From: Candidatus Altiarchaeales archaeon
GTDB lineage: Archaea; Altiarchaeota; Altiarchaeia; IMC4; QMZM01
Assembly: GCA_023252215.1 (NCBI GenBank)
Contig: JAHEXG010000002.1
Location: 16,315 to 80,314 of the forward strand
Length of the DNA stretch: 64,000 nt
Reading direction: 5' to 3'
Of this stretch, positions 1-64,000 are shown piece by piece. A model generated the notes under the pieces. The model ran no database searches and was not told the DNA's origin. It saw nothing but the letters and a program-made list of their open reading frames with translations. The number at the start of each line of letters is the position of its first letter. Positions within the stretch are counted from its first letter, which is position 1. Both the position numbers and the translations under genes were made by a program.

Positions 1-125
1 AAGGATACGGAGCGGGCACAAAAGATTTGGAGATACCGAACGTGCTGGAAGTCAGGATGATCGCCTGAAAGCCCAATTATAGTATTATTTTAAAGGCTGT
101 TACCCAGTTATTTCTAGTACACGAA

Positions 126-1337
126 ATGGATGAACTCTTAGACAGGGAATATGACGTAGTCATAGTAGGAGCAGGCCCCGCGGGAAGCTCTGCGGCAAAG
201 ATACTCGCCGCAAAAGGCGTAAAGACCCTGGTCGTGGACAAACGCCAGGAAATAGGAGCGCCCAAAAGATGCGCCGAAGGCATAAGCTGCGGAGGCATGA
301 AAAAAACCGGGCTGAAGCCTGACCCGGCGTGGGCCATGCAGGAAATCAAAGGCTCGATAGTCTACTCACCCGCCGGACGGTCCCTTATCGTGAAGACAGA
401 AGACATCGGAGGCTACGTCGTCGAGCGGAAGATATTTGAAAAACACCTGGCAAGGGATGCCATCAACGCAGGAGCCAGGTACATGGTCAAGACCCTGGCC
501 ACTGGAGTTATAAAAGAAGAAGGCATAGTCTGCGGGATAAAAGCAGAATACATGGGAAAAGAGCACACAATCAGGTCCAAGATAGTGATAGCAGCCGACG
601 GCACAGACTCAAGGATTGCCAGGAGCGCGGGCCTGGACACGTCCAACCCGCTCAAGGACTATCATTCGGGATTCCAGTACGAGATGGCGGGCCTGAAGAA
701 CTGCGACCCAGAGATGCTGCACATCTATTTCGGGAACGGCCTAAAACTCGTAAGCTACATATGGATCTTCCCGAAAGGCCGCGGCACCGCAAACGTTGGG
801 ATCGGCATGATAGGGAAACACTCTGAACAGGGGAACAAGGCAAGAGAATGCCTGGACAGGTTCATAGAAAAACACCCGGAGATATTCGCAGACGCAAGCC
901 CCATAGAGATAAACACCGGAGGCATACCCGTAGGCTCGGCCATAGATACGATGGCGATCGACGGCATGATGGTTGTCGGGGACGCAGCCCACCAGGTGAA
1001 TCCCATACACGGAGGAGGAATCATCCTTGCAATGCATGCGGCTCAGATGGCGGCGGAAGTGGCTGCGTCAGCCATCGCGGCAGGAGACTATTCCAGGGAA
1101 AGATTATGCGAATATGAGAATAGATGGAGGGAATCCGACGGAGTAAAGGTACAAAGACTGCTTAAACTGCGATTGTTCCTTGAAAAACTGGAAGACAAAG
1201 ACCTGGAAATGTTTTTCTCCCTGCTCACAAGCGAAGACATGATGAGGATAGTGGAAGGAGACTACAAATTCCTGACCATAAAACTCATGAAAAACGCGCC
1301 CAGGATATTGCCCCTGGCAAAAAAATTCCTGATCTGA
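126..1337 (+). CDS. Geranylgeranyl reductase family flavoprotein (digeranylgeranylglycerophospholipid reductase-like)
   Basis: 403 aa. N-terminal FAD Rossmann motif VVIVGAGPAGSSAA. Length and layout fit archaeal GGR. Confidence 0.8.
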   Translation: MDELLDREYDVVIVGAGPAGSSAAKILAAKGVKTLVVDKRQEIGAPKRCAEGISCGGMKKTGLKPDPAWAMQEIKGSIVYSPAGRSLIVKTEDIGGYVVERKIFEKHLARDAINAGARYMVKTLATGVIKEEGIVCGIKAEYMGKEHTIRSKIVIAADGTDSRIARSAGLDTSNPLKDYHSGFQYEMAGLKNCDPEMLHIYFGNGLKLVSYIWIFPKGRGTANVGIGMIGKHSEQGNKARECLDRFIEKHPEIFADASPIEINTGGIPVGSAIDTMAIDGMMVVGDAAHQVNPIHGGGIILAMHAAQMAAEVAASAIAAGDYSRERLCEYENRWRESDGVKVQRLLKLRLFLEKLEDKDLEMFFSLLTSEDMMRIVEGDYKFLTIKLMKNAPRILPLAKKFLI

Positions 1338-1368
1338 CGTTTTAATTCTCTCCTCGTAAATAATATCT

Positions 1369-1833
1369 ATGGACATCAGAATAAAACTCTACCTGACCAC
1401 GAGATCCGATCCCGTAAGCGACCTGGACGACGTCAAAGACCTGGAGGGCCTCAAGAAATGGAGGAACGAAATTAAGCCGCACGCGCTCAGGATAATAGAA
1501 CTCGGGCAACTGGACAACGAACTCATAGACAACCTCAAGGGATACACGATACAGGAATGCTACGCGGTAGTAACACATCACCCCGAGAGATGCCAGGAAG
1601 CTGTGCACATAGCAAAGCTCACAAAGGATTTTTTGAGAAAGCACGTAAAAGAACTCAAATGGGGCCTCGAAGAAACAGGGCTCTCCGCAACCTCCATGAA
1701 AAAACTGGCCGACGAGAACCCGGCCCTGGACAAAAAACAGGTATTCGAGAACTTCACGTACGGCATCGTCGCAGACAAGAGCCTTGCCATCGACGACTAC
1801 GAGGTAACGCTGGAAGCGGTAGTGAAGAAGTAA
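1369..1833 (+). CDS. Hypothetical protein, 154 aa
   Basis: Clean ORF directly downstream of the GGR gene on the same strand. No motif recognised. Confidence 0.45.
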   Translation: MDIRIKLYLTTRSDPVSDLDDVKDLEGLKKWRNEIKPHALRIIELGQLDNELIDNLKGYTIQECYAVVTHHPERCQEAVHIAKLTKDFLRKHVKELKWGLEETGLSATSMKKLADENPALDKKQVFENFTYGIVADKSLAIDDYEVTLEAVVKK

Positions 1834-1961
1834 TACATCCGCCTGTTCGTCTGGTTGCAGTAGACGGTTCTTCTTTCCTCAGCTATGCCTCCCGCAACAT
1901 GAAAATCCATCATGAGCACGTATCCCCCTGTCGTTAATTCATTAAAAAACCAAGATTATTC

Positions 1962-2520
1962 ATGTGCCCGGACAGGTCCGTCAGCGACAAGACCATACTG
2001 GAACATTTCACAGAAGATTTCTGCAGGATCCTTGAAAGACACTGCAAATACATTATAGTCTCAGGATTCGTTGCCATAGCCCACGGGAGAAGCCGCGGAA
2101 CCGAGGATATAGGCGTCATAGTGGAGAGTATCACTCAAAAGGAGTTCACAACCGCTCACGGGACTGTACCTTTATTTTTCTAGCATAGAGGCGAATATCG
2201 CCTTCAAGGAGGAATTCCTCAAGTCCGAAAAAGACCTGAAGGATGCAAGACACCTCAGAGTAATCTATTCCGAAAAGCTGGACGAACCCGAGATACACAA
2301 GATAAAAGAACTAATAAAAAAACGCAAAAAATGAGAGACAAAACGCACACCGACCACGTCGAGAGATGGGCAAGGCACGTAAAGGAAACCCCCAGAAGCG
2401 AATAGGTAAAGGAAATCAAGCCACTCATAGACTCGCAGATAATCATGGCGAACCGCTTCTACGCAAGGCTCGCAAAAGAGAAAGGCGTAACGGAAAAGAT
2501 AAGAAAGACAAAAGGGATAT
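1962..2520 (+). pseudogene. Decayed gene remnant: degenerate minimal nucleotidyltransferase-like N-terminus continuing through several frame changes
   Basis: ORF 1962..2183 carries an HGRSRGTEDIGVIVE stretch resembling the GS-x-D-x-D nucleotidyltransferase motif. Coherent peptide continues in the +1 frame after a T-run (ctttatttttc) to 2334, then in two more frames (2332..2405, 2395..2520). Confidence 0.3.
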
Positions 2521-2740
2521 AACGCATACCATCGATCGTGTCTGCTGTTTGTCGTTATCAGGACGCGGCCTGCGCAGGTATTTTTCTCAGGCGTATATCT
2601 CCCATAGAGTAAATGTGTCTTTCCTTGGTTACCCGATGCACGGCATGATACGCCATCTTCGACTGATTTTCAGTCTAATCTGATTTATCTGATTAATATT
2701 TATACTCTGAATACCCATATTATTCCAAGAGGTATTAAAA

Positions 2741-3004
2741 ATGGCAAAAAAAACAGTAGAATGCTGTTCCACATGCTGCAAAGTGGAAGCGCTCGTATCC
2801 GTGGACGAACGGGGCCAGATGGTCCTGCCAAAGGGCGTAAGAGAAAAGATGGACGTGAAACCCGGGGATAAATTGTCCCTTGTGAGCCTGAGCTGCGGAG
2901 GAAAGGTCAGTTGTCTCGCACTCGTCAAGGCAGAGGATCTCTCACAGATGGCAAGCAATTTCCTCGGCCCGGTGTTGAAAGATCTGGAAGGAAACAAAAA
3001 ATGA
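2741..3004 (+). CDS. Small AbrB/MazE/SpoVT-type (swapped-hairpin) DNA-binding protein with N-terminal CC-x2-CC cysteine cluster; putative regulator of the downstream ars operon
   Basis: 87 aa. ECCSTCC followed by VSVDERGQMVLPKGVREKMDVKPGDKLSL, an AbrB-like motif. GAGGT 7 nt upstream of ATG. Stop overlaps arsM start (ATGA). Confidence 0.6.
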   Translation: MAKKTVECCSTCCKVEALVSVDERGQMVLPKGVREKMDVKPGDKLSLVSLSCGGKVSCLALVKAEDLSQMASNFLGPVLKDLEGNKK

Positions 3005-3819
3005 AAAAAGAAGAGATCAAGGAAAAGGTAAGGGAAAGATATGGAAAATTCGCAAAACAAGGAACATCGTGCTGCGGGAACGGCTGCGGCTGCGCGGACA
3101 ATTCCGCAGAAAATATGAGCAAGTTGGTCGGTTATTCGGATGAAGATATCGGATCCGTGCCAGAAGGATCAAACCTTGGACTAGGCTGCGGTAACCCGAT
3201 CGCTCTGGCTTCTTTGAAGGAAGGTGAAACAGTCCTCGACCTTGGATCGGGCGCTGGCTTCGACTGCTTTCTTGCGGCAAAGAAGGTCGGGAAAAAAGGG
3301 AAAGTGGTCGGCGTGGACATGACTCCGGAGATGCTGAAGCGGGCTAGGGAAAACGCATCGAAGGGCGGTTATAAGAACGTCGAATTCAGGGAAGGGGAGA
3401 TCGAAGCGCTTCCGGTCGAGGATAATTCCATCGATGCCGTGATCTCTAATTGCGTGATCAATCTCTCGCCCGATAAGGAGCAAGTCTTCAGGGAGATGTA
3501 CCGGGTCCTCAAAAAGGGAGGCCGGTTCATGGTCTCTGATATCACGCTCGCAAAAGATCTTCCAAAAGAATTGCGCAACTCGATTGCCGCGTACGTCGGC
3601 TGCATTGCAGGCGCGATAACCAGGGAGGAGTACCTCTCGGCGATAAAGAAAGCAGGATTCTCGGACGTAAAAATCGTGAAAGAGGAGCCTTTCCCCTTGG
3701 ATGCCGTGGACGATCCTTCCATAAAAGACATATTCGACAAACTGGGGATGAGTAAAGAAGAGCTCTTAAAGGCCGCACCATCGGTCGTAGGCTTAAAGGT
3801 GCGGGGCATAAAGGCGTGA
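3001..3819 (+). CDS. arsM: Arsenite S-adenosylmethionine methyltransferase-like (ArsM/UbiE-type SAM methyltransferase with conserved cysteines)
   Basis: SAM motif VLDLGSGAGFD. ArsM-type Cys clusters CCGNGCGC and GLGCGNP. ORF-track start 2911 is an over-extension; ATG at 3001 is coupled to the upstream gene. Confidence 0.75.
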   Translation: MKKEEIKEKVRERYGKFAKQGTSCCGNGCGCADNSAENMSKLVGYSDEDIGSVPEGSNLGLGCGNPIALASLKEGETVLDLGSGAGFDCFLAAKKVGKKGKVVGVDMTPEMLKRARENASKGGYKNVEFREGEIEALPVEDNSIDAVISNCVINLSPDKEQVFREMYRVLKKGGRFMVSDITLAKDLPKELRNSIAAYVGCIAGAITREEYLSAIKKAGFSDVKIVKEEPFPLDAVDDPSIKDIFDKLGMSKEELLKAAPSVVGLKVRGIKA

Positions 3820-3830
3820 GGGGATACAAG

Positions 3831-4409
3831 ATGAAACGTTCTCTTCCGGCGCAAACGATATTGCTCCCTTCTCCCGTGCTCATAATCGGAACATACGGCC
3901 CCGACGGCAGGCCTAACATAATGACTGCCGCCTGGGGAGGAATATCATCAAGCAAACCGCCGTGCATCAGCGTATCTCTCAGGGAGGCAACGCTCAGCTA
4001 TCACAACATCAAAGAGGCCGGCGCATTCACCGTGAATATTCCCTCAGAAAAGTATTACAAGGAAGCGGACTACGCAGGCATGGTATCGGGAAGAGAATGC
4101 GACAAATTCAAGGAGACCCGCCTCACTGCGATAAAGAGCAAACTAGTCAACGCCCCGATGGTGAAAGAATTTCCCTACGCGCTCGAATGCAAGCTGATAA
4201 AGGAGATAGGTCTGGGCCTGCATACGATGTTCATCGGAGAAATTGTGGGAATGTTAGCCGATAGCGAGGTTCTTAATCCAAACCAGGTCCCGGACATCGA
4301 GAAGGTGCGACCAATTCTGTTCGGCTCATTCGGCAGCATGGCGTACTATAAAATCGGCGACAAATTAGGCGATGCGTTCTCCGTTGGAAACGAATTACGA
4401 AGGGAATAA
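3831..4409 (+). CDS. Flavin reductase-like FMN-binding split-barrel protein
   Basis: Short sequence similarity to flavin reductase domain proteins (GTYGPDGRPNIMTAAWGG...). GAGGGG 7 nt upstream of ATG 3831. Immediately follows arsM. Confidence 0.65.
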   Translation: MKRSLPAQTILLPSPVLIIGTYGPDGRPNIMTAAWGGISSSKPPCISVSLREATLSYHNIKEAGAFTVNIPSEKYYKEADYAGMVSGRECDKFKETRLTAIKSKLVNAPMVKEFPYALECKLIKEIGLGLHTMFIGEIVGMLADSEVLNPNQVPDIEKVRPILFGSFGSMAYYKIGDKLGDAFSVGNELRRE

Positions 4410-4422
4410 AAATAGAACAAGA

Positions 4423-5193
4423 TCATATCTTCATCTTCTTGAAGGCTTGTGTACCGACCAGTATCATCGCCGCAGCAAACGCGGTTATCACCGCAAAATC
4501 GAGCATTATCGGGAACGTCGATCTTCCTATCATCGCCGCCCGGATGCCGTCCACCGAGTAGGTTACGGGGTTTACGTATACGAACGGGGACAGATACGCT
4601 GGCAGATTGTCTATTGGAAAGAATGCGCCGGACAGGAAGAACATCGGGAATATGACGAAGCTGCTGACCAATTGGAATCCTTCCGGGCTCTCCATCTGCG
4701 AGCCCATTATCAGGCCGATGCTTACCGCCGCAACTATTGTTATGAATATGAAAACAAGAGAGATGAGCAGGTTCGATAAGTCCAGGCGGATACCTGGCAT
4801 CAATCCAGCCGAGGCAAAGGCATAGCCTACTGCCAGCAGGATTATTATCTGTATCAGGGTATCGGTCGCGCCCCCTGCGATCTTGCCCATGAATATGGCC
4901 GTGCGGGACAACGGAGAGACCAGGACCTCTTTTAGGAAATCGATCTTCTTGTCCCAGACGATGTATACTCCGAAGAATATGGAGGAGAAAAGGATGGACT
5001 GTATCAACACCCCCGGAAAAATGAATGTCTGATAATTTACTCCCGATATATTGACAGCCGAGCCTATTCCCCCGCCTATCACAAGGAACCAGAGTATGGG
5101 ATTCACTATGGAGGCAACGACGCGAGACTTCTCCCTTATGAAAACCTTGTATTCGCGGTACCAAAGCGCATATATCCCCTTTAGATAGCCCAT
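4423..5193 (-). CDS. ABC-2 family transporter permease
   Basis: 256 aa, about 6 predicted TM helices, ABC-2 type N-terminus (YALWYREYKVFIREK). Confidence 0.7.
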   Translation of the reverse strand: MGYLKGIYALWYREYKVFIREKSRVVASIVNPILWFLVIGGGIGSAVNISGVNYQTFIFPGVLIQSILFSSIFFGVYIVWDKKIDFLKEVLVSPLSRTAIFMGKIAGGATDTLIQIIILLAVGYAFASAGLMPGIRLDLSNLLISLVFIFITIVAAVSIGLIMGSQMESPEGFQLVSSFVIFPMFFLSGAFFPIDNLPAYLSPFVYVNPVTYSVDGIRAAMIGRSTFPIMLDFAVITAFAAAMILVGTQAFKKMKI

Positions 5194-5277
5194 CCTGTTA
5201 TAGATATGGCGATTGCTTCAATTAAATCGAGGGAGGATATTGAACGCATTTTATTTTCTGGAACGTAAATAATCTCT

Positions 5278-5721
5278 GTGAAAAAGGATAAAGACGCAAA
5301 AAAAGCCAGAATAGATATCAGGCTAGTAAAAGACTGGCCTGCTCCAGAGATAATCGCCTTATACGAGGCCGCAGGCTGGTGGGACGGATCAACTAAGTCC
5401 AGCGTGAAGAATAACATCTCCGGCAGCTTTGCTTTCGCGGTGGCTGTTGACAGCGAAACCGGAAAAGCGGTAGGTATGGGCCGAGTCCTCTCAGACGGCG
5501 TATCCGACGCATACGTCCAGGACGTCATAGTGCTGCCTGCGTACAGGAAACAAGACATAGGTAAAAAGATAATTTCTGCTCTGCTCGGTGAATGCGCAAA
5601 AAAAAATGTTTCATGGGTCTCACTTATCGCAGAATCCGGAACCATAGATTTCTATTCCGGCCTGGGCTTCAAGGTAATGAAAGGCCACACTCCAATGAAA
5701 TACCAAGGAGGCCAAAAATGA
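5278..5721 (+). CDS. GNAT family N-acetyltransferase
   Basis: 147 aa. Acetyl-CoA motif-A-like QDIGKKII and GNAT-like layout. Probable GTG start. Confidence 0.6.
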   Translation: MKKDKDAKKARIDIRLVKDWPAPEIIALYEAAGWWDGSTKSSVKNNISGSFAFAVAVDSETGKAVGMGRVLSDGVSDAYVQDVIVLPAYRKQDIGKKIISALLGECAKKNVSWVSLIAESGTIDFYSGLGFKVMKGHTPMKYQGGQK

Positions 5722-6614
5722 TCCTACTCGAGGATTACCGGCCCGTGTCTTTGGCTGACCGGGCTCTTTTCCAGGATTATTTTGCCAGGTTCCCCCAGAC
5801 GCATACGGAATACCTTTTCACGGGCTTTGTCAGTTGGTCGCATTATACGCCTGTTTTCTATACTATAAAAGAGGGAACTCTTCTCATCATGAACCGGATG
5901 GATGGAAGGCCTCAGTTCCGGCCGCCTGTCGGGGAAAGAAATGAAAAAATCCTAAAAGAAGTATTGTCCCTGGCCAAAAAAGAGGGCGATTCGCACGCAG
6001 TCATGGCAATAGACGAAAATGCGAAGGATTGGATCAGATCGGTTTATCCTGAAATGAAGTTGCAGGCTGACAGGGACTTTTCCGATTATGTTTATCTTGC
6101 AAAGAACCTTGCGAATCTTCCGGGGAAATCCTACCTGAACCAGAGGAACCATTTGAACAAGTTCCGCAGGAAATACAAATACTCGGTGGAAAAGATCGGC
6201 CCGGAAAACAAACAGGAGGTCGGCGAGTTTTTGAAAAGATGGTGTCTTGCGCGGGACTGCGAAGAGCACCGGATGCTGGAAGAAGAAAAGACGGCAATAC
6301 TGTATTGCATGGAGCACTTCTTCGAACTCGCGCTCTCAGGGATATGCATAAGGATAAAGGGAGTAATACAGGCGCTGTCCGTGTGGGAGCAGATGAACAG
6401 TGAAACAGCCGCCATACACTTCGAGAAAGGAATGCCCGAATACGAAGGCATATATCCTGCGATAAACAACGAGGCTGCAAAGATACTGGCAAAGGACTAC
6501 AAATACATAAACCGGGAATCAGACCTCGGCATCCCCGGCCTGAGAACCGCAAAGGAGAGGCTTCACCCGGACCACATGGCCGCCCTATATTACATAAACA
6601 AAGAAGACCTATAG
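5719..6614 (+). CDS. GNAT-fold protein resembling DUF2156 (lysyl-PG synthase C-terminal-like) domain
   Basis: AAGGAGG SD before ATG 5719. The longer track ORF from 5592 is an over-extension. Family assignment is by weak recall only. Confidence 0.45.
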
Positions 6615-7583
6615 CTATCTGCCGCTCCTCGCATGCATGACTTTGTCGCCCCAGCCGCCTTCCGGGGAGCCCTCCCGTATTGCCTTCCCGGTGTAATGTA
6701 TGAAGACGTCGTCCAACGTGGGCGACCGCACCACCACAGAACTCACTTTTCCGACGACCCCGAGTACCTCCTGCAGGTGGGCGCTTGCATCGTCCACTGT
6801 CAAGTGTATCTCCCCGTCCAGCCAGGAAACATTGGTTACGTACTTGAAACTCTTAAGAGCCTCAAGATTCGGCCTCTCCGCGGAGAGCTTTATTATGTCT
6901 CCGCCCAGCTCCTTTTTCAGCTTCTCCGGAGTGTCAAGAGCCACGATCTTCCCGTTATCGATTATGGCCAGCCGGTCGCAGAGCTTATCTGCTTCCTCCA
7001 TATAGTGCGTGGTGATTATTATCGTGATATTCTCCTTCTTCGCAAGAGCCGTTATATACGCCCAGATACGGTCCCTAGACTGAGGATCCAGGCCGATAGT
7101 GGGCTCGTCTAAAAACAGTACCTTGGGGTGGTGCAAAAGACCGCGGGCGAGTTCCAGCCGCCGCCTCATACCGCCCGAATATTTCTTGACAAGATCGTCC
7201 TTTCTATCGGTCAATTCTATCAAAGAAAAGACCTCTTTGATACGCGCCTCTTTGAGGTCGTCCGGCATGTCATAGAGCCAGCCGTGCAATTTCAGATTCT
7301 CATAACCAGTCAACAACTCGTCCGAACTAGGGTCCTGGAACACGATACCGATAGCCTTCCTCACTTTGTCCGGCTGTTTTATGACGTCCAAGCCGGCAAC
7401 CTTCGCAGTACCGGACGTGGGAGGAATCAACGTAGTCAGCATCAAAAGAGTCGTAGTCTTCCCCGCCCCGTTCGGCCCCAGAAGGCCGAATATCTCGCCT
7501 TCCTCGATCTTCAGGCTAAGCTTGTCTACGGCGGTAAATCCGTTATAGGATTTCGTCAGGTTATCGGTTTCTATGACGTACAT
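6615..7583 (-). CDS. ABC transporter ATP-binding protein
   Basis: Walker A GPNGAGKTT, signature LSGGMRRRLELA, Walker B LFLDEPT. Confidence 0.85.
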   Translation of the reverse strand: MYVIETDNLTKSYNGFTAVDKLSLKIEEGEIFGLLGPNGAGKTTTLLMLTTLIPPTSGTAKVAGLDVIKQPDKVRKAIGIVFQDPSSDELLTGYENLKLHGWLYDMPDDLKEARIKEVFSLIELTDRKDDLVKKYSGGMRRRLELARGLLHHPKVLFLDEPTIGLDPQSRDRIWAYITALAKKENITIIITTHYMEEADKLCDRLAIIDNGKIVALDTPEKLKKELGGDIIKLSAERPNLEALKSFKYVTNVSWLDGEIHLTVDDASAHLQEVLGVVGKVSSVVVRSPTLDDVFIHYTGKAIREGSPEGGWGDKVMHARSGR

Positions 7584-7923
7584 AAAAGTCGTCCCTCAGG
7601 GGAGTTAATATATTAAATCCGCCAAATTTAAAGAGCCTTGCAGATAGCCCGTCTTATGCTTAAACGGATACGTTACCGGGAGAAAAGCAGGATATCCGAA
7701 AGAAGTAACCCAGGCAACGCAATAAATCAACGTAACAGTTGGGTCAAAAGACCCCACCAAAGTGATTTCTTTTCTGCCAACATCATTTAAAAGAAGTCAG
7801 TACATAGGTCAGGGCTGGGGAGCTTATTACATGCCCGTCGCCTGCATGAATTAAGCACAGCCGGTACTGGCCATCCTTTAGGACTACATACATATTTTAA
7901 CCCTTTAATCCATTAATCTATCG

Positions 7924-8445
7924 ATGCCGGATGCTTTAATCGCCCAGTTTACAATCAAGGGCGCCGACGGTGAGGCCCAGGATGTAGGGTATAGGGTTTT
8001 TATCCTGACTGCTTTAAAGGGTTATGGAATAGATGTTTCCATGCCCATTAACGTACCAGGCGGCGGGGTCAAGGTAACTGTCCGAGGCGATGAGAAAACC
8101 GTCAGGGACGCCATAGAAGAGCTGCGGAAGACTAAACCAGATGTCAAGAAAGTCGGCAAGGTGGACGTCTCTGATCCCGTATTCGGCTCCTTTGACTTCA
8201 AGCCCTTCACTAATGAGGACATACAACTCCTAACCCTTAACCAGCTTAGCAAAGGGATCCCGGCTATCATCCGCATGGATGAAAAGGTCGACAGCATCGG
8301 CGGAGACATAGGAGACATGAAGGGAGTGGTTACAGGCCTCAACAACAAATATCACATTATCTCAAGAACCCTGAATTATCAGCTGATCGGCATAGCCCTC
8401 CTTGTATTGATGGCATTATGCGCCCTCGTCTTTCTGACGAGATAA
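7924..8445 (+). CDS. Membrane-anchored protein with acylphosphatase-like N-terminal domain
   Basis: QDVGYRVF...VKVTVRGDEKTVRDAIEELRK resembles the acylphosphatase fold (compare the HypF N-terminus in this window). C-terminal hydrophobic helix. Confidence 0.4.
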   Translation: MPDALIAQFTIKGADGEAQDVGYRVFILTALKGYGIDVSMPINVPGGGVKVTVRGDEKTVRDAIEELRKTKPDVKKVGKVDVSDPVFGSFDFKPFTNEDIQLLTLNQLSKGIPAIIRMDEKVDSIGGDIGDMKGVVTGLNNKYHIISRTLNYQLIGIALLVLMALCALVFLTR

Positions 8446-8533
8446 AGACCTTCTATGTGGGGTCTTTCAGACCCCACACTTCTTTCTTTTTCCGTAAACG
8501 CTTTTTCTTTCTTCTTAAGAAAGAAAAAGGGTT

Positions 8534-8671
8534 TGCCGAGGGCGGGACTTGAACCCACGACTTCCACGTTTCTCCGCTCCTTTTGTGGCCTTTTGAGTAC
8601 CAATTCAATTTTGTACCCTGTCGGGTACGGGCTTATGAGCGTGGCACTCTAACCAGCTGAGCTACCTCGGC
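8534..8671 (-). tRNA. tRNA-Met(CAU) (elongator or Ile2-type) with about 64-nt intron after position 37
   Basis: Manual fold of the reverse complement gives acceptor GCCGAGG/CCUCGGC, D-arm GCUC-AGCUGGUUA-GAGU, anticodon stem CCACG, loop CUCAUA[intron]A, T-arm GUGGG-UUCAAGU-CCCGC, discriminator A. No CCA encoded. Confidence 0.7.
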
Positions 8672-8804
8672 GTTTTTTTCGCACGCTGGGATGTCGACCT
8701 GCGGGTCGCCATCTCGACGTATTCAACCAATTTAGGGGTTGTAGGTTAGAATTGGGGGCTATATATTTAAATTTCGAATACCAATATGATAGGTTATATC
8801 TTTT
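8672..8804. promoter_or_regulatory. Divergent intergenic region between tRNA-Met (-) and tRNA-Tyr (+), with AT-rich palindromic TATA-like element atatatttaaat (8761-8772)
   Basis: TATA-like box about 35 nt upstream of tRNA-Tyr. The same palindromic element could serve the minus-strand tRNA-Met with an about 65-nt leader. Confidence 0.3.
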
Positions 8805-8970
8805 CCCGTCTTAGCGTAGACTGGTTAACGCGGCCGGCTGTAGTTTTGTTTTGAAGAGTCTTTTCTTTGCGGGGCTCTTATTTGGCCGTTTTAGTCGATT
8901 CGTGTTCAAGGTGCTTGGCCTTAGTAAAGCAGGTACCGGCAGACCCCCGGTTCAAATCCGGGAGACGGGA
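8805..8970 (+). tRNA. tRNA-Tyr(GUA) with about 91-nt intron
   Basis: Acceptor CCCGUCU/AGACGGG, D-arm GCGU-AGACUGGUUA-ACGC, anticodon stem GCCGG, loop CUGUAG then intron, stem CCGGC, T-arm CCCGG-UUCAAAU-CCGGG, discriminator A. Confidence 0.65.
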
Positions 8971-9022
8971 TATATTTTTATATTTAGCCCTAAAAAACAG
9001 ATAATATTTACTATTGATCTAT

Positions 9023-9095
9023 GCCCTGATAGTGTAGCGGCCTATCATGCAAGCCTGTCGAGTTTGCGACTCGGGTTCGAATCCCGATCGGGGCG
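9023..9095 (+). tRNA. tRNA-Asp(GUC)
   Basis: 73 nt. Acceptor GCCCUGA/UCGGGGC, anticodon loop CUGUCGA, T-loop UUCGAAU, discriminator G. No intron. Confidence 0.85.
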
Positions 9096-9167
9096 CTTAT
9101 TTCTTTTTTATAACTGTAGGTATTGTCATTGAATTTTTATTCTTTGAATACGTTATGTGTATAATAG

Positions 9168-10361
9168 TTATTTATTGATATGCACCACCTTCGCCGGCGG
9201 GAACCCGTTAAAATACGTAGACGAAGCGTGCGAGTATGCGCCTATGTTCTCCGAGTATACCAGGTCGTTTATTTCCAGTTCCGGCAGTTCCGCGCTTAGG
9301 GTGATCGTATCGAACGCATCGCAGGTCGGTCCGAATACCGCAGATACTTGTTTTTCTCCTGTCTTGAATGCGTGGACCGGGTAGTTGCAGTGATCGAAGA
9401 CCTGTCCCGAGTACGTGTGGTATACTCCGTCGTTTATGTAGTAGCAGGGTTTTCCGTCGCGGAAGGCTTTGCCTACGACTTTTGCGACGAGGGTGCATGC
9501 GTTTGCGACCATGAATCTTCCGGGTTCCGCGATTATCTGCATGTCTGAGGGGAACAGTCTTTTGAATTCGGTGTTAAGCCTTTTTGAGAGCGTCTTAAAG
9601 GATTTTACCTGTTTGTTGTATTTGACCGGGAATCCTCCGCCGATGTCGAGGATCAGTATCCGGTGGCCGCTTCTTGTCTCGGCTTCGCGTATTATGTTTG
9701 CCGAGAGTTGTAGTGCCTGTACGTAGTTTTCGAAGTTCGTGCATTGGCTGCCTACGTGGAAGCTCAGGCCTTCGACGTTTAGTCCCATGTTGAATGCTTC
9801 TACTATCAGGTCTGCCGCTTCGCCTGGGTCTGCTCCGAATTTGCTTGAGAGCTCGACCATTGAACCGGTATTCGGGACTCTTATCCTGAGCACGAGTCCT
9901 GCGTCCGGGGCGTATTCCTTTATTTTTTTGAGTTCTTCTATGTTGTCGTATGTGACGAGGGGTTTATATTTGTTGAGTTCCTGCAGCGTGTCTATGGGTT
10001 TTATGGTGTTTGCGTATATTATCTTGTCCCATATCCAGTCCTGCCTTTCCTTGTCTGGCAGTTTCTCTATGTTCTTGTGTACTATCATGAATTCCGGGAG
10101 GGACGCAACGTCGAAGCTTGCGCCCATGTCGAACAAGGTCTTTATGATCTGCGAGTCTGTGTTGGCTTTTACCGCGTAGTATGCCTGGACGCTGGGCAGA
10201 TTCTCGCGAAATTCTTTGTAGTTCTGCCTGATTTTTTCGTGGTCTATGACGAAGATTGGCGTTCCGTGTTCTTTTGCCAGGTTCTGCATTAGTTCTTTTT
10301 GGGCCTGGTCTATGTGCGGTACTCCGTTGTCCTTCTTTGTTTCCTTTTTAGCGTCTTCCAT
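9168..10361 (-). CDS. PLP-dependent Orn/Lys/Arg decarboxylase (eukaryote-type ODC fold)
   Basis: AYYAVKAN PLP-lysine motif, FHVGSQC, LDIGGGFP and EPGR motifs. Track ORF to 10577 overlaps rubrerythrin, so the true start is taken as MEDAKKE at 10361. Confidence 0.75.
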   Translation of the reverse strand: MEDAKKETKKDNGVPHIDQAQKELMQNLAKEHGTPIFVIDHEKIRQNYKEFRENLPSVQAYYAVKANTDSQIIKTLFDMGASFDVASLPEFMIVHKNIEKLPDKERQDWIWDKIIYANTIKPIDTLQELNKYKPLVTYDNIEELKKIKEYAPDAGLVLRIRVPNTGSMVELSSKFGADPGEAADLIVEAFNMGLNVEGLSFHVGSQCTNFENYVQALQLSANIIREAETRSGHRILILDIGGGFPVKYNKQVKSFKTLSKRLNTEFKRLFPSDMQIIAEPGRFMVANACTLVAKVVGKAFRDGKPCYYINDGVYHTYSGQVFDHCNYPVHAFKTGEKQVSAVFGPTCDAFDTITLSAELPELEINDLVYSENIGAYSHASSTYFNGFPPAKVVHINK

Positions 10362-10465
10362 TGTTTGTGTTAAATGACTAGGAAAAACGTGTTTATTAAA
10401 GGCGGAAATCGGTCGGGAAAGAGGTATGCTGAGTAGATAAAAAAATGGAACGGTGATACTGGAAG

Positions 10466-11041
10466 TCAGTAGTTTTCCGCCTTCAGCTCGTAATACGCCT
10501 GCGGGTGCTTGCATGCGGGGCATACCTTCGGAGCCTCCGTTCCTTCGTGGACGTAACCGCAGTTGCCGCATTTCCATTTCACGGCCTGTTCTTTTCTGAA
10601 TACTGTCCCGTTCTCTACGTTGGAAAGAAGCTTCCAGTATCTCTTTTCGTGATTCGCTTCCACGCTCCCTATCTCTTTGAATGCGGTCGCTACTTCCATG
10701 AATCCTTCTTCTCTTGCGGTCTTTTCGAATTCTGGATAGAGAGCAGTGTATTCCATCTTTTCCCCTTCGGCCGCGGCAAGAAGGTTCTCTGCCGTAGTTC
10801 CTATCTTTCCTGCAGGGTATGCTGCAATTATCCCGACGTCCCCTCCCTCGAGGAACTTGAAGAAGACCTTTGCATGCTCCTTTTCATTGTCTGCGGTCTC
10901 TATGAATATCGCGCTTATCTGCTCGAATCCTTCTTTCTTTGCGACTCCCGCAAAATACGTGTACCGGTTCCTTGCCTGGCTCTCCCCCGCAAACGCTTTC
11001 AACAGATTCTTCTCTGTTTCGCTTCCCTTCAGTTTTGCCAT
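10466..11041 (-). CDS. Rubrerythrin with C-terminal rubredoxin-like domain
   Basis: Di-iron ferritin-like ExxH motifs, then C-terminal CGNCGY...CPAC. Confidence 0.85.
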   Translation of the reverse strand: MAKLKGSETEKNLLKAFAGESQARNRYTYFAGVAKKEGFEQISAIFIETADNEKEHAKVFFKFLEGGDVGIIAAYPAGKIGTTAENLLAAAEGEKMEYTALYPEFEKTAREEGFMEVATAFKEIGSVEANHEKRYWKLLSNVENGTVFRKEQAVKWKCGNCGYVHEGTEAPKVCPACKHPQAYYELKAENY

Positions 11042-11065
11042 TTTGTTTTCTCCTGCGATCGTTTA

Positions 11066-12517
11066 TCACTGCACGAACAAATAGTTCTTGAACTGCCAGA
11101 CGTCGTCTGTGTCGTAGTCGTTCGCCGGGTTCTCTTTGAAGTATACGAGCCTGTTTTTCAGAGGCGTCCAGTCAGAGGGCCCTGAGTAGAATTCGCCCAG
11201 GTAGGGCTTTGCTATCTTCAGGACATAGTCGTAGGGCAAATCGTCCGGCAGGCAGAATCCTTTTTTCGGGTTCTCTATCATCCACATGACTGCGGTTACT
11301 ACGCCGAGTGCTACCTGTATGGTTGTTGCGTTCTGTCCCGGCACAAGTTTTCTTGCGTCTACAATGGAGAGTATGCTCCCGGTCCACCATGATTTGTACG
11401 GGTGGCCCATGAGGAGCGCGCCCAGTATGTCTTCGCCGCTTGTTATCTCTTTGTCGTCCATGATGCGCAGCCTTGACTGCATCTCGTAGTTCCTGCATCT
11501 TAGTTCCTGTAATGAGACTATTGTTGCGTCGCAGGGCATGTATGCGTAGTGCACGGTCGGCCGGTATATCGCTTTTCCGTTTTTCCGGACGGTCCATCTG
11601 TCCGATATGCCGAACGCTTCCCCGTGCCTTATCACCATTCCCACTATCTCGTGGTGGGGTATCCATGACCGAACCCATGTGTTCATGCCCATCTGGGCGA
11701 GCATTACCTGGTTCATGGGACCGGTTTTAGGTTTGTGAGCGAGTTTCGGAAGCTCTTTCTCATGCGTGCCCCATCCCATCTCCGCGGGAGCGGTTCCTTC
11801 TTCTCTCAGGCCTTCGATGCTCCAGGTGCCTACGAATTCGTCCACCTCTTTAGGCTTGTCCGATATCTGCGTATCACGCTCGGAGCAGTGTATGACCTTT
11901 ATTCCCACTTCCATTGCAAGCTCGGCAAATTTCTTGTCCTTGATGAGCGTCTTGATCTTGCCGGGGTTTTTTGCCTTCTTGTCCGCGATCATCTTATTTG
12001 CGATGTCTACCAGTCCCTGTTTTGCGAAGTGGGATATCAAGCCGGGGTTTGCGCCGTGGTCTACGACAAATGTTGTTGCGTTTTTCCAGTCTTTTGTCAT
12101 TTCCCGCAATTTCATCTGCCGGCTATAAAGGGATTTCTCGACAGGGTTTGCAGTGAAGCGTTCTCCGTAGGAGTCCCATACTTCCACGGAGGTGTTCATG
12201 TAAAGCACTTCGTGCTCGTGGCACCAGTTTACTATCTCGCAGCAGTCGATGTTCCAGGCAAGATCGATGAGCAGGCCACCCGGCGCAAGGTAATCGGATA
12301 GTACGTGGTCCAGTTCTTCCGGGGTTATCTTTCGCTGGAAGAAATTTATGCCCTTTTTTGTCCAGGGCATTAGTTCCTTTGATTTATCCTCGATGTCTAT
12401 TATAGTAATGTTCTCATAGGGTATTTTCACGTGCTTCAACAGGATCGGCAGCGTACACTTTGACACCGATCCGTATCCGATTATCAAAACCTTGTTTTTG
12501 TATTCCATTGCTAACAC
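11066..12517 (-). CDS. Homospermidine synthase-like enzyme (saccharopine dehydrogenase family)
   Basis: 483 aa. N-terminal NAD Rossmann VLIIGYGSVS. Length typical of bacterial-type homospermidine synthase. Adjacent to the ODC-like gene. Confidence 0.55.
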   Translation of the reverse strand: MLAMEYKNKVLIIGYGSVSKCTLPILLKHVKIPYENITIIDIEDKSKELMPWTKKGINFFQRKITPEELDHVLSDYLAPGGLLIDLAWNIDCCEIVNWCHEHEVLYMNTSVEVWDSYGERFTANPVEKSLYSRQMKLREMTKDWKNATTFVVDHGANPGLISHFAKQGLVDIANKMIADKKAKNPGKIKTLIKDKKFAELAMEVGIKVIHCSERDTQISDKPKEVDEFVGTWSIEGLREEGTAPAEMGWGTHEKELPKLAHKPKTGPMNQVMLAQMGMNTWVRSWIPHHEIVGMVIRHGEAFGISDRWTVRKNGKAIYRPTVHYAYMPCDATIVSLQELRCRNYEMQSRLRIMDDKEITSGEDILGALLMGHPYKSWWTGSILSIVDARKLVPGQNATTIQVALGVVTAVMWMIENPKKGFCLPDDLPYDYVLKIAKPYLGEFYSGPSDWTPLKNRLVYFKENPANDYDTDDVWQFKNYLFVQ

Positions 12518-12675
12518 TCAAAGTTATTATAAAAATATCTGGTAGCTAAAACCTAAATATAGAAGACAAAAAAATATTTTGCAGTCATTTCAGTAATCGA
12601 CGAGACACAATATATCGCCTGAAATGGATATATTCCGGTAAATGCGATATAAGGACGTAATCTCTATATAATAAC

Positions 12676-13122
12676 GTGACCCTACTTTATTTTGCCTATG
12701 GCGCGAACATGAACCACAAACACATGAAAGACGCATGCACGCAGAGCAAGTTTCTCAAGAGGACATTCCTGGAAGATCATAAGATAATCTACGACGGCTA
12801 TTCCGATTATATGAGGAGGAGAGCCCGCGCCAACGTAGTAAGCTCCGAGGGAGATGTCGTATGGGGCGGACTGTACGAGATCAGCGAAACCGACCTTACG
12901 TCCCTGGATGTCTCGGAGTTCTGCCCTAATTCATTTGACAGGAAAAAAACCAATGTCAAGGACGAAGAAGGAAACAGCTACGAAGCCATCGTCTACCGCA
13001 GGGATAAAAGAGAGCTGTGCGCGCCTTCGACTGAATACCGCCAGACAATAATACAGGGCGCAAAAGACTGCAAGCTGCCAAAGGAGTATATAAGGGCGAT
13101 AACGTACAGGGTCAGCGGGTGA
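12676..13122 (+). CDS. Gamma-glutamyl cyclotransferase-like (AIG2/GGCT family)
   Basis: N-terminal YFAYGANM motif characteristic of GGCT/AIG2. Probable GTG start. Confidence 0.6.
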   Translation: MTLLYFAYGANMNHKHMKDACTQSKFLKRTFLEDHKIIYDGYSDYMRRRARANVVSSEGDVVWGGLYEISETDLTSLDVSEFCPNSFDRKKTNVKDEEGNSYEAIVYRRDKRELCAPSTEYRQTIIQGAKDCKLPKEYIRAITYRVSG

Positions 13123-13145
13123 TAGAGGCGGCTCATTGTTTAACG

Positions 13146-13550
13146 ATGAAAGTATCTGCGAAGGATAAAAGGATTTATGTGGTCGTGTTCGTCTTGTTTT
13201 TGCTCTGCCTGGTAGCCGTAGTGCTATTGTTCAACAACGTTCCGAATCCCGCGCCCGATGCCTTAACAGTGTGCGAGAAAGAAAAAAGCGACGTAATGAA
13301 TCTTTTGGAGGAGGCCGGATCATGCACAGAGGATTCGCAGTGCATAGCTCTCCCAGGCTACGGCTGCCCATTCGGCTGCTATAATCTGGTGAACAAAAAC
13401 GCGGACATTACGGAGGCGGGAAAACTAGCTGAAAAATACAGGGAAACATGCGCCCAATGCATGTATAAGTGCGCAGCTCCCCCGGCCAGTGACAAAATAG
13501 CGTGCAAGAACTCCAAATGCGCAGATACAAGATACGATACGCCTAATTGA
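13146..13550 (+). CDS. Small Cys-rich membrane-anchored/secreted protein
   Basis: N-terminal hydrophobic helix VVVFVLFLLCLVAVVLLF, then 12 Cys in about 100 aa. Track ORF starts at 13119; ATG 13146 is preferred. Confidence 0.5.
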   Translation: MKVSAKDKRIYVVVFVLFLLCLVAVVLLFNNVPNPAPDALTVCEKEKSDVMNLLEEAGSCTEDSQCIALPGYGCPFGCYNLVNKNADITEAGKLAEKYRETCAQCMYKCAAPPASDKIACKNSKCADTRYDTPN

Positions 13551-13817
13551 TAAGGGTTCTAAGATAACTAAAGAACGGAGTACGAATAGTTAGGCACTAC
13601 ATTTTTTCTGTTTTTTTACTTTATATACCTAAATGTTATATATATCTAACAAATAGTTATCTAAATATAACATGAAAAACATAAGGATCGAATGGATCGC
13701 CCTGGGCAGCGCGCCCGGCCTGCTCCTCGGCAGGATGCTGGAAAACATGAGCTTAGGGCTCACATTAGGGACATCATCAGTTCATCTGCCGGATTATTCA
13801 AAAAATGAGGCAACAAA

Positions 13818-14204
13818 ATGAACGAGAACACAACAAGGATAGCGGCGCTCGCCGTCGGACTGATAGCGTTGTCTATGGCTCTTGTTTTTATGGGGCCGTC
13901 GGTAAGCGACGATGTGAAGACATTGATCGCAGCAATAGGATTTGCCATGCTTGCGATAGCGGTAGTATTTTCCTTTCGCAGAAAGGGCGAAGTAACGAAA
14001 GACGAGCGGACTGAGAAGATAACCAGCAAGTCGCTGGCGTGGTCCTGGTGGCTCACTTACCTTTTCATAACCGCGCTCTTCTGGCTCACTAGATACGGGG
14101 CTGTGAAGATCAACGTTGAAGAGACTATGTCATATGTATTCTTTTACATGGTCTTCTCGGCGCTATTTGCCAAGATATTCTTCGCCGGGAGAGGTGACGC
14201 ATGA
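13818..14204 (+). CDS. Small integral membrane protein (DUF2178-like) partnered with XRE regulator
   Basis: Four TM segments. Stop overlaps the start of the downstream HTH gene (ATGA). Confidence 0.55.
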
Positions 14205-14401
14205 GGACGAGAATCAAGGAGCTGCGTGCGCGCTATGACATGACCCAGGAAGAGCTGGCAGACAAAGTGGGAGTTAGAAGAGAGACCATAGTCTTTTTGG
14301 AGAGGGGAAAGTACAACCCCTCGCTCAAGCTGGCGCACGACATATCAAAGGTGCTGAACGCGAAGATAGAGGAAATATTCATATTCGAAGAGGACGAATA
14401 G
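14201..14401 (+). CDS. XRE-family helix-turn-helix transcriptional regulator
   Basis: 66 aa. [39 protein letters not shown] is a canonical Cro/C1-type HTH. Confidence 0.8.
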
Positions 14402-14907
14402 GCTTCATTTCTTCAACTTCTCATTGGGTTGTATAATACTAATACTTAAACGTCGATTCCGTATATTTAGCTATGGGAAAGCGTGAGAATACGACGAGTT
14501 TCAAATCGGCCCGAAGGAAGAGAAGGCACCGCGTCTGCAGGCATACTCGTGCAAGGGATTAAACGATCGGTTATCTCTTTTTTAGGTCCTTTAGTGTTTG
14601 GTAGGCTTTATTTTTTATTTCCGATTCCTTGATTTTTATAAACCCTGATTTCTTGATAATTACCTTTGTTAGCCGTCATTGACGAGTGGTTAGACGGCGT
14701 CCGATTTTCCGTTTTGTCCATACGGATATGGGCGAAGAATGTCGCCGGCAGCGAGAATGCGGCATTCGGCGTGCTTGTATGATACGTCTCCGTTGGAAAT
14801 GCCCGGGAGAAAGCTTACGAAATCGTATAAGAAATAGCCTATCAAAACAGGGGATAAGAATATTAAAAAAGAAAAAAACAAACCTTTGCGATAAACTGAT
14901 AATGATA

Positions 14908-14939
14908 CAAATGTGAATTCCCGCAGGAATTCATTTGTG
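14908..14939 (-). terminator. Imperfect 13-bp hairpin (caaatgtgaattcc-cgca-ggaattcatttg) just 3' of the zinc-ribbon gene
   Basis: Inverted repeat read directly from sequence. Function unproven. Confidence 0.3.
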
Positions 14940-14943
14940 ATTC

Positions 14944-15114
14944 TCAGTAGCTTCTCGGTGGTCTGTGCTTCTGGTAGCAGTCCCTGCAGTATACAGGTCT
15001 GTCACCTGACGGCTTAAAGGGTACTTCGGTTTCCTTGCCGCAATCGGAGCAAGTCACTTTATGCATTTCCCGATCGCCGCCAAAACTTCCGCCCTTGCGG
15101 TCTCCATATGCCAT
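14944..15114 (-). CDS. Small zinc-ribbon protein (CxxC-x17-CxxC), 56 aa, below ORF-track cutoff
   Basis: Reverse strand translates to MAYGDRKGGSFGGDREMHKVTCSDCGKETEVPFKPSGDRPVYCRDCYQKHRPPRSY. GAGGT SD upstream. Imperfect hairpin immediately 3' of the gene. Confidence 0.55.
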   Translation of the reverse strand: MAYGDRKGGSFGGDREMHKVTCSDCGKETEVPFKPSGDRPVYCRDCYQKHRPPRSY

Positions 15115-15172
15115 TTTTTTACCTCTTTCGTTATATTATGGACACCGGTTAAAGCGTCCATATAAGATATAA

Positions 15173-15994
15173 TCAGATTATATGCTTAAAAGAAGCCAGT
15201 CTCCTTCTCAAGTATAAAACACCGGATAATGCTAAGACGAAAAGCATGCCTTCCGCAGCCCAGAAGCCGTATATCTGGCCGAGGAAAACTGCCGACGCAT
15301 CCGCGAAGGAATGCCACATAACCGCTAAGACTAGGAGCTCGTTGCGTTTTTCCACTACCGCATACAAGACCATGACAGACCAGGTTATATGCAGGGTGAT
15401 TGCAAAGATCCGCTCGAACATCCCGGGCAAAACGTCGTAGGGCGTAAGAGCCATCAGTGCATCATTCGCCTGCTTGACGGCATCGGCCTTCTCCTGTGTG
15501 AGAGCGCCGTTCATCGACGCATTGATCTGGCTTATTTTCTCATCAGTCAAAGGAGCGGCGTAAAGGTAGGAAAACACTGTCAGAAGCATGAGAACGCCTA
15601 CGAGTATGCTTTCCACGCCGCCCCAGCCTGCGCCAAAGAGCATGGCATTTCCCCTGTCGAGTTTTATCTTATTGCTTATAAAGAACCGGCCGTAGACGAT
15701 AAAACGCCCCAGTTCCTCGAACAGGCCTGCAAGAAGACCCAATATTACCGCATAGGCCGCCACAGCCATGACGTGATCGGGGAACAGTCTACCCACGTAA
15801 TCGGTCAAAGGCTGCTGTATCAAAAGGACTAGCGGAGCATGTATGAGCTGCACGAGAACGAAGAAGAGAAAGCCTAGTGCAAAGACCTTCCAGGAAAGCT
15901 TGTATTTTTTAACGAAGAAAAAGCCAAGCGCCAGAGGAAAGAAAACCTCGGCCAATATGACCAGAAGAAAAGACAGAACTACGAATGGTTCCAT
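15173..15994 (-). CDS. Integral membrane protein, CPBP/YhfC-like intramembrane metalloprotease family candidate
   Basis: About 7 TM helices. EExxxR-like motif FEELGRF and a later H-containing helix (MWHSFAD). Confidence 0.45.
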   Translation of the reverse strand: MEPFVVLSFLLVILAEVFFPLALGFFFVKKYKLSWKVFALGFLFFVLVQLIHAPLVLLIQQPLTDYVGRLFPDHVMAVAAYAVILGLLAGLFEELGRFIVYGRFFISNKIKLDRGNAMLFGAGWGGVESILVGVLMLLTVFSYLYAAPLTDEKISQINASMNGALTQEKADAVKQANDALMALTPYDVLPGMFERIFAITLHITWSVMVLYAVVEKRNELLVLAVMWHSFADASAVFLGQIYGFWAAEGMLFVLALSGVLYLRRRLASFKHII

Positions 15995-16121
15995 GAGATT
16001 ATTTGGGAGCTGGGAACTTAAAAGCGTTTTTCGTCATTTATTTCCCCAGACCTATACTTTATTTAAGAAGAAAAGCATTGCAAACTTCCCTTTGGCATTC
16101 GGCCTCGGGAGGGGGTGTTAA

Positions 16122-17156
16122 ATGAAGCCAGCCGATTACTTGAATGAATGGGTGAATAAGATAACGCCTTATTCTCCGGGCAAAACCATCGAAGGCACGA
16201 CGAAACTTGCCAGCAACGAGAATTCCTACGGCCCCAGCCCGAAGGTGATCGCAGGCCTGCGCGAGTTTCTGCCGCAGGTCTTCCGCTACCCGTATAAGAA
16301 CCTGCACGTAAAAGAGGCGCTTGCCGCATACTGCAGGGTAAAGCCTGAGAACGTCGTCATAAGCAACGGCTCAGACGAGATGGTGGAACTCTTGATAAAA
16401 GCATTCAAGGGACCTGTCGCCGGCCTATATCCCACATTCCTTTCCTATCCAATATATAGCCAGATATACAACAGGGAATACATAAGCAGCGCACTGGAGC
16501 CGGATTTTTCCTTCAACGTCCAGAGATTCATAAAAGAGACCTGGAAAGCCAATTTGTTATTCCTATGCTCGCCCAACAATCCCACCGGGACAGTAATAGA
16601 ATTAAGAGACCTAGAAGAGATAGCGCAGACAGGAAAAATACTCGCAGTAGACGAAGCATACTTCGAATACCACGGGATAACCGCAAAGAACCTGCTCCTG
16701 AATTACCCCAACGTCATAATAATGCGCACCATGGCCAAAGCCTTCGGCCTCGCAGGAATGCGCATAGGTTATGCGCTGGCAGACCCACAGATCGCCGAAG
16801 CAGTACGAAAAGTAAGAGGCCCGTTCACCGTGAATTACCTGGCGCAGGAAGCAGCGCTCCTCGCATTGAAAGACACGGACTACATGAAGAAGATAGTAAG
16901 CAGAGTGTTAACGGATAGAAAAGCGATCGAAATAAGGCTCTCCGAGAAGTACCGGGTCATCCCGTCTAATGCAAACTTCATACTCTTCGACGTAAGCCCT
17001 ATGACGTCAAAGGAGTTCTTCGAGAAGATGCTGGAGCAGAAGATAGTCGTGCGGCCTCAGCCGCAGTTCCAAGGATTTCCCGGGAACTACGTGCGTATAA
17101 CGGTCGGGACGACGGAGGAGAATTATAAGTTGCTGGACGCTATCTCGAAGATGTGA
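16122..17156 (+). CDS. hisC: Histidinol-phosphate aminotransferase
   Basis: Class II aminotransferase, 344 aa, overall HisC-like sequence and length; N-terminus KLASNENSYGPSP. Confidence 0.8.
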   Translation: MKPADYLNEWVNKITPYSPGKTIEGTTKLASNENSYGPSPKVIAGLREFLPQVFRYPYKNLHVKEALAAYCRVKPENVVISNGSDEMVELLIKAFKGPVAGLYPTFLSYPIYSQIYNREYISSALEPDFSFNVQRFIKETWKANLLFLCSPNNPTGTVIELRDLEEIAQTGKILAVDEAYFEYHGITAKNLLLNYPNVIIMRTMAKAFGLAGMRIGYALADPQIAEAVRKVRGPFTVNYLAQEAALLALKDTDYMKKIVSRVLTDRKAIEIRLSEKYRVIPSNANFILFDVSPMTSKEFFEKMLEQKIVVRPQPQFQGFPGNYVRITVGTTEENYKLLDAISKM

Positions 17157-17557
17157 GTTGCGTCCTCGAATTTCTTTCTCTGGGATCTTATATCTGCTAT
17201 TACCTTGTTTTTTGGCCTGGAATTAAGGTGCAGGTCGCGCAGCCAGTAGTATAGTTTCTGGGTCTTCTTGTTTTCCGCGGGATGCGATTCTCCGGAATGG
17301 GTGCTGAAGCGTATCTTTTTGCCGTGCACGAATTCCACGTACTTATTGGAGGGATTCCACCCGCCTATTCTCAGGCCGGTCAGCCATTCGTATGGGACAT
17401 AGTGGTATTCGTCGTCCGCTTCCAATATCAGGCGCTTGTCTGTTAGATAAGCGGATTTCTTTTTGGGTGTGATGTCCATTGGATAGCGCAGCCGGTAGGT
17501 TACCGGGAACGCCATAAGCACTTCCTCGGACGGCCAGATAGACGGCTTAGAATTCAT
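17123..17557 (-). CDS. Hypothetical protein, 144 aa
   Basis: Clean ORF. Convergent with hisC, overlapping it by 34 nt. No motif recognised. Confidence 0.4.
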   Translation of the reverse strand: MNSKPSIWPSEEVLMAFPVTYRLRYPMDITPKKKSAYLTDKRLILEADDEYHYVPYEWLTGLRIGGWNPSNKYVEFVHGKKIRFSTHSGESHPAENKKTQKLYYWLRDLHLNSRPKNKVIADIRSQRKKFEDATHIFEIASSNL

Positions 17558-17615
17558 AACATATAAAACATGTGCAATACCTGCTTATAACCTTTAAGAA
17601 AAAGGATAAAAGCAA

Positions 17616-18020
17616 CTATCCGGAGAGTTTTTGAACGAGATCCAAGTCCCCGTCCACGAAAACAAAACCTGTAAGCTCCTCGGGCAGGACCCAGCGGTAT
17701 TCGCTGCATTCGATGCATTTTATCTCTCCTTTCTCGATTCGCGCCTCGTAGAACATAAGTTTCACCCTCCTTTTCCGCCCGTCGCTTAGTTCGTAAACAT
17801 GCTGTTTGACGTATAACAGACCGGTTATCGTTATGTCAACACACAATTCCTCCGTTATCTCCCGGATAAGCGCCTGCTGCGGCTTTTCGCCCTTCTCCAC
17901 TTTGCCTCCGGGAAACTCCCAGCGCCCGGCCATGTAAGAGCCCTCCTTTCTTTTGGTTATCAGGATCCGATCCTCGTTCTTTATCACCGCCGCGACCACG
18001 TCTATACTTTCGTCTGCCAT
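17616..18020 (-). CDS. NUDIX hydrolase (MutT-like)
   Basis: Nudix box GGKVEKGEKPQQALIREITEELCV. Confidence 0.8.
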   Translation of the reverse strand: MADESIDVVAAVIKNEDRILITKRKEGSYMAGRWEFPGGKVEKGEKPQQALIREITEELCVDITITGLLYVKQHVYELSDGRKRRVKLMFYEARIEKGEIKCIECSEYRWVLPEELTGFVFVDGDLDLVQKLSG

Positions 18021-18051
18021 TTTTCACTCCATAGTCCGTATATAACTTACA

Positions 18052-18957
18052 ATGGGCATAAATAAGGAATTCGAGCAATATCACAGAAGGCTTTTTTCGG
18101 ACTATGACGAGTTCATAGAGGCGCTGAGAAAGCCTGCAAGAAAGTCCATCCGGGTAAACACTCTAAAAGTAGACCGGGAACGGGTGGAAGAATTCCTTAA
18201 AAAGAACAACGCAGCATACAGCCCGATAACATGGTGCCAGGACGGCTTATGGATAGACTCCGATATGGAACTAGACACCGTAGAGCATCAGCTCGGATAC
18301 TACTACATACAGAATTCTTCGTCGATGATACCCTCGCTCGCACTCGACCCGTACCCGGGAGACTATGTGCTGGACATGTGCGCTGCGCCCGGCTCCAAGA
18401 CCACGCACATAGCGCAGCTAATGGAAAACAAGGGAGTCCTGGTCGCAAACGAGGCCAGTTTCGTACGCGTGCGCGCCCTCGTCATAAACATACAAAAAGC
18501 CGGGGCATCCAACGTGACAGTGACGAGAAGAGACGGGGTAGGCTTCGAGCGATACAACCAGAGATTCGACAAAGTCTTATTGGACGCTCCCTGCTCGGAC
18601 ATAGGCACCGCGAGAAAAAATTCCCAGGTCATCGCCAGATGGAGCATCGACCGCATACATAAACTATCCAACCTGCAAAAAAAACTGATAGCCTCGGCCT
18701 ACAACTCCCTTAATACAGGAGGAAGCCTCATATACTCCACCTGCACCACCAGCAGGGAAGAAAACGAGGACGTAATAGAATACCTGCTAAAAGAAAAACG
18801 GGAAGCAATACTGGAAAAATTCGAGATCCCCGGACTCAAGACACGCGAAGGCCTGACGAACAAGACAAGGAAAGCCGTGAGGATAATGCCGCAGGACAAC
18901 GATACCGAATCATATTTCATCGCAAAGATAAGAAAAACCGTAGACCAAAATGCTTAG
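18052..18957 (+). CDS. NOL1/NOP2/Sun family RNA cytosine-C5 methyltransferase
   Basis: SAM motif DMCAAPGSKT, motif IV DAPCS, catalytic TC in YSTCT. Confidence 0.8.
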   Translation: MGINKEFEQYHRRLFSDYDEFIEALRKPARKSIRVNTLKVDRERVEEFLKKNNAAYSPITWCQDGLWIDSDMELDTVEHQLGYYYIQNSSSMIPSLALDPYPGDYVLDMCAAPGSKTTHIAQLMENKGVLVANEASFVRVRALVINIQKAGASNVTVTRRDGVGFERYNQRFDKVLLDAPCSDIGTARKNSQVIARWSIDRIHKLSNLQKKLIASAYNSLNTGGSLIYSTCTTSREENEDVIEYLLKEKREAILEKFEIPGLKTREGLTNKTRKAVRIMPQDNDTESYFIAKIRKTVDQNA

Positions 18958-19408
18958 GAAACTGAAAAAAGAAGAAAAGGACTCGCTCATAGAAGACATA
19001 AACCTACAGTACGAGTCCTGCCTGGAGATCGAAGGCCTCTTTCTATCCAAAGACGAGAAACGGGAGTCCAAAAAGATCTTCTTATACACCGGAGAACGCA
19101 TCCCAGACGTTCCGGCAGAATGGACTGGGATACATTTCTGCACGATACGGGAGGGAACGATCATTCCCTCTATCGAAGGCGCGCAATACATCGGGCAGAC
19201 TGCGAAGAAGGGGATAGACCTCGATTATGAGCAGGCCAAGTACGTAATGTCAGGAAGAGACGTAGACATGCCGGAGGAAAAGGAAAAAGGATATTATATA
19301 CTCCGGTCGGGAGACGACGTTTTGGGAATAGGCCTTGCGGATAACAAAAAGATAATCAACCAGACGCCCAAATCCCGTAGGACGATGCAGCAGTACAGGA
19401 CTATCTGA
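18950..19408 (+). CDS. Hypothetical protein overlapping the methyltransferase stop; possible RNA-binding partner
   Basis: 152 aa. Start overlaps the upstream gene by 8 nt, suggesting translational coupling. Confidence 0.4.
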   Translation: MLRKLKKEEKDSLIEDINLQYESCLEIEGLFLSKDEKRESKKIFLYTGERIPDVPAEWTGIHFCTIREGTIIPSIEGAQYIGQTAKKGIDLDYEQAKYVMSGRDVDMPEEKEKGYYILRSGDDVLGIGLADNKKIINQTPKSRRTMQQYRTI

Positions 19409-20030
19409 CCCATATCTTTCCCTTCCTTGACAGGACGTCTTCCAGCATCTTTTTGTCTACTGATAAGTCGAACCGTTCTTTTAGTTTTTTCTGCATGTCT
19501 TTGACTGACAGTTCTTTCCCTTCAGCAGCCTTTTGCACCAGGTGGAGCAGGTCTTCGTTTATGTTCCAGGGAAGTATTATCCACTGCCATTTGTCAGTTT
19601 TTTGGGCGTAGTAGTCCGGCTCGATCCTTGACTGTTTTTTGTGTATGAGGGTCGCGGTTCGTATTTCTTCCAAGTTGTGCTTCTTTATCTCTTCCAAGGC
19701 CACTGCGATGCTGTCTCCGGTGTCTGTGAGGTCGTCTACGAGCAGGACCTTTTTTCCGGATAGATCGGTCTGCAGGGGGTATTTTAGCACCGCTTTCGCA
19801 TCCTTTTCCCCGGTGACGCCCCAGTGTTCCACCCTCACCGAGAGCAGGTCTTTTACTTCCAGGAGATCTGAGAGCATCATCGACGGCACCCATCCTCCGC
19901 GGGTTATGCCTATTATGCGATCCGGCAGAAACTTGTCCCGGGATATTTTTCCTGCGACTTTTTCCGCTAGTCCGTAGGCATCTTCCCAATTGTAGATGCG
20001 GCATGTGTATTCTTTTTCCATTCCAGTCAT
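19401..20030 (-). CDS. Phosphoribosyltransferase-domain protein (purine PRT-like)
   Basis: PRPP-binding motif VLLVDDLTDTGDS. Track ORF to 20261 overlaps the divergent MTAP gene, so the start is set at MTGMEKEY (20030). Confidence 0.6.
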   Translation of the reverse strand: MTGMEKEYTCRIYNWEDAYGLAEKVAGKISRDKFLPDRIIGITRGGWVPSMMLSDLLEVKDLLSVRVEHWGVTGEKDAKAVLKYPLQTDLSGKKVLLVDDLTDTGDSIAVALEEIKKHNLEEIRTATLIHKKQSRIEPDYYAQKTDKWQWIILPWNINEDLLHLVQKAAEGKELSVKDMQKKLKERFDLSVDKKMLEDVLSRKGKIWVR

Positions 20031-20087
20031 CCCTGTTTTACTAATTTTAACCTGTCTTCTTATATAGTTAACATAATTTAAAATACA

Positions 20088-20789
20088 ATGATAGGTATTA
20101 TCGCAGGCACGGGATTCTATGACCTGGGTTTCCTTGGCGTAGCCGGGGAGAAGACCATCAAAACCGCCCACGGAGAGGCTTATGCTATCTATGGCAAGGA
20201 TTTTCTGTTCATCCCCAGGCATGGCAGAGACCGGAATACTCCGTCGCATATGCTCAACCACAAGGCAAACATATCAGCTTTCAAGCAGGAGGGGGTAACT
20301 GAGATAATAGCCTTGACGTCTGTTGGCAGCATGAAAAAGAGCATGCCCCCAAAATCCATAATCATACCGCATGACTATATGCATCTTTCCGGGATACCTA
20401 CATTCAACGACTCCAGGGCAGTTCACATAACCCCGGACCTGGACGAAGAACTTAGAAAGAAGATAATAGCTGCCGCACAGAAGCTAAAGATCAGGGTCAC
20501 GCCGAGAGGAGTGTACCTGCAGACCACGGGCCCCCGGCTGGAGACCAGGGCAGAGATAAGCATGTTCAAGAACTACGCCGACGTAGTCGGCATGACAATG
20601 GCCTCCGAGGCGACTCTTGCAAAGGAACTGGGCCTGAAATATGCCGCAATCAGCCTGGTAGACAACTACGCCCACGGGATATTGGACACGCCCCTTGATT
20701 TCACCCAGGTAATAAAGGCGTCCGCGGAGCAGAGAGGAGGCCTAAAGATGATAATAAAAGAGCTCATAGAGCAGGGCGCAGAAAAATGA
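20088..20789 (+). CDS. MTAP-family purine nucleoside phosphorylase (methylthioadenosine/methylthioinosine phosphorylase)
   Basis: 233 aa; PNP-I/MTAP family resemblance (RHG motif IPRHGRD, ALTSVGS). Stop overlaps the next gene start. Confidence 0.8.
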   Translation: MIGIIAGTGFYDLGFLGVAGEKTIKTAHGEAYAIYGKDFLFIPRHGRDRNTPSHMLNHKANISAFKQEGVTEIIALTSVGSMKKSMPPKSIIIPHDYMHLSGIPTFNDSRAVHITPDLDEELRKKIIAAAQKLKIRVTPRGVYLQTTGPRLETRAEISMFKNYADVVGMTMASEATLAKELGLKYAAISLVDNYAHGILDTPLDFTQVIKASAEQRGGLKMIIKELIEQGAEK

Positions 20790-22036
20790 GCATACTCATA
20801 AAAAATGTTCTTCTGAAAGGGAAGACCACAAGTATCTACGTCGAGGGAAACAGCATAAAGAGCATCGGAAATATTGAAAAAGCAGAATACGTGATCGACG
20901 GCAAAGGCATGGCAGCGCTTCCCGGCTATGTCAACACGCATACGCATTCCGCGATGACCCTCTTTCGAAGCTACGCAGACGACCTGAAATTGCATGACTG
21001 GCTGGAAAAACACATATGGCCCCGCGAGGCAAAGCTTACAGAGGAGGACGTATACTGGGGCGCAAAACTCGCCTGCCTGGAGATGATCAAGTCCGGGACC
21101 ACCTGTTTTAACGACAACTACTGGCATATGATGGGTACAGTCCGGGCCGCCGATGAACTGGGAATGCGCGCAGTAGTGTGCGAGGTACTCATCGACAGGG
21201 GGGATCAGGATCAGGCGGAAAAAGAGAAAAAGAAGAACAAAGCGCTTGTGAAGAAAGTAAGGGATATGAAGAATCCGCGCATAAGGCCTGCACTGGCGCC
21301 TCACGCCCCTTACACTGTCCTCCCGGAGACTCTGTGTTGGATAAAGGAATACGCAGACAAGGAAGGATTGCTAATAAATTTCCACCTTGCAGAAACAGAG
21401 AAAGAGAACGCAGACTTCTATGTGAAGCATGGTAAAAGGCTTGTGCCCTTCCTGGAAGAACGGGGCTTCCTGGGCCCAAACCTAATAGCCGCCCACGGGA
21501 TATGGCTGGACCAAAAAGACATTTCCATCCTGGCAAGGCACAACGTCAAAATAGCCCACAACCCGGTATCCAACATGAAACTGGCATCCGGGATACTGCC
21601 GTACAAGGAGATGAAGGACGCAGGCATCATTGTGTCGCTGGGAACCGACGGCTGCGCCTCCAACAACGGCCTGGACATGTTCGAGTCTATGAAATTCGCT
21701 TCCCTACTGCAGAAGGTGCACAGACACGACCCCACAGTATTGCCGGCAAAAGAAGCACTCGACATGGCCACGATAAACGGCGCCAAGACCCTGGGCATAA
21801 ATACGGGAAAAATAGAAGAAGGATGCCTGGCGGACATAATATTGATCGACCTAAAGAGGCCGGAGCTTACGCCTTTAAACAATCTGACCGCGAACCTTGT
21901 CTATTCGGCAAAGGGCTCGTGCGTGGATACAGTCATATGCGACGGGAAGATACTGATGGAGAACGGGATCGTGAAGGGAGAGGAAGAAATAATGGAAAAA
22001 TCCGCAGATGTCGCAAAAGACCTTTTCAGCAGGTAA
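20786..22036 (+). CDS. mtaD: 5-methylthioadenosine/S-adenosylhomocysteine deaminase-like amidohydrolase
   Basis: Amidohydrolase metal motif VNTHTHS. 416 aa. Coupled to the upstream MTAP gene. Confidence 0.75.
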   Translation: MSILIKNVLLKGKTTSIYVEGNSIKSIGNIEKAEYVIDGKGMAALPGYVNTHTHSAMTLFRSYADDLKLHDWLEKHIWPREAKLTEEDVYWGAKLACLEMIKSGTTCFNDNYWHMMGTVRAADELGMRAVVCEVLIDRGDQDQAEKEKKKNKALVKKVRDMKNPRIRPALAPHAPYTVLPETLCWIKEYADKEGLLINFHLAETEKENADFYVKHGKRLVPFLEERGFLGPNLIAAHGIWLDQKDISILARHNVKIAHNPVSNMKLASGILPYKEMKDAGIIVSLGTDGCASNNGLDMFESMKFASLLQKVHRHDPTVLPAKEALDMATINGAKTLGINTGKIEEGCLADIILIDLKRPELTPLNNLTANLVYSAKGSCVDTVICDGKILMENGIVKGEEEIMEKSADVAKDLFSR

Positions 22037-22047
22037 TACTCATCGAT

Positions 22048-24180
22048 TCATTCTTCAACCAATTCGTCCGAATCCACCTCAGTTTCCGCAGGCGGCTCAG
22101 TATCCGAAGGCTCGGCAGGCTTTGGCGCAGCACCCGCCTGCGTTTGCTCCTGGCCCGGCACCTTTTTGGTCTTGCTCGGACATTTGGGGTTCACGCAGAA
22201 GCCCCACACCTTTTTGCCGAACACCTTGATCGTTGCATAGTCGCATTCCTTGCATTTTCCGCCGATCTCCAGCTTGTATTTGGGCAAGGACATGGTGAAC
22301 GTGCATGCCGGGTATTTGTCGCAGCCTATGAATTGGCCGTGCTTTGACTTGCGCATGACCAGGTTCCCTTCGCAGGCGACGCATTTGCCCAACACCGGGC
22401 GCGTCATCTCCTTTGCGCTTTTCGCGGACTGGGCGAGGGCTTCGCCGATCTTTGCTTCGTTGTCTTTGAATTCTTTTGATATTGTGAGCAGGGTTGTTTT
22501 TCCTTCGTCTATGACCTGTTCGCTTGGGAGCTTGCCGGCCTCTATTTCTTCCATCTCTTCTTCGAATTTCCTGGTGAGTTTTTCGCTTAGGACCTCGGGG
22601 CAGTATTTGTCCAGCGTGGTTACGACATTCAGCCCCAGGTTCGTTACCTCGAGCGCTTTTCCGTTGACGTATCCTCTTTTGAATAGTATGTCCACTATCT
22701 GCGAGCGCGTGGCTTTTGTCCCGATGTTCCTCTTTTCCATCTCTTTTATGATGGATGCCGGAGTGTATCTCTTAGGGGGCTTGGTCTCCTTGGAGTGGAT
22801 TATCAAGTCCTGTACTGGGAGCGTTTCTCCCTGGTTTACTGCGGGTAATTCTTCTTCTTCGAATTTGGCGTATCTTCCGTAGAGTATGTGCCATCCCTTC
22901 TCGACGGTCCTTGTGCCTGATGCGATGAATATTTCGGAGTTGTTGTTCAGCCTTATCTCCACGGTCTCGCGCTTTGCATCGTCCCCGAAGGTGGCAAGGA
23001 ATCTTCTTGCTATGAGGTCGTAGACTTTTGCGGCCTGTTCGTTCAATGAACCGGGTATTTCCCCCGTCGGGTATATCGCCGGGTGCGCAGGGTCTTTCTT
23101 TTTCCCGTTGTTGGGTTTGAGCTTTTTCTTTGCGAGAAGCAAATTAGCAGGTTCGCAGTATTCTTTGAGCGTGGACAGGTTCTTTATTATCTTGGCGTAG
23201 TCTATTCCCTCCGGGAGCTGCTGGCTCGAGGTCCTCGGGTAACTTATGTATGCGTTGGTATACAGTTCCTGCGCCAGCTCCAGCGTCCTCCTGGGGTCTA
23301 TTCCAAGCTGTTTGTAGGTCTCGGTCTGCAGGGTAGTAAGATCGAAAGGCGTGGGCGGCTCCTGCTTGGATTCTGTGCGTTTTACGCTGTCCACTATCGC
23401 CTTTTTCCCGCATCTGTTCTTTATGGCCTCGGCTTTTTCTTTTTGCAGTATCTTGTCTGCCGAGTGCATGGAGCGTATCTTGTCAGCGTCTTTGAGGCAT
23501 ATCATCTCTATCTCCCAGTAGGGCTCGGGCTTGAAGGCTTTTATCTTTTCCTCCCTGCTGGCAAGTATCTTTAGAGTGGGCCCCTGCACGCGCCCTATGC
23601 TCAATGTAACGTAGCCTCTCGCCCGTCTCACTGAGAGTGTGAGCGCCCTCGACAGGTTTATACCCCAGAACCAGTCCAGCTTGTGCCGTGTTATGCCTGC
23701 TTCCGCCATGCCTTTGTTTATCTTCTCCTGGTTTTGGTAGGCGGCGACTATCGCTTCGTTCGTCAGGGTGGAAAATTTCATCCGGCTAACCTTGTCGGAG
23801 AGAGGGTCTATGCCGCATGCGTATTTAATGGCATTGTAGGAGATGACTTCCCCTTCTATGTCGTAGTCGCACGCGTTTATGAATTTGTCGCATTTCTTCG
23901 AAAGGAACTGCAGGTTGTCCAGGTATTTTTTCGTGAACTCGGAGTTCTTGTTAACCACGTAGCTTGGCGCCCACTCTATGTCGAACACCGGATAGCGCCA
24001 GCCGCCTTTTGTTTTCTCTTTGAGGCTGAATATGTGGCCCACGGCGGGCGCAATGAATACGTCCCCTACCTGGTGATAGGGCGCGCCTTCGCGGGACATC
24101 TTGCGCTCGTCTCCGCGGCCTATGGATTTGGCTATCCTCTCGGCTACGTTCGGTTTTTCAGTTATTATAAGAGTGACCAT
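22048..24180 (-). CDS. topA: DNA topoisomerase I (type IA)
   Basis: TOPRIM N-terminus LIITEKP, type IA core, C-terminal CxxC zinc ribbons. 710 aa. Confidence 0.9.
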   Translation of the reverse strand: MVTLIITEKPNVAERIAKSIGRGDERKMSREGAPYHQVGDVFIAPAVGHIFSLKEKTKGGWRYPVFDIEWAPSYVVNKNSEFTKKYLDNLQFLSKKCDKFINACDYDIEGEVISYNAIKYACGIDPLSDKVSRMKFSTLTNEAIVAAYQNQEKINKGMAEAGITRHKLDWFWGINLSRALTLSVRRARGYVTLSIGRVQGPTLKILASREEKIKAFKPEPYWEIEMICLKDADKIRSMHSADKILQKEKAEAIKNRCGKKAIVDSVKRTESKQEPPTPFDLTTLQTETYKQLGIDPRRTLELAQELYTNAYISYPRTSSQQLPEGIDYAKIIKNLSTLKEYCEPANLLLAKKKLKPNNGKKKDPAHPAIYPTGEIPGSLNEQAAKVYDLIARRFLATFGDDAKRETVEIRLNNNSEIFIASGTRTVEKGWHILYGRYAKFEEEELPAVNQGETLPVQDLIIHSKETKPPKRYTPASIIKEMEKRNIGTKATRSQIVDILFKRGYVNGKALEVTNLGLNVVTTLDKYCPEVLSEKLTRKFEEEMEEIEAGKLPSEQVIDEGKTTLLTISKEFKDNEAKIGEALAQSAKSAKEMTRPVLGKCVACEGNLVMRKSKHGQFIGCDKYPACTFTMSLPKYKLEIGGKCKECDYATIKVFGKKVWGFCVNPKCPSKTKKVPGQEQTQAGAAPKPAEPSDTEPPAETEVDSDELVEE

Positions 24181-24238
24181 CTCGGGAGCATGTATTATTT
24201 TTGTAGTTCTATTTAATAACTAATCTTTATAAATAAGG

Positions 24239-24784
24239 ATGAAATTAGTCATAGGCCTCACAGGGAATATCGGCGCAGGAAAGACCGCCGTAAGCGAACA
24301 CCTGCACAAAAAATACGGAGCAGACCAGGTGCGCTTCTCGCAGATACTAATGGACGTCCTCGACAGATTATATCTGCCAAAAGACCGAAATAACCTGCAG
24401 ACATTGGGCGAATCAGTCAGGAAAACCTTCGGCGGCGACGTATTGGTTAACGCCTTCAGAAAAGACCTTGAAAAGAGCAGCTCGCAGGTCGTGGTCGTCG
24501 ACGGCATAAGGTACATGAACGAAGTAGACATGCTGCGCTCTTTTGACAACAACTTCCTGCTCTTCATGGACGCCCCTGCGCGTACCCGCTATGAACGAGT
24601 AGTGAAACGCGGGGAAAAGGGGGAAGCGAAGATAAGCTTTGACGCATTCTTAGAGATGGAACAACGGGGCACTGAAAAGAATCTCCCGCAGATAAAGAAG
24701 GCCGCAGACTATGTCATAGAAAACGAAAGCAGCATGGATGCGCTGCTCAAAGAGATAGACGCAATAGTTAATAAGCATCTATAG
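24239..24784 (+). CDS. P-loop nucleotide/nucleoside kinase (dephospho-CoA kinase-like)
   Basis: Walker A GLTGNIGAGKT at the N-terminus. 181 aa. Confidence 0.55.
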   Translation: MKLVIGLTGNIGAGKTAVSEHLHKKYGADQVRFSQILMDVLDRLYLPKDRNNLQTLGESVRKTFGGDVLVNAFRKDLEKSSSQVVVVDGIRYMNEVDMLRSFDNNFLLFMDAPARTRYERVVKRGEKGEAKISFDAFLEMEQRGTEKNLPQIKKAADYVIENESSMDALLKEIDAIVNKHL

Positions 24785-24948
24785 ACGCAGGCGACCCTGC
24801 ATCCGGCTTATACGCCGCCTTTATCGTGATCAGAAGCTACCCTTATCATCACAGTACGAGACTCAGCCTGGGTCGGTATCATCACTTATAATAATATAGG
24901 ACTTGGAGAATAAATCCCAAAAAAAACAGGGCAAAAACAAGAAATATA

Positions 24949-25305
24949 TCACATGGCCCCGGTTCCGGGTTTCATCAGGGTCTGTAGCTCGTTGCGTAAT
25001 TCGTCGAGTTTTTCAGTGAGCTTTGTCTCCTGCTTTTCCATCATCTTCAGGCGGGTGGCTGTCAGTTCCTTGTCGTCTTTCAGTTTCTTCTCTGACGCGT
25101 CTTTGGTGGTCTCTACCAGCAGGGGACCTGCCGCACGATATACTTTCTCGCCTGATACGCCTTCCAGGGCTTTCAACGCGTTATCCGTGTCCGCGGACTG
25201 CATGAAAAGCTGCTGTTTTTGCATGGATAACATCTGTAGCTGGCTTTGGAGGGTCTGGAACTGGGCTATTTTATCCTGTAACTGTTTGGGTACCTGTGGG
25301 TCCAT
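24949..25305 (-). CDS. pfdB: Prefoldin beta subunit
   Basis: 118 aa coiled-coil-hairpin-coiled-coil layout typical of prefoldin beta. Confidence 0.8.
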   Translation of the reverse strand: MDPQVPKQLQDKIAQFQTLQSQLQMLSMQKQQLFMQSADTDNALKALEGVSGEKVYRAAGPLLVETTKDASEKKLKDDKELTATRLKMMEKQETKLTEKLDELRNELQTLMKPGTGAM

Positions 25306-25306
25306 C

Positions 25307-25561
25307 TTAGGGTTTTTTATTACTTTGTTTTTCTCCGGTTAAATCGCAGCACAACAACACCCACCGAAGATAGGTATTGACTGCCGCGCGCATCGCTCCC
25401 AGGTCCTGGGCGCTCACATTCAGAATCAACGCGTCTTTCTCGCAGAACAACTCCACCTTAGAACGGCTTAATGCCTCGCTCTGGGCTTCCAGGCCGACGG
25501 AACGGCAGCATACCTGCGCGATCTCCCCCGGAACCATAAGCCGGATAGAAAGCTCGTTCAT
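25307..25561 (-). CDS. Pcc1-like KEOPS subunit candidate
   Basis: 84 aa, sitting between rpoP and prefoldin beta as in conserved archaeal gene order. Sequence-level support is weak. Confidence 0.4.
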   Translation of the reverse strand: MNELSIRLMVPGEIAQVCCRSVGLEAQSEALSRSKVELFCEKDALILNVSAQDLGAMRAAVNTYLRWVLLCCDLTGEKQSNKKP

Positions 25562-25572
25562 GCCTAAAAAAG

Positions 25573-25722
25573 TTATATCGCGGGAACAGTACGCGTATTC
25601 CCTTTATTCTTCTTCACCCAGATATTGGATCGCTTCTCTTTGCATTTGGTGCACTTAAGCTTGTGCTGGACGAGGTATTCGTATTCCACGTCGTTCCCGC
25701 ATTCCATGCATACGTAGGCCAT
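25573..25722 (-). CDS. rpoP: DNA-directed RNA polymerase subunit P (Rpo12), 49 aa, below ORF-track cutoff
   Basis: Translates to MAYVCMECGNDVEYEYLVQHKLKCTKCKEKRSNIWVKKNKGNTRTVPAI (CxxC...CxxC zinc ribbon). Directly downstream of rpl37ae. Confidence 0.6.
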   Translation of the reverse strand: MAYVCMECGNDVEYEYLVQHKLKCTKCKEKRSNIWVKKNKGNTRTVPAI

Positions 25723-25732
25723 TTTTTGTTTT

Positions 25733-25972
25733 TTACTCCTCCACCAGGGTCGTCTTCTTGCTTACGGGGAAATAGCTCCCGCCGGCAAACACGTTTTTAC
25801 AGAACTTGCATTCCCAGACGCCTACGGCTCTCCTGGAAACTTTCTTGCCGCAGTTGGGACAGACGTTGTTCTTGGCGTCGTCTTCTATCTTGCGCATCTC
25901 CTCACGTATCTTCTTACCGGTCCTTACGCCGAATCTTCCGACGCTCCCGATCCTTTTAGTATGGCTGTACAT
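25733..25972 (-). CDS. rpl37ae: Ribosomal protein L37ae
   Basis: Motif CPNCGKKVSRRAVGVWECKFCKNVFAGGSY. Confidence 0.85.
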   Translation of the reverse strand: MYSHTKRIGSVGRFGVRTGKKIREEMRKIEDDAKNNVCPNCGKKVSRRAVGVWECKFCKNVFAGGSYFPVSKKTTLVEE

Positions 25973-26035
25973 CGTCTATGTCAAAAATTATTGAGATATT
26001 ATTATGGATTGACTAAATAAAAACCCGCTTGCAAA

Positions 26036-26788
26036 CTAATGGATTCCCATGCATTCGTTCGCCCGGCCGTCGAGCGCGTTCAACAGGTCCCGGCTCCCCA
26101 CCTCGGGAAGGCATATCACGTAATCTGCGCCCGCTTTTTTCATCTTGTTCACGGACATGGTCTCATTGGCCCGGGCGTATATCTTTATATGCGGATTGAC
26201 CTCCTTTGCGGTGAGTATGGTATATACTATCTCAGGGTCGCTGTCAAGCGCGACGATCATTGCTTTCGCCCTTTTTATACCTGCCGATTCCAGGGTCTCA
26301 GGGCTCGTGGAATCCCCGTTGACGCATAGCAGGCCTTTTTTCAACAGCTCGGCAAAGCGGGCATCGTTCTTCTCCACTACCACGACGTCTTTTATCTTTT
26401 CCGCAAGAAGCGTTCCCACGTCGCCGTATCCGCATAAAATCACGTGTTCCCGCACCCTCCCAAGAGCGTCTTCCAGTCTCCTCAATTTAAGCACCTCAAA
26501 AAGCCTTCCTGCGATCAGCGTCTCTGCTATGGCTCCTGCGAAGTAGTAAAAGGAGGCCACTGATATCAGTACCAGTATTATCGTGAATATCTTTGTCTCG
26601 GGTTTGGCGTTGGGTATGTCGCTGAAACCAACGGTTGCAACCGTTATGACCGTATGATAAAGCGCATCAAGCGGATCCAGGGACTCGAGGAGGAGGTAGC
26701 CAACGGTCCCGGATAGTATGACTGCCAGGATTATGGCGATCGAAATGAGTACATGGCTTCCGAGGAAGTTTTTGAATTCTATTTTCAT
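26036..26788 (-). CDS. Two-TM potassium-channel-like protein with RCK/TrkA-N domain
   Basis: Pore helix plus filter-like TVGFSD. RCK Rossmann ILCGYGDVG. Confidence 0.7.
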   Translation of the reverse strand: MKIEFKNFLGSHVLISIAIILAVILSGTVGYLLLESLDPLDALYHTVITVATVGFSDIPNAKPETKIFTIILVLISVASFYYFAGAIAETLIAGRLFEVLKLRRLEDALGRVREHVILCGYGDVGTLLAEKIKDVVVVEKNDARFAELLKKGLLCVNGDSTSPETLESAGIKRAKAMIVALDSDPEIVYTILTAKEVNPHIKIYARANETMSVNKMKKAGADYVICLPEVGSRDLLNALDGRANECMGIH

Positions 26789-26800
26789 GGATTCCTTAGA

Positions 26801-28099
26801 TTACGGAGTCAGCCTGTGTCGGTCTCTGGGGAAAAGGACTACTTCTCGTATCGCAAGGTCCAGCATCTGCATCATCATCCGGTCTATGCCGAGGCCGAAT
26901 CCGCCGTGGGGTGGCATGCCGTATTTGAATGCGTCCAGGTAGTACTTGAAACTTTCAGGGTCCAATTTCTTTGCCTTAATCTGCGAAAGCAGCATGTCGT
27001 AGTTGTGTATCCTCTGCGCGCCAGACGACACTTCGACGCCCTTGTATTCTAGGTCAAACGACCTTGAGTATTTTTCGTCCCCCGGCATCGTATAGAACGG
27101 CCTGGCAGACAGGGGATACCCATAGATAAAATACAGCTCCGACGAACGCTCGCTCTTCATTATCTCGCCCAATAGTTTCTCACCCTCGGTGTCTATGTCT
27201 TCGCCCGAGGGGATCTTTTTTCCATGGGCTGCGAGCATCTCTATTGCTTCGCCGTAGGATATGCGCAATGCCTTCCCAGGAACAGATATGTCCTTTTTGA
27301 GTATGCCCAATTCCTTTTTGCAGTCAGACGCCGCTTTTATCATAGACAGGACAAGCCCTTCGAGGAGGTTCATAACGTCCTCTTCGTTCTTGATGAACGC
27401 CAGCTCCACGTCGACCGCTGTCACCTCGTTCAAATGCCTGCGGGTATCGTGTTCCTCGGCCCTGAAATAGAAAGTCGTCTCATAGACGCGGTCCAGGCCG
27501 GTCGCCATCATCATCTGCTTGTAGAGCTGAGGCGACTGCGCAAGATACGCCTCTTTGTCGAAATACGATATAGGAAAAAGGTTCGTACCGCCCTCGCTTG
27601 CCGAAGCGATTATCTTGGGAGTATGGATTTCTATGAACTCGTTTCCATCCAGATAACTGCGCGCAGCCGAGACCACTGCGCTCCTTATCTTGAATATTGC
27701 GGCAACGTCCGGCTTACGAACATCCATGAACCGGTTATTCAGCCGGGTATCTATGTCGGCATCGACCTTCGCAGTCACGTCCAATGGAAGCGGAGACTGC
27801 GCCACGCTGACCACGTTCACGCTCAGGGGCGAAACCTCGACACCGCCGGGAGCGCGATCGTTCTTCTTCACGACGCCCTTTACTTCCACGACGGACTCGC
27901 GGGAAACGGAACTGATAGCCTTGAGAACGTCTTCGGTGCATGCGTCTTTCTTGCCTGTGACCTGTATGAAGCCCTCTCTGTCGCGCAGGACCATGAATTT
28001 GAGCTTGCCGAGGTCTCTTACCTCATGCACCCACCCGGCGAGTGCTACTTCTTTTCCTTCCAGCGCAGGAGTTATTTCACTTGAGTAATGGGAACGCAT
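26801..28099 (-). CDS. aspS: Aspartyl-tRNA synthetase, archaeal type
   Basis: 432 aa. N-terminal OB anticodon-binding domain, class II motifs including the GGFGLGIDR-type motif 3. Confidence 0.9.
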
Positions 28100-28166
28100 T
28101 TTGAATCCAGAGAATATGGGTTTAGGGGGCTAAAAATCCATGGGCATATGTGTTATTTAAGGTTTT

Positions 28167-28202
28167 ATTCACTTAAATTCACTTAATGCCTTTTAAAAAG
28201 GC
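28167..28202. promoter_or_regulatory. Tandem 10-bp direct repeat (attcacttaa x2) followed by perfect palindrome gccttttaaaaaggc, between the ASCH gene and aspS
   Basis: Read directly from sequence. Sits 3' of the island genes and 5' of aspS on the minus strand. Confidence 0.3.
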
Positions 28203-28249
28203 AGTTGAATAGGTAAGAAATAATAAGGTAGATAAATAATTCGCCTTTG

Positions 28250-28684
28250 CTACTCGACTAGGAGTGCCTGAAATGCTCCCGCCGTTCCCCCCATTTTCTT
28301 GTACAGCTCCGATCCGTCCAAGTACGCATAATTCTGCGGCGGCCTGAACCCAGAGCATGTTTCGTATGGGTCAATCGGGGTCTCGAATTGCTCGTATTCG
28401 TCTATCTCCAGGGCATGGATCGTTGTCTTGTCCGCGCAGTAAGCAAAGAAGTTGCCGTAATCTATTCCCCCGTACGACTTGCATTTCTCCCAGATATCCT
28501 TAGGCGAGCCGATCAATATCTGTTTTATAGTGAACCAGCCTACTATATGCTGTGTCGGGTTGGATTCGTATACATAGACTTTTTCGATTTTTTCCTTGGG
28601 CGTCTGTTTCCGGAATTCGTATCGCTTTTCACCAGAGAAAATCTTTTCGCTGTATTTTGGTTTAATCGACAACAATATTTTCAT
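28250..28684 (-). CDS. ASCH domain protein
   Basis: N-terminus MKILLSIKPKYSEKIFSGEKRYEFRK is a typical ASCH/PUA-like beta-barrel start. Overlaps the upstream gene by 23 nt. Confidence 0.7.
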   Translation of the reverse strand: MKILLSIKPKYSEKIFSGEKRYEFRKQTPKEKIEKVYVYESNPTQHIVGWFTIKQILIGSPKDIWEKCKSYGGIDYGNFFAYCADKTTIHALEIDEYEQFETPIDPYETCSGFRPPQNYAYLDGSELYKKMGGTAGAFQALLVE

Positions 28685-30176
28685 TGCTTTCTGTATTCTT
28701 GATTATTTTTTCAAAAGACTCATCGGATACCTTTTCGAAGCCCCTCGGAGCGCTCACGGTGTCCGGGATCACTCCAAGTTTTATTAGTCCCTCTAAGTTT
28801 ACTCTTTTTGGAAACGAGTATATATACAAAAAATTCACGATAAAGGACCTGTTTCTCGGATTGTAGTTCCAATGCTCTATGAGCTCTTCGTCGGAAAAGA
28901 CGCTCCTCTTTCGGCACAGGCTTATGAACTGCTCCTGGTCTTTTATCGCGGTATGGATGTTCTCGACAACTCCTATTGTGGTTATCACAGAAGTGTAGTA
29001 TGCCGATCGTCCGGGTTCAGCCGTACGGTAAAATATGATTACATCTCCTGCTTTGAGGTCCCTGTTAACGGATCTTGAAATGTATACCTTTGAGATGGCG
29101 TTTCTGTATGGCTCATTTTCGACAAAATCGAGGGGCGACTCCGTCTTGAGGATTGAATCGGGGAAAAGCTCGGTGTGGTACTGCGGGTATATCGGCACCA
29201 TGTATTTATTTGCCTTCCTGGAAATGAATGGATATGTGTTTTTCGAGTGTTCAAGGGACGCAGTCAAAGAGAGGTCGCGTACGTAGACATCTTCTTTTCC
29301 AGATAAAGATTCCTTTATTCCGTAATAATTGAATCCATAATCCTTTAACAACTCGATCAGTCGGGTTTGGTCCGGGAAGATCGTCACGTATATCTCGTCC
29401 ACCGAGGATTTAAGCGCGTTATCGTAGATTATTTTTATGAATCTTTCCCCGAGTTTGAACCCGCTTAAATCCACTTTGAAAGTCCCTACCTTCAGGCGCT
29501 TCTTTTTCTTGAACGGTGGAGTTATGCCTTCGTAAGGCTCGGATTCGTTCTCGACTTTAAGGTATAAGAATGCCACAATCTTTTTTCCAGCAGTACAGAC
29601 GTATGAGAGCTCCTGTGCCTTTTTGTCGAACCATTTGTCAAAGCCGACGTACGCCTTTCTGAGGCTTTCGAAAAATTCGTCCTTCAAGTCGATGTTACTG
29701 AAGTATCCTTTCTTGACGGACAATACCTTGTAGTCCACCAGACCAGGATTCTCTGAGGATACTTTCTCGATGAAGCTCTCGATGGTGAAAATTTTATCCT
29801 CTATCCCCATCTTCCGGGATTTTTCATGAAGCTTACGGTCTTCGGTTATTAGATAATCGATGCGTCCAGAGTAGACCTCATTTAATAGCAGAGTATCGTT
29901 TTTATCGTTTTCAGTAGCATCCCCTTTTGATAGGATTGATATTTCAGCACCTATCGACGCTTCGGTCGGCAAGAGGTAGTAGCTCTTTAATTTTATGGAA
30001 AATGCTTTGCATGCTTCTTCGTTCTTATTTTTGTTTATCTCCGCGATGGTTACTCTGTGCATGCATTTCTCGTATTTTAATTTGTCCAGCCATCGAAAGA
30101 GTTCTCCTATATCTTTATTACTAGGATTAATGGTTTCTCGATGAATCACTATGTTGGTGTCGAGCAGGACTTTCAT
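28662..30176 (-). CDS. Three-domain protein: N-terminal PIN nuclease, central GNAT-like acetyltransferase fold, C-terminal PUA/ASCH-like domain
   Basis: PIN acidic residues in LLDTNIV, NDTLLL, ITEDRKL. GNAT-like middle domain (KIVAFLYLKV, GFKLGERFIKI, YGF). C-terminal GDVIIFYRTAEP beta-barrel-like. GAGGT SD. AT-rich locus. Confidence 0.6.
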   Translation of the reverse strand: MKVLLDTNIVIHRETINPSNKDIGELFRWLDKLKYEKCMHRVTIAEINKNKNEEACKAFSIKLKSYYLLPTEASIGAEISILSKGDATENDKNDTLLLNEVYSGRIDYLITEDRKLHEKSRKMGIEDKIFTIESFIEKVSSENPGLVDYKVLSVKKGYFSNIDLKDEFFESLRKAYVGFDKWFDKKAQELSYVCTAGKKIVAFLYLKVENESEPYEGITPPFKKKKRLKVGTFKVDLSGFKLGERFIKIIYDNALKSSVDEIYVTIFPDQTRLIELLKDYGFNYYGIKESLSGKEDVYVRDLSLTASLEHSKNTYPFISRKANKYMVPIYPQYHTELFPDSILKTESPLDFVENEPYRNAISKVYISRSVNRDLKAGDVIIFYRTAEPGRSAYYTSVITTIGVVENIHTAIKDQEQFISLCRKRSVFSDEELIEHWNYNPRNRSFIVNFLYIYSFPKRVNLEGLIKLGVIPDTVSAPRGFEKVSDESFEKIIKNTESNENIVVD

Positions 30177-30360
30177 TTAATTTACCTCGTAATATTTTGA
30201 ATATAGTTTAGGATAAATCAGTATCGAAAATATAAATAACGAGACAGAGCATAGGAAAAGTATTACTAAGTCCTCAAGAATCACCTGGCAGACATCAGAT
30301 TATCAGTACCAAAATAATTACAGCATCGCTTAACGCCTTGCAGTTCCCCCAGACCTTAAA

Positions 30361-32373
30361 TCACCGTATCTTCGACCCCACCGGAGCCTCTTTATCGGGA
30401 ACGAGCAGTATCGCCTTCCCGTCCACGTCCGCAGCAAGCAGCATGCCCTCCGACAACACTCCCCGCAGTTCCGCGGGTTTTAGGTTCGCAACGACTACGA
30501 CGTGTTTTCCCAATAGTTCCTCTTTTTTGTAGTAATTGCGTATTCCCGCAACTATCTGCCTTAGAGCCGGTTCTCCGAGGTCGACTTTCAAAACATACAG
30601 CTTGTCAGCCTTGGGGTGCTCGACAACCTCTTTGATAACACCTATCCGTAGTTCGGTCTTCTTGAATTCTTCGTATTCCAGGCAATTTGCGTCCATTTTT
30701 TGTTCCTCCTTCTTTTCAGTGCTTAGATACTTCTTTCCAAAGGCTGCGATCTCGTCATCTTCTATCTTTTTGAATAAGGTAAAAACTTTCCCTATCCTGT
30801 GGCCTTCCCTGACTGCGAGTTCTCCCGCGTCTTCCCAGCGGCACTCTGACACTTTTCCTTCCAGGCCGAGCATCTTCCATATCTTCTCGGACGTGAACGG
30901 AAGGAACGGGTAAGACAGTATCGCAAGAGTCCTGCACAGGTTCGCACACAGGTACAAAGTGGTCGCGTTCTCGTTCTTCCAGGGCTCCTTTTTCTGGAAA
31001 TACTCGTTCCCGCAGTGAGCGATTGCCATCAATTCCTTGAGCGCGTCCAAAAACTTAAAGTGCGCCAGGTGTTTGCCCACCTTCTCAGGCGACTCCCTTA
31101 TGAGCTCCTGCATCTTCTCATCGAGCGCGTCAAACGCCGTCACCTTTGGAACGACAGAGCCGCTGCGCTCCAGGAAAGACATGCTGCGGTTCACAAAATT
31201 GCCGTATGTGCCGATCAGTTCGCTGTTGGTCTTTCCCTGGAAGTCTTTGAGCGAGAAATCCGCGTCCTTCTTTTCAGGGTTTATGCTAAGCAGATAATAG
31301 CGGATAACGTCGGTATCGTACGCTGTAAGCGCGTCATGCAGCCAGAGGACCCAGTTCCTGCTGGTGGACATCTTCTTCCCCTCCAAGGTCAGGTACTCGT
31401 TGCTGGAAACCTGCCAGGGTAACGTGTACTGGCCGTGGGCCATGAGCATCGCGGGCCAGATTATGGCATGGAACGGGATATTGTCTTTGCCAAGGAAGTG
31501 GACTATCTTTGTGTCCGGCATCTGCCAGTACTTCTTCCATTCACCGGGTTTCCCGATTTTTTGGGCCCACTCCTTTGTCGCAGAGATATAACCAATAGGC
31601 GCATCGAACCAGACGTATAAGACCTTCCCCTTCGCGCCTTCGATCGGCACTGGAACGCCCCAGGAGAGGTCTCTTGTAATAGCCCGGTCCTCGAGGCCCT
31701 CCTTTATCCAGCCCAGAGAGAAGTTCCTCGCGTTGTCGGGCCAATGCCGGTTCTCTTCTATCCAGCCGTGCAATTTCGCGGAGAACTCGGAGAGCTTGAA
31801 GAACCAGTGCTCGGTCGCCTTCATGACAGGCGGATTGCGACAGGTAACGCAGTAGGAATCCTTTAATTCATGAGGCTCCAATTGCTTTCCGCAGGCCTCG
31901 CACTGATCGCCCCGCTCATCCTTGCTCCCGCAGTGCGGACAGGTGCCTCGCACGTAGCGGTCAGGCAGAAAACGCTTACAGCTATTGCAATAGGGGCGCT
32001 CTACGACTTTCTTGTATATGTAGCCCTTTTCGAGTATGTCTTTGAAGAACTGCTGAGAGAGCTCATAATGAATGGGTCTCGTGGTCCGGGAAAAATTGTC
32101 AAAGCTTATGCCAAGATCCACAAAGGATTTTTTGATAGCCTCATGATACCGATCGACTATGACCTGGGGAGAAACACCCTCCTTTTCCGCGGCGACCGCT
32201 ATGGGCGTCCCATGCTCGTCCGTGCCCCCGACGAATACGACGTCGTTTCCCTTCATGCGATTAAAACGAACGTACACGTCCGCAGGAATGTAGGCGCCGA
32301 TAGCGTGCCCGACGTGAAGCGGCCCGTTCGCGTAGGGGAGGGCTGCGGTTACGAGGATCTTTTCCTTGACCAT
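30361..32373 (-). CDS. metG: Methionyl-tRNA synthetase
   Basis: HIGH motif (PYANGPLHVGHA), KMSKS motif (KMSTSRN), zinc knuckles, C-terminal tRNA-binding domain. Confidence 0.9.
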   Translation of the reverse strand: MVKEKILVTAALPYANGPLHVGHAIGAYIPADVYVRFNRMKGNDVVFVGGTDEHGTPIAVAAEKEGVSPQVIVDRYHEAIKKSFVDLGISFDNFSRTTRPIHYELSQQFFKDILEKGYIYKKVVERPYCNSCKRFLPDRYVRGTCPHCGSKDERGDQCEACGKQLEPHELKDSYCVTCRNPPVMKATEHWFFKLSEFSAKLHGWIEENRHWPDNARNFSLGWIKEGLEDRAITRDLSWGVPVPIEGAKGKVLYVWFDAPIGYISATKEWAQKIGKPGEWKKYWQMPDTKIVHFLGKDNIPFHAIIWPAMLMAHGQYTLPWQVSSNEYLTLEGKKMSTSRNWVLWLHDALTAYDTDVIRYYLLSINPEKKDADFSLKDFQGKTNSELIGTYGNFVNRSMSFLERSGSVVPKVTAFDALDEKMQELIRESPEKVGKHLAHFKFLDALKELMAIAHCGNEYFQKKEPWKNENATTLYLCANLCRTLAILSYPFLPFTSEKIWKMLGLEGKVSECRWEDAGELAVREGHRIGKVFTLFKKIEDDEIAAFGKKYLSTEKKEEQKMDANCLEYEEFKKTELRIGVIKEVVEHPKADKLYVLKVDLGEPALRQIVAGIRNYYKKEELLGKHVVVVANLKPAELRGVLSEGMLLAADVDGKAILLVPDKEAPVGSKIR

Positions 32374-32441
32374 AAGGTATTAATTGGATTTAGAAAGAGA
32401 AAAAAGAGGCATATACCAAAAAAATATGTATAGAGGAATAT

Positions 32442-32666
32442 TTATCCTGTCTCCACCGTTTTTATCTCCGGCACTTCTTTTTTGATCATCGCTTCCACGT
32501 AGTTCTTCAGGGTCATCTGGGCCATTGGGCAGCCGGCGCATGCGCCCTGGAGCCGTACTTTGGCTACGTCTCCTTTTACGTCCAATAACTGTATGTCTCC
32601 TCCGTCCTGCTGCAGGGCCGGGCGGACTTTTTCAATAACCTTTGCGACTTTCTCTTTTGTGTCCAT
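32442..32666 (-). CDS. NifU-like C-terminal domain protein (Fe-S cluster scaffold/carrier-like)
   Basis: 74 aa with CAGCPMAQMTL, typical of the NifU C-terminal domain. Confidence 0.7.
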   Translation of the reverse strand: MDTKEKVAKVIEKVRPALQQDGGDIQLLDVKGDVAKVRLQGACAGCPMAQMTLKNYVEAMIKKEVPEIKTVETG

Positions 32667-32676
32667 TTTTGAGGGC

Positions 32677-33528
32677 TCACTGTTTTAATTCGACGTTCTT
32701 GTTGTCGCGGGCTACCACGTTGTCATTGTATAGTACTTCCGCAGAGATAACGTAAGTTCCTTCCGCGACTCCTGCGCATTTGTTGCAGGGAGGGCTTGGA
32801 TAATTGAAGGATACGTCGTTCGACCCTGCGTTTAGGACGACTGCCTGCGTCTGGTTAAGCCGGTAGCGGCCTGCGTATATGCCGTAGACGTTCACGTTTA
32901 CGTCCAGTCTTTTCTGGCTGCTTATCTTCACGGTTATTTCCATCTGTTCCCCGGAGTGATACAGCGGCTTATTCAATGTGATCGCAGCCTTCACTTCCCC
33001 GTAGCGGGGGGTCTTTATCTTTGCAACCCCTGAATCGTTCTCCTGCGTGCAGGCTCCATCAAAGCATACATAGCCAGAGGGGCAGTCGATAGTCTTGTTC
33101 TTGAGGAGGAGGTTGCAGTCGATGACTTCACAGGTGTACTCCAGGACCGCGGTTCCATTTACGCATGCCTCGTTCTTCTCGCCCCAGTTGTAGTGCGCGG
33201 GATCCGATACATCCGTCAGGTAGAGGTTCAATCTGCCGGATACTGTGCCTTTTTTGTAGGGGTCTAGTCCGTCGGAGTCAAGGCACTGTTGCATTGTGGG
33301 GATAGTGCATTGACGGGAGGTAGTTGTCGTTTGCGTGACCAGGACCTGCTGAGTAGTTGTCGTGATCGAGGCAGGAACGCTTGTAGAAACCCCTATTGTC
33401 GAGGTTTGAATGGTCGATTCAGCGACCGTTACAGTAGTTACCGGGGACTGCTCCTGCTGCTGTACGCAACCAGGCAATAAAGTCGCGGCTAAAATAAGAA
33501 CTAAAAAAAATGTTTTTCCCGCATCCAT
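32677..33528 (-). CDS. Secreted/lipoprotein-like protein with Thr-rich linker and Cys-rich domain
   Basis: Signal peptide with LLPGC, TTTTQQVLVTQTTTT linker, multiple Cys pairs. Confidence 0.6.
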   Translation of the reverse strand: MDAGKTFFLVLILAATLLPGCVQQQEQSPVTTVTVAESTIQTSTIGVSTSVPASITTTTQQVLVTQTTTTSRQCTIPTMQQCLDSDGLDPYKKGTVSGRLNLYLTDVSDPAHYNWGEKNEACVNGTAVLEYTCEVIDCNLLLKNKTIDCPSGYVCFDGACTQENDSGVAKIKTPRYGEVKAAITLNKPLYHSGEQMEITVKISSQKRLDVNVNVYGIYAGRYRLNQTQAVVLNAGSNDVSFNYPSPPCNKCAGVAEGTYVISAEVLYNDNVVARDNKNVELKQ

Positions 33529-33563
33529 CGATAAAGAATCGGATTACGGGATTAAATAAAGCC

Positions 33564-36500
33564 TTAGACATTCATGGTCACAGTTCTGGTCTCCGTTGTT
33601 CCAGATCCTCCCGCAGTCTTGTTCGCTGAGAAATAATAGCTGGATTTGCCGTTCTCAAGCCCTGTCAGATTCCCGTAGAACCGCCATTCTGTGGAACTGT
33701 ATTTCTGCAGCTCCGACTGGTAGAACATGGATATTTCCTTCTGGGAGAGAGCCCTGTTGTATATCCTCACCTCATCTATCAAGCCTTTAAAGTTCCTTCC
33801 TGATATGCCTGAGCCTATTTTAACAGTGCTGCAGGGAGTAATGCTTGAGAACGCGGTTGTTGCATAGCCCGCTACGGATCCGTCCTGATAGAGCGTGAGG
33901 TTCCCGGACTTCGCAGTTATAGCTATGTGCCTCCATACTCCTGTCGGCGTCTGCGCGATTATAGGCAGGTTTATCCCTCCGCTGCTTGTGAATACTGCCA
34001 TGTTACCAATCGCATTAAGCTGCATGTGGACCATACAGCTGTCAGGGGTTCCGACTATAGACTGGAATGTTCCGGTGGTCGCATTCACGTTCACCCAGGC
34101 GATCACCGTGAGCTCGGCTGCGCCGCCCAGCGTACCGTTGACATCGACCTGATCATCCACACCATCGAAGAACATAGCTCCGTTATATTTACCGGATCTT
34201 GACCAGACGGCACCGGATATGTTGCCAACGTGTCCCTTCGAGGAGACGTCCCCAACCTTTGTCGCGCTGTCGCCTGCGGCCGATATGTTGTTGAAGTTAT
34301 AGGCCAATGCAAGAGAGCCATCAAGCACCCTATACGTAGTCCCGTTCCAGTACAGGGAGAGTCCGGATATTGCTGCAGTATTTGACACGTTTACTTGAGC
34401 AAAGCTGCGGTTTATCGTCGCACCATTAGTCTCAGTCGGTGTCTTGAAAGATAACAAGGCAAGAGTAGTTGTTGTCGTGGTCGTCGTGGTAACAAGTGTT
34501 CCGACGTTATTCTGTTCGGCGCCGAATACCGTCTGAGGTTCTGGGAAAACATATTCGGCTACGTAGAGGTCATCCCACCGATTATTGTCAACCGATGCCT
34601 CTGAGCCGCCGGTCTTACCGAGAGACACAAATCCGCTCTTGTAGGGCCATGCAAAGGTATTCCTCTTGGTTCCGTTGAAATACAGGCTCATGTTAGTCCC
34701 GTCGAAACGGAAGCCTTCCATGAACCAGCGGTCCTGCACCGGAACATACTGTCCAAAGCTTGCGGACCCATTGAATCCGGAATAATAACCAATATTGTTA
34801 TTCGGATCACCATGGTGGAAGAACGCAGCATCCAGCGGCCAGACCTGATTTGGAGCAACTCTCCAAAGACCAGTCTGCGCAGTCTCCCCGCCAGTATTAT
34901 CCTCCGCATTCCAGGACTTCACTCCCACAAGATAAGGCTTAGAAATGTTCAAGCCTATTGGAGCCTTTGAAAGATTCAGATAGACATAAGCGTAGCCGTT
35001 CATGCAAGTCTGATAGCCGCTCTCCCCACACTCAGGAGTCTCCAAATAGCCGTTGGCCTCATTGATAGACGCCTCGCTCTGAAGCTTTGTCCAAGCGGAA
35101 TTGACTACACCATCATTAAAGTCATCGAAGAAAAGGAATGTCTTGCTGCCATTGCTCTGAGATACGGCAGAAGCATTGCCGTAGAACAACCAAAGCTGAG
35201 TCCCGTTTTTAGTATTCAAAGAGTCGGCTTTAATCCAAACCTCTGCCCACGAACCGTTATTTACATTCTCTACCCAGTAAGGCAGTGCAGTCGATCCGTT
35301 GCGATTCACGAACCTTAGATCAGAGAAGTCCGGCTTCATGTCACTGTCGTATGTGACTTTAAAGAAAAGACCGAGGTTGGTTGCGTTTTTTGCCACGCTG
35401 ATGTTCACAGGAACGCGCTTGGCAAAGCCGGGGAGGACGGAAGCTGACTGAGTCGTGGTGGTTGTTGTAGTTGTAGTGGTCGTGGTAGTTCTTGTAGTGG
35501 AAGTAGTTGTTGTGGTAGTAGTTGTAGTGGTTGTCATTGTAGTGGTCGTGGTAGTCATTGTAGTGGTCGTGGTAGTCATTGTAGTGGTCGTGGTAGTCAT
35601 TGTAGTGGTCGTGGTAGTCATTGTAGTGGTCGTGGTAGTCGTCGTAGTGGTCGTACCAACGCGAACCGTCCGTACTCCATTGTCTGTCTGCGCCTTGTTC
35701 CCGGCAGAATCATTCGCCCACGCGTAATAAGTATACGTCCCAACGCCCAGATTCGACAGGTTACAATAGAACCGATACTCAGTCGAATTATACTTCTGCA
35801 CCTCAGACTGATAATGAAACCACACCTCCTGCGCAGAAAGCTTGCGACGGTATATGCGCAGTTCGTCTATGCTGCCATTCATGGTCCCTCCGTCAACCCG
35901 CGAACCGACTGTAAGAGCTGCGGCGCTCTTTATGCCGTTACTCCCCAGGTTGTCCGCGTCCACTTCGGTCGCGACGCTCACGCCATTGAAATACATCTGC
36001 GGGCTGCCATCCCCACCGTAGGCAATCGCTACATGATACCAAGTATTCAGCGGAATCGTGCTAACAGACCTCTTAGACATCCTCGAGGTGAACCAGTTAT
36101 TGATCAGCTCCAGATAAATCTTGCCGTCGGCGAAGATCTCCACGCCGTAACCCATATATGGATCGGAATTCATCTTTGCCACTATCGGAGAATGCGCCGT
36201 CGTCCTCCTGTAGACCCAGGCCTCGAAAGAGAACGAATCAGTCCGGTCAAAACTCGTGCTATCCGACGTAGGAACAGTCACAACGTCATTGTATCCGTCA
36301 AAGGATACTGCTTTGCCGTACTTTCCTCCGACGAACGCAGGACACTTGCCGCCCGCCAGGTCGCACGATCCATTGTTCTTGTACTTTGAAGCGTCCACGA
36401 AACGAATCGAGGATTCGCCGAGGGCAGTGTTGTTGTTGAAGCCCTGCGCAAGCACCAGATCCTTGTCGTATACACTGTAATTGACACCATTCCAGTTGAA

Positions 36501-39500
36501 CCACATTGAGTCCAAAACATTGCCTGAACCAGGAGACACGCTCACGTTAAAGACGGCTCCGTTCGGACTGACCTGACTGTTATTGACAGGGGTCGGAGAG
36601 CGGAAAACGACACCGATCAATGTGGTCGCCAGAGTCGTCGAGGTAGTCGTCGTGGTAGACGTTGTAGTGGTCGTACCAACGCGAACCGTCCGTACTCCAT
36701 TGTCTGTCTGCGCCTTGTTCCCGGCAGAATCATTCGCCCACGCGTAATAAGTATACGTCCCAACGCCCAGATTCGACAGGTTACAATAGAACCGATACTC
36801 AGTCGAATTATACTTCTGCACCTCAGACTGATAATGAAACCACACCTCCTGCGCAGAAAGCTTGCGTCTATAGACCCGGACCTCGTCGATCGAACCGTTT
36901 ATAGTCCCCCCGTCGACCCTCGAACCTATGGTGAAAGGAGCGGAACTCTTGATGCTGCTAGACCCCAGCGTATCGAAAACTGTGTCCACACCCACGCTTA
37001 CGCCGTTGAAATACATCTGCGGGCTGCCATCGCCGCCATACGTAACAGCGACGTGATACCACGTATTCACCGGGATTATAGCAGCAGACCTCTTGATCAA
37101 GCGGGTTCTGAACCAATTATAGATCAGCTCAAAAGACAGCCGATCAGAATTGATCTCAAAACCGTAGCCCGTATAAGGATCAGAGGACATCTTTGCAAGG
37201 ATAGGAACAGACAAAGACGACCTGCGATAGACCCATGCCTCGAAAGAGAACGAATCGGTCCGCTCAAAATTCAGGCTCTCAGAATTCGGGACAGTCACAA
37301 CATCGTTTGAGCCGTCAAAAGACAGGGCGGAGCCGAACCTTCCGGAAACGTATGATGGGCATTTCCCCCCTGCAAGGTCGCATGAACCATTATTCCCCTG
37401 CCCGGAAACATCGACAAATAGAGTTGACGACTCGCCGATGCGAGTATTTCCATTAAAGGACTGACCAAGAACAAGATCCTTGTCATAAATGCTGTAGTTG
37501 ACCCCGTTCCAGTTGAACCTCAGGGAGTCAAGGGTCCTGCCCGAACCCGTGGACAGGCTCACATTAAGGACGGCTCCGTTCGGACCCACAAGGCTGTTGT
37601 TGGAAGGAGTGGGGGAACGAAAAGAGACACTGATCAAGGTGGCTGGCAGGGTCGTCGTGGTTGTAGTTGTTGTGCATGAAGTTCGACAAATACCATCACT
37701 GCACATAATCCCGTTTGTTCCACAGGCTTGCCAAGCACCCCATTTACCGATGTCGCAGGAGCAATAACGCACTTGCATCCCAGGACAACCATTAGCCGCG
37801 ATGCAGTTTTTTGTGTCCATTCCTCTCGCATCCGGCCAGCAGTAGGAACATTCTGCGCCGATCACCGTCACAATACCATCAGATTCTGTAATCGCCGCTT
37901 CATTTCCATATTCAAAATTTATTTCAGAATCCGTCAAGTCCAAAATAACGTTCCCTGGAGAAATCGCCATAAAAGTTACAACCGACAGAGCGGTTCCTGC
38001 ACTAGCCTTAGGCTCAAGGCATGCAAAATCGATCCCAACGACACCTGGCTTATTTGCAGAGACGTTGTAGCGCGAGCTGCAAGATGAGAGATAATCGCCT
38101 GACGAAACGCCAGTAACATTCAGTACTGATGAATTGTAATATAATCTGAAACTATATCCATAGATACCATCAAGAGGCGTCGATGCGATCTGCACCGTAA
38201 AGATATCATTTACTTTGACTTGACTAGCAGATGGAACTGCGCTTATAGTCGCTGAAGGGCCCTCAAAAGACTTGAGACCCAGTTTAGTGGTCTTAGCTTG
38301 ATTCGTGGCACTTGAAACGCTTTTCCCGGTTCCGTAGCTTGTAGAAAGAGTGAGCAGATCACCGTAATTCACGTATCCATTCTCATCAAAGTCGGAACGG
38401 ATATCATAGTTCTGCTGGCCTTTATTTGAACCGTATGCCGTAGCAAGAATCAATAGATCGGAGTAATCCACCTTATTATCTCGATTAGCATCTCCTGCGA
38501 GGCCGCCGATTGGATCGCAAACATCGCCTATGTAATTGTGATTATAGTCCATCTGGCCAGGATTACGGTCAAAGGGACAATTATCGTTTTTATCGAATAC
38601 GCCATCGTTGTCGTCGTCGCAGTCATAATAATCGGCATTTCCATCGCCATCGCTATCCCTTTTGGCTGAAAGGCGGAATTCTCCAGAACCAGAATCCATA
38701 TCAACTTCTATGTAATACGTCCCCGAATTGCTGATAACGCAACTCTCAGTTTCTGAACCAATAGTCCTACTTGTACAGAAAGGCTCGCTACCACAGGCAC
38801 TCGAAACATAGAGATCATAATCTGCACTAGAAGACATGCTCAGGTAAACAACGCCGGGAGAACTAAAACTCACCTTATAAAAACCACGCCATAGGTAATT
38901 TAAATCAGGGGTGTAAGTAGCTTTAACGACGCTATCCGGAGAAATCACTGGCGCGTTTGCGCAATAATAGTCGCCGGCATTTGAGACTGCAGCAGACTCG
39001 GGACAGCCGCTATTGCATTCTGGACCGTATGTTGAAAGGCAAGTATCTCTGCAATCTTTGACTCCATCTCCATCAGAGTCGTACAGACAACTGGGAGTAC
39101 TTAGTATATCCACGACGACGACTGAATATATTTTCGTCGGAATGTCTACGGAGATATAGTCGCCATCGGATTTTGGGATTCCTACAGAATCGCATCGCCG
39201 CCAGAGATTGGTTTTGGTTGTCAAATCAGTCTCTATGTTTTTGCCATCGTAAAGGTCTCCGCTAAGCAGTTTTATCTCTATGTGGTTCGTTTGTGTGTTT
39301 GCGGGGAGTTTGAGTAAAACAGGAGCATAATAAAAACGTGTCAGAGCTTTGCCGCCGTTTTTCTCCTGTACGGCATGAATGACATACCTCTTACCAGTAG
39401 GGCGTAATGGGCTGCTATAGGTTAACACGCCAGTTATGGCCAGATCATAATTAATCCCCGGGTCGGGTATGATTCCATCAGTAGAGGGATAAATCGTGGG

Positions 39501-41516
39501 ATAATTTTTGTATGTATCTGAATTCCGTTCTAAATCAGTTACGGCCATGTTGCTCCTGCCTACAGAATCCAAATTTAGATTTGGATCAGCGAACACATCC
39601 TTGTATCCATTATACATCGTCAGGTAATTTGAAAGATTCGAGACGATAAAATCGGGATTGTTATCTGACGATATTTTTGGATAATTGAATTCATTTATAC
39701 CCCGGTTACTCCAAGTCCATCCAACTATAACGCGAGGATCTCTTTGATCTCCGGTTAGAGGGGGATTATTAAACGGATCTTTGTAATGCCCTGGGCGCAT
39801 AGGTTTAAAGGAGGTATCATACGTTTGCTCGCTCCACAAGATATGACAGCCCTTTTCAGTTTCCCCTATGTCGGAGGTAAACTGGTCTGTGCTCGAACCA
39901 TCCTCAGAAGCAGCTAACGAAGGCCATGGAACAAAATAGTCGGAGGAGAAAAGAGCTTTATCAGCTCCTACACCTTCTTTTAACTGCCCTCTCATATGGC
40001 GTATCATGTTAGCATAGGCGTCTAGAGTAAAAGTGTCATTTACATTTAGTCCAAGATTCGAATTACCTTGACTGTTAAGTTTTATCTTTAAATCAGATGC
40101 ATAATCGCTGTTATACACGCCATAAGGAGTATCACTAGGGTATTCAAGGTGAGATATTCTAGTTGCACAGGTTTCCGCAGAACCAAATTTTATTGGGAGA
40201 TTATATGTTTCACCGCCGAGCGTATTGAGTAAATCGCCGCCCATAACAAGTCTCCCAGTATCGTCTACAAAAAATATGTCAAAATCGTAATTCTTCACAA
40301 GCCAACGAAACTGTTTCACCATATGATAATGATAACTGGGGTCATCAGCCCAATTCTCACCTTCAGACAGATCATCGTCAATTTGTTCCCGAGAAAATCC
40401 AGAACCGTCCTCAGCAGTAACGCCCGTCTTGGACACACCATAAGGAGACGCAGTAACGGCATAAGATATGGGGGTCCCCTCGAGTAAAGTCAATCTTTTA
40501 ACAACACCTGAACTATTTTTTTCAACCCAGCCATCAGCCATTAGGTCTGTTTTAGGATTGGGAGAAAGTTCGCATCCAGGAACATGAACAGGGTCATACA
40601 AACCGATAGGATCCATATAGACAGTTACTTTCATCCCATACCTATGAGCAATATCAGATATCTCTCGTATTTTTTTTCTTGCATCAGTAATCGAATAAAT
40701 GCCTAAAGAATTAAAGTTTCCTCGACGGACAGAAGCAGTCATAGGTGGCGTAGAATAATAGCTATTTCCATCCTCGCTTCCTGGAAACCAGCAGCTTGTT
40801 AATTTATTATTAAAAGGACATTCACAGCTACCTTTTTGGAGTGCGGGTTTAATTGTGCAAGCTTCATCCTCGCCGTAGGAATACCACAAATACGCCAAAT
40901 CTAATACGTTTAGCCCATAGCCGGATGCATACTTGATTACTCGTTCCCATTCGCTCGTCCACATTGAATCGATCTTTCCCTGATCTCCCGCGTAAGGTTT
41001 AAGCTTTTCGAAAATTGTTTCCCAGTCGCTTACGGCAACGTAATAGGTAAGCGTCCTGTAGTCCTTCGAAACCCCGAATTCGTCCACGTAGAACCTAAAT
41101 TCTGAGGAGGTACTATTGAATTTAGCGATAACCTTGAAATTTTGACCTACGAAACTGAACCCGCTGGGGGACTTCCAGGCAGCATAGTTACCGGAATTCC
41201 AAACCATGTTAAAATATTTTGTTTCGCCGGGAGCGACAGAAATGGATTTAGAAAGCTGGCCTACCTGGCTATTACTTCCATTATAAATTAAGAGCTGTAG
41301 AGTACCAGAAGCCGTACTTGAACCACCGTTCTGGATAACGGTTGTAAGGTTAACATCACCCCCAGATTTGAAAACCCGCTCAGGATTCCCTAAAGGGTCG
41401 GTCGTCTCCACCGAAACAACCAACGCAGCTAACGCATTATCAGCTAGAGCTAATATCATCAATCCAAGTATTAAAATTTTGCATAAAGATTTAGCATTGA
41501 CCTTTTTTGTTTTCAT
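33564..41516 (-). CDS. Giant secreted surface protein (2650 aa) with signal peptide, PPC-like domain, thrombospondin-type-3-like Ca-binding repeats, dockerin-like repeats, cohesin-like module, three LamG/concanavalin-like domains, DUF2341-like domain and poly-Thr linkers
   Basis: Signal peptide MKTKKVNAKSLCKILILGLMILALA. Ca-binding repeats DSDGDGNADYYDCDDDNDGVFDKNDNCPFD. Dockerin-like DANRDNKVDYSDLLILATAYG and DENGYVNYGDLLTLSTSYG. Cohesin-like VKVNDIFTVQIASTPLDGIYGYSFRLYYNSSVLNV...VVTFMA. LamG-type units duplicated. DUF2341-like LRFVNRNGSTALPYWVE. Confidence 0.85.
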   Translation of the reverse strand: MKTKKVNAKSLCKILILGLMILALADNALAALVVSVETTDPLGNPERVFKSGGDVNLTTVIQNGGSSTASGTLQLLIYNGSNSQVGQLSKSISVAPGETKYFNMVWNSGNYAAWKSPSGFSFVGQNFKVIAKFNSTSSEFRFYVDEFGVSKDYRTLTYYVAVSDWETIFEKLKPYAGDQGKIDSMWTSEWERVIKYASGYGLNVLDLAYLWYSYGEDEACTIKPALQKGSCECPFNNKLTSCWFPGSEDGNSYYSTPPMTASVRRGNFNSLGIYSITDARKKIREISDIAHRYGMKVTVYMDPIGLYDPVHVPGCELSPNPKTDLMADGWVEKNSSGVVKRLTLLEGTPISYAVTASPYGVSKTGVTAEDGSGFSREQIDDDLSEGENWADDPSYHYHMVKQFRWLVKNYDFDIFFVDDTGRLVMGGDLLNTLGGETYNLPIKFGSAETCATRISHLEYPSDTPYGVYNSDYASDLKIKLNSQGNSNLGLNVNDTFTLDAYANMIRHMRGQLKEGVGADKALFSSDYFVPWPSLAASEDGSSTDQFTSDIGETEKGCHILWSEQTYDTSFKPMRPGHYKDPFNNPPLTGDQRDPRVIVGWTWSNRGINEFNYPKISSDNNPDFIVSNLSNYLTMYNGYKDVFADPNLNLDSVGRSNMAVTDLERNSDTYKNYPTIYPSTDGIIPDPGINYDLAITGVLTYSSPLRPTGKRYVIHAVQEKNGGKALTRFYYAPVLLKLPANTQTNHIEIKLLSGDLYDGKNIETDLTTKTNLWRRCDSVGIPKSDGDYISVDIPTKIYSVVVVDILSTPSCLYDSDGDGVKDCRDTCLSTYGPECNSGCPESAAVSNAGDYYCANAPVISPDSVVKATYTPDLNYLWRGFYKVSFSSPGVVYLSMSSSADYDLYVSSACGSEPFCTSRTIGSETESCVISNSGTYYIEVDMDSGSGEFRLSAKRDSDGDGNADYYDCDDDNDGVFDKNDNCPFDRNPGQMDYNHNYIGDVCDPIGGLAGDANRDNKVDYSDLLILATAYGSNKGQQNYDIRSDFDENGYVNYGDLLTLSTSYGTGKSVSSATNQAKTTKLGLKSFEGPSATISAVPSASQVKVNDIFTVQIASTPLDGIYGYSFRLYYNSSVLNVTGVSSGDYLSSCSSRYNVSANKPGVVGIDFACLEPKASAGTALSVVTFMAISPGNVILDLTDSEINFEYGNEAAITESDGIVTVIGAECSYCWPDARGMDTKNCIAANGCPGMQVRYCSCDIGKWGAWQACGTNGIMCSDGICRTSCTTTTTTTTLPATLISVSFRSPTPSNNSLVGPNGAVLNVSLSTGSGRTLDSLRFNWNGVNYSIYDKDLVLGQSFNGNTRIGESSTLFVDVSGQGNNGSCDLAGGKCPSYVSGRFGSALSFDGSNDVVTVPNSESLNFERTDSFSFEAWVYRRSSLSVPILAKMSSDPYTGYGFEINSDRLSFELIYNWFRTRLIKRSAAIIPVNTWYHVAVTYGGDGSPQMYFNGVSVGVDTVFDTLGSSSIKSSAPFTIGSRVDGGTINGSIDEVRVYRRKLSAQEVWFHYQSEVQKYNSTEYRFYCNLSNLGVGTYTYYAWANDSAGNKAQTDNGVRTVRVGTTTTTSTTTTTSTTLATTLIGVVFRSPTPVNNSQVSPNGAVFNVSVSPGSGNVLDSMWFNWNGVNYSVYDKDLVLAQGFNNNTALGESSIRFVDASKYKNNGSCDLAGGKCPAFVGGKYGKAVSFDGYNDVVTVPTSDSTSFDRTDSFSFEAWVYRRTTAHSPIVAKMNSDPYMGYGVEIFADGKIYLELINNWFTSRMSKRSVSTIPLNTWYHVAIAYGGDGSPQMYFNGVSVATEVDADNLGSNGIKSAAALTVGSRVDGGTMNGSIDELRIYRRKLSAQEVWFHYQSEVQKYNSTEYRFYCNLSNLGVGTYTYYAWANDSAGNKAQTDNGVRTVRVGTTTTTTTTTTTMTTTTTTMTTTTTTMTTTTTTMTTTTTTMTTTTTTTTTTTSTTRTTTTTTTTTTTTTQSASVLPGFAKRVPVNISVAKNATNLGLFFKVTYDSDMKPDFSDLRFVNRNGSTALPYWVENVNNGSWAEVWIKADSLNTKNGTQLWLFYGNASAVSQSNGSKTFLFFDDFNDGVVNSAWTKLQSEASINEANGYLETPECGESGYQTCMNGYAYVYLNLSKAPIGLNISKPYLVGVKSWNAEDNTGGETAQTGLWRVAPNQVWPLDAAFFHHGDPNNNIGYYSGFNGSASFGQYVPVQDRWFMEGFRFDGTNMSLYFNGTKRNTFAWPYKSGFVSLGKTGGSEASVDNNRWDDLYVAEYVFPEPQTVFGAEQNNVGTLVTTTTTTTTTLALLSFKTPTETNGATINRSFAQVNVSNTAAISGLSLYWNGTTYRVLDGSLALAYNFNNISAAGDSATKVGDVSSKGHVGNISGAVWSRSGKYNGAMFFDGVDDQVDVNGTLGGAAELTVIAWVNVNATTGTFQSIVGTPDSCMVHMQLNAIGNMAVFTSSGGINLPIIAQTPTGVWRHIAITAKSGNLTLYQDGSVAGYATTAFSSITPCSTVKIGSGISGRNFKGLIDEVRIYNRALSQKEISMFYQSELQKYSSTEWRFYGNLTGLENGKSSYYFSANKTAGGSGTTETRTVTMNV
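35531..35640 (-). repeat. 21-bp tandem repeat, about 5 copies, inside the giant gene, encoding (TTTTTTM)n linker
   Basis: Unit cattgtagtggtcgtggtagt repeated head-to-tail. In-frame on the reverse strand. Confidence 0.85.
35645..36876 (-). repeat. 1020-bp tandem duplication inside the giant gene; 212-bp blocks (35645-35856 and 36665-36876) are 100% identical, the remainder about 75% identical
   Basis: Direct comparison of the two segments in the sequence. Encodes duplicated LamG-containing units ending ...SAQEVWFHYQSEVQKYNSTEYRFYCNLSNLGVGTYTYYAWANDSAGNKAQTDNGVRTVRVGTTTT. Confidence 0.9.
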
Positions 41517-41737
41517 AAAACACCTCTGAGGAGAGTATTCAGATTTAGACAGAATATAATAGAAAAGACCTTTTCAACAGCTATCAATCCCTTGTCCTTC
41601 CACATAGCAAGCAGTTCCTCCCGGGACGGCACCCGGACTTTTTCATATCTTGCGCAGTATGAGTTGTTTAGAAAGTCAAGGATATAACACTTCTCAGCCG
41701 GAAAAATATTTTCTTGGTTTTTCATTTGGGGAAACAC
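41513..41737 (-). CDS. Small hypothetical protein (74 aa) translationally coupled to the giant gene
   Basis: Stop overlaps the giant gene start (ATGA). AT-rich promoter-like region upstream. Confidence 0.35.
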   Translation of the reverse strand: MFPQMKNQENIFPAEKCYILDFLNNSYCARYEKVRVPSREELLAMWKDKGLIAVEKVFSIIFCLNLNTLLRGVL

Positions 41738-41916
41738 CTCGAATAATTTTCTCCGTTTATACTTGTACAGGCAGAGTATAAAAAGCCCCGTCCAATGTTC
41801 TCTTTAATGATAAATCATGATAAATATTGTATATATGTCATGATAGATTATGATGATTTTGTACTACATTATATAGTTTTATTGATAGCAAAAAAGAATG
41901 ATCGCATAACAGGCCA

Positions 41917-43312
41917 GGTTGTCCCATAATTCTTTGTTTGAATTTGTGTTTGTGTATTTATACTTTCTTTCGTAAATCATTATGCAGAGGCGCATTTGTT
42001 ATGGCTTATATTGATTCTTTTAAGGGTCAGAATTGGCTTCTTCCGCCTAGTATTCGTGATATGATTCCGGGGGCCATGTCTGTTTTTTTGTTGAGGATTT
42101 TGTTGATTCTTTGGATTATTCAGGATTTGATTCTGTTTATGAGGACGCAGAGCATCCTGCTTATCATCCTCGTGTTTTGTTGAAGGTTTTGGTTTAGGGT
42201 ATGATGTGCGGTACTCGTTCTTCCCGGAAGATTGCGCGTGCTGCGCGTGAGAATTTTGTTTTCATGTATTTGGCTGAGCGATTATGTCCTGATATAAGAT
42301 GATTGAGGAGGACAATACCTTGGATGATTTGAAAGATGAATTGTTTGACGGCAGGGAAGAAGGCTTAACCGGCGTTGATAGGCGTGATTTAAAGCGTATT
42401 GTGCGGGAGTACAATGAGAGTGAAAACAAGAAGCGGATTAAGAAAAAAATAGGTAAGGCCAAGACGGAGCTTGAAGAGCATGGTTTGAAGAAGGTTTCTC
42501 TTTCGGATCCTGAGCGTCGCATGATGCAGAATAAGCATGGAGTGAGTGAGTTGTGCTATAATATTCAATTGGGTGTTTCCAGTAATCAGATTGTTTTGTC
42601 TTCTGATGTCTGCCAGGATAAACATGATGCGCATCAGTTTATTCCTCAGATGAACAAGCTGCGGGAAAACGTTGAGCTGCAAAAGAACACAAAAATCGGC
42701 GTGGAATGCGCTTACAGCGACAGGGAAAACATCCATTTTGCGGAGGATAAGGGCTTGGATTTGTATGATCCTTCGAGGGCGCAGACTCAGGAATTAGATT
42801 GCAAGGAACAGAATCTCAATCACGACCATTACGAATATGATGAAAAGCACAATGAGATCATTGTAGATGGAACAAGGTATCGATATCGTGGTCCTTATAC
42901 GAGAAATAAGAGCGGGAGGACGCTTGTCACCTTCTACAATCCGCAGATAAAGAAGAAAAAAGACCGTCCGTCCTATTTTAGGGAGCGTCTTAGAATGAGG
43001 AATAAAATGTCCACACCTGAAGATAGACGGATTTATAATCAGCGTAAGACAAGCGTGGAGCCAGTGTAAGGAAACCTGAAAACCAATCGGGGTTAGGGAA
43101 TTTTTACTGAGAAGAAGGGAAAAAGCAAAGATCGAACTAAATTTAGCGTGTATCGCGCACAATTTGCAGAAAATACATCGAATGATGGGCGAAAAAAGCG
43201 GGGTATTGACCCGAAAAGAGGGACGTTTTTTAATTCAACCCCCCAAAAAAAAAGCTTCAGTACCTCAAAAACCAAAAACGAATTATGGGACAGCCTCAGA
43301 CATTTAAACGCC
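41917..43312 (+). mobile_element. IS1182-family insertion sequence remnant with 16-bp imperfect terminal inverted repeats
   Basis: Left IR GGTTGTCCCATAATTC (41917-41932) and right IR (reverse complement) GGCTGTCCCATAATTC (43280-43295). Internal transposase fragments. Lower GC than flanks. Confidence 0.6.
42001..43312 (+). pseudogene. IS1182-family DDE transposase, inactivated by at least 5 frameshifts
   Basis: N-terminus MAYIDSFKGQNWLLPPSIRDMIP then a frame change. ...VCFFVEDFVDSLDYSGFDSVYEDAEHPAYHPRVLLKVLV and ...RSSRKIARAARENFVFMYLAERLCPDIR lie in other frames. Middle ORF 42299..43069 holds SDPERRMMQNKHG...YNIQLGV...SSDVCQDKHDAHQ. C-terminal FGNLKTNRG / REFLLRRREKAKIELNLACIAHNL is again shifted. 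Confidence 0.65.
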
Positions 43313-43380
43313 CTTTTTATGCATTGAAGCAAATATAATAGTAGTATTACGAAATTGTAAATAGTATTACTGGTGAAAAT

Positions 43381-43674
43381 ATGTGGTTGATAACATCTTT
43401 TGTCGCGGCAATACTCGTGACTGCGTTATGGGCGTATGCTCCGAAGAAATACAAGCTGAGTTTTTTGGCTTTGATGCTCTGGGGGCTTGCAGTGATGATA
43501 CTGGTGGACCATGTGATGGGATACGAAGGCTCGGGCTCGTTCCTTGAAATGGAAACGGAAGGACTTATCGAGAACGGGACGGTTCTCGGTATAGCGATGC
43601 TGATACCCGTATTTATTATATGGGAGATCGCACTAGTAATATCGAAAACAAAGGGGGAGATAACGACGAGGTAA
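43381..43674 (+). CDS. Small membrane protein (paralog A)
   Basis: 97 aa, 3 TM segments. Shares LMLWGLAVMILVDHVMGYEG / LNAMLWGGTAGLALEHVAHGE with the next gene. Confidence 0.5.
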   Translation: MWLITSFVAAILVTALWAYAPKKYKLSFLALMLWGLAVMILVDHVMGYEGSGSFLEMETEGLIENGTVLGIAMLIPVFIIWEIALVISKTKGEITTR

Positions 43675-43680
43675 AAAAAA

Positions 43681-44016
43681 ATGGCATGTTTTAGCGCACC
43701 AACGGCCGTTGCTATTGTTACAACGGCCTGCAGGAAAAAGATACCGGAAAAGTACCACATAAACTGGCTTAACGCGATGCTCTGGGGAGGAACCGCAGGG
43801 CTGGCATTGGAACACGTCGCCCACGGGGAGATAGTGCCCTATTTCCCCTTTCTGACGGCCATGAAGAGCGCACAGGATACCGCAGTCATGTTCCAGGAGA
43901 TATTGACCGTAGGAGTCGGTATGCTTGTCGTCTGTTTGATCGTCTGGGCATTAATGGTGTTCGTTGCCTGGAAATTAGAGGCAAAGGCCAAAAACGTAGT
44001 TACGCAGGCGGTATAA
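43681..44016 (+). CDS. Small membrane protein (paralog B)
   Basis: 111 aa. Paralogous to the preceding gene, 7-nt spacer. Confidence 0.5.
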   Translation: MACFSAPTAVAIVTTACRKKIPEKYHINWLNAMLWGGTAGLALEHVAHGEIVPYFPFLTAMKSAQDTAVMFQEILTVGVGMLVVCLIVWALMVFVAWKLEAKAKNVVTQAV

Positions 44017-44099
44017 GTAAAAAAGTCCGGACGCCGGAGAATCTGTGCGTCAAGCTTCTTCTTTTAACTTTTTATTCGGAAAACGCCTAAGATAAATCC

Positions 44100-45347
44100 A
44101 TGGCTTATCCAAGAGCAAGAACACCGATAGCTTTATCGCTTATACTGTGCGTTCTGCTATTTTTCTGCGGATGCGCAGGCAACAAAGGGACTGCCGTCAC
44201 AACCACCACCCAGTTCATTACCGCGACAACGCTGCCGGTTCAGAATACCCCCGCAGCCTCGTTCGGAGAATACGCCACATTCTACACCCGCATGGTTTAC
44301 GCAGGGAACCTGGGAGGAAAGCCCGCATATATCGTATCAAATGGCAATGTATCGAATGGCAATAAAAAACTCATATTATACGACGGAAAAGAGATAGGAG
44401 CGTCCTATGATCAGGCTCTTATGCCCGCGCTCATCGCCGGAAAATTGTTCTATGCGGGCGTCAAGAATAATAAATACAGCGCAGTATATGACGGACAGGA
44501 AATTGGAAAAGATTTCTTCTCCATCTGGTCTCCCGGCGAATACCTGGGAAAGCCCATCTACGTCGCCGAGAAGATAGGAAAAAGCGTCCTTATTTTTGAC
44601 GGGAACGAAATAAGCAACGCAAGCTACGACTACGTCTGGTCCTATGCAATAATAAACGGCAAGATCGCTTATCTTGCATCAAAGGCAGGGGAGACGTATA
44701 TCGCCAAAAAAATCAACCCCCAGACTTCGGAGTCCAGGAGAGACATCCCGCCAGAGGGGGTGAAATCGGTCATAGTCTATGACGGAAAGGAGTATGGCAG
44801 GGAATATGACACCGTAGGCTTCCCGATGGGTATCAAAGGATCGCTTGCCTTTATCGCTCTCAAAGGCGCTAAAAAATTCACGGTTCTGGGCGGCATGGAG
44901 GGCACGAAATACGACGACATACACGAACCCCTATTATACGATGGGAAGACCGCGTACATAGCCGAGAAAGACGGGAAAAGCTTCCTTGTATACGACGGCG
45001 CGGAGTATAAAGCATACGACCGCATTGACCCAACCTCGTTGAAGAACATCGATGGAAAAATGTCTTACCGGGCCGCTGATCCAACCACCAAAAAAGGAAA
45101 ATACTTCATAGTATATGACGGCGCAGAGATTGGGAAAGACTACGACAACGTCCTCTCATTTGCCGCGTTGTCAGGAAAGCAGGCTTATGTTGCGGATAAT
45201 AAGACAACACGCTCAGTTGTCTACGCCGGCGGGAGCAGCGGGAAAGCATACAGCGCGATTGACCCGGACTCGCTTGCATTCTACGACGGGAAGCTCATGT
45301 TCACGGCCCAGAAAAACGGCGTATGGTACGTCGTATCGGAGGAATAA
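44100..45347 (+). CDS. Lipoprotein with about 9 tandem 36-40-aa repeats (YDGxEIGxxYD periodicity)
   Basis: Signal/lipobox LLFFCGCAG. Repeated K..Y[IV]AEK.GKS.L[IV]YDG.E.G..YD units. Confidence 0.7.
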   Translation: MAYPRARTPIALSLILCVLLFFCGCAGNKGTAVTTTTQFITATTLPVQNTPAASFGEYATFYTRMVYAGNLGGKPAYIVSNGNVSNGNKKLILYDGKEIGASYDQALMPALIAGKLFYAGVKNNKYSAVYDGQEIGKDFFSIWSPGEYLGKPIYVAEKIGKSVLIFDGNEISNASYDYVWSYAIINGKIAYLASKAGETYIAKKINPQTSESRRDIPPEGVKSVIVYDGKEYGREYDTVGFPMGIKGSLAFIALKGAKKFTVLGGMEGTKYDDIHEPLLYDGKTAYIAEKDGKSFLVYDGAEYKAYDRIDPTSLKNIDGKMSYRAADPTTKKGKYFIVYDGAEIGKDYDNVLSFAALSGKQAYVADNKTTRSVVYAGGSSGKAYSAIDPDSLAFYDGKLMFTAQKNGVWYVVSEE

Positions 45348-45348
45348 T

Positions 45349-45783
45349 TTGAAAGAGGAACCGGTTGCAAGGATAGCGATATCGCTCCCGCCAAAGCTCC
45401 TGGAAAAATTCGACGAGATGAGCGAAAGGATGGGCTACGCGAACCGCTCGGAAGCGATAAGGGACGCTGCGAGAAACTATATACTCAAAAACGAGCTACG
45501 AAGCGTAAAAGGAAAGCGAGTAGGAGTTATCTCCATAGTCTACGACCACGACGTGCGCGGAGTAAACGACGTATTGATCGACCTGCAGCACAGGTACCAT
45601 GACGTAATACAGTCAAGCACGCACCTGCACCTGGACGAACACAACTGCATGGAACTTATCATGGTCAGGGGCGAAGCAAAGAGGATAAACGAAATAAAGG
45701 ATCGGCTGACGACCGTTTCAGGCGTGACCCACAGCGACCTGTTGATAACTGGGATCGCTGCAAGCCACGAGCACGCGCACTAA
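45349..45783 (+). CDS. nikR: Nickel-responsive regulator NikR (ribbon-helix-helix plus C-terminal metal-binding domain)
   Basis: RHH ARIAISLPPKLLEKFDEM...RSEAIRDA. C-terminal H/C ligands HLHLDEHNCMEL...HEHAH. TTG start 6 nt after GGAGG, 1 nt after the lipoprotein stop. Confidence 0.7.
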   Translation: MKEEPVARIAISLPPKLLEKFDEMSERMGYANRSEAIRDAARNYILKNELRSVKGKRVGVISIVYDHDVRGVNDVLIDLQHRYHDVIQSSTHLHLDEHNCMELIMVRGEAKRINEIKDRLTTVSGVTHSDLLITGIAASHEHAH

Positions 45784-45834
45784 AAAAAAAGAATAAAGGG
45801 AGGTAACCTCCCGGACTATGCCTGCATTCGTTGC

Positions 45835-46665
45835 CTATGCGCCGGGCATGCCTGCTGTGAGGTCTATGGGTTCTGCAGGGGGTACAAAGTCTGAGTCAGA
45901 TACGCTGGTTTTGTAGTTTGTCGCTTCCTGCACTACGTGCATGCCTCCGCTGTTGCTTTCCGAGTACAGCAGTACTCCGTCGGGGGAAATGCAGTAGGTG
46001 TAGTCCCCTGAAGGCATGCCGCCCGGTACCCCATTTGCAGTTGCACTTATTGTTACCTTGTAGCATTTGGCTGTTACTCCCACAATGACCCGGTCAGTTA
46101 GCTGCGAAACAACGCTTGTGTCTATGCTCTTTTGTATTACATCTGCCTGCTTCTTTGGGTCCTGGGACGTATCCTGCTGGGGCATCTTTATGCAGCTCCA
46201 TGCTGCGCCCTGCTTGTTGCACACTATGTAAACATTGGATGACAGGTAGACTCTGGATTCCCCGAGGCCCTGCGTTTGGGCTAAAGTGTCCATACGCAAC
46301 TTATCCGCCTTTACGTAGTAAGCCATCTGCCCGTTATAGCTGTTCTGGGCACCTCCGGTCATAGTGGTATCATATGCCACCATATACTCCTTTGCGCCGT
46401 TCTGGAACAGGCTCTTAACCTGCGCGTTAAGGTCCGTACCGGTGCCAGAATTTCCGGTAGCCTGCGTATTAGCAACAGTAGTCACTGTCTTTGCTCCAGC
46501 AACAGTAGTCACCGTTTGACCTGCATTCTCCTGGCCGGCCGCCTGCGTGGTTGACGTCTGCAAAGCAGCCTGTTGAGGCGGACTATTGCATCCGGCGTTA
46601 ATCAGCAGCGTAACCAGAAAGACCGCAAATAAAACATTTTTCACCATCGACAAGGTTGTTTTCAT
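45835..46665 (-). CDS. Lipoprotein, hypothetical
   Basis: Start set at MKTTLSMVKNVLFAVFLVTLLINAGC (lipobox), because the longer track ORF overlaps the SDR gene. Thr/Gln-rich linker. Confidence 0.55.
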   Translation of the reverse strand: MKTTLSMVKNVLFAVFLVTLLINAGCNSPPQQAALQTSTTQAAGQENAGQTVTTVAGAKTVTTVANTQATGNSGTGTDLNAQVKSLFQNGAKEYMVAYDTTMTGGAQNSYNGQMAYYVKADKLRMDTLAQTQGLGESRVYLSSNVYIVCNKQGAAWSCIKMPQQDTSQDPKKQADVIQKSIDTSVVSQLTDRVIVGVTAKCYKVTISATANGVPGGMPSGDYTYCISPDGVLLYSESNSGGMHVVQEATNYKTSVSDSDFVPPAEPIDLTAGMPGA

Positions 46666-46741
46666 AATTGTAATTGTGTTTTGAGAGTATAAAAAATTCC
46701 CAAAAACCTTTATTTCCTTTTGGTCTCCCATAAAATAACCT

Positions 46742-47497
46742 ATGAAACTCAAAAACAAGGTCGCAATAATCACAGGCGCATCCTCCGGCATCGGCCGGGC
46801 CATCGCAGAGCTTTACGCCGCAGAAGGGGCAATGATCGCGGTCGCAGACCTGGACGAAACAGGCGGCACTGAGACAGTTGATATCGTCAGGGAAAAAGGA
46901 GGATATGCCTTATTCGTAAAAACGGACGTATCCAAAGCCCGCGAAGTTGCCAGCATGGCCAGACAGGCCATGGAAAAATACGGCAGAATAGACATACTGG
47001 TGAACAACGCAGGGATCGAAGGAAAAAGCGCCTTAACCGCAGACTACCCGGAAGAAGACTGGGACAGAGTCCTTGCAGTGAACCTGAAAAGCGTTTTCCT
47101 ATGCTCTAAATACGTCATACCAGAGATGTTCAAGAACTGCCAGGGAGCGATCGTAAACATATCTTCCATCGCAGGCATGACGGCATTCCAAAAAGCCCCG
47201 GCATACGCAGCATCCAAGGCAGGAATAATAGCGCTGACACGCTCTATGGCAATCGAATACGCGCCGAACAACATCAGGGTGAACTGCATCTGCCCCGGCA
47301 TAATCAAGACCCCTATGGTGGAAAGGTCCACGAAAGGAAGCCTGGACGCCGAAAGAAAACTCATAAGAGAAGAACCCCTTGGAAGGATCGGCAAACCGGA
47401 AGAAGTCGCCAACGCGGCACTCTACCTCGCATCCGACGACTCATCATACGTAACAGGCTCAGCCCTTGTAGTAGACGGGGGCTGGACCATCAAATAA
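46742..47497 (+). CDS. SDR family oxidoreductase (FabG-like)
   Basis: TGASSGIGRA cofactor motif, NNAG, YxxxK catalytic (YAASK). Confidence 0.85.
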   Translation: MKLKNKVAIITGASSGIGRAIAELYAAEGAMIAVADLDETGGTETVDIVREKGGYALFVKTDVSKAREVASMARQAMEKYGRIDILVNNAGIEGKSALTADYPEEDWDRVLAVNLKSVFLCSKYVIPEMFKNCQGAIVNISSIAGMTAFQKAPAYAASKAGIIALTRSMAIEYAPNNIRVNCICPGIIKTPMVERSTKGSLDAERKLIREEPLGRIGKPEEVANAALYLASDDSSYVTGSALVVDGGWTIK

Positions 47498-47514
47498 GCC
47501 AGAACTAGCCTCGG

Positions 47515-48519
47515 CTAACACACCCTTGGCACGGGATCCCCCACAGGGGATTCAAGCAATCGTTCGCCGCCTACCGAAGTTTCCAGGATCACGCGGCCCC
47601 GGCCCTTCTTTGCCTCGCCTATTAAGGCGGCGTCTCTCCCGTATTTCGTCTTCTTCAGCGCTGCAAGGACCTTTTTCGCATCCTCCGGGGCAACGCCGAT
47701 AACAGCTTTGCCTTCGTTGGCGACAGACAAAGGATCCAGCCCAAGCATCTCCGATGCTGCGCGCACGCCGTCACGCACAGGTATGGAATCCTCATCCAAA
47801 AAAACATCCAACTTCGCTTTAGACGCCATCTCATTAATGCAACTAGCAAGGCCGCCCCGGGTCGGATCCTTCAATGCGTGCAAGTCGTATTTCAAGACCT
47901 TCTCGATCATCGGCCAAAGAGGCGCACAATCCGATACAAGCGACGATTCAAACTCTATTCCCTCACGATGAGACATTACCGCAATGCCATGGTCCCCGAC
48001 CGGCCCGCTTACTATCACCTTGTCTCCGGGACGCAGGCCGGCATCAGAGACCACCTTCTTTGCAACGCCCAGGCCAGCGGTGTTGACGAGCAGGCCAATA
48101 TCGCCGTCCACGACCTTTGTATCCCCGGTAACGATCGGAACACCTATTTCTCTTGAGACAGCATCCATGGACTCAACGATCCTGTGCAGATCAGCTATCG
48201 GAAAACCCGCGCCCACGATGAACGCAGACGAGATCGCAACAGGCCGGCCGCCCATCATGGACAGGTCGTTAATAGTCCCGCACATGGAAAGTTTCCCTAT
48301 GTCTCCGCCGGGAAAGAAGACAGGTTTTACAATGTATGAATCGGTAGTGAACACAAGGTGCTCGCCCTTGAAAGGAATCGTCGCGGCATCGTCCAGTTCT
48401 GCGAGGCCTATCCCCCCGGCAACGTTCTTTTTAGAGATCTTCTTGAGCAGGACTGAAAGCAGGCCATGCATCGCCTCCCCCCCGCCCCCGTGAACCAGCT
48501 TGATTTTCTCGTCTTTCAT
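47515..48519 (-). CDS. hypE: Hydrogenase maturation protein HypE
   Basis: N-terminal HGGGG, AIR-synthase-like fold, C-terminal PRVC. Confidence 0.85.
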   Translation of the reverse strand: MKDEKIKLVHGGGGEAMHGLLSVLLKKISKKNVAGGIGLAELDDAATIPFKGEHLVFTTDSYIVKPVFFPGGDIGKLSMCGTINDLSMMGGRPVAISSAFIVGAGFPIADLHRIVESMDAVSREIGVPIVTGDTKVVDGDIGLLVNTAGLGVAKKVVSDAGLRPGDKVIVSGPVGDHGIAVMSHREGIEFESSLVSDCAPLWPMIEKVLKYDLHALKDPTRGGLASCINEMASKAKLDVFLDEDSIPVRDGVRAASEMLGLDPLSVANEGKAVIGVAPEDAKKVLAALKKTKYGRDAALIGEAKKGRGRVILETSVGGERLLESPVGDPVPRVC

Positions 48520-49169
48520 TTCCTCTTTTCTTTTTCCTTCTTTATCCAGTCCGCGAACTCGTCTATGCCCATGTCTTTGCGGATGCTGGTCATGAATACC
48601 CTTAATTTAGAATTGATATGCAGCGCATCCCTTCTCATCTTCTCCGCATCCGCGCCCACTGCATCCGCGATGTCTATCTTGTTGATTACCGCGGCATCCG
48701 AGGACACAAATATCATCGGGTGCTTCTCCACGGTATCGTCGCCTTCGGAAACGGAAACAATGGTCACATTAAGCTGCGTACCAAGAACGAAATCCACGGG
48801 ACATATCAGATTACCCACGTTCTCGACGAAAAGGATGTCAATGTCTTTCAGATCAAAATGATCCGCAGCATGCTCCACAAGATGCGCGTCCAAATGGCAC
48901 TCCCTGCCGGTGTTCACGCCGAGGACCGGGATCCCCAATTTCTTCAACCGGTTCGCATCGAGGTCGCTTATTATGTCTCCGGCGATGGCCGCGATCCTGT
49001 ATCCTATGAGCTTTTTATGGAGGACCTCGATCATCGCAGTCTTGCCCGAGCCGATAGCGCCCATGAAATTTATCGCAAGCACCCCGGCTTCGTCGAATGT
49101 CTTACGATTGCGCTCCGCTATCTTATTGTTTATCTCGAAAACGTCCTTGTCCATGCCGATGACGTGCAT
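48516..49169 (-). CDS. hypB: Hydrogenase nickel incorporation GTPase HypB
   Basis: P-loop GAIGSGKT, GTPase G-domain. ATGA overlap with hypE. Confidence 0.85.
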   Translation of the reverse strand: MHVIGMDKDVFEINNKIAERNRKTFDEAGVLAINFMGAIGSGKTAMIEVLHKKLIGYRIAAIAGDIISDLDANRLKKLGIPVLGVNTGRECHLDAHLVEHAADHFDLKDIDILFVENVGNLICPVDFVLGTQLNVTIVSVSEGDDTVEKHPMIFVSSDAAVINKIDIADAVGADAEKMRRDALHINSKLRVFMTSIRKDMGIDEFADWIKKEKEKRK

Positions 49170-49270
49170 TTTTCCTTTAAATTACGAATTAAGTCCTTCC
49201 AATTAGCAGGCACCTAAACAACCTTATTTAATTTTTAGTATTCCCATTAATTATATAGAATATTACTCGC

Positions 49271-49564
49271 ATGAAAACCCTCAACGAGATTATGGTCGTA
49301 TTATCCGCTCACAGAGAAGAGCTTTCCAATCATTTTAGAGTGAAAAATGTGGGAATCTTCGGATCATACGTCCGAGGAGAGCAGAATAAGGGCAGCGACC
49401 TTGACGTTCTGGTGGAATTCGATGAACCTGTGAGCCTTCTAGGCTTAGCCAGGGTTGAGAATTTTTTGGGTGATCTTTTGGGTTTGAAGGTTGACGTAGT
49501 GCCTAAAAAAGACATCAGGCCGGAACTTCGCAAGAGGATTCTTGCAGAGACGGTGTTTGTATGA
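49271..49564 (+). CDS. mntA: MntA-type minimal nucleotidyltransferase (antitoxin of HepT/MntA pair)
   Basis: GIFGSYVRGEQNKGSDLDVLVEF (GS-x9-D-x-D). Confidence 0.75.
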   Translation: MKTLNEIMVVLSAHREELSNHFRVKNVGIFGSYVRGEQNKGSDLDVLVEFDEPVSLLGLARVENFLGDLLGLKVDVVPKKDIRPELRKRILAETVFV

Positions 49565-49833
49565 AAAGGGATGCGTCCATCTATCTAGGCGATATTTTGG
49601 AGAACCTTGACAGAGCCACAGAATTCGTCGGAGGCATGAGCTATGAAGACTTTGAATGCGACGAGAAGACTTTTTATGCTGTTGTCAGATGTATCGAAAT
49701 AATCGGCGAAGCTTCCAAAAACCGGCCTAACGACGTAAGGAAAGATTACCCGGATATACCCTGGAGAGACATTGCAGGGATGCGAGACAAGGTCATACAT
49801 TCCTATTTTGGAGTGAATCCACACAGAGTCTGA
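49561..49833 (+). CDS. hepT: HepT-type HEPN toxin (DUF86)
   Basis: R-x4-H-x-Y motif RDKVIHSY. ATGA overlap with mntA. Confidence 0.75.
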   Translation: MKRDASIYLGDILENLDRATEFVGGMSYEDFECDEKTFYAVVRCIEIIGEASKNRPNDVRKDYPDIPWRDIAGMRDKVIHSYFGVNPHRV

Positions 49834-49915
49834 CAGGTCATAAAAGAAGACCTGCCAATTCTCAGGCCGGTTATTAAGAAGGCGCTTGCAAAGATGAAAC
49901 CGGACAAATAGAAAA

Positions 49916-50278
49916 TTATTCCGCAGTTATCTCCTTGATCATGCATTCCCTTCCGCCCAAAGGCTTGGCGACTTCCCCGCATACCGGGCATTTCAGCCTC
50001 CGGGTCAGGGAATACACATCCTTCTTTTCAGGCATTATTTCGCTTACGTGCTTTTTTTGGCACTCGATCTTCAGAGGCAGTATCCTGCACTCGACCTTCG
50101 CTCCTTGCGCAGCAGTCCCCTCGATCAGTATCTCTAAAGCGAATACTAATTGGTCGACGCTTATCATCGACAATTGCCCGATCTCCAGGACGATCTTTGT
50201 AACCTTCTCTGCGCCGTGCTTCTTTGATTCTACGAGCACGCTTTCTACTATCCCTGAAGCTACGGAAAATTCGTGCAT
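49916..50278 (-). CDS. hypA: Hydrogenase nickel insertion protein HypA
   Basis: MHEFS N-terminus. C-terminal CPVCG zinc site. Confidence 0.8.
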   Translation of the reverse strand: MHEFSVASGIVESVLVESKKHGAEKVTKIVLEIGQLSMISVDQLVFALEILIEGTAAQGAKVECRILPLKIECQKKHVSEIMPEKKDVYSLTRRLKCPVCGEVAKPLGGRECMIKEITAE

Positions 50279-50279
50279 C

Positions 50280-51359
50280 TTATTTTCTGCCGTATTTGTA
50301 GGCGATGTGGCATGATCCTTCTCCCGATACCATGCACGGCCCGACCGGGTCGTCCGGCGTGCATCTTTCGGCGAACAGCGGGCAGTCGGCGGGATAGGCT
50401 ATCCCTTTTAGTATCTTTCCGCACGCGCAGCCCTTGGGCTCAGGCGCTTCTTTCACGTCTATTCGGAATTTTATGCGGGCGTCGTGTTCGCCGTATTCTT
50501 CTTTGATCGCGAGGCCCGATCCGGGTATCGCGGGAAAGCCGCGCCATTTTACGTCGCATGGCTCGAATACTTTTTCCAACACGTCCAGTGCTTTCTTGTT
50601 TCCATCCTCTTTCACGACGCGCGAGTACTCGTTCCGAACGCCGTGGTCTTTTTGTTTTATCATCTCCAAGAGGAGCAGTACTCCGTACAGCACGTCCACT
50701 GGCTCGAATCCTGCGACCACTTGGGGTACTTTGTATTTCTCGCCGACCGAACGGTATGGGCCCAGGCCGATTATCGCTGAAACGTGCCCTGGGTCGATGA
50801 ATCCGTTTATTTTTGTGTCTCCTTCCGAGAGCAGGAAATCCATCGCAGGGGGAATAGTCCTATGGCATGAGAGCACGTAGAAGTTCTCAGGAGCGGAAAG
50901 CAACTCCACCGCAGTTGAGGGGGCTGTTGTCTCAAAGCCTATCCCGACGTGTACGACCTCTTTTCCGGGAAGTTCTTTTGCCAGTTTCACGGCGTCGGTT
51001 ATGGAGTAGACTATTCGCACCTCGGCCCCTTCTGATTTCGCTTCCGCCAGAGATGATGCGCTTCCCGGAACCTTCAACATGTCCCCGAATGAAGTAACGC
51101 ATGCGCCTTCTTTTGCCAGGGCGATAGCCTCATCTATCTCCTTTGCAGTTATGACGCAGACAGGGCAGCCCGGCCCGGATATTATTTCCATATTGTCAGG
51201 GAGAAGGGAGCGGATGCCTGCTTTTGCGATAGCGTCCTCGTGCGTGCCGCAGACATGCATCAGGCGCACAGGGCCCATACCGGATGCAGTGCCGCAAATC
51301 TTTGCGACTATCTTTTCCGCCAGCCTGCGGTCCCGGAATCCTGCGAGATCCTTATCCAT
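50280..51359 (-). CDS. hypD: Hydrogenase maturation protein HypD
   Basis: CGTHE, GPGCPVCV and C-terminal CPxxC motifs. Confidence 0.85.
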   Translation of the reverse strand: MDKDLAGFRDRRLAEKIVAKICGTASGMGPVRLMHVCGTHEDAIAKAGIRSLLPDNMEIISGPGCPVCVITAKEIDEAIALAKEGACVTSFGDMLKVPGSASSLAEAKSEGAEVRIVYSITDAVKLAKELPGKEVVHVGIGFETTAPSTAVELLSAPENFYVLSCHRTIPPAMDFLLSEGDTKINGFIDPGHVSAIIGLGPYRSVGEKYKVPQVVAGFEPVDVLYGVLLLLEMIKQKDHGVRNEYSRVVKEDGNKKALDVLEKVFEPCDVKWRGFPAIPGSGLAIKEEYGEHDARIKFRIDVKEAPEPKGCACGKILKGIAYPADCPLFAERCTPDDPVGPCMVSGEGSCHIAYKYGRK

Positions 51360-51564
51360 CGGCTATCTCCTCCAGTATCTTCAAGGTCTCCTTGGCATCC
51401 TTTTCGTCGAGTACCTCTATTGCATATCCTGCATGGACTATGACGTATTCTCCGGGCTTAACGCTTACAAGGTCTACTTTGACGGTCCTGCGAATCCCTC
51501 CAAAGTCTACGGAAGCTTCTTTTCCCCGTATTTCAAGGACTATTCCAGGTATGGCAAGGCACAT
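51352..51564 (-). CDS. hypC: Hydrogenase maturation protein HypC
   Basis: MCLAIP N-terminus, 70 aa. Confidence 0.85.
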   Translation of the reverse strand: MCLAIPGIVLEIRGKEASVDFGGIRRTVKVDLVSVKPGEYVIVHAGYAIEVLDEKDAKETLKILEEIADG

Positions 51565-51613
51565 CTTAAGTTCTCCAATGATTTATCACTATAATTCATA
51601 TAACATTGGAATC

Positions 51614-53866
51614 ATGCGCAAAAAAGCCGTAATAGAGATATCAGGAACCGTGCAGGGAGTGGGTTTCCGCCCTTTCGTCTACCGCAGCGCAGGCAGCCTC
51701 GGAATAACGGGACAGGTCAAAAACCTCGGAGACGCAGGAGTAGAGATAATAGCCGAAGGAAACGAGGAATCCATAAAAAAACTCGTAGAGAAGATAAAGA
51801 AAGAAAAGCCCGTGAACGCCGGAATAGAGAGCATCAGAGTGCGCTGGACGGGCTACTCTCCCAAGCACAAGGATTTTCGCATAGTCCACAGCGACGGCAC
51901 AGGGCTTGGAGGAAAGATCATCCCGGATTACGGCATCTGCGATGCGTGCCTAAAAGAAGTCAGGAAAAAGAGCGACCGGCGATACCGCTACCCGCTCATC
52001 TCCTGCACAGACTGCGGCCCCCGTTTCACTGTCCTGCAGAAAATGCCCCTGGACAGGAAGAACACGTCCTACAAAAAATTCGCTCCATGCACCCGCTGCG
52101 AACACGAATACTCGGACCCCGAAAACAGGAGATTCTACGCCCAGACCATCGCCTGTCCCGTGTGCGGACCAGATTATTCCTTACTAGACAGCGTAGGCAG
52201 AAATAGCCCAAGACCGATAGAAACAGCAATACAAAAACTGAAGGAGGGACAGATACTTGCAATAAAAGGCGTCGGAGGAATGCACCTAGCCTGCCTGACA
52301 AAAAATGATACGGCAGTTTCGGAATTGAGAAATAGACGGCAGCGGCCATCGCAGCCTTTCGCAGTCATGGCTTCCCTGGAGATGATCAGGAAATTCGCGC
52401 AGGTCTCCCGTATGGAAGAAGCGCTACTCACTTCAAAGGAAAAGCCCATAGTCGTACTAAGAAAAAGCGCAGGCTACGGCCTGTCCGATCATGCAGCCCC
52501 GGGGCTTGAGAACATCGGAGTGATGCTTCCGTATACCGCTTTACATCACCTCCTCTTTGCGAGAATAAACGAGCCATTGATCATGACGTCTGCCAATCCC
52601 CGCGGCGAACCGATGATAAAGGACAACAGGGAGATATTAAAAAACAAGGCCGCAGACTACTATCTGCTACACGATCTGCGGATAATGAACCGGTGCGACG
52701 ACTCGGTGATAAAGATTGTGAACGGCAGGCCTGCTTTCATCCGCAGGAGCAGGGGGTACGTCCCAAGGCCGGTGAAACTCGAGAACCCGGACGGGAAGAC
52801 GGTTCTTGCTCTTGGCGCGGGAGAAAATGTTTCATTCTGCCTGCTCAAAGGAAACGATGCGTTCCTCAGCCAGCATATAGGGAACACGGAAAATCTGCGG
52901 ACGATGGAGTACCTGCAGGAAGCGATTGAAAACTTTATCAGGTTAATACCCTCAAGAATAGATGCCATCGCCTGCGACCTGCATCCCTCATTTAATACGA
53001 CGAAACAGGCCGCGCAATTAGGAGAAAAATATGGCGTTCCCGTAACCCGCGTCCAGCACCATCACGCGCATCTGTTATCCCTTGCGGGAGAACATGTTCT
53101 GGAAAAACTCGTCGGGATCTGCTGCGACGGCGTAGGCTACGGCACCGACGGAAAGGCGTGGGGCGGGGAAGTGTTCACGCTCAGGGACAAAGAGATAAAA
53201 AGGATAGGGCATCTGAAAGAACAATCCATGCCCGGCGGAGACCTCGCGGCACATTACCCGGCGCGGATGGCCGCCGGGATTCTCTACGGAGCATACTCAT
53301 ATGACGAGCTGCAGAACATCCTCTCGGACCTGTATTACAAACACGGGAAAAAAGAGATGGAAATCGTCCTTGCACAGTTGGAAAATGGAATAAACGTGCA
53401 GAAGACTACGTCGACAGGCAGGGTGCTTGACGCGGCAGCATCTTTGCTCGGAGTCTGCCATTATAGGACATACGAAGGAGAGCCTGCGATGAAACTGGAA
53501 GCGGCAGGGAGGGGAGGAAAAGACCTGCATTTTCCGGTAGTAACGAAGAAAGGCATATTGGACACATCAGCACTTTTGAAAGAGGTCGTGGAAGCAAAGA
53601 AAGAACACAAAACAAGAGACATCGCCTACTCACTGGAGACCGCGCTTGCAAGGGGGCTTGCGAGGATAGCTGTAACTGCTGCGCAAAAAGACCGTATCAG
53701 CACCATAGGAGTGTCGGGGGGCGTAGCCTACAACGACGTATTCGTCAGGGCCGTTGCAGAATATGTTAAAAGAAGCGAACTGGGATTCGTGCAGAACGAA
53801 CGGGTGCCGTGCGGAGACGGAGGGATTTCATACGGGCAGGCTGCGTATTACAAAAAAATATGCTGA
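51614..53866 (+). CDS. hypF: Carbamoyltransferase HypF
   Basis: Acylphosphatase domain GTVQGVGFRPFVY. Two CxxC-x18-CxxC zinc fingers. YrdC-like and Kae1-like domains. True start MRKKAVIEISG at 51614; the track ORF from 51284 is over-extended. Confidence 0.9.
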   Translation: MRKKAVIEISGTVQGVGFRPFVYRSAGSLGITGQVKNLGDAGVEIIAEGNEESIKKLVEKIKKEKPVNAGIESIRVRWTGYSPKHKDFRIVHSDGTGLGGKIIPDYGICDACLKEVRKKSDRRYRYPLISCTDCGPRFTVLQKMPLDRKNTSYKKFAPCTRCEHEYSDPENRRFYAQTIACPVCGPDYSLLDSVGRNSPRPIETAIQKLKEGQILAIKGVGGMHLACLTKNDTAVSELRNRRQRPSQPFAVMASLEMIRKFAQVSRMEEALLTSKEKPIVVLRKSAGYGLSDHAAPGLENIGVMLPYTALHHLLFARINEPLIMTSANPRGEPMIKDNREILKNKAADYYLLHDLRIMNRCDDSVIKIVNGRPAFIRRSRGYVPRPVKLENPDGKTVLALGAGENVSFCLLKGNDAFLSQHIGNTENLRTMEYLQEAIENFIRLIPSRIDAIACDLHPSFNTTKQAAQLGEKYGVPVTRVQHHHAHLLSLAGEHVLEKLVGICCDGVGYGTDGKAWGGEVFTLRDKEIKRIGHLKEQSMPGGDLAAHYPARMAAGILYGAYSYDELQNILSDLYYKHGKKEMEIVLAQLENGINVQKTTSTGRVLDAAASLLGVCHYRTYEGEPAMKLEAAGRGGKDLHFPVVTKKGILDTSALLKEVVEAKKEHKTRDIAYSLETALARGLARIAVTAAQKDRISTIGVSGGVAYNDVFVRAVAEYVKRSELGFVQNERVPCGDGGISYGQAAYYKKIC

Positions 53867-54065
53867 TTTTTGAATTCGATATCGGCATTTTCTTTTTCCA
53901 TTGATAACTTTTTTTCACCTGTTCATTTACTTTCTAAACTTTTTTTCGCTATCCTACGAGTTGTTTTTTTCTTTCTTTAAATTTTTGTCTTCCATTATAT
54001 ATTTGTTTAATCGCATTATTGTAATGATTAATCATTATAATTAATCACTTAACCAGGTGAAGTAA

Positions 54066-56204
54066 TTGAAAGTATTCCTTTACGACTTCGGCGGAGAGAT
54101 AAAGTACCCGGAGAACCTAGACTTCGGGAAGGACGTAGAGATCATCCGCCTGAAAGACATATCCACCGAAGAGACGCGCCGCACAGTTGAAAAGGCGCTC
54201 AAAACAGACAAGGTCGTATTCGTAGGGCCAAGCCACCGCATATCCGAAAGATTTTTTTCCGATCCGAACATAAAGTTCGTGAACGCGCGGGAACATGTGG
54301 CATGGGTGGGCCATAACCCGGAAAAGATAAGGGACCTCGTACAGGGTTCCATAGACAAATTACGTAACTCAAATAAAATAGAGAATAAGCGTTTTCTCAT
54401 AAAGCACAAAAGCGCGCTGGTCATAGGGGCCGGGATAGCCGGCCTGGAAACCGCGCGACAGATAGCTAATTCCGGATACAAGGTATACTTGATAGAGAAG
54501 AAACCATTCGTCGGGGGGCTTGTGGCCCGCCTGGACAGGCTGTATCCTGCGGGGACGCCCAACTCCCATATTCTTTACCCGCTCATAAACGAAGTAGTCA
54601 GCAACCCGAATGTAGAGGTCCTCGTGAACACGGAAATGGAAAAAGCCGAGGGCACCGTGGGGGACTACGCGGTAAAGCTGAAGATCAAAGGAAACGTCGT
54701 CGAAGGAAAATTGCCTAAAAAATGCGAGGAAGTCTGCCCTGTAGAAGTCGTGGATAAGATACCGCGCAAGGCGATATACTATCAGCCCACTTATCCTGAA
54801 TCGTACGGCATAGACTTCGATGCCTGCACCAAATGCGGTAACTGCGTGAAAGTAATGCCGGAACTATCCCTTGGAGAGACTGAGAGAACCATACACGTAG
54901 GCGCGATAGTCGTCGCAACCGGGCTCAAGGGGTATGACGCAAAAAGGATAGTCGAATACGGCTACGGCAGGTACCCCAACGTATACACGAAGCTGGAATT
55001 CGAAAGAAGATTCGCAAACGGCCTCATAAAGCCCAAGAGCGTAGTCATCGTGAACTGCGCAGGATCGCGCGACAAGAATCACCTGCCTTACTGCTCCAGA
55101 GTCTGCTGCATGCTCGGCCTTAAGGCAGCAAAACTCATAAAGGACACAGCCCCCGAAACCGAGGTCTACGTAAATTACATAGACATGCGAAGCTACGGCA
55201 TATTCGAGGAATTCTATAACATCGTACGCGAAACATACGGCGTAAAATTCGTGCAGGGACGCCCCTCGGAGATACTCCAGGACGCGGACGGAAAACTCGT
55301 TGTAAGATGCGAAGACATCCTCCTGGACAAGAACATCGAGATGAAAGTAGATTGCGTAGTCCTCATGACAGGCTTCGTCCCGGACAAGGAATCATTCGAC
55401 AAACTCGGGATATACACCGCAGGAGCATACCCGGTAGAATACGTAAACTCCACATACTCAATAGACTCGAATCCCAGGGGAATATTCATCGCAGGCTCCG
55501 CAGGCTACCCCAAAGACGTAGCCGAGATACTGATAAACGCGGCAAACGCCCCCGGCGGAGTCATCGAAATACTGAGCAAAGACTACGTAGAAAACAAGAC
55601 ACCAACCGCGAAGATCGACTCCAGGATATGCAGCGAGAACAACTGCAGGATATGCATCACGGCCTGCCCATACGGCGCAGTGCACATGAAAGGAGAGGAG
55701 GTAGTAGTCAATGAGGAAGTATGCATGGGCTGCGGCATATGCACTGCCACCTGCGCCGCAGGAGCAAACCAGCTCCAGGGATTCGAAGAAAAGGGAATGC
55801 TCGCACAGATAGGAGGCATGACCAAAAAAGGGGACGTGATCGCTTTTATGTGCAAGTGGAGTTCCTACAACGCCGCGGACAAGGCGGGACAGGAGCGCCT
55901 GACCTACCCCGAGAACGTAAAGATAATACGCGTGCCATGCACGGGCCGTGTCTCCGCGCAGATGATACTCAAATCCTACGAATCCGGCGCGAAGGCGGTC
56001 CTGGTCGCAGGCTGCCCGCCGGACGCATGCCACTACTTCACTGGCAACTTCAAGGCAAGAAAAAGGATAACCGCATTAAAGGCCATGCTTTCCCAGTTCG
56101 GCATAGATCCCGAAACGCTAGCGATCGAATGGATAGGAAAAGACGAGTCAAAGAAATTCGCGGAGACGGTAACGAGACTGAACGGATTAAAACAGCAAAA
56201 ATGA
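54066..56204 (+). CDS. hdrA: Heterodisulfide reductase subunit A-like flavoprotein with C-terminal MvhD domain fusion
   Basis: FAD motif VIGAGIAGLETA. Multiple 4Fe-4S Cys clusters (CTKCGNC, CSENNCRIC, CMGCGIC). C-terminal MvhD-like domain (CKWSSYNAADKAG...VPCTGRVS...CPPDACHY). TTG start. Confidence 0.8.
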   Translation: MKVFLYDFGGEIKYPENLDFGKDVEIIRLKDISTEETRRTVEKALKTDKVVFVGPSHRISERFFSDPNIKFVNAREHVAWVGHNPEKIRDLVQGSIDKLRNSNKIENKRFLIKHKSALVIGAGIAGLETARQIANSGYKVYLIEKKPFVGGLVARLDRLYPAGTPNSHILYPLINEVVSNPNVEVLVNTEMEKAEGTVGDYAVKLKIKGNVVEGKLPKKCEEVCPVEVVDKIPRKAIYYQPTYPESYGIDFDACTKCGNCVKVMPELSLGETERTIHVGAIVVATGLKGYDAKRIVEYGYGRYPNVYTKLEFERRFANGLIKPKSVVIVNCAGSRDKNHLPYCSRVCCMLGLKAAKLIKDTAPETEVYVNYIDMRSYGIFEEFYNIVRETYGVKFVQGRPSEILQDADGKLVVRCEDILLDKNIEMKVDCVVLMTGFVPDKESFDKLGIYTAGAYPVEYVNSTYSIDSNPRGIFIAGSAGYPKDVAEILINAANAPGGVIEILSKDYVENKTPTAKIDSRICSENNCRICITACPYGAVHMKGEEVVVNEEVCMGCGICTATCAAGANQLQGFEEKGMLAQIGGMTKKGDVIAFMCKWSSYNAADKAGQERLTYPENVKIIRVPCTGRVSAQMILKSYESGAKAVLVAGCPPDACHYFTGNFKARKRITALKAMLSQFGIDPETLAIEWIGKDESKKFAETVTRLNGLKQQK

Positions 56205-57190
56205 CAGGAAAAGAAAAGCTAAAGATCGCCATATGCCGGGGATGCACATGCTCAGGCTGCGACATAGCGATACTCGACATACACGAGCGCCTGCTTAAAG
56301 TGATCGAGAAGGCGGACATAGTATACGCTCCGACCATCATGGATGCGAAGAATGCGGACGTTGAGAAAATGAAAGACCGGGAAATAGACGTCTGCTTCTA
56401 TCACGGCGCGGTCCGCGATTCCGACAACGAGGAGCTTGCACGTTTGCTGCGCAAAAAGTCCAAGATAATGATAGCCTTCGGCGCATGCGCCTGCTTCGGC
56501 GGAATATTCGGCCTTGCGAACACCACCAACAGAAAGGAGATATTCGAAGAAGTCTATAAGAACACAGCCTCCACCGACAATCCTGAGGGCATAATGCCCC
56601 AAACGGAATACGCGGACAAGAAAGGACACACAATGACCCTGCCGGAGATCTACGACAGCGTCTATCCACTGAATGAAAAAGTAGCCGTCGACTACTACAT
56701 CCCGCTGTGCCCGCCGATACCGGACCAGATAATGACGGGACTTGCCGCCATCACCTCAGGGAACCTCCCCCCAAAAGGAACGATACTCGCATCAGAAAAA
56801 ACGCTATGCAGCGAATGCGAAAGAACAAGGTCCCAGGTCAGGAAGATAGGCAAGATACACCGCCCCCACGAAATAGAAATCGACCAAGAGAAGTGCATGC
56901 TGGACCAGGGACTATTATGCATGGGCCCCGCGACGAGAGCCGGCTGCGGGACTATCTGCGTGAAGGCGAACGTGCCATGCCGCGGCTGCAACGGCCCCAC
57001 GAGCCAGGAATACGACCAGGGAGCAAACATGCTCAGCCTCGTTGCCACGATATACGGAATACCCGAAGAATCGCTCACAGAAGAAGACGTAAAAAAGGCG
57101 ATGAAAGAAATAAAAGACCCGCTGGGAACTTTTTACAGATACACGTTGCCTACGTCGATACTGAAAAGAAAAAGGATGGACGGAAAATGA
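56201..57190 (+). CDS. mvhG: [NiFe] hydrogenase small subunit (MvhG-like)
   Basis: N-terminal CRGCTCSGCD, further FeS Cys clusters. ATGA overlap with hdrA. Track ORF from 55721 is over-extended. Confidence 0.8.
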   Translation: MTGKEKLKIAICRGCTCSGCDIAILDIHERLLKVIEKADIVYAPTIMDAKNADVEKMKDREIDVCFYHGAVRDSDNEELARLLRKKSKIMIAFGACACFGGIFGLANTTNRKEIFEEVYKNTASTDNPEGIMPQTEYADKKGHTMTLPEIYDSVYPLNEKVAVDYYIPLCPPIPDQIMTGLAAITSGNLPPKGTILASEKTLCSECERTRSQVRKIGKIHRPHEIEIDQEKCMLDQGLLCMGPATRAGCGTICVKANVPCRGCNGPTSQEYDQGANMLSLVATIYGIPEESLTEEDVKKAMKEIKDPLGTFYRYTLPTSILKRKRMDGK

Positions 57191-58662
57191 CGGAAAAGAA
57201 AAAGCAGATCACGATCAACCCGGTCACCCGGCTCGAAGGCCACGCGAAAATAGATATCTTCCTGAATGACGAAGGCAACGTGGAGGATGCATATTTCCAG
57301 GTAATCGAGCTGCGGGGCTTTGAAAAATTCTGCCAGGGCAGGCCTGCCGAAGAGATGCCGAGGATCGCGCCTCACATCTGCGGAGTGTGCCCTAACCCGC
57401 ATCACATGGCCTCCGGGAAGGCGGTCGACATGGTGTTCGGGGTCGAAGCGACCGAGACTGCAAAGAAACTGCGGGAACTGTCTCTCTGCGCGCACTATGT
57501 GCACAGCCACATAGCGCACTTCTACGCACTTGCCGGACCAGACTTTATCGTGGGGCCGGCTGCGCCAGCAAAAGACCGGAACATCATCGGAGTAATAAAC
57601 AAAGTAGGGGTGAAGATAGGCGGGGACGTAATACAAGCCCGCGCCTATGCGCAGAAGATACAGGCGATCATCAGCGGCAGGGCGACTCATCCGATAAACA
57701 ACCTTCCGGGAGGGCTTGCTAAGCCCATCACTGCCGAAGAGCAGAAGGAGATCGAAAGGATGAGCAAAACTTTGGTGGACTTCGGGAAATTCACGCTCCA
57801 GATATTCGAAGACGCCGTAGTCAAGAACAAGGCATACGCAGACATAATAACAGGGGACATATACCGGCACAGGACGTATTACATGGGCACGGTCGACAAA
57901 AACAACAAGGTAAATTTCTACGACGGAGCTATACGCGTGGTCGACCCGGAAGGAAAAGAATACGAAAAATTCCGCGGAGAAAAATACCTGGACCACATCG
58001 CAGAGCACGTGGAGCCCTGGACCTACCTCAAATTCCCATACCTCAAAAATAAAGGATGGAAGGGCATAGTCGACGGAAAAGAATCAGGAGTATACCGCGT
58101 CGCACCGCTGGCCCGGCTGAACGCCGCAGACGGCATGGCGACTCCGCTCGCGGACGAGGCATACCAAAAGATGTACGAGACCCTTGGAGGAAAACCGGTC
58201 CATGCAACGCTTGCGATGCACTGGGCCAGGGTCATAGAGATAATGTACGCGGCAGAGAGGATAAAAGAACTGGTAGAAGATCCGCAGATAACGGACACGG
58301 ACGTGCGCAACATCCCAACGGATGTCGTGGGCGTAGGCATAGGCCAGGTTGAAGCGCCCCGCGGAACGCTGTTCCACCACTACTGGACAGACGACGACGG
58401 CATGATCACCAAATTGAACATACTCGTCGCCACGGGAAACAACAATGCTGCGATCTGCATGTCCGTAAAGCGCGCTGCCGAGAAACTGATAAAGAACTGG
58501 AAGGTAGACGACGGCATATTGAACATGATAGAGATGGCGTTCCGGGCGTACGACCCATGCTTCGCATGCGCTACTCACACGCTGCCAGGGCACATGCCTT
58601 TGGAGATCAGGATCTTTGACTCCGGGAAAAACTTATACAAGACAATATCGCGTTATGAATAA
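57187..58662 (+). CDS. mvhA: [NiFe] hydrogenase large subunit (MvhA-like)
   Basis: RLEGH and CGVCP N-terminal Ni-site motifs. C-terminal DPCFACATH with a cleavable extension. ATGA overlap with the small subunit. Confidence 0.85.
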   Translation: MTEKKKQITINPVTRLEGHAKIDIFLNDEGNVEDAYFQVIELRGFEKFCQGRPAEEMPRIAPHICGVCPNPHHMASGKAVDMVFGVEATETAKKLRELSLCAHYVHSHIAHFYALAGPDFIVGPAAPAKDRNIIGVINKVGVKIGGDVIQARAYAQKIQAIISGRATHPINNLPGGLAKPITAEEQKEIERMSKTLVDFGKFTLQIFEDAVVKNKAYADIITGDIYRHRTYYMGTVDKNNKVNFYDGAIRVVDPEGKEYEKFRGEKYLDHIAEHVEPWTYLKFPYLKNKGWKGIVDGKESGVYRVAPLARLNAADGMATPLADEAYQKMYETLGGKPVHATLAMHWARVIEIMYAAERIKELVEDPQITDTDVRNIPTDVVGVGIGQVEAPRGTLFHHYWTDDDGMITKLNILVATGNNNAAICMSVKRAAEKLIKNWKVDDGILNMIEMAFRAYDPCFACATHTLPGHMPLEIRIFDSGKNLYKTISRYE

Positions 58663-59110
58663 CAAGACACTCGTGCTAGGCGTAGGAAATCCCATACTGG
58701 GAGACGACGGAGTAGGCATACATGCGGTAAGGGAGCTTAGAAAAGACGCAGGCTGCGCAGATTTTGAGGAGGCGCCCGTCTCAAGCCTGGAACTGGTGGA
58801 AATGTTCCTAGGATACGAGAAAGTCATAATCGTCGACGCAGTAAAAACAAGGGAAGGCGTCCCGGGAAAAATATACGAACTATGCGGGGAGGATATGCCT
58901 ACCCTGCACGGCCTGTCCCCGCACGACGTGGACTTTCATACCGCACTGGAATACGGGAAAAAATTCATGGGACAGATGCCGAAGATAACGATATACGGCA
59001 TCGAAGCCGCAAACGTAACGGACTTTGGCGAAACGCTCAGCCCAAAGGTCGAGGAATCTCTTCGTTTAGTCATAGAAAAAATCAAAAAAGAAATCAAAGA
59101 TGGATCTTAG
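58655..59110 (+). CDS. Hydrogenase maturation endopeptidase (HycI/FrhD-like)
   Basis: VLGVGNPILGDDGVGIHAV N-terminus typical of hydrogenase C-terminal proteases. Overlaps mvhA by 8 nt. Confidence 0.75.
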   Translation: MNNKTLVLGVGNPILGDDGVGIHAVRELRKDAGCADFEEAPVSSLELVEMFLGYEKVIIVDAVKTREGVPGKIYELCGEDMPTLHGLSPHDVDFHTALEYGKKFMGQMPKITIYGIEAANVTDFGETLSPKVEESLRLVIEKIKKEIKDGS

Positions 59111-59543
59111 GGAAGAACTCAAAAGCGAAATAGACGGCAAGACCATAAGCTATTGCTTCAGCTGCGGCATGTGTACCGGAGGCTGTCCCTCGGCCCGCCT
59201 GAACGAAAAATACAATCCCAGAAGGATACTCCACCGCGCAGTCATAGAAGGAAAAATCGAGAACGACATCTGGCTCTGCACCAACTGCTACACATGCCAG
59301 GAACGCTGCCCCACAAAGACCAAAGTCGCGGACATTATCAGCTTCATGCGCAGGATATACGTCAAAGAAAAAGGCATACCCGAATTCATAAAACCCCTGG
59401 TTACGAATTTGCAGAACTGCGGATTCACTGCCCCCATAGGGGAACTGGAAAACAAGAGACGCGAGCGGATGGGACTTCCCCCGATGAAGACAAACGACGA
59501 AATAAGAAAGATAATAGAGAAGACGGGAGGCGGCGTAAAATGA
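59100..59543 (+). CDS. hdrC: Heterodisulfide reductase subunit C-like (two 4Fe-4S motifs)
   Basis: CFSCGMCTGGCP and CTNCYTCQERCP. Confidence 0.75.
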   Translation: MDLREELKSEIDGKTISYCFSCGMCTGGCPSARLNEKYNPRRILHRAVIEGKIENDIWLCTNCYTCQERCPTKTKVADIISFMRRIYVKEKGIPEFIKPLVTNLQNCGFTAPIGELENKRRERMGLPPMKTNDEIRKIIEKTGGGVK

Positions 59544-60415
59544 AGAACCGCTACGCATATTTCATAGGCTGCACCATACCATTCCGGGCCTCGAACTACG
59601 ACCAAGCCACAAAGAAGGTCGCAGAAAAACTGGGAATAGAACTGACAGACCTCCCGGATGCGGGATGCTGCGGCCTCTATTTTGAGCTCATTAACGAGAT
59701 GACCTATCTTTCCATGGCCGCGCGAGTCCTGTCAATGGCCGAGGAAAAGAAACTAGACCTCATGGTCCTATGCAACGGCTGCAACGGATCGCTTTACCGG
59801 GCCAACAAGAAACTAAAAGAAAACCCGGAACTAAAAGACAAAGTAAACGAAGTGCTTGCAGAAGTAGGACGCGAATACAAGGGCACAATAGAAGTAAAAC
59901 ACCTGATACGCGTGCTATACGAAGACGTCGGGATAGAGAGGATCAGAGAGAAGATAACCAACCCGCTCACGAACGTAAAAGCCGCGGCGCATTACGGCTG
60001 CCACCTGCTCAAGCCGTCCGAGGAGATCATGTTCGACGATCCCCATAACCCGGTAAGCCTTGACCGCTTAATAGAGGTCACAGGAGCAAAGTCCGTGGAC
60101 TACTACGACAAACAGCAATGCTGCGGAGGATACGTCCTCGCCGCGGACGCGAAGACCGCCTACCGCATGACAGGCGAGAAACTGGCCCATGTTAAAGCTG
60201 CGGGAGCAGACATGTTGATCACGGGCTGCCCCTTCTGCAACGTGATGTACGACGCCAACCAAAAGGCTGCGGAAACCGAGACCGGGCAGCAGTATAAGAT
60301 TCCGGTACTGCATTATCCGCAGTTGCTGGCGCTGGCGATGGGGATCGATGCAAAGGAGCTTGGATTCGAGCAGAACCGGGTCAGGCCGGATATGAAGCTC
60401 TTCCTGAAAGAATAA
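59540..60415 (+). CDS. hdrB: Heterodisulfide reductase subunit B-like (two CCG domains)
   Basis: CCG motifs GCCGLYF...CNGC and CCGGYV...GCPFC. ATGA overlap with hdrC. Track ORF from 59153 is over-extended. Confidence 0.8.
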   Translation: MKNRYAYFIGCTIPFRASNYDQATKKVAEKLGIELTDLPDAGCCGLYFELINEMTYLSMAARVLSMAEEKKLDLMVLCNGCNGSLYRANKKLKENPELKDKVNEVLAEVGREYKGTIEVKHLIRVLYEDVGIERIREKITNPLTNVKAAAHYGCHLLKPSEEIMFDDPHNPVSLDRLIEVTGAKSVDYYDKQQCCGGYVLAADAKTAYRMTGEKLAHVKAAGADMLITGCPFCNVMYDANQKAAETETGQQYKIPVLHYPQLLALAMGIDAKELGFEQNRVRPDMKLFLKE

Positions 60416-60444
60416 CTACTTTTCACCCGGCCTCCCCATCAAAA

Positions 60445-60642
60445 CTAATTTATTCCCCTTACCTTTATCCATCTGGCCATTTCGACCCCGGCCTTCCTAC
60501 TCAGCGGCTCTGAAACAGCAGGTATCCATTTGTCGTCCATGAACGCGGGAACAGCCGTAAAAGAGAATTTGAACCAACTGTACCGCCTTACACCCTTCAT
60601 AGCATCCAGTATATTACATTCAGTTTTCATTTCAACCTCCAC
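60445..60642 (-). CDS. Small hypothetical ORF (65 aa)
   Basis: ORF only, no motif. May be spurious. Confidence 0.25.
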   Translation of the reverse strand: MEVEMKTECNILDAMKGVRRYSWFKFSFTAVPAFMDDKWIPAVSEPLSRKAGVEMARWIKVRGIN

Positions 60643-60730
60643 CCGTTCCCTCCGGGAAAAACCCTGCGAGGGATTCTATATCTAGGAAAAGACGGAATAA
60701 AACACGGGCAAACAGGTATTCCAGAACAAT

Positions 60731-61927
60731 TCAGACGATGACCCTGCTTTTTGCATATGACGCATAAAGGAAAATAACGGTGATCGCAACTGCCAGCAGC
60801 ATACTGGCCATGAATCCTGCAGAATAATTCGCCCAGGTTATTATTATCCCGGTCAACAACGGTCCTGCGGTCTGCCCGATGTCCATGATGGCAGAAAGCG
60901 CCCCCATGGACGCGCCCAACTCCTTCTTTTTACATACGTCCGCAGTATAGGTGGTCGTCGCTATCGTAGACGTTGAAATGGCAAGGCCTGCGACAACGCT
61001 TATCAACAGGTACCCGGCCATGTCCGCAGCATAAGGCACCGCAGCCATAGCCACGCCCAAAGCCGTGAGGCCCAACGCTATCTGCTTTCTTTTGTCCACC
61101 CGGTCCGCGGCTTTGCCTAAAAGAGGCTTGCTTATCGCTATCGTAAATATCTGAATAGAGAAAATAATCCCGGTATCTGTCGCGGAAAAGCCTTTGAACT
61201 GCAAAAACAACGGAAGATAGGTCTCCAGCGCACCATAAGAAAAATACGTGGACAGATCAACGAGGGCTGTTGCAAAAAGTAATCGATCGGAAAAGAATGC
61301 GACAAGGCTCTGCTTGAAGTCTGCAAAACTGACAGAGCCCTGCACCCTGCCGTCGTCGTCCCGGTAGAATAGGATTATCAGAAGCACCGGCACGGCCGCG
61401 GCCGCAGCTATCAGGTAAACCGTCTGGTAATTGCTGAAACCCATAAAAGCATACTGCGCTAACACCATGCCGCCCGCCAGGGGCGCAATAGTCCGGCCGA
61501 ACAATGTCGCAGACGAATATAAGCCGATCTTTTCTCCCTTGGTCTTGGAATATTTCTCTGCAAGGATGGCCGAAACCACAGGCCCAAGAATTGCTGTCGC
61601 CGCGCCGTGGAAGAACCGGATAGGGATGAGAAACCAGGGATTCGAAACCAAAAGATACAAAGGAGGAGCTGCAACGAATATCAACCCGGCCAAGGTCAGG
61701 AGTTTTTTTCTTCCCAACCGGTCGGACGCAACGCCGATCGGGAAACTAAAAACCACGCCCGCAAAAGGCGAAAGAGCCGCTATCAGGCCGATCAATGCAT
61801 CGTCCGCGCCAAGGGAATGCGCATACAATGGGAGGACAGGGTTCTTGCTTATCGTGGTCGAGAAAATGGCGAAGAAGCCGATAAGGGAGAAGTAATATAT
61901 TAGGTTCTTGCTGGTTGAGTCGCCCAT
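60731..61927 (-). CDS. MFS transporter
   Basis: 12 predicted TM segments. MFS signature-like VASDRLGRKKLL. Confidence 0.75.
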   Translation of the reverse strand: MGDSTSKNLIYYFSLIGFFAIFSTTISKNPVLPLYAHSLGADDALIGLIAALSPFAGVVFSFPIGVASDRLGRKKLLTLAGLIFVAAPPLYLLVSNPWFLIPIRFFHGAATAILGPVVSAILAEKYSKTKGEKIGLYSSATLFGRTIAPLAGGMVLAQYAFMGFSNYQTVYLIAAAAAVPVLLIILFYRDDDGRVQGSVSFADFKQSLVAFFSDRLLFATALVDLSTYFSYGALETYLPLFLQFKGFSATDTGIIFSIQIFTIAISKPLLGKAADRVDKRKQIALGLTALGVAMAAVPYAADMAGYLLISVVAGLAISTSTIATTTYTADVCKKKELGASMGALSAIMDIGQTAGPLLTGIIITWANYSAGFMASMLLAVAITVIFLYASYAKSRVIV

Positions 61928-61947
61928 GTTTTATCCCGCAGTCATTT

Positions 61948-62238
61948 TCATGCGTAGACTACCTCTCTCAAAACTCTGTCCCTCATCTGTGTTTTGAGGG
62001 CTTTAACGGTAACAAGATCCACCGTGATCCCAAGGATCTCTTCCAGGTACTCTTTAAGGTCAAGGAACTCCCATCCAATTGGTTTGGAAAACTCTACGAG
62101 AATGTCCACGTCGCTTTTGCTTCTGGCCTCTCCACGGGCATAGGAGCCGAAGACGCCTATCTCTTTGACATTGAATTCCTTTTTCAAAAAAGGCTTACTC
62201 TTCTTGAGCGTTTCCTCGATGTCGCTGAGAGTTTTCAT
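61948..62238 (-). CDS. Orphan MntA-type nucleotidyltransferase (no adjacent HEPN partner)
   Basis: GVFGSYARGEARSKSDVDILVEF. Only 20 bp separate it from the MFS gene start, leaving no room for a HEPN ORF. Confidence 0.7.
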   Translation of the reverse strand: MKTLSDIEETLKKSKPFLKKEFNVKEIGVFGSYARGEARSKSDVDILVEFSKPIGWEFLDLKEYLEEILGITVDLVTVKALKTQMRDRVLREVVYA

Positions 62239-62474
62239 GGATATTTATCATTGGTAAAAGCGATTAAAATACGGTAAATAGTAATCCTTTCTTCGGTTTA
62301 GACCGAATGAAAGAGGAGGAGTTTTTATATTACGGCAGAACATAGCATAACATGAGAAATAGCTTGCTCTTGGCCTATTCCCTACTAGTCACCGGAGTCC
62401 TGGCAATAGTAGTGGTGGGTTATATGTTCAGAGATATGATCGCCGGGATAGGGTTCCCTTTTTAGTTTACTTAT

Positions 62475-62810
62475 TTATTTCTCCACTGCGCCTTTCCAGG
62501 AGCGCATGCCTCCGCTCATTATCCTCACCCGGTATCCTTTGTCTTTGAGCATCTTTGCCGCGACTCCCGCCCGGCCTCCGGAAAGGCATATTGCCAGTAT
62601 CTTCTGGTCTTTTTTGAGTTCTTGCAGCCTGCTGTGCAGGGCGGACAGGGGTATGTTGACTGCTCCGGGTATGTGTCCCTGCAGGTATTCGTCCTCTTCG
62701 CGCACGTCTAGTATGAGGCATTCTTTCCGGTACTCGGCCAGGTTTGTTTCGACCTTTGCCGCATCGAGGTCTGAGTCGACGCCAAGCATTTTATCGGCCA
62801 TTTGTTTCAC
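62475..62810 (-). CDS. Rhodanese-like domain protein
   Basis: Single rhodanese domain with active-site-loop Cys in ICLSGGRAG. Confidence 0.75.
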   Translation of the reverse strand: MKQMADKMLGVDSDLDAAKVETNLAEYRKECLILDVREEDEYLQGHIPGAVNIPLSALHSRLQELKKDQKILAICLSGGRAGVAAKMLKDKGYRVRIMSGGMRSWKGAVEK

Positions 62811-64000
62811 CTCAAGCTGCTCACAGTATTGGTCCCCTCGGGTATCACCAATACTTTTGCGTCTTTTCCGTGCTTTTTGAAAGCCTGCTGCAATGCTTCG
62901 TCCGCGGTCTTCGCATACTTGAACCGGTACAGGTTCTCTACTACGTCTTTTGACATGGCGGAAACAAGGTAGATATCCGCCTTCTCCACAGCCAAAAGAT
63001 TGTAGTAGGCCTTGTGCCCGCCGATGTTAAATTCCCGGTCCAGTTCCGATCTCATCTCTTCCTTGGTCTTGTATTTCTTCATCCAGGACTCATAATTCCG
63101 GTTACCAGGGCCTTCAGGGCACTCCGCAAGAAGGATTATCGATCCTCTGTCTTTTACGACCGCCAGCGCAAGATGCAGCGCCTTGTATGCCTGGTATAGG
63201 TCTATGTCGTGCGGAGATCCGCTCGCAGAAGTGATCACGATGTCTGCTTTTTCCCCGGCCTTGGCCATGTATATCTTCTCGACCAGCGATGCGCCCTTTT
63301 TCAGTACGAGGTCAAAGTCTCCGCTATACGCGCCTACTATGCCTTTTTCATCCTGCACTACGTTTATCGTATAGTCCACTTTGGCTAAGCGCGCAGCTTC
63401 GGTCATGTTCTCATACATCGGATTCCCGTCCAGTTTGGCCGGCCGGGCGTCCGGGGAAAAAAAGTTGCGCTTGTAGTTGTCCTGTATCGTGGCATAATTT
63501 ACGATGCCTGGAAGGATGCTTTTACGTCCTCCGCCGTAGCCTGCAAAATAGTGTATCTCCACGTCGCCTGTCAATATCTTTACGTCTGCGTCGTAGAAAG
63601 CTTTTTTAAGCATGACTTTTGTCCCTCTCTTAGTCGTGCCGATGTCCACGAAATCATTGCCCAATGAATCGTTGCTTATGTATCTTATCCTCGAAGCAAT
63701 GTCCTTTCCAAGCAGTTTCCCGGCTTCCTCCTTTGTCGTCGTCCTGTGGCTTCCAGTCGCAAATATAATAAGTATGTTCTCGTCTCTGACGCCCGCGGAA
63801 TACAATTCCTCCAAAAGGAATGGAAGCATCTTGTCAGTGGGACAAGGCCTGGTGTGGTCGTCGACGACTACTGCGACAACGTCTTTTTTCTTTTTCGCCT
63901 TCACTATGTCCGAAAGTTTCTTTGTACCGTCCGGATTCTGCAGCGCATTCCTTATCAATTGCTCAGGCGTCTCCTTTACATTGTATTCGGCAGGCCGCAG
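62807..64000 (-). CDS. LarA-like (lactate racemase family, nickel-pincer cofactor-dependent) protein, 5' end beyond window
   Basis: DUF2088/LarA-like N-terminal region (DDHTRPCP, ...ATGSHR...). ORF continues past position 64000. Overlaps the rhodanese gene by 4 nt. Confidence 0.6.
   Translation of the reverse strand: MRPAEYNVKETPEQLIRNALQNPDGTKKLSDIVKAKKKKDVVAVVVDDHTRPCPTDKMLPFLLEELYSAGVRDENILIIFATGSHRTTTKEEAGKLLGKDIASRIRYISNDSLGNDFVDIGTTKRGTKVMLKKAFYDADVKILTGDVEIHYFAGYGGGRKSILPGIVNYATIQDNYKRNFFSPDARPAKLDGNPMYENMTEAARLAKVDYTINVVQDEKGIVGAYSGDFDLVLKKGASLVEKIYMAKAGEKADIVITSASGSPHDIDLYQAYKALHLALAVVKDRGSIILLAECPEGPGNRNYESWMKKYKTKEEMRSELDREFNIGGHKAYYNLLAVEKADIYLVSAMSKDVVENLYRFKYAKTADEALQQAFKKHGKDAKVLVIPEGTNTVSSLR

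Follow-up and report, generated by a model that had tools for sequence, protein, structure and literature searches.

A cysteine-rich HgcC-family protein of the AbrB type as a candidate autoregulator of an archaeal arsM operon

Introduction

The control of microbial arsenic and mercury methylation in anoxic soils and sediments remains an open question, and a practically important one because methylated arsenic and methylmercury accumulate in rice. Anaerobes with a functional ArsM often fail to methylate arsenic in pure culture. For hgcAB, the literature that we found describes one ArsR-like regulator in a single bacterium, Pseudodesulfovibrio mercurii ND132 (cited in PMC10349881), and a toxin-antitoxin-like gene in archaea, which Zhang et al. 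2023 reported as a PrlF/MazE/AbrB-like gene upstream of hgcA and a toxin-antitoxin-like putative hgcAB regulator (PMC10349881). The published description of this protein, HgcC, makes no mention of cysteines, an operator or a promoter (PMC10349881). In literature searches on HgcC or on AbrB-type genes found with hgcA or arsM, the relevant papers were Zhang 2023 and one from 2026 that cites it, with no others, and the role of the family appeared there as a synteny-based suggestion only. The pairing of an AbrB-type gene with arsM is not listed in Makarova 2009. Literature matches for "MazE" together with arsenite methyltransferase proved to be Methanosarcina mazei, not MazE.

Several described protein families bear on such a gene pair. 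ArsR proteins hold their metal(loid) on about three cysteine thiolates, including a vicinal or near-vicinal pair, and vicinal CC with a distal C(C) is the pattern of S3 sites for As(III) and Hg(II). ArsD, an arsenic metallochaperone that also represses ars weakly, is a small protein encoded in ars operons that binds As(III) through a vicinal cysteine pair and a nearby third cysteine, and whether it acts as a chaperone or by binding DNA was originally debated. The DNA sites of classical AbrB proteins share no sharp consensus, and MraZ recognizes direct repeats spaced about one helical turn apart. To our knowledge, none of AbrB, SpoVT, MazE, Sso7c4 and MraZ carries a conserved cysteine triad or senses a metal(loid). 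Many anaerobes have thiol switches and Fe-S sensors. Here we analyze a locus in which an arsenite methyltransferase gene follows a gene for a small AbrB-type protein with a cluster of cysteines.

Results and Discussion

A three-gene locus headed by an AbrB-type gene

The window, by which we mean the whole 64 kb stretch of archaeal DNA analyzed, carries an 87-aa cysteine-rich AbrB-type gene, followed by arsM and then by a flavin-reductase-like gene (Table 1). The original prediction had the first gene translationally coupled through ATGA to an ArsM-like methyltransferase gene, and we find that the hgcC stop codon (TGA, 3002-3004) does overlap the arsM start codon (ATG, 3001-3003). The same 4-nt overlap is conserved in L001, which at 82% identity is the best match among the genome loci, and in L082, L083, L044, L047, L051 and L063, while at most bacterial loci hgcC and the next gene are separated by gaps of 10-100 nt and do not overlap. 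An identical three-gene locus is present in an independent assembly (L081), and a cysteine-cluster AbrB gene beside arsM, which had been suggested as something to look for in other archaea, recurs at well over 100 further loci in archaea and bacteria; the feature is therefore not due to chance. The ORFs upstream of hgcC in the window gave no Pfam match.

Table 1. Coordinates of the genes and of the putative regulatory elements at the window locus
Feature	Coordinates	Strand	Description
hgcC-family gene	2741-3004	+	87-aa cysteine-rich SpoVT/AbrB-type putative repressor; sequence start MAKKTVECCSTCCKVEALVSVDERGQMVLPK
arsM	3001-3819	+	272-aa SAM-dependent arsenite methyltransferase (predicted); ATGA overlap with hgcC
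Flavin-reductase-like gene	3831-4409	+	PF01613; 192 aa from ATG 3831; 11 nt after arsM
Shine-Dalgarno-like GAGGT	2729-2733	+	7 nt before hgcC ATG; putative role, from sequence
Array of five TCWGA boxes	2662-2710	.	Operator-like; 8-10 bp (or 2 x 9 bp) register
First box, ACTGA	2662-2666		
Second box, TCAGT	2670-2674		
Third box, TCTGA	2679-2683		
Fourth box, TCTGA	2688-2692		
Fifth box, TCTGA	2706-2710		
Candidate archaeal TATA box, TTTATA	2699-2704	+	37 nt upstream of hgcC start codon; putative function

The 87-aa protein is a member of the HgcC family

The 87-aa protein had been read as pairing an ECCSTCC cluster with an AbrB/MazE motif, and profile searches agree: the ECCSTCC sequence is followed by a SpoVT/AbrB domain that exceeds the cutoffs of both PF04014 (MazE_antitoxin/SpoVT-AbrB; 31.6 bits against 24.7) and TIGR01439 (AbrB family; 37.7 bits against 28.3). 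The NCBIfam model NF040962, named "HgcAB-associated protein HgcC", scored 106.9 bits (cutoff 70, E 3.4e-31), residues 12-81 of the protein aligning to model positions 1-70. The protein consists of an N-terminal tail that holds C8, C9, C12 and C13, a beta-beta-alpha-beta-beta core (approximately residues 15-63) that holds the two other cysteines, C52 and C58, and a C-terminal helix (residues 64-84). An AF2 model of the monomer reproduced the beta-beta-alpha-beta-beta core and the helix with a pLDDT of 76, and the cysteine tail was modeled at low confidence (pLDDT of about 51). The best Foldseek matches of this model in the PDB were SpoVT, AbrB-N, Sso7c4, C68 and MazE, all DNA binders of the SpoVT/AbrB type (2w1t, 1z0r, 1yfb, 2k1n, 2l66, 3o27 and 2mru; probability 0.63-1.0, rmsd 2-5 Å over about 50 residues), with E-values that are weak (0.03-0.8) because the AbrB-type domain is small. 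The small protein is thus predicted to have a DNA-binding fold, as had been proposed.

The domain and predicted fold of the protein match those of AbrB, SpoVT, MazE, Sso7c4 and MraZ, but it has neither a toxin partner nor the C-terminal GAF or oligomerization domain of the SpoVT/AbrB type, and ends instead in a single helix bearing an LGP motif. The swapped-hairpin beta-barrel fold is unrelated to the winged helix-turn-helix of ArsR/SmtB, for which PF01022 and NF033788 gave no match in the 87-aa protein; it may work like ArsR, yet it is not an ArsR member. ArsD resembles it in small size and in having a vicinal cysteine pair plus a third cysteine, but differs in its thioredoxin-like fold and in partnering the ArsA ATPase, and neither HMM nor Foldseek searches detected ArsD similarity in sequence or fold.

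The HgcC family comprises more than 2,200 homologs at 90% clustering and 353 clusters at 50% identity (E<=1e-10), all of whose members are 65-160 aa long. Among 198 distinct members, the CC at positions 12-13 is present in 189, the strand-4 cysteine in 195 and both together in 186. C12, C13 and C58 are accordingly near-invariant across the family, are invariant in one family alignment, and lie within a total of four to eight cysteines per protein. The segment through which the AbrB fold contacts DNA (DERGQMVLPK..R) is invariant in the family, and the single C-terminal helix is conserved, with its LGP motif invariant. Because the window protein already falls within a named family, NF040962, it is an arsM-linked member of a catalogued group and not an unseen type of protein. 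The proposal of a distinct kind of repressor is supported in part, by the AbrB fold, by the position at the head of the operon, by the conserved vicinal cysteines and by the operator-like array described below; it is in metal(loid) sensing that the AbrB fold would be new.

The second gene encodes a predicted arsenite methyltransferase

The 272-aa product of the second gene is a bona fide ArsM by HMM, structure matches and catalytic cysteines, and is predicted to methylate As(III). It scores 356.2 bits against a cutoff of 263 on the arsenite methyltransferase model NF008823 and contains a class I SAM-binding domain (PF13847, 155 bits), and the solved ArsM structures 5evj, 4fr0 and 4kw7 match it with E-values of 4e-38 to 2e-32. 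All of the ArsM motifs were found, namely CCGNGCGC (C24, C25, C29, C31), GLGCGNP (C63), SNCVINL (C151) and VGCIAGA (C201). The three catalytic cysteines expected of an ArsM are therefore present: C63, C151 and C201 correspond in the alignment to the cysteines in GCG, SNCV and C(L/I)GGA of 4kw7 and 5evj, and each of them is present in all 60 hgcC-linked ArsMs compared. Equivalents of CmArsM C72, C174 and C224 are accompanied by N-terminal cysteines, among which C24, C25 and C31, conserved in 51-55 of the 60, are candidates for the C44 equivalent.

arsM is the main partner of HgcC-family genes

Gene neighborhoods were compared in two independent samples, one from genomes (the best 80 of at least 585 family matches, with 75 informative loci) and one from metagenomes (the best 80 of at least 374 family matches, with 69 informative loci). 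Immediately downstream of hgcC we found arsM at 60 and hgcA at 12 of the 75 genome loci, and the corresponding counts at the 69 metagenome loci were 55 and 11. Pooled, arsM follows at 115 and hgcA at 23 of 144 informative loci, so that one or the other follows at 138. Directly after the family member thus comes arsM in about 80% of cases and hgcAB in about 16%, shares that are approximate because both samples are the best 80 of larger sets. The copies at hgcA share family, size, AbrB core, cysteines and promoter boxes with the window protein; the cargo in the window is arsM, and not hgcAB as in Zhang et al. 2023 (PMC10349881).

L063 is an operon with both partners (hgcC-arsM-DUF2284-hgcA-hgcB), L014 has the order hgcC-hgcA-hgcB, and P0098, which NCBI labels HgcC, adjoins arsM amid housekeeping genes. 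ArsR/SmtB-type and HgcC-type genes are both found before ars and hgcAB genes, and L064 carries an ArsR gene (82.5 bits on NF033788) divergent from an orphan hgcC. Separate arsM-linked and hgcA-linked clades were not found in a low-resolution neighbor-joining tree of the core of about 75 aa, where the two kinds of copy are interspersed.

An hgcA or hgcB gene in the window was ruled out as the reason for the HgcC match, as six-frame translation of the 64 kb contained no N[VI]WC[AS][AGS]GK cap-helix motif of HgcA. The only 4Fe-4S motifs in the window lie at about 59.1-59.3 kb and are unrelated. Since about 80% of the sampled family members likewise lack it, association with hgcAB does not truly define the family, and the name HgcC is misleading because arsM, not hgcAB, is the main partner in both samples.

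Phased TCWGA boxes overlap the promoter

An inverted repeat had been expected at 2690-2740, where we found only a 9-nt AT-rich pair with 89% complementarity; the signal lies instead in the TCWGA boxes (Table 1). Upstream of HgcC-family genes, TCTGAT/ATCAGA is the most enriched 6-mer (128 observed against 9.4 expected), and TCWGA sites number 297 compared with 81±9 in dinucleotide shuffles. At least two boxes are present at 78 of the 80 loci that are the best genome matches, with spacing peaks at 9, 18 and 27 nt. Strict box pairs occur 51 times in 19.5 kb of upstream DNA (2.62 per kb) and 6 times in 793 kb elsewhere (0.008 per kb), an enrichment of more than 300-fold. Within the 64 kb window, TCWGA-N4-TCWGA has a single occurrence, at 2679-2692. 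This operator-like arrangement of phased 5-bp boxes differs from the single imperfect inverted repeat of ArsR/SmtB.

In bacteria as in archaea, the core promoter lies under the boxes. The candidate TATA box of the window sits between the fourth and fifth boxes, and archaeal relatives have the same layout, with boxes that, counted from a TTTAAATA-type element, lie at about -20, about -10 and +5 to +9; in bacterial relatives the boxes cover the spacer, the -10 element and the transcription start. Because they flank the TATA box in archaea, we consider the boxes to be DNA signals. A search for an RNA element upstream of hgcC with Rfam at the gathering threshold returned only two tRNAs in the window. 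A sigma-70 promoter scan of the region carries no information for an archaeon.

A conserved operator-like array lying over the hgcC promoter makes a regulatory role for the protein much stronger, and the conserved TCWGA arrays suggest that it binds DNA, which it would do as an interleaved dimer barrel. At L014 the promoter with its boxes occurs a second time and precedes arsM, behind a 10-codon hgcC remnant; an operator kept before an arsM that has lost its own regulator gene points to a protein acting in trans. On the other side, a sharply defined box of 5 bp is unusual for the AbrB fold, which counts against autoregulation, and the boxes could in principle be bound by another factor. New in these observations are arsM as the main partner, the near-invariant C12, C13 and C58, and the 9-bp-phased promoter boxes in both domains.

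A model for regulation and its alternatives

We think it rather probable that the 87-aa HgcC-family protein, as a swapped-hairpin DNA-binding protein, autoregulates the hgcC-arsM(-flavin reductase) operon as a repressor that probably leaves the DNA once As(III) or Hg(II) occupies its cysteines. HgcC dimers would bind the 9-bp-phased boxes at 2662-2710, with the conserved C-terminal helix probably linking them into higher oligomers. Since the boxes bracket the TATA box or cover the bacterial promoter, binding would block TBP/TFB or RNA polymerase and so repress the operon. A thiophilic metal(loid) would then bind the thiolates of C12, C13 and C58, possibly with a variable upstream cysteine, lowering the affinity of HgcC for DNA and derepressing ArsM. 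As(III) is the prime candidate ligand in the window and Hg(II) at the hgcAB-linked copies; because the same family is found at hgcAB loci, HgcC may respond to Hg(II), to As(III) or to any thiophilic metal(loid). The proposed logic is that of ArsR/SmtB, namely a small autoregulated repressor, encoded first in its operon and displaced when a soft metal(loid) binds. The computation shows the fold and family, the conserved cysteines, the promoter-overlapping repeats, the arsM/hgcAB synteny and the operator kept before a regulator-less arsM; that HgcC represses and does not activate, which ligand it binds and what its cysteines do are inferred. Because the family and the same promoter repeats precede arsenic and mercury methylation genes in many anaerobes, HgcC is probably a metal(loid)-responsive switch.

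The ATGA coupling speaks against autoregulation to the extent that a chaperone, a subunit or another partner made in fixed proportion to the enzyme would equally be expected to show it. As a chaperone, the protein would use its vicinal thiols to capture As(III) or Hg(II) for delivery to ArsM or HgcAB, with DNA binding absent or secondary, or with both roles combined. The overlap kept in close relatives and some bacteria fits equimolar production, and HgcC accompanies two structurally unrelated methyltransferases that have only thiophilic substrates in common. Its flexible, cysteine-rich N-terminal tail, moreover, resembles the vicinal-cysteine sites that are found in ArsD and at the C-terminus of HgcB. 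However, a chaperone needs no conserved operator-like boxes over promoters in two domains, L014 keeps the operator where no hgcC adjoins it, the segment with which the AbrB fold contacts DNA is invariant, and most bacterial loci have gaps in place of overlaps. We therefore regard a chaperone as an unlikely explanation.

The cysteines might also serve a DNA-binding regulator that does not bind As(III) or Hg(II) directly, as a sensor of redox or thiol stress or as ligands of structural Zn or an Fe-S cluster. A complement of four to eight cysteines per protein would suit such a regulator, as would the lifestyle of the carriers, all of which appear anaerobic from their record titles and among which sensors of this kind would be common. 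The regulated genes are nevertheless almost exclusively arsenic or mercury methylation genes, which indicates a metal(loid) signal, and the conserved motif is a vicinal CC with a distal C(C), not the CxxC...CxxC of zinc or cluster sites. On this evidence we consider the sensor or structural-site explanation improbable.

That HgcC is a common type II antitoxin (MazE/PrlF) whose toxin-antitoxin module lies beside arsM by chance is effectively refuted by synteny and has next to no probability: JGI names many members "antitoxin PrlF", Zhang 2023 and the 2026 paper refer to a toxin-antitoxin system, and there are weak PrlF matches (17.5 bits on Pfam PF15937, 21.8 bits on NCBIfam NF007429), but these scores are far below the cutoffs of 32 and 125, no toxin gene (MazF, YhaV, PIN or Doc) is adjacent in the window, the next gene is nearly always arsM or hgcA in the counts given above, and the invariant cysteines and the family-specific HMM separate HgcC from antitoxins.

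A broader reading, which we consider slightly less likely than not, is that HgcC proteins are transcription factors of an unrecognized structural class, which sense metal(loid)s with an AbrB fold and a Cys3 site and switch arsM, in most cases, and hgcAB through one universal operator of TCWGA boxes phased at 9 bp in anaerobic Bacteria and Archaea. If true, the regulation of arsenic methylation and that of mercury methylation would be mechanistically linked, a new structural class would be added to the metalloregulators, and the labels "toxin-antitoxin" and "HgcAB-associated" would be misnomers; our results suggest that the database names of the family be revised. Tight repression could help to explain why ArsM-bearing anaerobes often do not methylate arsenic in pure culture. 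In the locus and its relatives, a concrete regulator, its operator and a candidate sensing site are open to test, apparently common to both pathways and two domains, and an AbrB-fold metal(loid) sensor would give biosensors a compact sensor-operator pair.

The flavin-reductase-like gene is a lineage-specific accessory

The original prediction placed a flavin reductase third in the operon. The gene is there, scoring 104.9 bits on PF01613 (Flavin_Reduct), but it lies outside the conserved hgcC-arsM module. A tblastn search found no homolog at any of the 80 hgcC genome loci that are the best matches, and none was found in the close relatives L084-L087. A conserved ars-linked flavoprotein, of the ArsH type or another, was rejected for this gene, as it has no conserved association with ars genes. 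A flavin reductase adjoins hgcC-arsM only in the window, L081 and L082, and at the same position the L083 contig ends in a truncated ORF of no assigned identity. We conclude that it is a lineage-specific accessory gene, probably co-transcribed with arsM. The ORF can start at ATG 3831 or GTG 3816, and the NCBI/ENA gene calls give the 192-aa ATG form.

HgcC and ArsM at a three-gene locus

The window carries the three ORFs that the original prediction described (see table). The 87-aa protein matches SpoVT/AbrB-MazE (PF04014, 31.6 bits), the 272-aa protein matches Methyltransf_31 and the NCBIfam arsenite methyltransferase model NF008823 (356 bits vs a cutoff of 263), and the third protein matches Flavin_Reduct (PF01613, 104.9 bits). 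The stop codon of the first gene (TGA, 3002-3004) overlaps the start codon of arsM (ATG, 3001-3003), and the three-gene locus is identical in an independent assembly (L081). No other ars genes were found in the window neighbourhood of the locus.

Features of the window discussed in the text
Feature	Position	Strand	Description
hgcC ORF	2741..3004	+	87 aa; MAKKTVECCSTCCKVEALVSVDERGQMVLPKGVREKMDVKPGDKLSLVSLSCGGKVSCLALVKAEDLSQMASNFLGPVLKDLEGNKK
arsM ORF	3001..3819	+	272 aa; Methyltransf_31; NF008823
Flavin-reductase-like ORF	3831 (ATG)..4409	+	PF01613; 11 nt past arsM
ACTGA	2662		TCWGA array
TCAGT	2670		TCWGA array
TCTGA	2679, 2688, 2706		TCWGA array
TTTATA	2699-2704		between TCTGA 2688 and 2706
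tRNA	8534-8671	-	138-nt Rfam match over the full model
tRNA-Asp	9023-9096	+	normal
Ferredoxin-type ORF	~59154-59330	+	two CxxCxxCxxxCP 4Fe-4S motifs

The small protein also scores 106.9 bits against the NCBIfam equivalog model NF040962, HgcAB-associated protein HgcC (cutoff 70). Judged by its sequence, it is an arsM-linked member of this already named family, with a putative function. The family is large and compact: at 90% identity it forms more than 2,200 clusters, and at 50% identity (E<=1e-10) 353, all of 65-160 aa. Zhang et al. 2023 (PMC10349881) found a gene annotated as PrlF/MazE/AbrB immediately upstream of hgcA on 14 contigs and, among 31 confirmed methylators, in the same place in 8, mostly archaea; their paper makes no mention of cysteines, operators or promoters. 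In the literature that could be searched, no link between the HgcC family and arsM was found, nor any earlier description of the predominance of arsM, the Cys triad or the TCWGA operator common to both domains.

Identification of the second gene as arsM calls for three catalytic cysteines, and these are present. The protein matches the solved ArsM structures 5evj, 4fr0 and 4kw7 (E 4e-38 to 2e-32), with C63, C151 and C201 aligned to their GCG, SNCV and C(I/L)(A/G)GA cysteines. None of the three varies across 60 related ArsMs, of which 51-55 also keep the N-terminal cluster C24/C25/C31. The DNA-binding fold claimed for the small protein likewise stands. From a 27-sequence alignment, AF2 gave a model (pLDDT 76) made up of two short strands, a helix at residues 31-37, a hairpin of 45-52 with 55-63 and a C-terminal helix at 64-84, with low confidence in the Cys-rich N-terminus. 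In the PDB its closest matches are exclusively DNA binders of the SpoVT/AbrB type, namely SpoVT (2w1t), AbrB-N (1z0r/1yfb/2k1n), Sso7c4 (2l66), C68 (3o27) and MazE (2mru), at probabilities of 0.63-1.0 and rmsd of 2-5 Å over ~50 residues; the very small size of the domain keeps the E-values weak.

Genomic context of hgcC

We examined the best 80 of at least 585 relatives in species-representative genomes, 75 of which were informative. An ArsM homologue starts -4 to +275 nt from the hgcC stop in 59 of these loci and at 864 nt in one more (L029), giving 60/75, and the linked homologues are 52-68% identical to the window ArsM. HgcA, recognized by its cap-helix motif NVWCAAGK, lies downstream in 12/75, and three loci have other contexts. 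Carriers include Methanothrix, Methanoperedens, Methanomicrobiales, Bathyarchaeota, Dehalococcoidia, Syntrophales, Thermodesulfobacteriota and Nitrospirota. As a control for query bias, metagenomes were scanned with an alignment of hgcA-linked copies, and the best 80 of at least 374 matches yielded 55 arsM, 11 hgcA and 3 other contexts (69 informative loci). Because both samples of best 80 give ~80%, we conclude that arsM is the main partner of hgcC and that the name "HgcAB-associated" misdescribes most family members. One protein that carries this NCBI label (P0098; L088:4001-5118, GCA_042582345.1) is encoded directly upstream of an ArsM-like methyltransferase gene, the pair being flanked by genes for the Phe-tRNA and Pro-tRNA synthetases, and hgcAB is absent within 4 kb.

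In a neighbour-joining tree, hgcA-linked HgcC copies are dispersed among arsM-linked ones. NCBIfam models confirmed hgcC-hgcA-hgcB at L014 and a single operon, hgcC-arsM-DUF2284-hgcA-hgcB, at L063:5914-9328, where the DUF2284 product is an MbdU-like metal-binding protein; arsenic- and mercury-methylation genes share one hgcC promoter at L063. Two loci are exceptions to the arsM/hgcA rule: an orphan hgcC divergent from an ArsR/SmtB gene with an ECCVCE motif (L064:3355-4173), and an hgcC whose strand 4 has YC in place of CC, ahead of a gene for a 681-aa SufS-like cysteine desulfurase (L080:5950-8303).

A candidate TCWGA operator upstream of hgcC

The upstream regions of the 80 genome loci share a conspicuous repeat. 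The top enriched 6-mers are TCTGAT/ATCAGA (128 observed vs 9.4 expected) and CTGATT/AATCAG, and the repeat core is the quasi-palindrome TCWGA. When the definition is relaxed, the count is 297 sites, vs 81±9 in dinucleotide shuffles, with at least two sites in 78/80 loci and at least three in 68/80. Neighbours are spaced with a sharp peak at 9 nt and further peaks at 18 and 27 nt. Strict pairs (TCWGA-N3-5-TCWGA) number 51 in 19.5 kb of upstream DNA vs 6 in the other 793 kb, and the pair at 2679-2692 is the sole TCWGA-N4-TCWGA in the whole 64-kb window. Where a bacterial TTGACA is present, the boxes sit at ~+10, +27, +36 and +45 from the -35 hexamer and cover the spacer, -10 and start site; at archaeal loci they lie at ~-20, -10 and +5 to +9 around a TTTAAATA-type TATA box. 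Box density is equal at arsM-linked and hgcA-linked loci.

One of the six strict pairs outside upstream DNA belongs to a second promoter and box copy in a Syntrophales MAG (L014:9375-9510, JALNVY010000023), 3.3 kb downstream of hgcC-hgcAB. A 10-codon hgcC remnant (MVKEDQKKEE*) and then arsM follow it. The operator is retained where the regulator gene was lost, as expected of a trans-acting regulator for both units; at this locus a single regulator gene naturally coexists with two operator-bearing units.

Cysteines and proposed mechanism

The family alignment (A1) has as invariants C12, C13, C58, a DxRGQMVLPK..R segment, GDKL and LGP. Among 198 distinct members, CC stands immediately ahead of strand 1 in 189 and strand 4 holds a Cys in 195 (156 of them with CC), the two occurring together in 186, and 182 have an additional upstream Cys. 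The window clade has S57-C58 and an additional C52. A vicinal Cys pair with a distal Cys is the pattern of ArsR S3 As(III) sites and also of Hg(II) sites.

We conclude that the small protein is very probably a DNA-binding regulator of its operon and that it likely represses it. The best-supported reading is an autoregulated repressor, probably oligomeric, that would span three to five boxes and occlude the core promoter, with the invariant thiols as a putative sensing site for As(III) at the window locus and Hg(II) at hgcAB loci. Direct binding of the metal(loid) by these cysteines is evenly balanced, and a redox, Fe-S or Zn sensor is a rival account of the protein. A chaperone or delivery protein would fit the translational coupling of hgcC to arsM, but leaves the operator unexplained. 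The lack of a toxin gene, together with PrlF HMM scores below cutoff, led us to reject an ordinary antitoxin. The original interpretation, a Cys-cluster AbrB-type regulator heading an arsM operon, was largely right but incomplete.

Flavin reductase and surroundings of the locus

The 11-nt gap and a Shine-Dalgarno-like GGGGA make it probable that the flavin reductase gene is co-transcribed with arsM. This gene occurs in the window, L081 and L082, and is absent from the 80 genome loci (best 80 of at least 585 relatives) and from the close relatives L084-L087; the L083 contig ends inside an ORF without assigned identity at this position. The proposed role of the flavin reductase as a source of reductant for arsenic chemistry has adjacency, and nothing beyond it, in its favour. 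A 118-aa glyoxalase/Ble-like gene is oriented divergently from hgcC in L082 and L083 (L082:3399-3755, L083:796-1152), described as the nearest relatives that bear the flavin reductase. In L082, HMA (heavy-metal-associated) and DsbD_TM genes lie close by (6637-8264), suggesting a small metal-handling island.

Neighbours of the operon in the window encode a geranylgeranyl reductase, an ABC-2 transporter, a GNAT protein and an LPG_synthase_C protein, and two neighbouring ORFs have no Pfam match. A 'Candidatus Altiarchaeia' MAG (L002:5990-8210) keeps the downstream synteny, with a near-identical ABC-2 permease gene as well as GNAT and LPG_synthase_C genes. There the hgcC copy lacks a usable start codon ahead of the CC motif, and neither arsM nor the flavin reductase gene is present; the locus resembles a decayed hgcC-arsM module. 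Elsewhere in the window, the length of the full-model match on the minus strand implies a tRNA with an intron, which ARAGORN missed in bacterial mode. This tRNA and the archaeal relatives of the locus point to an archaeal origin for the window. The ferredoxin-type ORF surfaced during a screen of the window for HgcB and is unrelated to the hgcC-arsM locus.

What the first reader, a model, noticed from the sequence alone, without database searches (positions are those of the whole stretch)
8534..9095. tRNA cluster with two unusually long introns (64 nt in tRNA-Met/Ile2 CAU, 91 nt in tRNA-Tyr GUA)
Manual folding gives canonical cloverleaves only if 64 nt and 91 nt are removed at the 37/38 position of the CAU and GUA tRNAs. 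The adjacent tRNA-Asp is intron-less.
Introns of this size could hide functional RNAs, since C/D-box guides are known in some archaeal tRNA introns. The CAU tRNA could be elongator Met or agmatidine-modified Ile2. The ORF-track protein 8851..9132 is an artefact of this RNA locus.
Basis: seen in the sequence. Interest (0 to 1): 0.55.

Follow-up and report, generated by a model that had tools for sequence, protein, structure and literature searches.

The report
Intron-split archaeal tRNA-Met and tRNA-Tyr genes
These are three ordinary tRNA genes of an uncultivated archaeon (Altiarchaeota), two split by protein-spliced introns that hold no guide RNA but do carry a short conserved stretch complementary to the tRNA's own D-arm, of unknown role.

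Summary
Window 8534-9095 carries tRNA(CAU) on the minus strand (8671-8534, 64-nt intron), tRNA-Tyr(GUA) (8805-8970, 91-nt intron) and an intron-less tRNA-Asp (9023-9095). Both introns sit at 37/38. The Tyr intron forms a perfect bulge-helix-bulge motif; the CAU one has a single A.G mismatch in the central helix.

The host is an Altiarchaeota genome, and the divergent Met / Tyr-Asp cluster is conserved across the phylum. Intron length varies freely there: 0-246 nt for CAU and 22-349 nt for Tyr. Haloferax has 75-nt and 103-nt tRNA introns, so "unusually long" is overstated.

Neither intron has C/D boxes, a k-turn or an Rfam sRNA match. The CAU tRNA is elongator Met, not Ile2: one relative's contig holds both types, and the other type matches tRNA-Ile(GAU). 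ORF 8851-9132 is an artefact.

One thing is new. Most Altiarchaeota Met introns, and about half of the Tyr introns, contain a 6-12-nt element complementary to exon positions 22-29 of their own tRNA. Its substitutions preserve pairing, and it tracks exon changes. This helix cannot be nested with the cloverleaf plus splice motif. Its function is only inferred, either as a folding gate in cis or as an antisense in trans. Predicted energies give no extra net stabilisation over shuffled introns.

The parts
8534..8671 (-). Elongator tRNA-Met(CAU) gene, 138 nt including the intron. The 5' exon is 8671-8634 and the 3' exon is 8569-8534. It has G1-C72 and discriminator A73, and no encoded CCA.
   Evidence: Rfam RF00005 54.6 bits. 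ARAGORN with introns allowed. Coordinates. Met rather than Ile2.
8570..8633 (-). 64-nt intron at 37/38 of tRNA-Met. Its parts are a 5' hairpin (8628-8613), an exon-complementary block (8602-8576) and the strand that pairs with the anticodon loop in the splice motif (GGAG + AA, 8575-8570).
   Evidence: The hairpin shows two compensatory pairs among five relatives.
8595..8602 (-). Intron element UGGUACUC, complementary to exon positions 22-29 (GAGUGCCA, window 8649-8642). That stretch is the D-stem 3' strand, G26 and the top of the anticodon stem.
   Evidence: 8 bp with 1 G.U. It is used in the MFE fold and in the RNAalifold consensus of five relatives. 22 of 28 distinct Altiarchaeota Met genes carry an equivalent element.
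8576..8590 (-). Further intron blocks: GGCCA (8590-8586), complementary to D-loop UGGUU 17-21, and GAGC (8579-8576), complementary to the D-stem 5' strand 10-13. Both are nested with the 22-29 helix.
   Evidence: Ambiguous, because GGCCA can equally pair with the element's own UGGU inside the intron (constrained fold).
8805..8970 (+). tRNA-Tyr(GUA) gene, 166 nt including the intron. The 5' exon is 8805-8843 and the 3' exon is 8935-8970. It has the archaeal-type C1-G72 pair and A73.
   Evidence: ARAGORN with introns allowed. Coordinates. 50 distinct homologues, all with an intron at 37/38.
8844..8934 (+). 91-nt intron at 37/38 of tRNA-Tyr, with a perfect hBHBh' motif. Its parts are a hairpin (8853-8879), the element UUGGCCGU (8882-8889) complementary to exon 24-31, UUAGUC (8891-8896) complementary to D-loop 15-20, and the central-helix partner GCAG + GU (8929-8934).
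9023..9095 (+). tRNA-Asp(GUC) gene, intron-less, discriminator G73.
8760..8779 (.). AT-rich TATA-like box (TATATATTTAAATTTCGAAT) in the divergent spacer between the Met and Tyr genes, about 30-45 nt upstream of the Tyr 5' end. A near-identical sequence occurs in relatives. It is the presumed archaeal promoter.
   Evidence: Sequence. The same motif sits at the same place in L007, L017, L024, L011 and L013. Function is inferred.

Best explanation
The locus is a conserved Altiarchaeota tRNA gene cluster. Elongator tRNA-Met(CAU) is transcribed leftwards, and tRNA-Tyr(GUA) and tRNA-Asp(GUC) rightwards, from a shared AT-rich spacer.

[quoted passage not shown] The pre-tRNA presents a bulge-helix-bulge motif. 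The archaeal splicing endonuclease (EndA) would cut in the two 3-nt bulges, and an RtcB-type ligase would join the exons and probably circularise the intron. These enzymatic steps are inferred from the established pathway and are not shown here.

The introns are not guide-RNA carriers. They lack C/D boxes and k-turns.

Besides the splice motif and a variable hairpin, each intron holds a short element complementary to positions 22-29 of its own 5' exon (D-stem 3' strand, nucleotide 26, top of the anticodon stem). In the window's subclade the complementarity extends over the whole D-arm. This element is conserved while the rest of the intron is free to vary in sequence and length.

The most likely role (inferred, about 35-40%) is a cis-acting alternative pairing. 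It competes with the cloverleaf and splice-competent fold, and so gates or orders pre-tRNA maturation.
For: Genes and introns.

Splice motif: Tyr, all pairs valid; CAU.

Lineage: a genome scan with the CAU 5'-exon pattern returns almost only Candidatus Altiarchaeota/Altiarchaeales MAGs. The closest are L007 (introns 64/93 nt) and L017 (62/89 nt). The neighbouring decarboxylase is 91% identical to an NCBI 'Altiarchaeia' protein.

Intron length plasticity.

Met identity:
- The window tRNA is 93% identical to the GCCGAAG-type CAU tRNA of contig L010.
- It is only 64-69% identical to L010's second CAU tRNA and to tRNA-Ile(GAU).
- That second CAU tRNA is about 90% identical to tRNA-Ile(GAU).
- G1-C72 and a CCACG anticodon stem exclude an initiator.

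No C/D guide.

Exon-complementary element:
- An unbiased 6-mer complement profile peaks at exon 22-27 for Met. It is found in 14/16 introns against 1.0 expected from shuffles, and in 19/24 against 2/24 for reversed introns.
- The same profile peaks at 24-29 for Tyr: 24/50 against 3.4 expected, and 24/50 against 5/50 reversed.
- 22 of 28 distinct Met genes have 6-12 bp of complementarity.
- Element variants GGCACUC, GGUACUC, GGCGCUC, GGUGCUC and GCAUUC differ only by pairing-preserving transitions.
- L042 has exon C25 with element G, where others have U25 with A or G.
- The Tyr element tracks exon 27/29. Exon GCGGCC goes with GGCCGY, GCGUCC with GGACGC or GGGCGC, GCGUCU with AGACGC or AGGCGC, and GCGGCU with AGCUGC.
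- The exon-intron helix is in the MFE of 23/23 Met pre-tRNAs against about 12% of shuffled-intron controls.
- It is also in the RNAalifold consensus of the window's subclade.
Against: - No expression, splicing or structure-probing data exist for this uncultivated lineage.
- The CAU splice motif has an A35.G mismatch, conserved in the subclade (window, L007, L017, L024, L033). It is therefore relaxed rather than strict.
- The predicted energy gap between the MFE and the cloverleaf-plus-BHB fold is no larger for natural introns (-6.0 kcal/mol) than for shuffled ones (-5.3). The 'mask' is a specific pairing, not an extra net stabilisation.
- For Tyr, the three-sequence RNAalifold consensus keeps the cloverleaf and does not use the exon-intron helix.
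- Only about half of the Tyr introns carry the element, and the shortest introns of both genes lack it (19-nt Met introns; most Tyr introns of 22-36 nt).
- By eye, Asp and Ile(GAU) introns of the same phylum show no such element.
- The introns are homologous, so counts of genes are not counts of independent events. The exon changes that co-vary are few.
Confidence: 0.8

Rival explanations
1. The exon-complementary element acts in trans after splicing. The excised, probably circular, intron pairs with other copies of the same pre-tRNA or mature tRNA. It would serve as a guide or antisense, for example to recruit a modification enzyme to the D-arm / position 26-27 region or to titrate the tRNA. 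This is analogous to the trans-acting tRNA-Trp intron RNP of Haloferax or to yeast free tRNA introns.
For: - Exon-intron pairing and the splice-motif helix are not nestable. In the shortest element-bearing introns they use the same nucleotides...GGCACUCUGAG in L011, L013 and L026. That argues against simultaneous use in cis.
- Archaeal tRNA introns are circularised and detectable (PMC7714728).
- Free tRNA introns act through complementarity in yeast (bioRxiv 10.1101/2025.11.19.689297).
Against: - There is no conserved protein-binding box (C/D, k-turn, ACA) at a fixed distance from the element.
- A CUGA follows the element only in some species. Where it does, the N+5 rule points to different nucleotides (C27 in L011, A23 in L015), so it is explained by the splice motif instead.
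- No 2'-O-methyl or other guided modification is known to me at 22-29.
Confidence: 0.2
2. The exon-complementary element has no function. It would be an inherited leftover, for example from the way the intron arose or grew by local duplication or inversion of exon sequence, or a chance match.
For: - Intron growth by duplication is visible. Pseudo-3'-exon starts (ACCGGCAGAC...) occur inside the Tyr introns of L013, L024 and L040, and there are tandem repeats in L031.
- Natural introns give no extra net stabilisation of the alternative fold.
- The element is absent from the shortest introns and from Asp and Ile introns.
Against: - The element is the only intron-internal block retained across lineages whose introns are otherwise unalignable, spanning 23-246 nt.
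- All of its substitutions preserve pairing, and one exon change is compensated.
- Two non-homologous introns (Met and Tyr) target the same structural position of their own, different exons.
- The peak lies at 24-29, not at 27-31 as a copied 3'-exon strand would give.
Confidence: 0.2
3. One reading: the long introns hide a box C/D (or other known) small guide RNA.
For: There is a precedent in the same phylum. The 122-nt tRNA-Trp intron of an Altiarchaeum contig (L045) carries UGGAGCG-CUGA, which by the N+5 rule targets C34.
Against: - The CAU intron has no C box within one mismatch and no D box. The Tyr intron has one near-C box (UGAAGA) and no CUGA.
- No Rfam sRNA family rises above noise. 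The best is a Giardia snoRNA model at 14.5 bits against a gathering score of 84.
- A candidate k-turn seen in L007 and L024 is not conserved in the window or L017, judged by eye from the alignment.
Confidence: 0.03
4. The CAU tRNA is tRNA-Ile2, whose C34 is converted to agmatidine by TiaS, rather than elongator Met.
For: Only the shared CAU anticodon and A73.
Against: - Contig L010 of the same phylum holds both kinds of CAU tRNA.
- The one with acceptor GGGCCCG and anticodon stem CUCGA is about 90% identical to tRNA-Ile(GAU).
- The window tRNA is 93% identical to the other kind and 64-69% identical to the Ile-like ones.
Confidence: 0.03

Closest known systems
Canonical archaeal tRNA introns (hBHBh' motif at 37/38), for example Haloferax volcanii tRNA-Met(CAU) with a 75-nt intron
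   Same: The same gene (elongator Met), the same insertion point, a similar size, and a bulge-helix-bulge splice signal. Removal by EndA and circularisation by ligase are presumed (PMC7714728).
   Different: The CAU motif here has an A.G mismatch in the 4-bp helix. Whether the Haloferax intron also has a D-arm-complementary element could not be checked with the collections available.
Box C/D guide-bearing tRNA-Trp intron (H. volcanii, 103 nt; guides Cm34 and Um39)
   Same: It is a long intron at 37/38 with segments complementary to its own exons. That exon-intron pairing is incompatible with the splice motif, which is why the Trp intron is thought to act in trans (cited in PMC7714728; the detail is from my own knowledge of Singh et al. 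2004).
   Different: There are no C/C'/D/D' boxes and no k-turn here. The complementarity is to the D-arm / 26 / top of the anticodon stem (22-29), not to 34 and 39. No fixed spacing to any box exists, so the N+5 rule cannot apply.
Eukaryotic tRNA-Tyr intron (universally conserved; needed for pseudouridine 35 and m1A58)
   Same: The tRNA-Tyr intron is retained in every homologue sampled (50 of 50). This echoes the universal retention in eukaryotes (PMC12168002) and suggests an intron-dependent maturation step.
   Different: The archaeal motif and enzymes differ. No modification data exist here. The eukaryotic intron pairs with the anticodon, not with the D-arm.
Free tRNA introns acting by complementarity (yeast fitRNAs)
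   Same: An excised tRNA intron with a functional complementary stretch (bioRxiv 10.1101/2025.11.19.689297).
   Different: In yeast the targets are mRNAs. Here the only consistent complement is the intron's own tRNA.

Membership tests
Archaeal bulge-helix-bulge tRNA intron (canonical, 37/38) | The intron lies between positions 37 and 38, and its removal restores a standard cloverleaf. | tested here: met
   ARAGORN with introns allowed, for both genes. The Rfam tRNA model spans the CAU gene at 54.6 bits with the insertion in the anticodon loop.
Archaeal bulge-helix-bulge tRNA intron (canonical, 37/38) | Two 3-nt bulges holding the splice sites, separated by a 4-bp helix and flanked by helices h and h' of at least 2 bp. 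| tested here: met
   Tyr: all pairs are valid. The central helix is CG, UA, GC, UG; h' has 5 bp; h has 5 bp.
Archaeal bulge-helix-bulge tRNA intron (canonical, 37/38) | The same strict motif for the CAU gene. | tested here: inconclusive
   The central helix is C-G, U-A, C-G plus an A35.G mismatch, and h' has 2 bp (sequence). The mismatch is conserved in the subclade. Other Altiarchaeota have a perfect UGAG:CUCA helix. It counts as a relaxed motif. Whether the host enzyme accepts it is unknown.
Archaeal bulge-helix-bulge tRNA intron (canonical, 37/38) | Cleavage by EndA and ligation by RtcB in vivo. | not testable with these tools
   No transcript data. No EndA gene was found among the window ORFs scanned.
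Box C/D sRNA embedded in a tRNA intron | A C box (RUGAUGA) and a D box (CUGA), with or without C'/D', able to form a k-turn. | tested here: not met
   Motif scan. Rfam at E<=10.
Box C/D sRNA embedded in a tRNA intron | A guide of about 9-12 nt ending next to D/D', with the target at N+5. | tested here: not met
   Complementarity exists (8 bp), but there is no box. In relatives where CUGA follows the element, the implied target differs between species.
Elongator tRNA-Met (archaeal) | CAU anticodon, a G1-C72 type acceptor (not the A1-U72 of initiators) and no run of three G-C pairs at the bottom of the anticodon stem. | tested here: met
   Sequence: GCCGAGG/CCUCGGC acceptor and CCACG/CGUGG anticodon stem.
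Elongator tRNA-Met (archaeal) | A body distinct from the tRNA-Ile2(CAU) of the same lineage. | tested here: met
   93% identity against 64-69%. Formal isotype covariance models (tRNAscan-SE 2.0, PMC8450103) were not available.
tRNA-Ile2(CAU), TiaS substrate | A body resembling the tRNA-Ile(GAU) of the same organism (shared IleRS identity set). | tested here: not met
   The Ile-like CAU tRNA of the phylum is a different gene (L010 6756-6917).
Archaeal tRNA-Tyr | GUA anticodon, C1-G72 first pair, A73. | tested here: met
   Sequence 8805-8970.

The most novel reading that the evidence does not exclude
Altiarchaeota tRNA-Met and tRNA-Tyr introns carry a dedicated 'anti-D-arm' element. This box-less antisense of 6-12 nt (up to about 17 bp in three nested blocks in the window's subclade) pairs with positions 22-29 of its own tRNA. 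It would act as a built-in conformational gate on pre-tRNA folding and splicing, or as a trans-acting antisense once the intron is excised. That would be a functional class of archaeal tRNA-intron element distinct from C/D guides, and a concrete selective reason for keeping these introns.
Probability: 0.3. Interest if true: 0.7.

Novelty: new variant of a known kind. Interest (0 to 1): 0.42.

Why it matters
As first described, the finding is routine annotation. It is an archaeal tRNA cluster that standard bacterial-mode tools half miss, and it explains away a spurious ORF.

The added value is twofold. First, it documents that an entire uncultivated phylum keeps canonical introns in tRNA-Met and tRNA-Tyr whose length is almost unconstrained, from 0 to about 350 nt. 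Second, one short block inside them is held complementary to the tRNA's own D-arm and anticodon-stem junction.

Why tRNA introns persist is a long-standing question. Intron-dependent modification and C/D guides are the only established answers in archaea. A conserved element that co-varies with its exon gives a specific hypothesis. It can be tested with in vitro transcripts, a recombinant endonuclease and structure probing, even without a culture.

Tried and rejected
1. C/D-box guide. The motif scan and Rfam were negative. Rfam on the DPANN and Altiarchaeum loci also gave no intronic sRNA family, only a sub-threshold sR3-like hit next to a tRNA-Trp.

2. K-turn. A plausible one (AAU-GA-UUUGG...CCAGA-GCG-GA) exists in L007 and L024 but not in the window or L017. 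Rejected as not conserved.

3. CUGA after the element as a D' box. The implied N+5 target shifts between species, and the CUGA is explained by the splice-motif helix (UGAG:CUCA). Rejected.

4. 'Masking' as extra thermodynamic stabilisation. Natural and shuffled introns give the same energy gap. Rejected in that form; only the specificity of the pairing stands.

5. Generality of the element. By eye it is absent from Asp, Ile(GAU) and Ile2 introns, from the shortest introns of both genes (most Tyr introns of 22-36 nt), and from the DPANN Met introns with the same exon. It is not a universal property of archaeal tRNA introns.

6. Tyr exon-intron helix in a consensus fold. It is not recovered for window+L007+L017, although it is in the window's own MFE.

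7. Element as a copy of the 3' exon strand. The complement peak is at 24-29, not 27-31. Rejected.

8. Synteny route to relatives through the neighbouring decarboxylase. Only very close relatives keep the adjacency, so I switched to exon-pattern scans.

9. Intron mobility or repeats. The two window introns have no other copy in the window or in each other.

10. Literature. Nothing was found on Altiarchaeota tRNA introns or on D-arm-complementary introns. Two 'find' calls failed on syntax.
Full report
**What is there**

Reading 8300-9400 and running ARAGORN with introns allowed gives three tRNA genes:
- tRNA(CAU) on the minus strand, 8671..8534, with a 64-nt intron.
- tRNA-Tyr(GUA), 8805..8970 on the plus strand, with a 91-nt intron.
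- An uninterrupted tRNA-Asp(GUC) at 9023..9095.

Default ARAGORN sees only Asp. Rfam's tRNA model finds Asp and the CAU gene, each at 54.6 bits, the latter with a 66-nt insertion in the anticodon loop. It misses Tyr at its gathering score. No further tRNA is found in the 64-kb window even with introns of up to 300 nt allowed. Exact exon and intron coordinates were fixed. The finding's range, 8534-9095, runs exactly from the CAU 3' end to the Asp 3' end.

**Splice signals**

Both introns lie between positions 37 and 38. For Tyr the strict hBHBh' motif forms with every pair valid:
- Anticodon stem of 5 bp.
- 3' bulge G-U|A38.
- Central helix C32-G, U33-A, G34-C, U35.G.
- 5' bulge A36-G37|U.
- Outer helix h' of 5 bp.

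For CAU the same register gives C32-G, U33-A and C34-G, but then an A35.G mismatch, and a 2-bp outer helix (sequence). I found no alternative register that restores a 4-bp helix. The mismatch (intron end ...GCGGAGAW) is conserved in the five closest relatives. More distant relatives have the perfect ...CUGAGNN.

**Whose genome**

The neighbouring decarboxylase (9168-10577, minus strand) has a 100% identical database entry. Its close relatives are labelled Altiarchaeia or, less often, Methanomicrobiales. A scan of one genome per species with a 22-nt piece of the CAU 5' exon returned 23 contigs. Nearly all are Candidatus Altiarchaeota or Altiarchaeales MAGs, plus a few DPANN archaea.

The arrangement of Met leftwards and Tyr then Asp rightwards recurs in most of them. 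The rest of the window fits a free-living anaerobic archaeon:
- MetRS and a class II Asp/Asn-type synthetase.
- Topoisomerase.
- Hyp maturation genes.
- An Mvh/Hdr-like hydrogenase.
- A 2650-residue surface protein.

**Are the introns unusual?**

Not by archaeal standards. Haloferax volcanii has 75 nt in tRNA-Met(CAU), 103 nt in tRNA-Trp and 31 nt in tRNA-Gln (PMC7714728).

Within Altiarchaeota the same two introns are strikingly elastic. In 28 distinct Met genes the intron is 0, 19, 23, 26 ... 143, 246 nt. In 50 distinct Tyr genes, found by a metagenome scan that left exon positions 27-29 free, every copy has an intron, of 22 to 349 nt. The closest relatives have 64/93 nt (L007) and 62/89 nt (L017).

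Some long introns grew by internal duplication. L013, L024 and L040 carry pseudo-3'-exon starts, and L031 carries tandem repeats. Others grew by acquiring a CCCTTTCTTT...AAAGAAAGGG palindrome (L003, L021).

**Hidden guide RNA?**

No. The CAU intron has no UGAUGA within one mismatch and no CUGA. The Tyr intron has one near-match (UGAAGA) and no CUGA. Rfam at E<=10 gives only noise. A k-turn that can be drawn for L007 and L024 is not conserved in the window.

As a positive control for the phylum, the 122-nt tRNA-Trp intron of an Altiarchaeum contig (L045) does carry UGGAGCG-CUGA, which by the N+5 rule targets C34.

**Met or Ile2?**

Contig L010 (Altiarchaeota) holds two CAU tRNAs. One is 93% identical to the window tRNA. 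The other has acceptor GGGCCCG, anticodon stem CUCGA and an 87-nt intron. It is about 90% identical to the tRNA-Ile(GAU) of L013 and L081, and only 64-69% identical to the window tRNA. The Ile-like one is Ile2.

The window gene has G1-C72 and no G-C triplet in the anticodon stem, so it is elongator Met. Isotype covariance models, the standard classifier (PMC8450103), could not be run here.

**The ORF**

ORF 8851-9132 starts with TTG and has no Pfam match. It runs through the Tyr intron, the Tyr 3' exon, the spacer and the whole of tRNA-Asp. It is an artefact.

**What the comparison revealed**

Lining up the Met introns shows that only two things are kept:
- The 3' end that pairs with the anticodon loop in the splice motif.
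- An internal block, GGCACUC(U).

That block is the exact complement of exon positions 22-28, GAGUGCC. This stretch is the D-stem 3' strand, G26 and the first two anticodon-stem nucleotides.

I tested this without choosing the site in advance. For every 6-nt window of both exons, I asked whether the intron holds a complement with at most one G.U.
- For Met the profile has a single sharp peak at 22-27. It is found in 14 of 16 introns against 1.0 expected from shuffles. With the larger set it is 19 of 24, against 2 of 24 for reversed introns.
- For Tyr, a different tRNA with a different exon sequence and a non-homologous intron, the single strongest peak is at 24-29. It is found in 24 of 50 introns against 3.4 expected, and against 5 of 50 reversed. 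This peak is stronger than the signal of the splice-motif helix itself.

In all, 22 of 28 distinct Met genes have 6-12 contiguous complementary base pairs centred there. The exceptions are the intron-less gene, three 19-nt introns and two with only 5 bp.

**Evidence that pairing is what is conserved**

- The Met element varies only by transitions that keep pairing: C to U opposite G, and A to G opposite U. This gives GGUACUC in the window, and GGCGCUC, GGUGCUC and GCAUUC elsewhere.
- The one genome with an exon change in the target (L042, U25 to C) has G at the partner position.
- For Tyr, the element follows the exon class at 27-29. GGCCGY goes with GCGGCC. GGACGC or GGGCGC goes with GCGUCC. 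AGACGC or AGGCGC goes with GCGUCU. AGCUGC goes with GCGGCU.
- Own-class matches are 11/16, 6/13 and 6/20, and off-diagonal matches are mostly 0-3.

In the window's subclade the Met intron's 3' half reads UGGUACUC-AAAA-GGCCA-...-GAGC. It is a nested antisense of positions 22-29, 17-21 and 10-13, that is, the whole D-arm. RNAalifold on five relatives chooses exactly this fold rather than the cloverleaf.

The window's Tyr intron has the same layout (UUGGCCGU-U-UUAGUC-...-CGU) in its own MFE.

**Limits**

- The exon-intron helix and the splice motif cannot be nested. In the shortest element-bearing introns they even share nucleotides. They are alternative states, or at best a pseudoknot.
- The predicted energy advantage of the alternative state over the cloverleaf-plus-BHB fold (-6.0 kcal/mol on average) is no greater than with shuffled introns (-5.3). 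What is special is that the natural MFE pairs exon 22-27 with the intron in 23 of 23 cases, against about 12% of shuffles.
- For Tyr, the consensus fold of the three closest sequences keeps the cloverleaf.
- The GGCCA block can also pair with the element's own UGGU, so the second helix is ambiguous.
- By eye, Asp, Ile and Ile2 introns of the phylum lack an equivalent element.
- DPANN relatives with the identical Met exon have a different intron design.
- The introns are homologous within each gene family, so gene counts overstate the number of independent events.

A rough estimate suggests chance is unlikely. A conserved 7-mer would have to complement some tRNA window by chance. An independent 6-mer in another tRNA would have to do the same. 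Both would have to fall at the same structural position. The joint probability is of the order of 1e-4 or less. This is inference, not a formal test.

**Mechanism**

What rests on established knowledge:
- Transcription from the shared AT-rich spacer. A TATA-like box at 8760-8779 is conserved in relatives.
- Cleavage by EndA in the two bulges, at 8634|8633 and 8570|8569 for Met and at 8843|8844 and 8934|8935 for Tyr.
- Exon ligation and intron circularisation by RtcB.

The A/A ambiguity at both Met junctions does not change the product.

What is inferred is that the anti-D-arm element provides an alternative pairing. My estimates are:
- About 35-40%: it gates or orders maturation in cis.
- About 20%: it lets the excised intron act as an antisense or guide on its own tRNA in trans.
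- About 20%: it does nothing.

**Comparison with known systems**

The locus is a member of the canonical archaeal BHB-intron class. This is firm for Tyr; for Met the motif is relaxed. It is not a member of the C/D-guide intron class, since its defining boxes were tested and are absent. It does resemble that class in having exon-complementary intron segments whose pairing excludes the splice motif.

I found no description of Altiarchaeota tRNA introns or of D-arm-complementary introns in the searchable literature. That library omits most subscription journals, so prior mention cannot be excluded.

**Verdict**

The specific interpretations (unusually long, a C/D guide, possible Ile2) are not borne out. 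The conserved element that co-varies with its exon is a modestly novel feature worth a targeted experiment.

Noticed in passing
window 8481-8533 (minus strand, immediately 3' of tRNA-Met); also L010 about 1785-1830, and L021 inside the Met intron: Right after the tRNA 3' end lies a pyrimidine/purine palindrome, ACCCUUUUUCUUUCUU-AAG-AAGAAAGAAAAAG, followed by GCGUUUACGGAAA. The same hairpin + AAAGCGTTKACGG module follows tRNA-Leu in L010 and sits inside the 246-nt intron of L021. Similar CCCTTTCTTT...AAAGAAAGGG palindromes occur in the introns of L003, L021 and L026-Asp. It could be a 3'-trailer or terminator module, or a small mobile palindrome that inflates introns.
   Followed up: partly
L016, L019, L020, L023, L025 (DPANN MAGs), tRNA-Met introns: These carry the same Met exon but a different intron design. 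It is a hairpin that reads as a k-turn (for example L023 ..AAU-GA-GGC uucuu GCC-GAU-GA-UU..). It is preceded by UGAGC, which is complementary to G31-A35, with an AUGA/CUGA-like box placed so that N+5 = C34. That would be a Cm34 guide, as known in trans for Haloferax tRNA-Met. This was read by eye. Rfam found no family.
   Followed up: partly
L045 7647-7844 and 7860-7916 (CCXY01000053.1): The tRNA-Trp has a 122-nt intron with a classical C34 guide (UGGAGCG-CUGA). A sub-threshold sR3-like C/D sRNA hit (30.5 bits against a gathering score of 41) lies immediately downstream.
   Followed up: partly
L010 6756-6917: The tRNA-Ile2(CAU) of an Altiarchaeota MAG has an 87-nt intron containing the CCCUUCUUUCC...GGAGGGAGGG palindrome. 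It was useful as the Ile2 reference.
   Followed up: yes
L013, L024, L040, L031 Tyr introns: Introns of 150-349 nt contain repeated modules. Some are hairpins built from a copy of the 3'-exon start (ACCGGCAGACC...) and its complement. L031 has four tandem copies of GTTTTTGGCTCCTCTTTGGAGGATCCAAAAAC. This shows intron growth by local duplication.
   Followed up: no
L005, L009, L012, L021 between tRNA-Tyr and tRNA-Asp: In several relatives a small ORF (about 75 aa, MKAYVLIKT...) sits between Tyr and Asp. One or two truncated copies of the tRNA-Asp 5' half, each followed by a hairpin, also sit there. In L003 an integrase gene follows tRNA-Asp. This may be a footprint of element integration at tRNA-Asp. 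It is absent from the window.
   Followed up: no
window 18052-18957 and 18950-19408 (+): An RsmB/NSUN-type m5C RNA methyltransferase and its PUA domain are called as two overlapping ORFs. This is either a frameshift or sequencing error, or a genuinely split gene.
   Followed up: no
window 33564-41516 (-): A 2650-residue ORF with three Laminin_G_3 domains, a cohesin domain and DUF2341. It is a giant surface or adhesion protein, of possible interest given the cell-surface appendages known in Altiarchaeum.
   Followed up: no
window 28662-30176 (-), 42299-43069, 44100-45347, 45835-46803: Several sizeable ORFs have no Pfam match or only a faint one. The 504-aa ORF has a weak PIN_3 hit below threshold.
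   Followed up: no

Follow-up and report, generated by a model that had tools for sequence, protein, structure and literature searches.

The window analyzed here is a 64,000-nucleotide stretch of contig JAHEXG010000002.1, from the genome of a Candidatus Altiarchaeales archaeon (class Altiarchaeia). The interval between metG and aspS, two aminoacyl-tRNA synthetase genes, contains two overlapping genes on the minus strand, A and B, in the same orientation as both synthetases and in about 2.1 kb of DNA of lower GC content (0.42 versus 0.49 for the window). A low-GC island with a single gene pair overlapping by 23 nt had been described at this place in an earlier note made from the sequence alone, and both the island and the overlap are real. 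We dropped the GC dip as a strong sign of recent transfer, since it is modest and partly compositional. The features of the interval are as follows:

30229..30265 (-), promoter-like block downstream of metG, TAATACTTTTCCTATGCTCTGTCTCGTTATTTATATT, with the TATA-like end TATTTATATT; from the alignment with L004, the closest relative with metG-aspS synteny
28662..30176 (-), gene A, 504 aa, a PIN - GNAT-like - PUA/ASCH(EVE)-like fusion; PDC-M11A; from the ORF and the PADLOC match
29742..30176 (-), PIN domain of A, aa 1-145, with D6, E46, D94 and D113 intact
29223..29729 (-), GNAT-fold domain of A, aa about 150-318
28665..29222 (-), C-terminal PUA-like (ASCH/EVE) beta-barrel of A, aa 319-504
28662..28684 (-), 23-nt dual-coding stretch in which the end of A overlaps the start of B, ATGAAAATATTGTTGTCGATTAA
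28250..28684 (-), gene B, 144 aa, a stand-alone ASCH protein with a GKER octapeptide; PDC-M11B; homologue of "GevA" and ZmASCH
28188..28202 (-), putative operon terminator, a palindrome plus T5 run, GCCTTTTTAAAAGGC, 48 nt past the B stop
28115..28139 (-), conserved aspS promoter block, GGATTTTTAGCCCCCTAAACCCATA, common to the window, L003, L004 and L005

The TATA-like TATTTATATT, as read from the sequence, lies about 55 nt upstream of the start codon of A, and the block at 30229..30265 is a putative promoter; the palindrome GCCTTTTTAAAAGGC is a possible terminator of the A/B operon. The block at 30229..30265 marks the upstream edge of a variable cargo, the downstream edge of which is marked by the aspS block GGATTTTTAGCCCCCTAAACCCATA; the sequence upstream of the latter is unrelated in each of the window, L003, L004 and L005. 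The 184-nt gap between metG and A contains no ORF, hence no upstream partner gene. We found no convincing direct or inverted repeats flanking the island, no recombinase or mobility genes in it, and no tRNA gene near it. The neighbors of the pair in the window are housekeeping genes, and there is no defense island here.

Domains and conserved residues of proteins A and B

Protein A matched the PADLOC model PDC-M11A (PDLC04422) with residues 1-503 of 504 against 1-500 of 501 of the model (2.3e-208, 691 bits). The three-part architecture proposed in the earlier note (PIN, GNAT-like and PUA/ASCH-like barrel) held up in the domain and fold checks; a search for signs that the N-terminus is not a PIN domain, or that the middle region is not GNAT-like, found a PIN and a GNAT fold, and the domain order is that of the (PIN)-GNAT-EVE family. 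The AF2 model of A has a pLDDT of 80, and no solved structure with a sequence relation to A was found. The PIN domain has a VapC-like fold with all four acidic residues (D6, E46, D94, and D113), which are kept in 50-51 of 51 homologues.

The GNAT fold is present in A, yet the canonical acetyl-CoA pyrophosphate motif (Q/R-x-x-G-x-G/A) is not. Motif A reads D236-L-S-G239-F-K241 (family consensus, Q-L-N-G-x-K), with D where canonical GNATs have Q/R and without the final G/A, the last position being K or R in 51/51 homologues. Pfam Acetyltransf_4 gave an E value of only 0.02, under the cutoff. Because motif A is noncanonical, any acetyltransferase step by A is doubtful; Matelska et al. (2017, PMC5499597) likewise describe this motif as noncanonical and judge the domain probably inactive. 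The family shows no variation at four residues around the cofactor loop (G239, G243, E244, and R245). The C-terminal barrel includes an invariant segment of low confidence (aa 335-361). Its sequence relation to B is undetectable (hhalign probability, 0.7%), and both match the ZmASCH fold.

Protein B, which matched PDC-M11B over its full length (1.5e-43, 146 bits), has the ASCH (PF04266) beta-barrel fold and the octapeptide GxKxxExR of the GKER subgroup (G18, K20, E23, and R25), so that its reading as an ASCH domain stands. It is not of the YqfB type, the N4-acetylcytidine amidohydrolases, which have a Thr in this motif (GK[T/S]R) and are small proteins of about 103 to 110 aa. By sequence, ZmASCH of Zymomonas mobilis falls in the B family; its crystal structure (PDB 5guq) has been solved and nucleic acid binding reported (Kim et al. 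2017, PMC5615036). Of the three positions mutated in that protein, two are different in B (K53 is Q45, and S128 is N118). The RNase activity reported for ZmASCH is weak and was seen with a large protein excess, and there are no acidic catalytic residues to account for it (PMC5615036). A recent preprint (10.64898/2026.02.27.708502) reports that the motif Lys and Glu of GKER-type ASCH proteins are essential for tRNA ac4C deacetylation and that ZmASCH stripped ac4C34 from Escherichia coli tRNA in vitro; the protein was inactive on free ac4C, and its overexpression in E. coli gave no significant ac4C decrease. B has both the Lys and the Glu of these tRNA ac4C erasers. Its kinship with ZmASCH, a protein with a crystal structure and with reported nucleic acid binding, weak RNase, and in vitro tRNA deacetylase activities, offers a specific biochemical idea of what B may do. 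A Zymomonas partnership of ZmASCH with a GNAT-EVE protein was rejected: the 375-aa protein encoded upstream gave no PADLOC match and is not of the A family (hhalign probability, 0.1%).

Comparison with described systems

The pair is an archaeal example of a described family and not a new kind of system, so the earlier view that no described system corresponds to it was wrong; the PADLOC candidate PDC-M11, two computational studies, and the GevT/GevA record all do. Matelska et al. (2017, PMC5499597) describe the same operon as PIN_15/PIN_17, and Bell, Wolf, and Koonin (2020, PMC7641849) describe it as "(PIN)-GNAT-EVE" plus ASCH, often adjoining type I restriction-modification (R-M) systems; both predict a toxin-antitoxin (TA) or defense role and credit Iyer et al. 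(2013) with first noting the architecture. The likeness extends to the layout, in which a gene for the three-domain protein precedes a separate ASCH gene, to the same patchy distribution in archaea and bacteria, and to the occurrence of PIN forms near type I R-M and PIN-less forms in prophages, both of which we reproduced. The PDC-M11 models, matched by both proteins at full length, include PIN-less forms too. To our knowledge, the "PDC" entries of PADLOC are candidates and not validated systems. For PDC-M11, a literature search for published validation returned only an incidental listing in an E. coli O157 strain.

Homologues of both proteins are annotated as "GevT toxin/GevA antitoxin" in the record of the lambdoid E. 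coli phage PhiR47_2 (a prophage; PV340567.1), where the pair sits directly after cI, the position of rexAB in lambda. GevT, which has no PIN domain, is 40% identical to aa 159-503 of A (E value, 2e-66), and GevA is 39% identical to B (E value, 3e-30); the two genes follow each other in the same order as A and B and likewise overlap by 23 nt. We found no paper behind these names in the literature, and they come from one GenBank annotation.

Among classical modules, VapBC has a DNA-binding VapB antitoxin encoded upstream, whereas here the partner is downstream and is an ASCH protein, and the PIN domain of A, unlike that of VapBC, is fused to two further domains; the pair is therefore not a VapBC system. 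DarTG embodies a like idea (a nucleic acid-modifying toxin countered by an enzyme partner that reverses the modification), but this is a functional analogy only, as DarT and DarG have no sequence or fold relation to A and B. The likeness to the GNAT toxins TacT and AtaT (a tRNA-modifying toxin plus a partner) is also merely functional, since A lacks the canonical acetyl-CoA motif and there is no RHH antitoxin.

Junction, distribution, and the metG-aspS slot

A B-type gene lies beside A in nearly all of the 85 loci, directly downstream on the same strand and overlapping by 23 nt. Of 66 nonredundant loci, 52 have an overlap of exactly 23 nt and another 7 one of 29 nt, and the junction motif ATGAAAGTnTTATTATCnATTAArCC is near-invariant from E. 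coli phages to archaea. The conservation of the overlap from coliphages to archaea is new here. Such a dual-coding overlap implies a strict stoichiometric coupling of A and B.

Archaea and bacteria together hold over 5,000 homologues of protein A with identities of about 60%, and the family forms roughly 1,900 clusters at 50% identity, with members in archaea, bacteria, phages, and plasmids. Identity of about 60% across phyla indicates horizontal spread. Prophages, including the archaeal psiM100, in which the ORFD/ORF5 pair matches PDC-M11, and plasmids carry the family as well. The PIN domain is absent from most phage copies and hence cannot be the core activity of the family. The closest homologues of A lie elsewhere: an 81% identical copy in another Altiarchaeota genome (L169) has a GIY-YIG gene on one side and an Mrr/type I R-M/Schlafen cluster on the other, one in Bathyarchaeia (L084) lies near type I R-M genes, and another one adjoins metal-transport genes. 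The pair is horizontally acquired and, as the earlier note had supposed, accessory; conserved synteny in relatives, which would have made it core, was not found.

In L004, the order nifU-metG-gap-aspS-trkA is kept, and the gap contains another cargo, unrelated to A/B and accompanied by an IS200-like transposase. The promoter-like block is common to L004 and the window, with a different cargo gene directly after it in each. This alternative cargo belongs to no PADLOC family, and its sole Pfam match is an acylphosphatase-like N-terminus. A second new observation is that the cargo of the metG-aspS slot is exchanged while the promoter-like block ahead of it stays the same.

Possible roles of the pair

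The pair is a self-contained, horizontally acquired two-gene (PIN)-GNAT-EVE plus ASCH module, and on balance we lean toward a role in TA-like or abortive-infection defense. A would be the effector: its PUA-like barrel, and probably its GNAT-like domain too, would recognize a nucleic acid ligand (for example, tRNA or a modified base), and the intact VapC-like PIN domain would then cleave RNA. B, an ASCH-fold nucleic acid-binding protein made in fixed proportion by means of the overlap, would hold A in check until infection, loss of the module, or some other trigger. What the analysis shows is the family membership, the folds, the conserved active-site residues, the strict A-B coupling, the accessory and mobile distribution, and the R-M neighbors in relatives; that A is toxic, B its antitoxin, RNA the target, and defense the phenotype is inferred. 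The reading is favored by the PDC-M11 match, the prior predictions, the homology to GevT/GevA, the PIN residues, the A-B coupling, the accessory and mobile distribution, the identity across phyla, and the low GC content. The suggestion in the earlier note of a TA-like or anti-phage module is supported as a possibility. Several points count against the reading: the literature yielded no experiment on any member with the A plus B architecture, the GevT/GevA names come from a single annotation, the PDC entries are candidates, no DNA-binding antitoxin like those of typical type II systems is present, the neighbors of the pair here are housekeeping genes, motif A is noncanonical, and phage copies are mostly PIN-less.

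A different division of labor, clearly less probable though worth considering, is that the GNAT-like domain and the PUA-like barrel would together acylate an RNA, tRNA, or DNA base or an aminoacyl-tRNA as the toxic act, and B would remove the acyl group. By analogy with DarT/DarG, B might then be an enzymatic antitoxin, and the PIN domain an added second effector of the archaeal and chromosomal forms; we regard this part as equally tentative. The invariant GKER octapeptide of B, the Lys and Glu of which are reported essential in ASCH ac4C deacetylation, and the removal of ac4C34 from tRNA by its relative ZmASCH point this way, as do the kept G239, G243, E244, and R245, which argue against simple decay near the cofactor loop, and the fact that the protein annotated as a toxin is the PIN-less GNAT-PUA one. 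However, motif A lacks the final G/A, has D for Q/R, and belongs to a domain judged probably inactive (PMC5499597); ZmASCH left free ac4C untouched, did not lower ac4C significantly in E. coli, and is not beside an A-family gene in Zymomonas; and no acylated product is known. More improbable is a scheme put forward by Iyer et al. (2013) and related in PMC5499597 and PMC7641849, in which A would acetylate bases to tag the cell's own DNA or RNA, the PUA-like domains would read the tags, and no TA logic is involved. It matches the domain logic (an enzyme plus two readers) and the frequent adjacency of type I R-M, but not the intact PIN nuclease fused to A, the noncanonical cofactor motif, the patchy and mobile distribution with moron-like positions in prophages, or the one record in which the pair is annotated as toxin and antitoxin.

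That the pair is merely the inactive, now functionless leftover of a mobile module seems very unlikely. It is a solitary insertion with no mobility genes or flanking repeats left, but neither ORF is disrupted and each covers its family model at full length, all family-invariant residues are kept, the 23-nt junction is undamaged, and identical copies occur in independent metagenome assemblies. We give still less credence to a housekeeping translation factor linked to aspS/metG, for instance in tRNA processing or modification. Its position between two synthetase genes on the same strand would suit such a role, and PUA/ASCH domains are often tied to translation, according to Bell et al. (PMC7641849). 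Synteny largely refutes it, because the slot of the closest syntenic relative holds the unrelated cargo and transposase and no A/B; in addition, the closest homologues lie in unrelated contexts, phages and plasmids carry the pair, and its GC content is lower.

The locus alone matters little, being one more copy of a pair described computationally since 2013 and flagged by PADLOC. The family deserves attention, as it is widespread in archaea, bacteria, phages, and plasmids, and no published mechanism for it was found in the literature. A TA system in which one protein writes and the other erases would, if true, bring the "ac4C eraser" activity recently reported for ASCH proteins into the realm of a widespread, mobile conflict system; we did not find this connection in the literature examined. 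Three leads for experimenters are the dual-coding overlap, the kinship of B with ZmASCH, and the metG-aspS cargo slot. In Altiarchaeia, this slot holds one of two modules that elsewhere lie within about 2 kb of each other, beside Mrr/type I R-M genes, and because both adjoin that cluster, the second, unannotated module, which encodes proteins of 249 and 161 aa, is also a defense candidate.

Gene pair and variable metG-aspS slot

The genes for the 504-aa PIN-GNAT-PUA/ASCH fusion protein (A) and the 144-aa stand-alone ASCH protein (B) are placed between aspS and metG in the ORF list, and their neighbours in the window are housekeeping genes. The ORFs, the 23-nt overlap and the Pfam identities of the flanking genes agree with the earlier note, which had described an overlapping pair separating aspS and metG. 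The features of the region are as follows:

26801..28099, aspS, flanking the pair (Pfam 1.6e-89)
28115-28139, aspS promoter-like block of about 25 nt, GGATTTTTAGCC..., common to the window and the relatives L003, L004 and L005
28250..28684, minus strand, gene B (144 aa)
28662..30176, minus strand, gene A (504 aa)
28662-28684, minus strand, A/B overlap (23 nt)
30229-30265, metG-side block of 37 nt ending in the TATA-like TATTTATATT, common to the window and L004
30361..32373, metG, flanking the pair (Pfam 1.2e-168)

The host is an Altiarchaeia archaeon whose aspS is 89% and 86% identical to those of two Altiarchaeia assemblies. The 86% relative, L004, retains the order nifU-metG-[2.66 kb]-aspS-trkA and has no homologue of A or B; its metG-aspS gap is taken up by genes for two proteins, one of 249 aa whose N-terminus is acylphosphatase-like and one of 161 aa, and for an IS200-like Y1 transposase. 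In L003 (89%) a different small gene lies directly upstream of aspS, where the contig ends, and in L005 (80%) there is no metG within 3.9 kb. Upstream of the aspS promoter-like block, the four genomes are unrelated in the alignment. The metG-side block is found downstream of metG in L004 too (at about 5395-5430), and beyond TATTTATATT the two genomes each enter their own, completely different cargo gene, so that one promoter-like element appears to drive either cargo. The block looks like a fixed promoter before a swappable cargo slot. Neither flanking repeats nor a tRNA gene or a recombinase were found at the island. The pair had been proposed to be accessory, and this holds, given that it is missing from L004 despite the kept metG-aspS synteny and that its closest homologues are found in other contexts.

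Among these, the copy of A with 81% identity lies in an island of another Altiarchaeota genome (L169), beside GIY-YIG, Mrr, YgjP-like, type I HsdR/HsdS and Schlafen/AlbA_2 genes. The 84% copy adjoins metal-transport genes, and a Bathyarchaeia copy has a type I restriction-modification (R-M) system about 4.5 kb away. The L004 cargo pair, too, has homologues in the L169 island (54% and 50% identity); therefore, the two alternative occupants of the slot lie close together within a defence island at another site. No PADLOC family covers this unannotated module of about 249 aa plus about 161 aa (L004:5452-6692 and L169:4608-5850), which makes it a possible unrecognised defence or toxin-antitoxin (TA) candidate.

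The segment had also been called a low-GC insertion. The dip is real (GC of 0.421 at 28140-30228, bounds taken from the edges of the variable segment in the relatives' alignments, against a window mean of 0.490, with an sd of 0.029 for same-size windows) but moderate: it stands at the 4th percentile, and the window has one more such region. With a GC of 0.423, A ranks lowest among the 33 ORFs that reach 200 aa, but its GC3 is low by just 1.8 sd, and B has a normal GC3. Both proteins are rich in F/Y/M/I/N/K (fraction 0.37 versus 0.28 for flanking genes), and the dip is therefore partly compositional.

The other low-GC region (38.6-44.0 kb, GC minimum 0.397) is made up of an ORF without a Pfam match (42299-43066) and the gene of a giant protein of 2,650 aa (33564-41516, minus strand), predicted to be a surface protein, whose linkers are long poly-threonine runs and in which an internal module of several hundred residues occurs in two nearly identical copies. 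Elsewhere in the window, a full-length Rfam tRNA match spanning 138 nt (8534-8671, minus strand) without an ARAGORN call fits an archaeal tRNA with an intron; the match adjoins a tRNA-Asp at 9023-9096 (plus strand).

Domains of the two proteins

Pfam matches on A are weak, each below its cut-off (PIN_3, 5e-4; PIN_12, 1e-3; Acetyltransf_4, 0.02). PDC-M11A, the model for A in the PADLOC candidate system PDC-M11, matches it unambiguously and end to end (2.3e-208), and an AlphaFold2 model built from 51 homologues (pLDDT 80, pTM 0.75) retrieved GNAT acetyltransferases in a Foldseek search of the PDB (E about 2e-6, probability 1.00). The domain order first read from the sequence is correct: PIN, GNAT-like, PUA/ASCH. 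The PIN acidic residues D6, E46, D94 and D113 are kept in 50-51 of the 51 homologues, as are D91, N99, E100 and E112; therefore, the nuclease site looks functional. GNAT motif A (Q/R-x-x-G-x-G/A) is not matched by D236-L-S-G239-F-K241, the family consensus here being Q-L-N-G-x-K. With G239, G243, E244 and R245 invariant across the homologues, the GNAT-like domain is, by its sequence, divergent rather than decayed.

The C-terminal barrel has no detectable sequence similarity to B (hhalign probability 0.7%), though the fold is common to both. Conservation in A is highest at aa 333-363 (YHTxLFPDSIL...RNAISK), and several residues of aa 335-361 (window 29096-29176) are invariant, including P339, S341, I342, E346, R358 and N359. 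Model pLDDT falls below 50 only in this most conserved stretch, a combination that suggests a loop becoming ordered once a ligand or partner is bound.

B was confirmed as an ASCH protein by Pfam (27 bits, above the cut-off of 21.2) and by PDC-M11B (1.5e-43), and is of the GKER type.

A known family with a conserved gene junction

The earlier note considered the system undescribed; however, the same operon appears in Matelska et al. 2017, in Bell, Wolf and Koonin 2020 and as PADLOC PDC-M11. According to Matelska et al. (PMC5499597), PIN_15 and PIN_17 are PIN domains fused to GNAT-like and PUA-like domains, their operons always encode a second PUA/ASCH protein, motif A is absent, and expanded TA systems are predicted. 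Bell et al. (PMC7641849) named the class "(PIN)-GNAT-EVE" and reported an ASCH protein in almost all operons, PIN forms in the vicinity of defence systems, type I R-M among them, PIN-less forms in prophages and, as of their account, no experimental characterisation. Both papers credit Iyer et al. 2013 with the first description. Our literature searches found no experimental study of PDC-M11 or GNAT-EVE. The pair is a new archaeal representative of a family that is already known from computational work and still open to experiment.

More than 5,000 homologues of A came up in a word-index search, the top ones about 60% identical and including Bathyarchaeia, Thermoplasmatota, Methanofollis and a WOR-3 bacterium. 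An exhaustive search of 50%-identity representatives gave 1,863 clusters with an E value of 1e-3 or below and 446 with one of 1e-30 or below, with length forms of about 355, 500 and 620 aa. Members of about 615-620 aa (e.g., P0222, P0227 and P0234) have about 120 additional N-terminal residues before the PIN domain.

A B-type gene lies beside A almost without exception (85 loci). The A stop/B start overlap is exactly 23 nt in 52 of 66 non-redundant loci and 29 nt in another 7, with a nearly fixed motif, ATGAAAGTnTTATTATCnATTAArCC, that encodes the end of A and, at the same time, the first residues of B, MK(V/I)LLSIKP. This conservation implies tight translational coupling; no mention of the junction was found in the relevant parts of the published accounts. 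A variant operon in Methanofollis aquaemaris CP036172 (L083:10001-14108) consists of a PIN-GNAT-PUA gene, a 62-aa ORF, a 421-aa protein with a weak GNAT match and an ASCH-like C-terminus (PDC-M11B 1e-11), and lastly the ASCH partner (PDC-M11B 1e-50), with an HTH-Peptidase_M78 and DUF3368 pair just upstream.

On viral contigs, 75 of 80 loci are PIN-less and 5 have the PIN form, a majority that reproduces the observation of Bell et al. GenBank phage records with the PIN-less pair include E. coli lambdoid phages, SopEPhi and Lactobacillus Lj965. In one record, Escherichia phage PhiR47_2 (PV340567.1), the genes directly downstream of cI are annotated "GevT toxin" and "GevA antitoxin" (40% identity to A aa 159-503 and 39% to B, respectively); no literature using these names was found, and we therefore take them as a pointer rather than as functional evidence. 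The archaeal prophage psiM100 (Methanothermobacter, L166:1554-4346) carries the PIN form, confirmed by PDC-M11A/B. Most of ORFD, its PIN-form gene, lies within the annotated "inserted fragment IFa", whereas the annotation of ORF5, the ASCH partner, notes a similarity to ORF5 of psiM2, a related phage. This suggests an insertion of the large gene beside a pre-existing ASCH gene.

Possible function of the pair

The pair combines family membership, the predicted folds, an intact PIN site, a conserved non-canonical GNAT cofactor loop and a GKER ASCH partner with strict A-B coupling, mobility and the company of R-M systems. We lean towards a model in which A would be a toxic effector, its PIN domain cleaving RNA chosen by the PUA-like and GNAT-like domains, and B would restrain it, the two together forming a TA-like or abortive-infection defence element. 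The main rival, hinted at in the earlier note and rather unlikely, differs in how B acts: in this writer/eraser TA system, nucleic acid would be acylated by the GNAT-like domain and the acyl group removed by B. GKER-type ASCH proteins are reported to deacetylate ac4C in tRNA, with the Lys and Glu of the octapeptide essential, and ZmASCH, the crystallised B-family member of Zymomonas mobilis (PDB 5guq), is active in vitro on E. coli tRNA (2026 preprint 10.64898/2026.02.27.708502). However, motif A of the GNAT-like domain is deviant, and the ZmASCH data are weak and mixed: the protein is inactive on the free nucleoside, its over-expression in E. coli gave no significant ac4C decrease (same preprint), and its RNase activity was weak and used a large protein excess (Kim et al. 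2017, PMC5615036). Acidic catalytic residues for that activity are absent, and ZmASCH has no A-type neighbour in Zymomonas.

Less likely than the toxic effector are three further readings. A modification system without toxicity is improbable in view of the fused, intact PIN nuclease, the deviant cofactor motif and the patchy, mobile distribution; a decayed remnant is very doubtful, both ORFs being full length with the family-invariant residues and the 23-nt junction retained; and a housekeeping role is the least credible, the pair being missing from the L004 slot and found on phages and plasmids.

ZmASCH was itself rejected as a partner of an A-type protein. Its gene lies 48 nt after an unannotated 375-aa gene (L167:4825-6447) with no Pfam or PADLOC match, whose product is a possible alternative partner for an ASCH protein of the B family.
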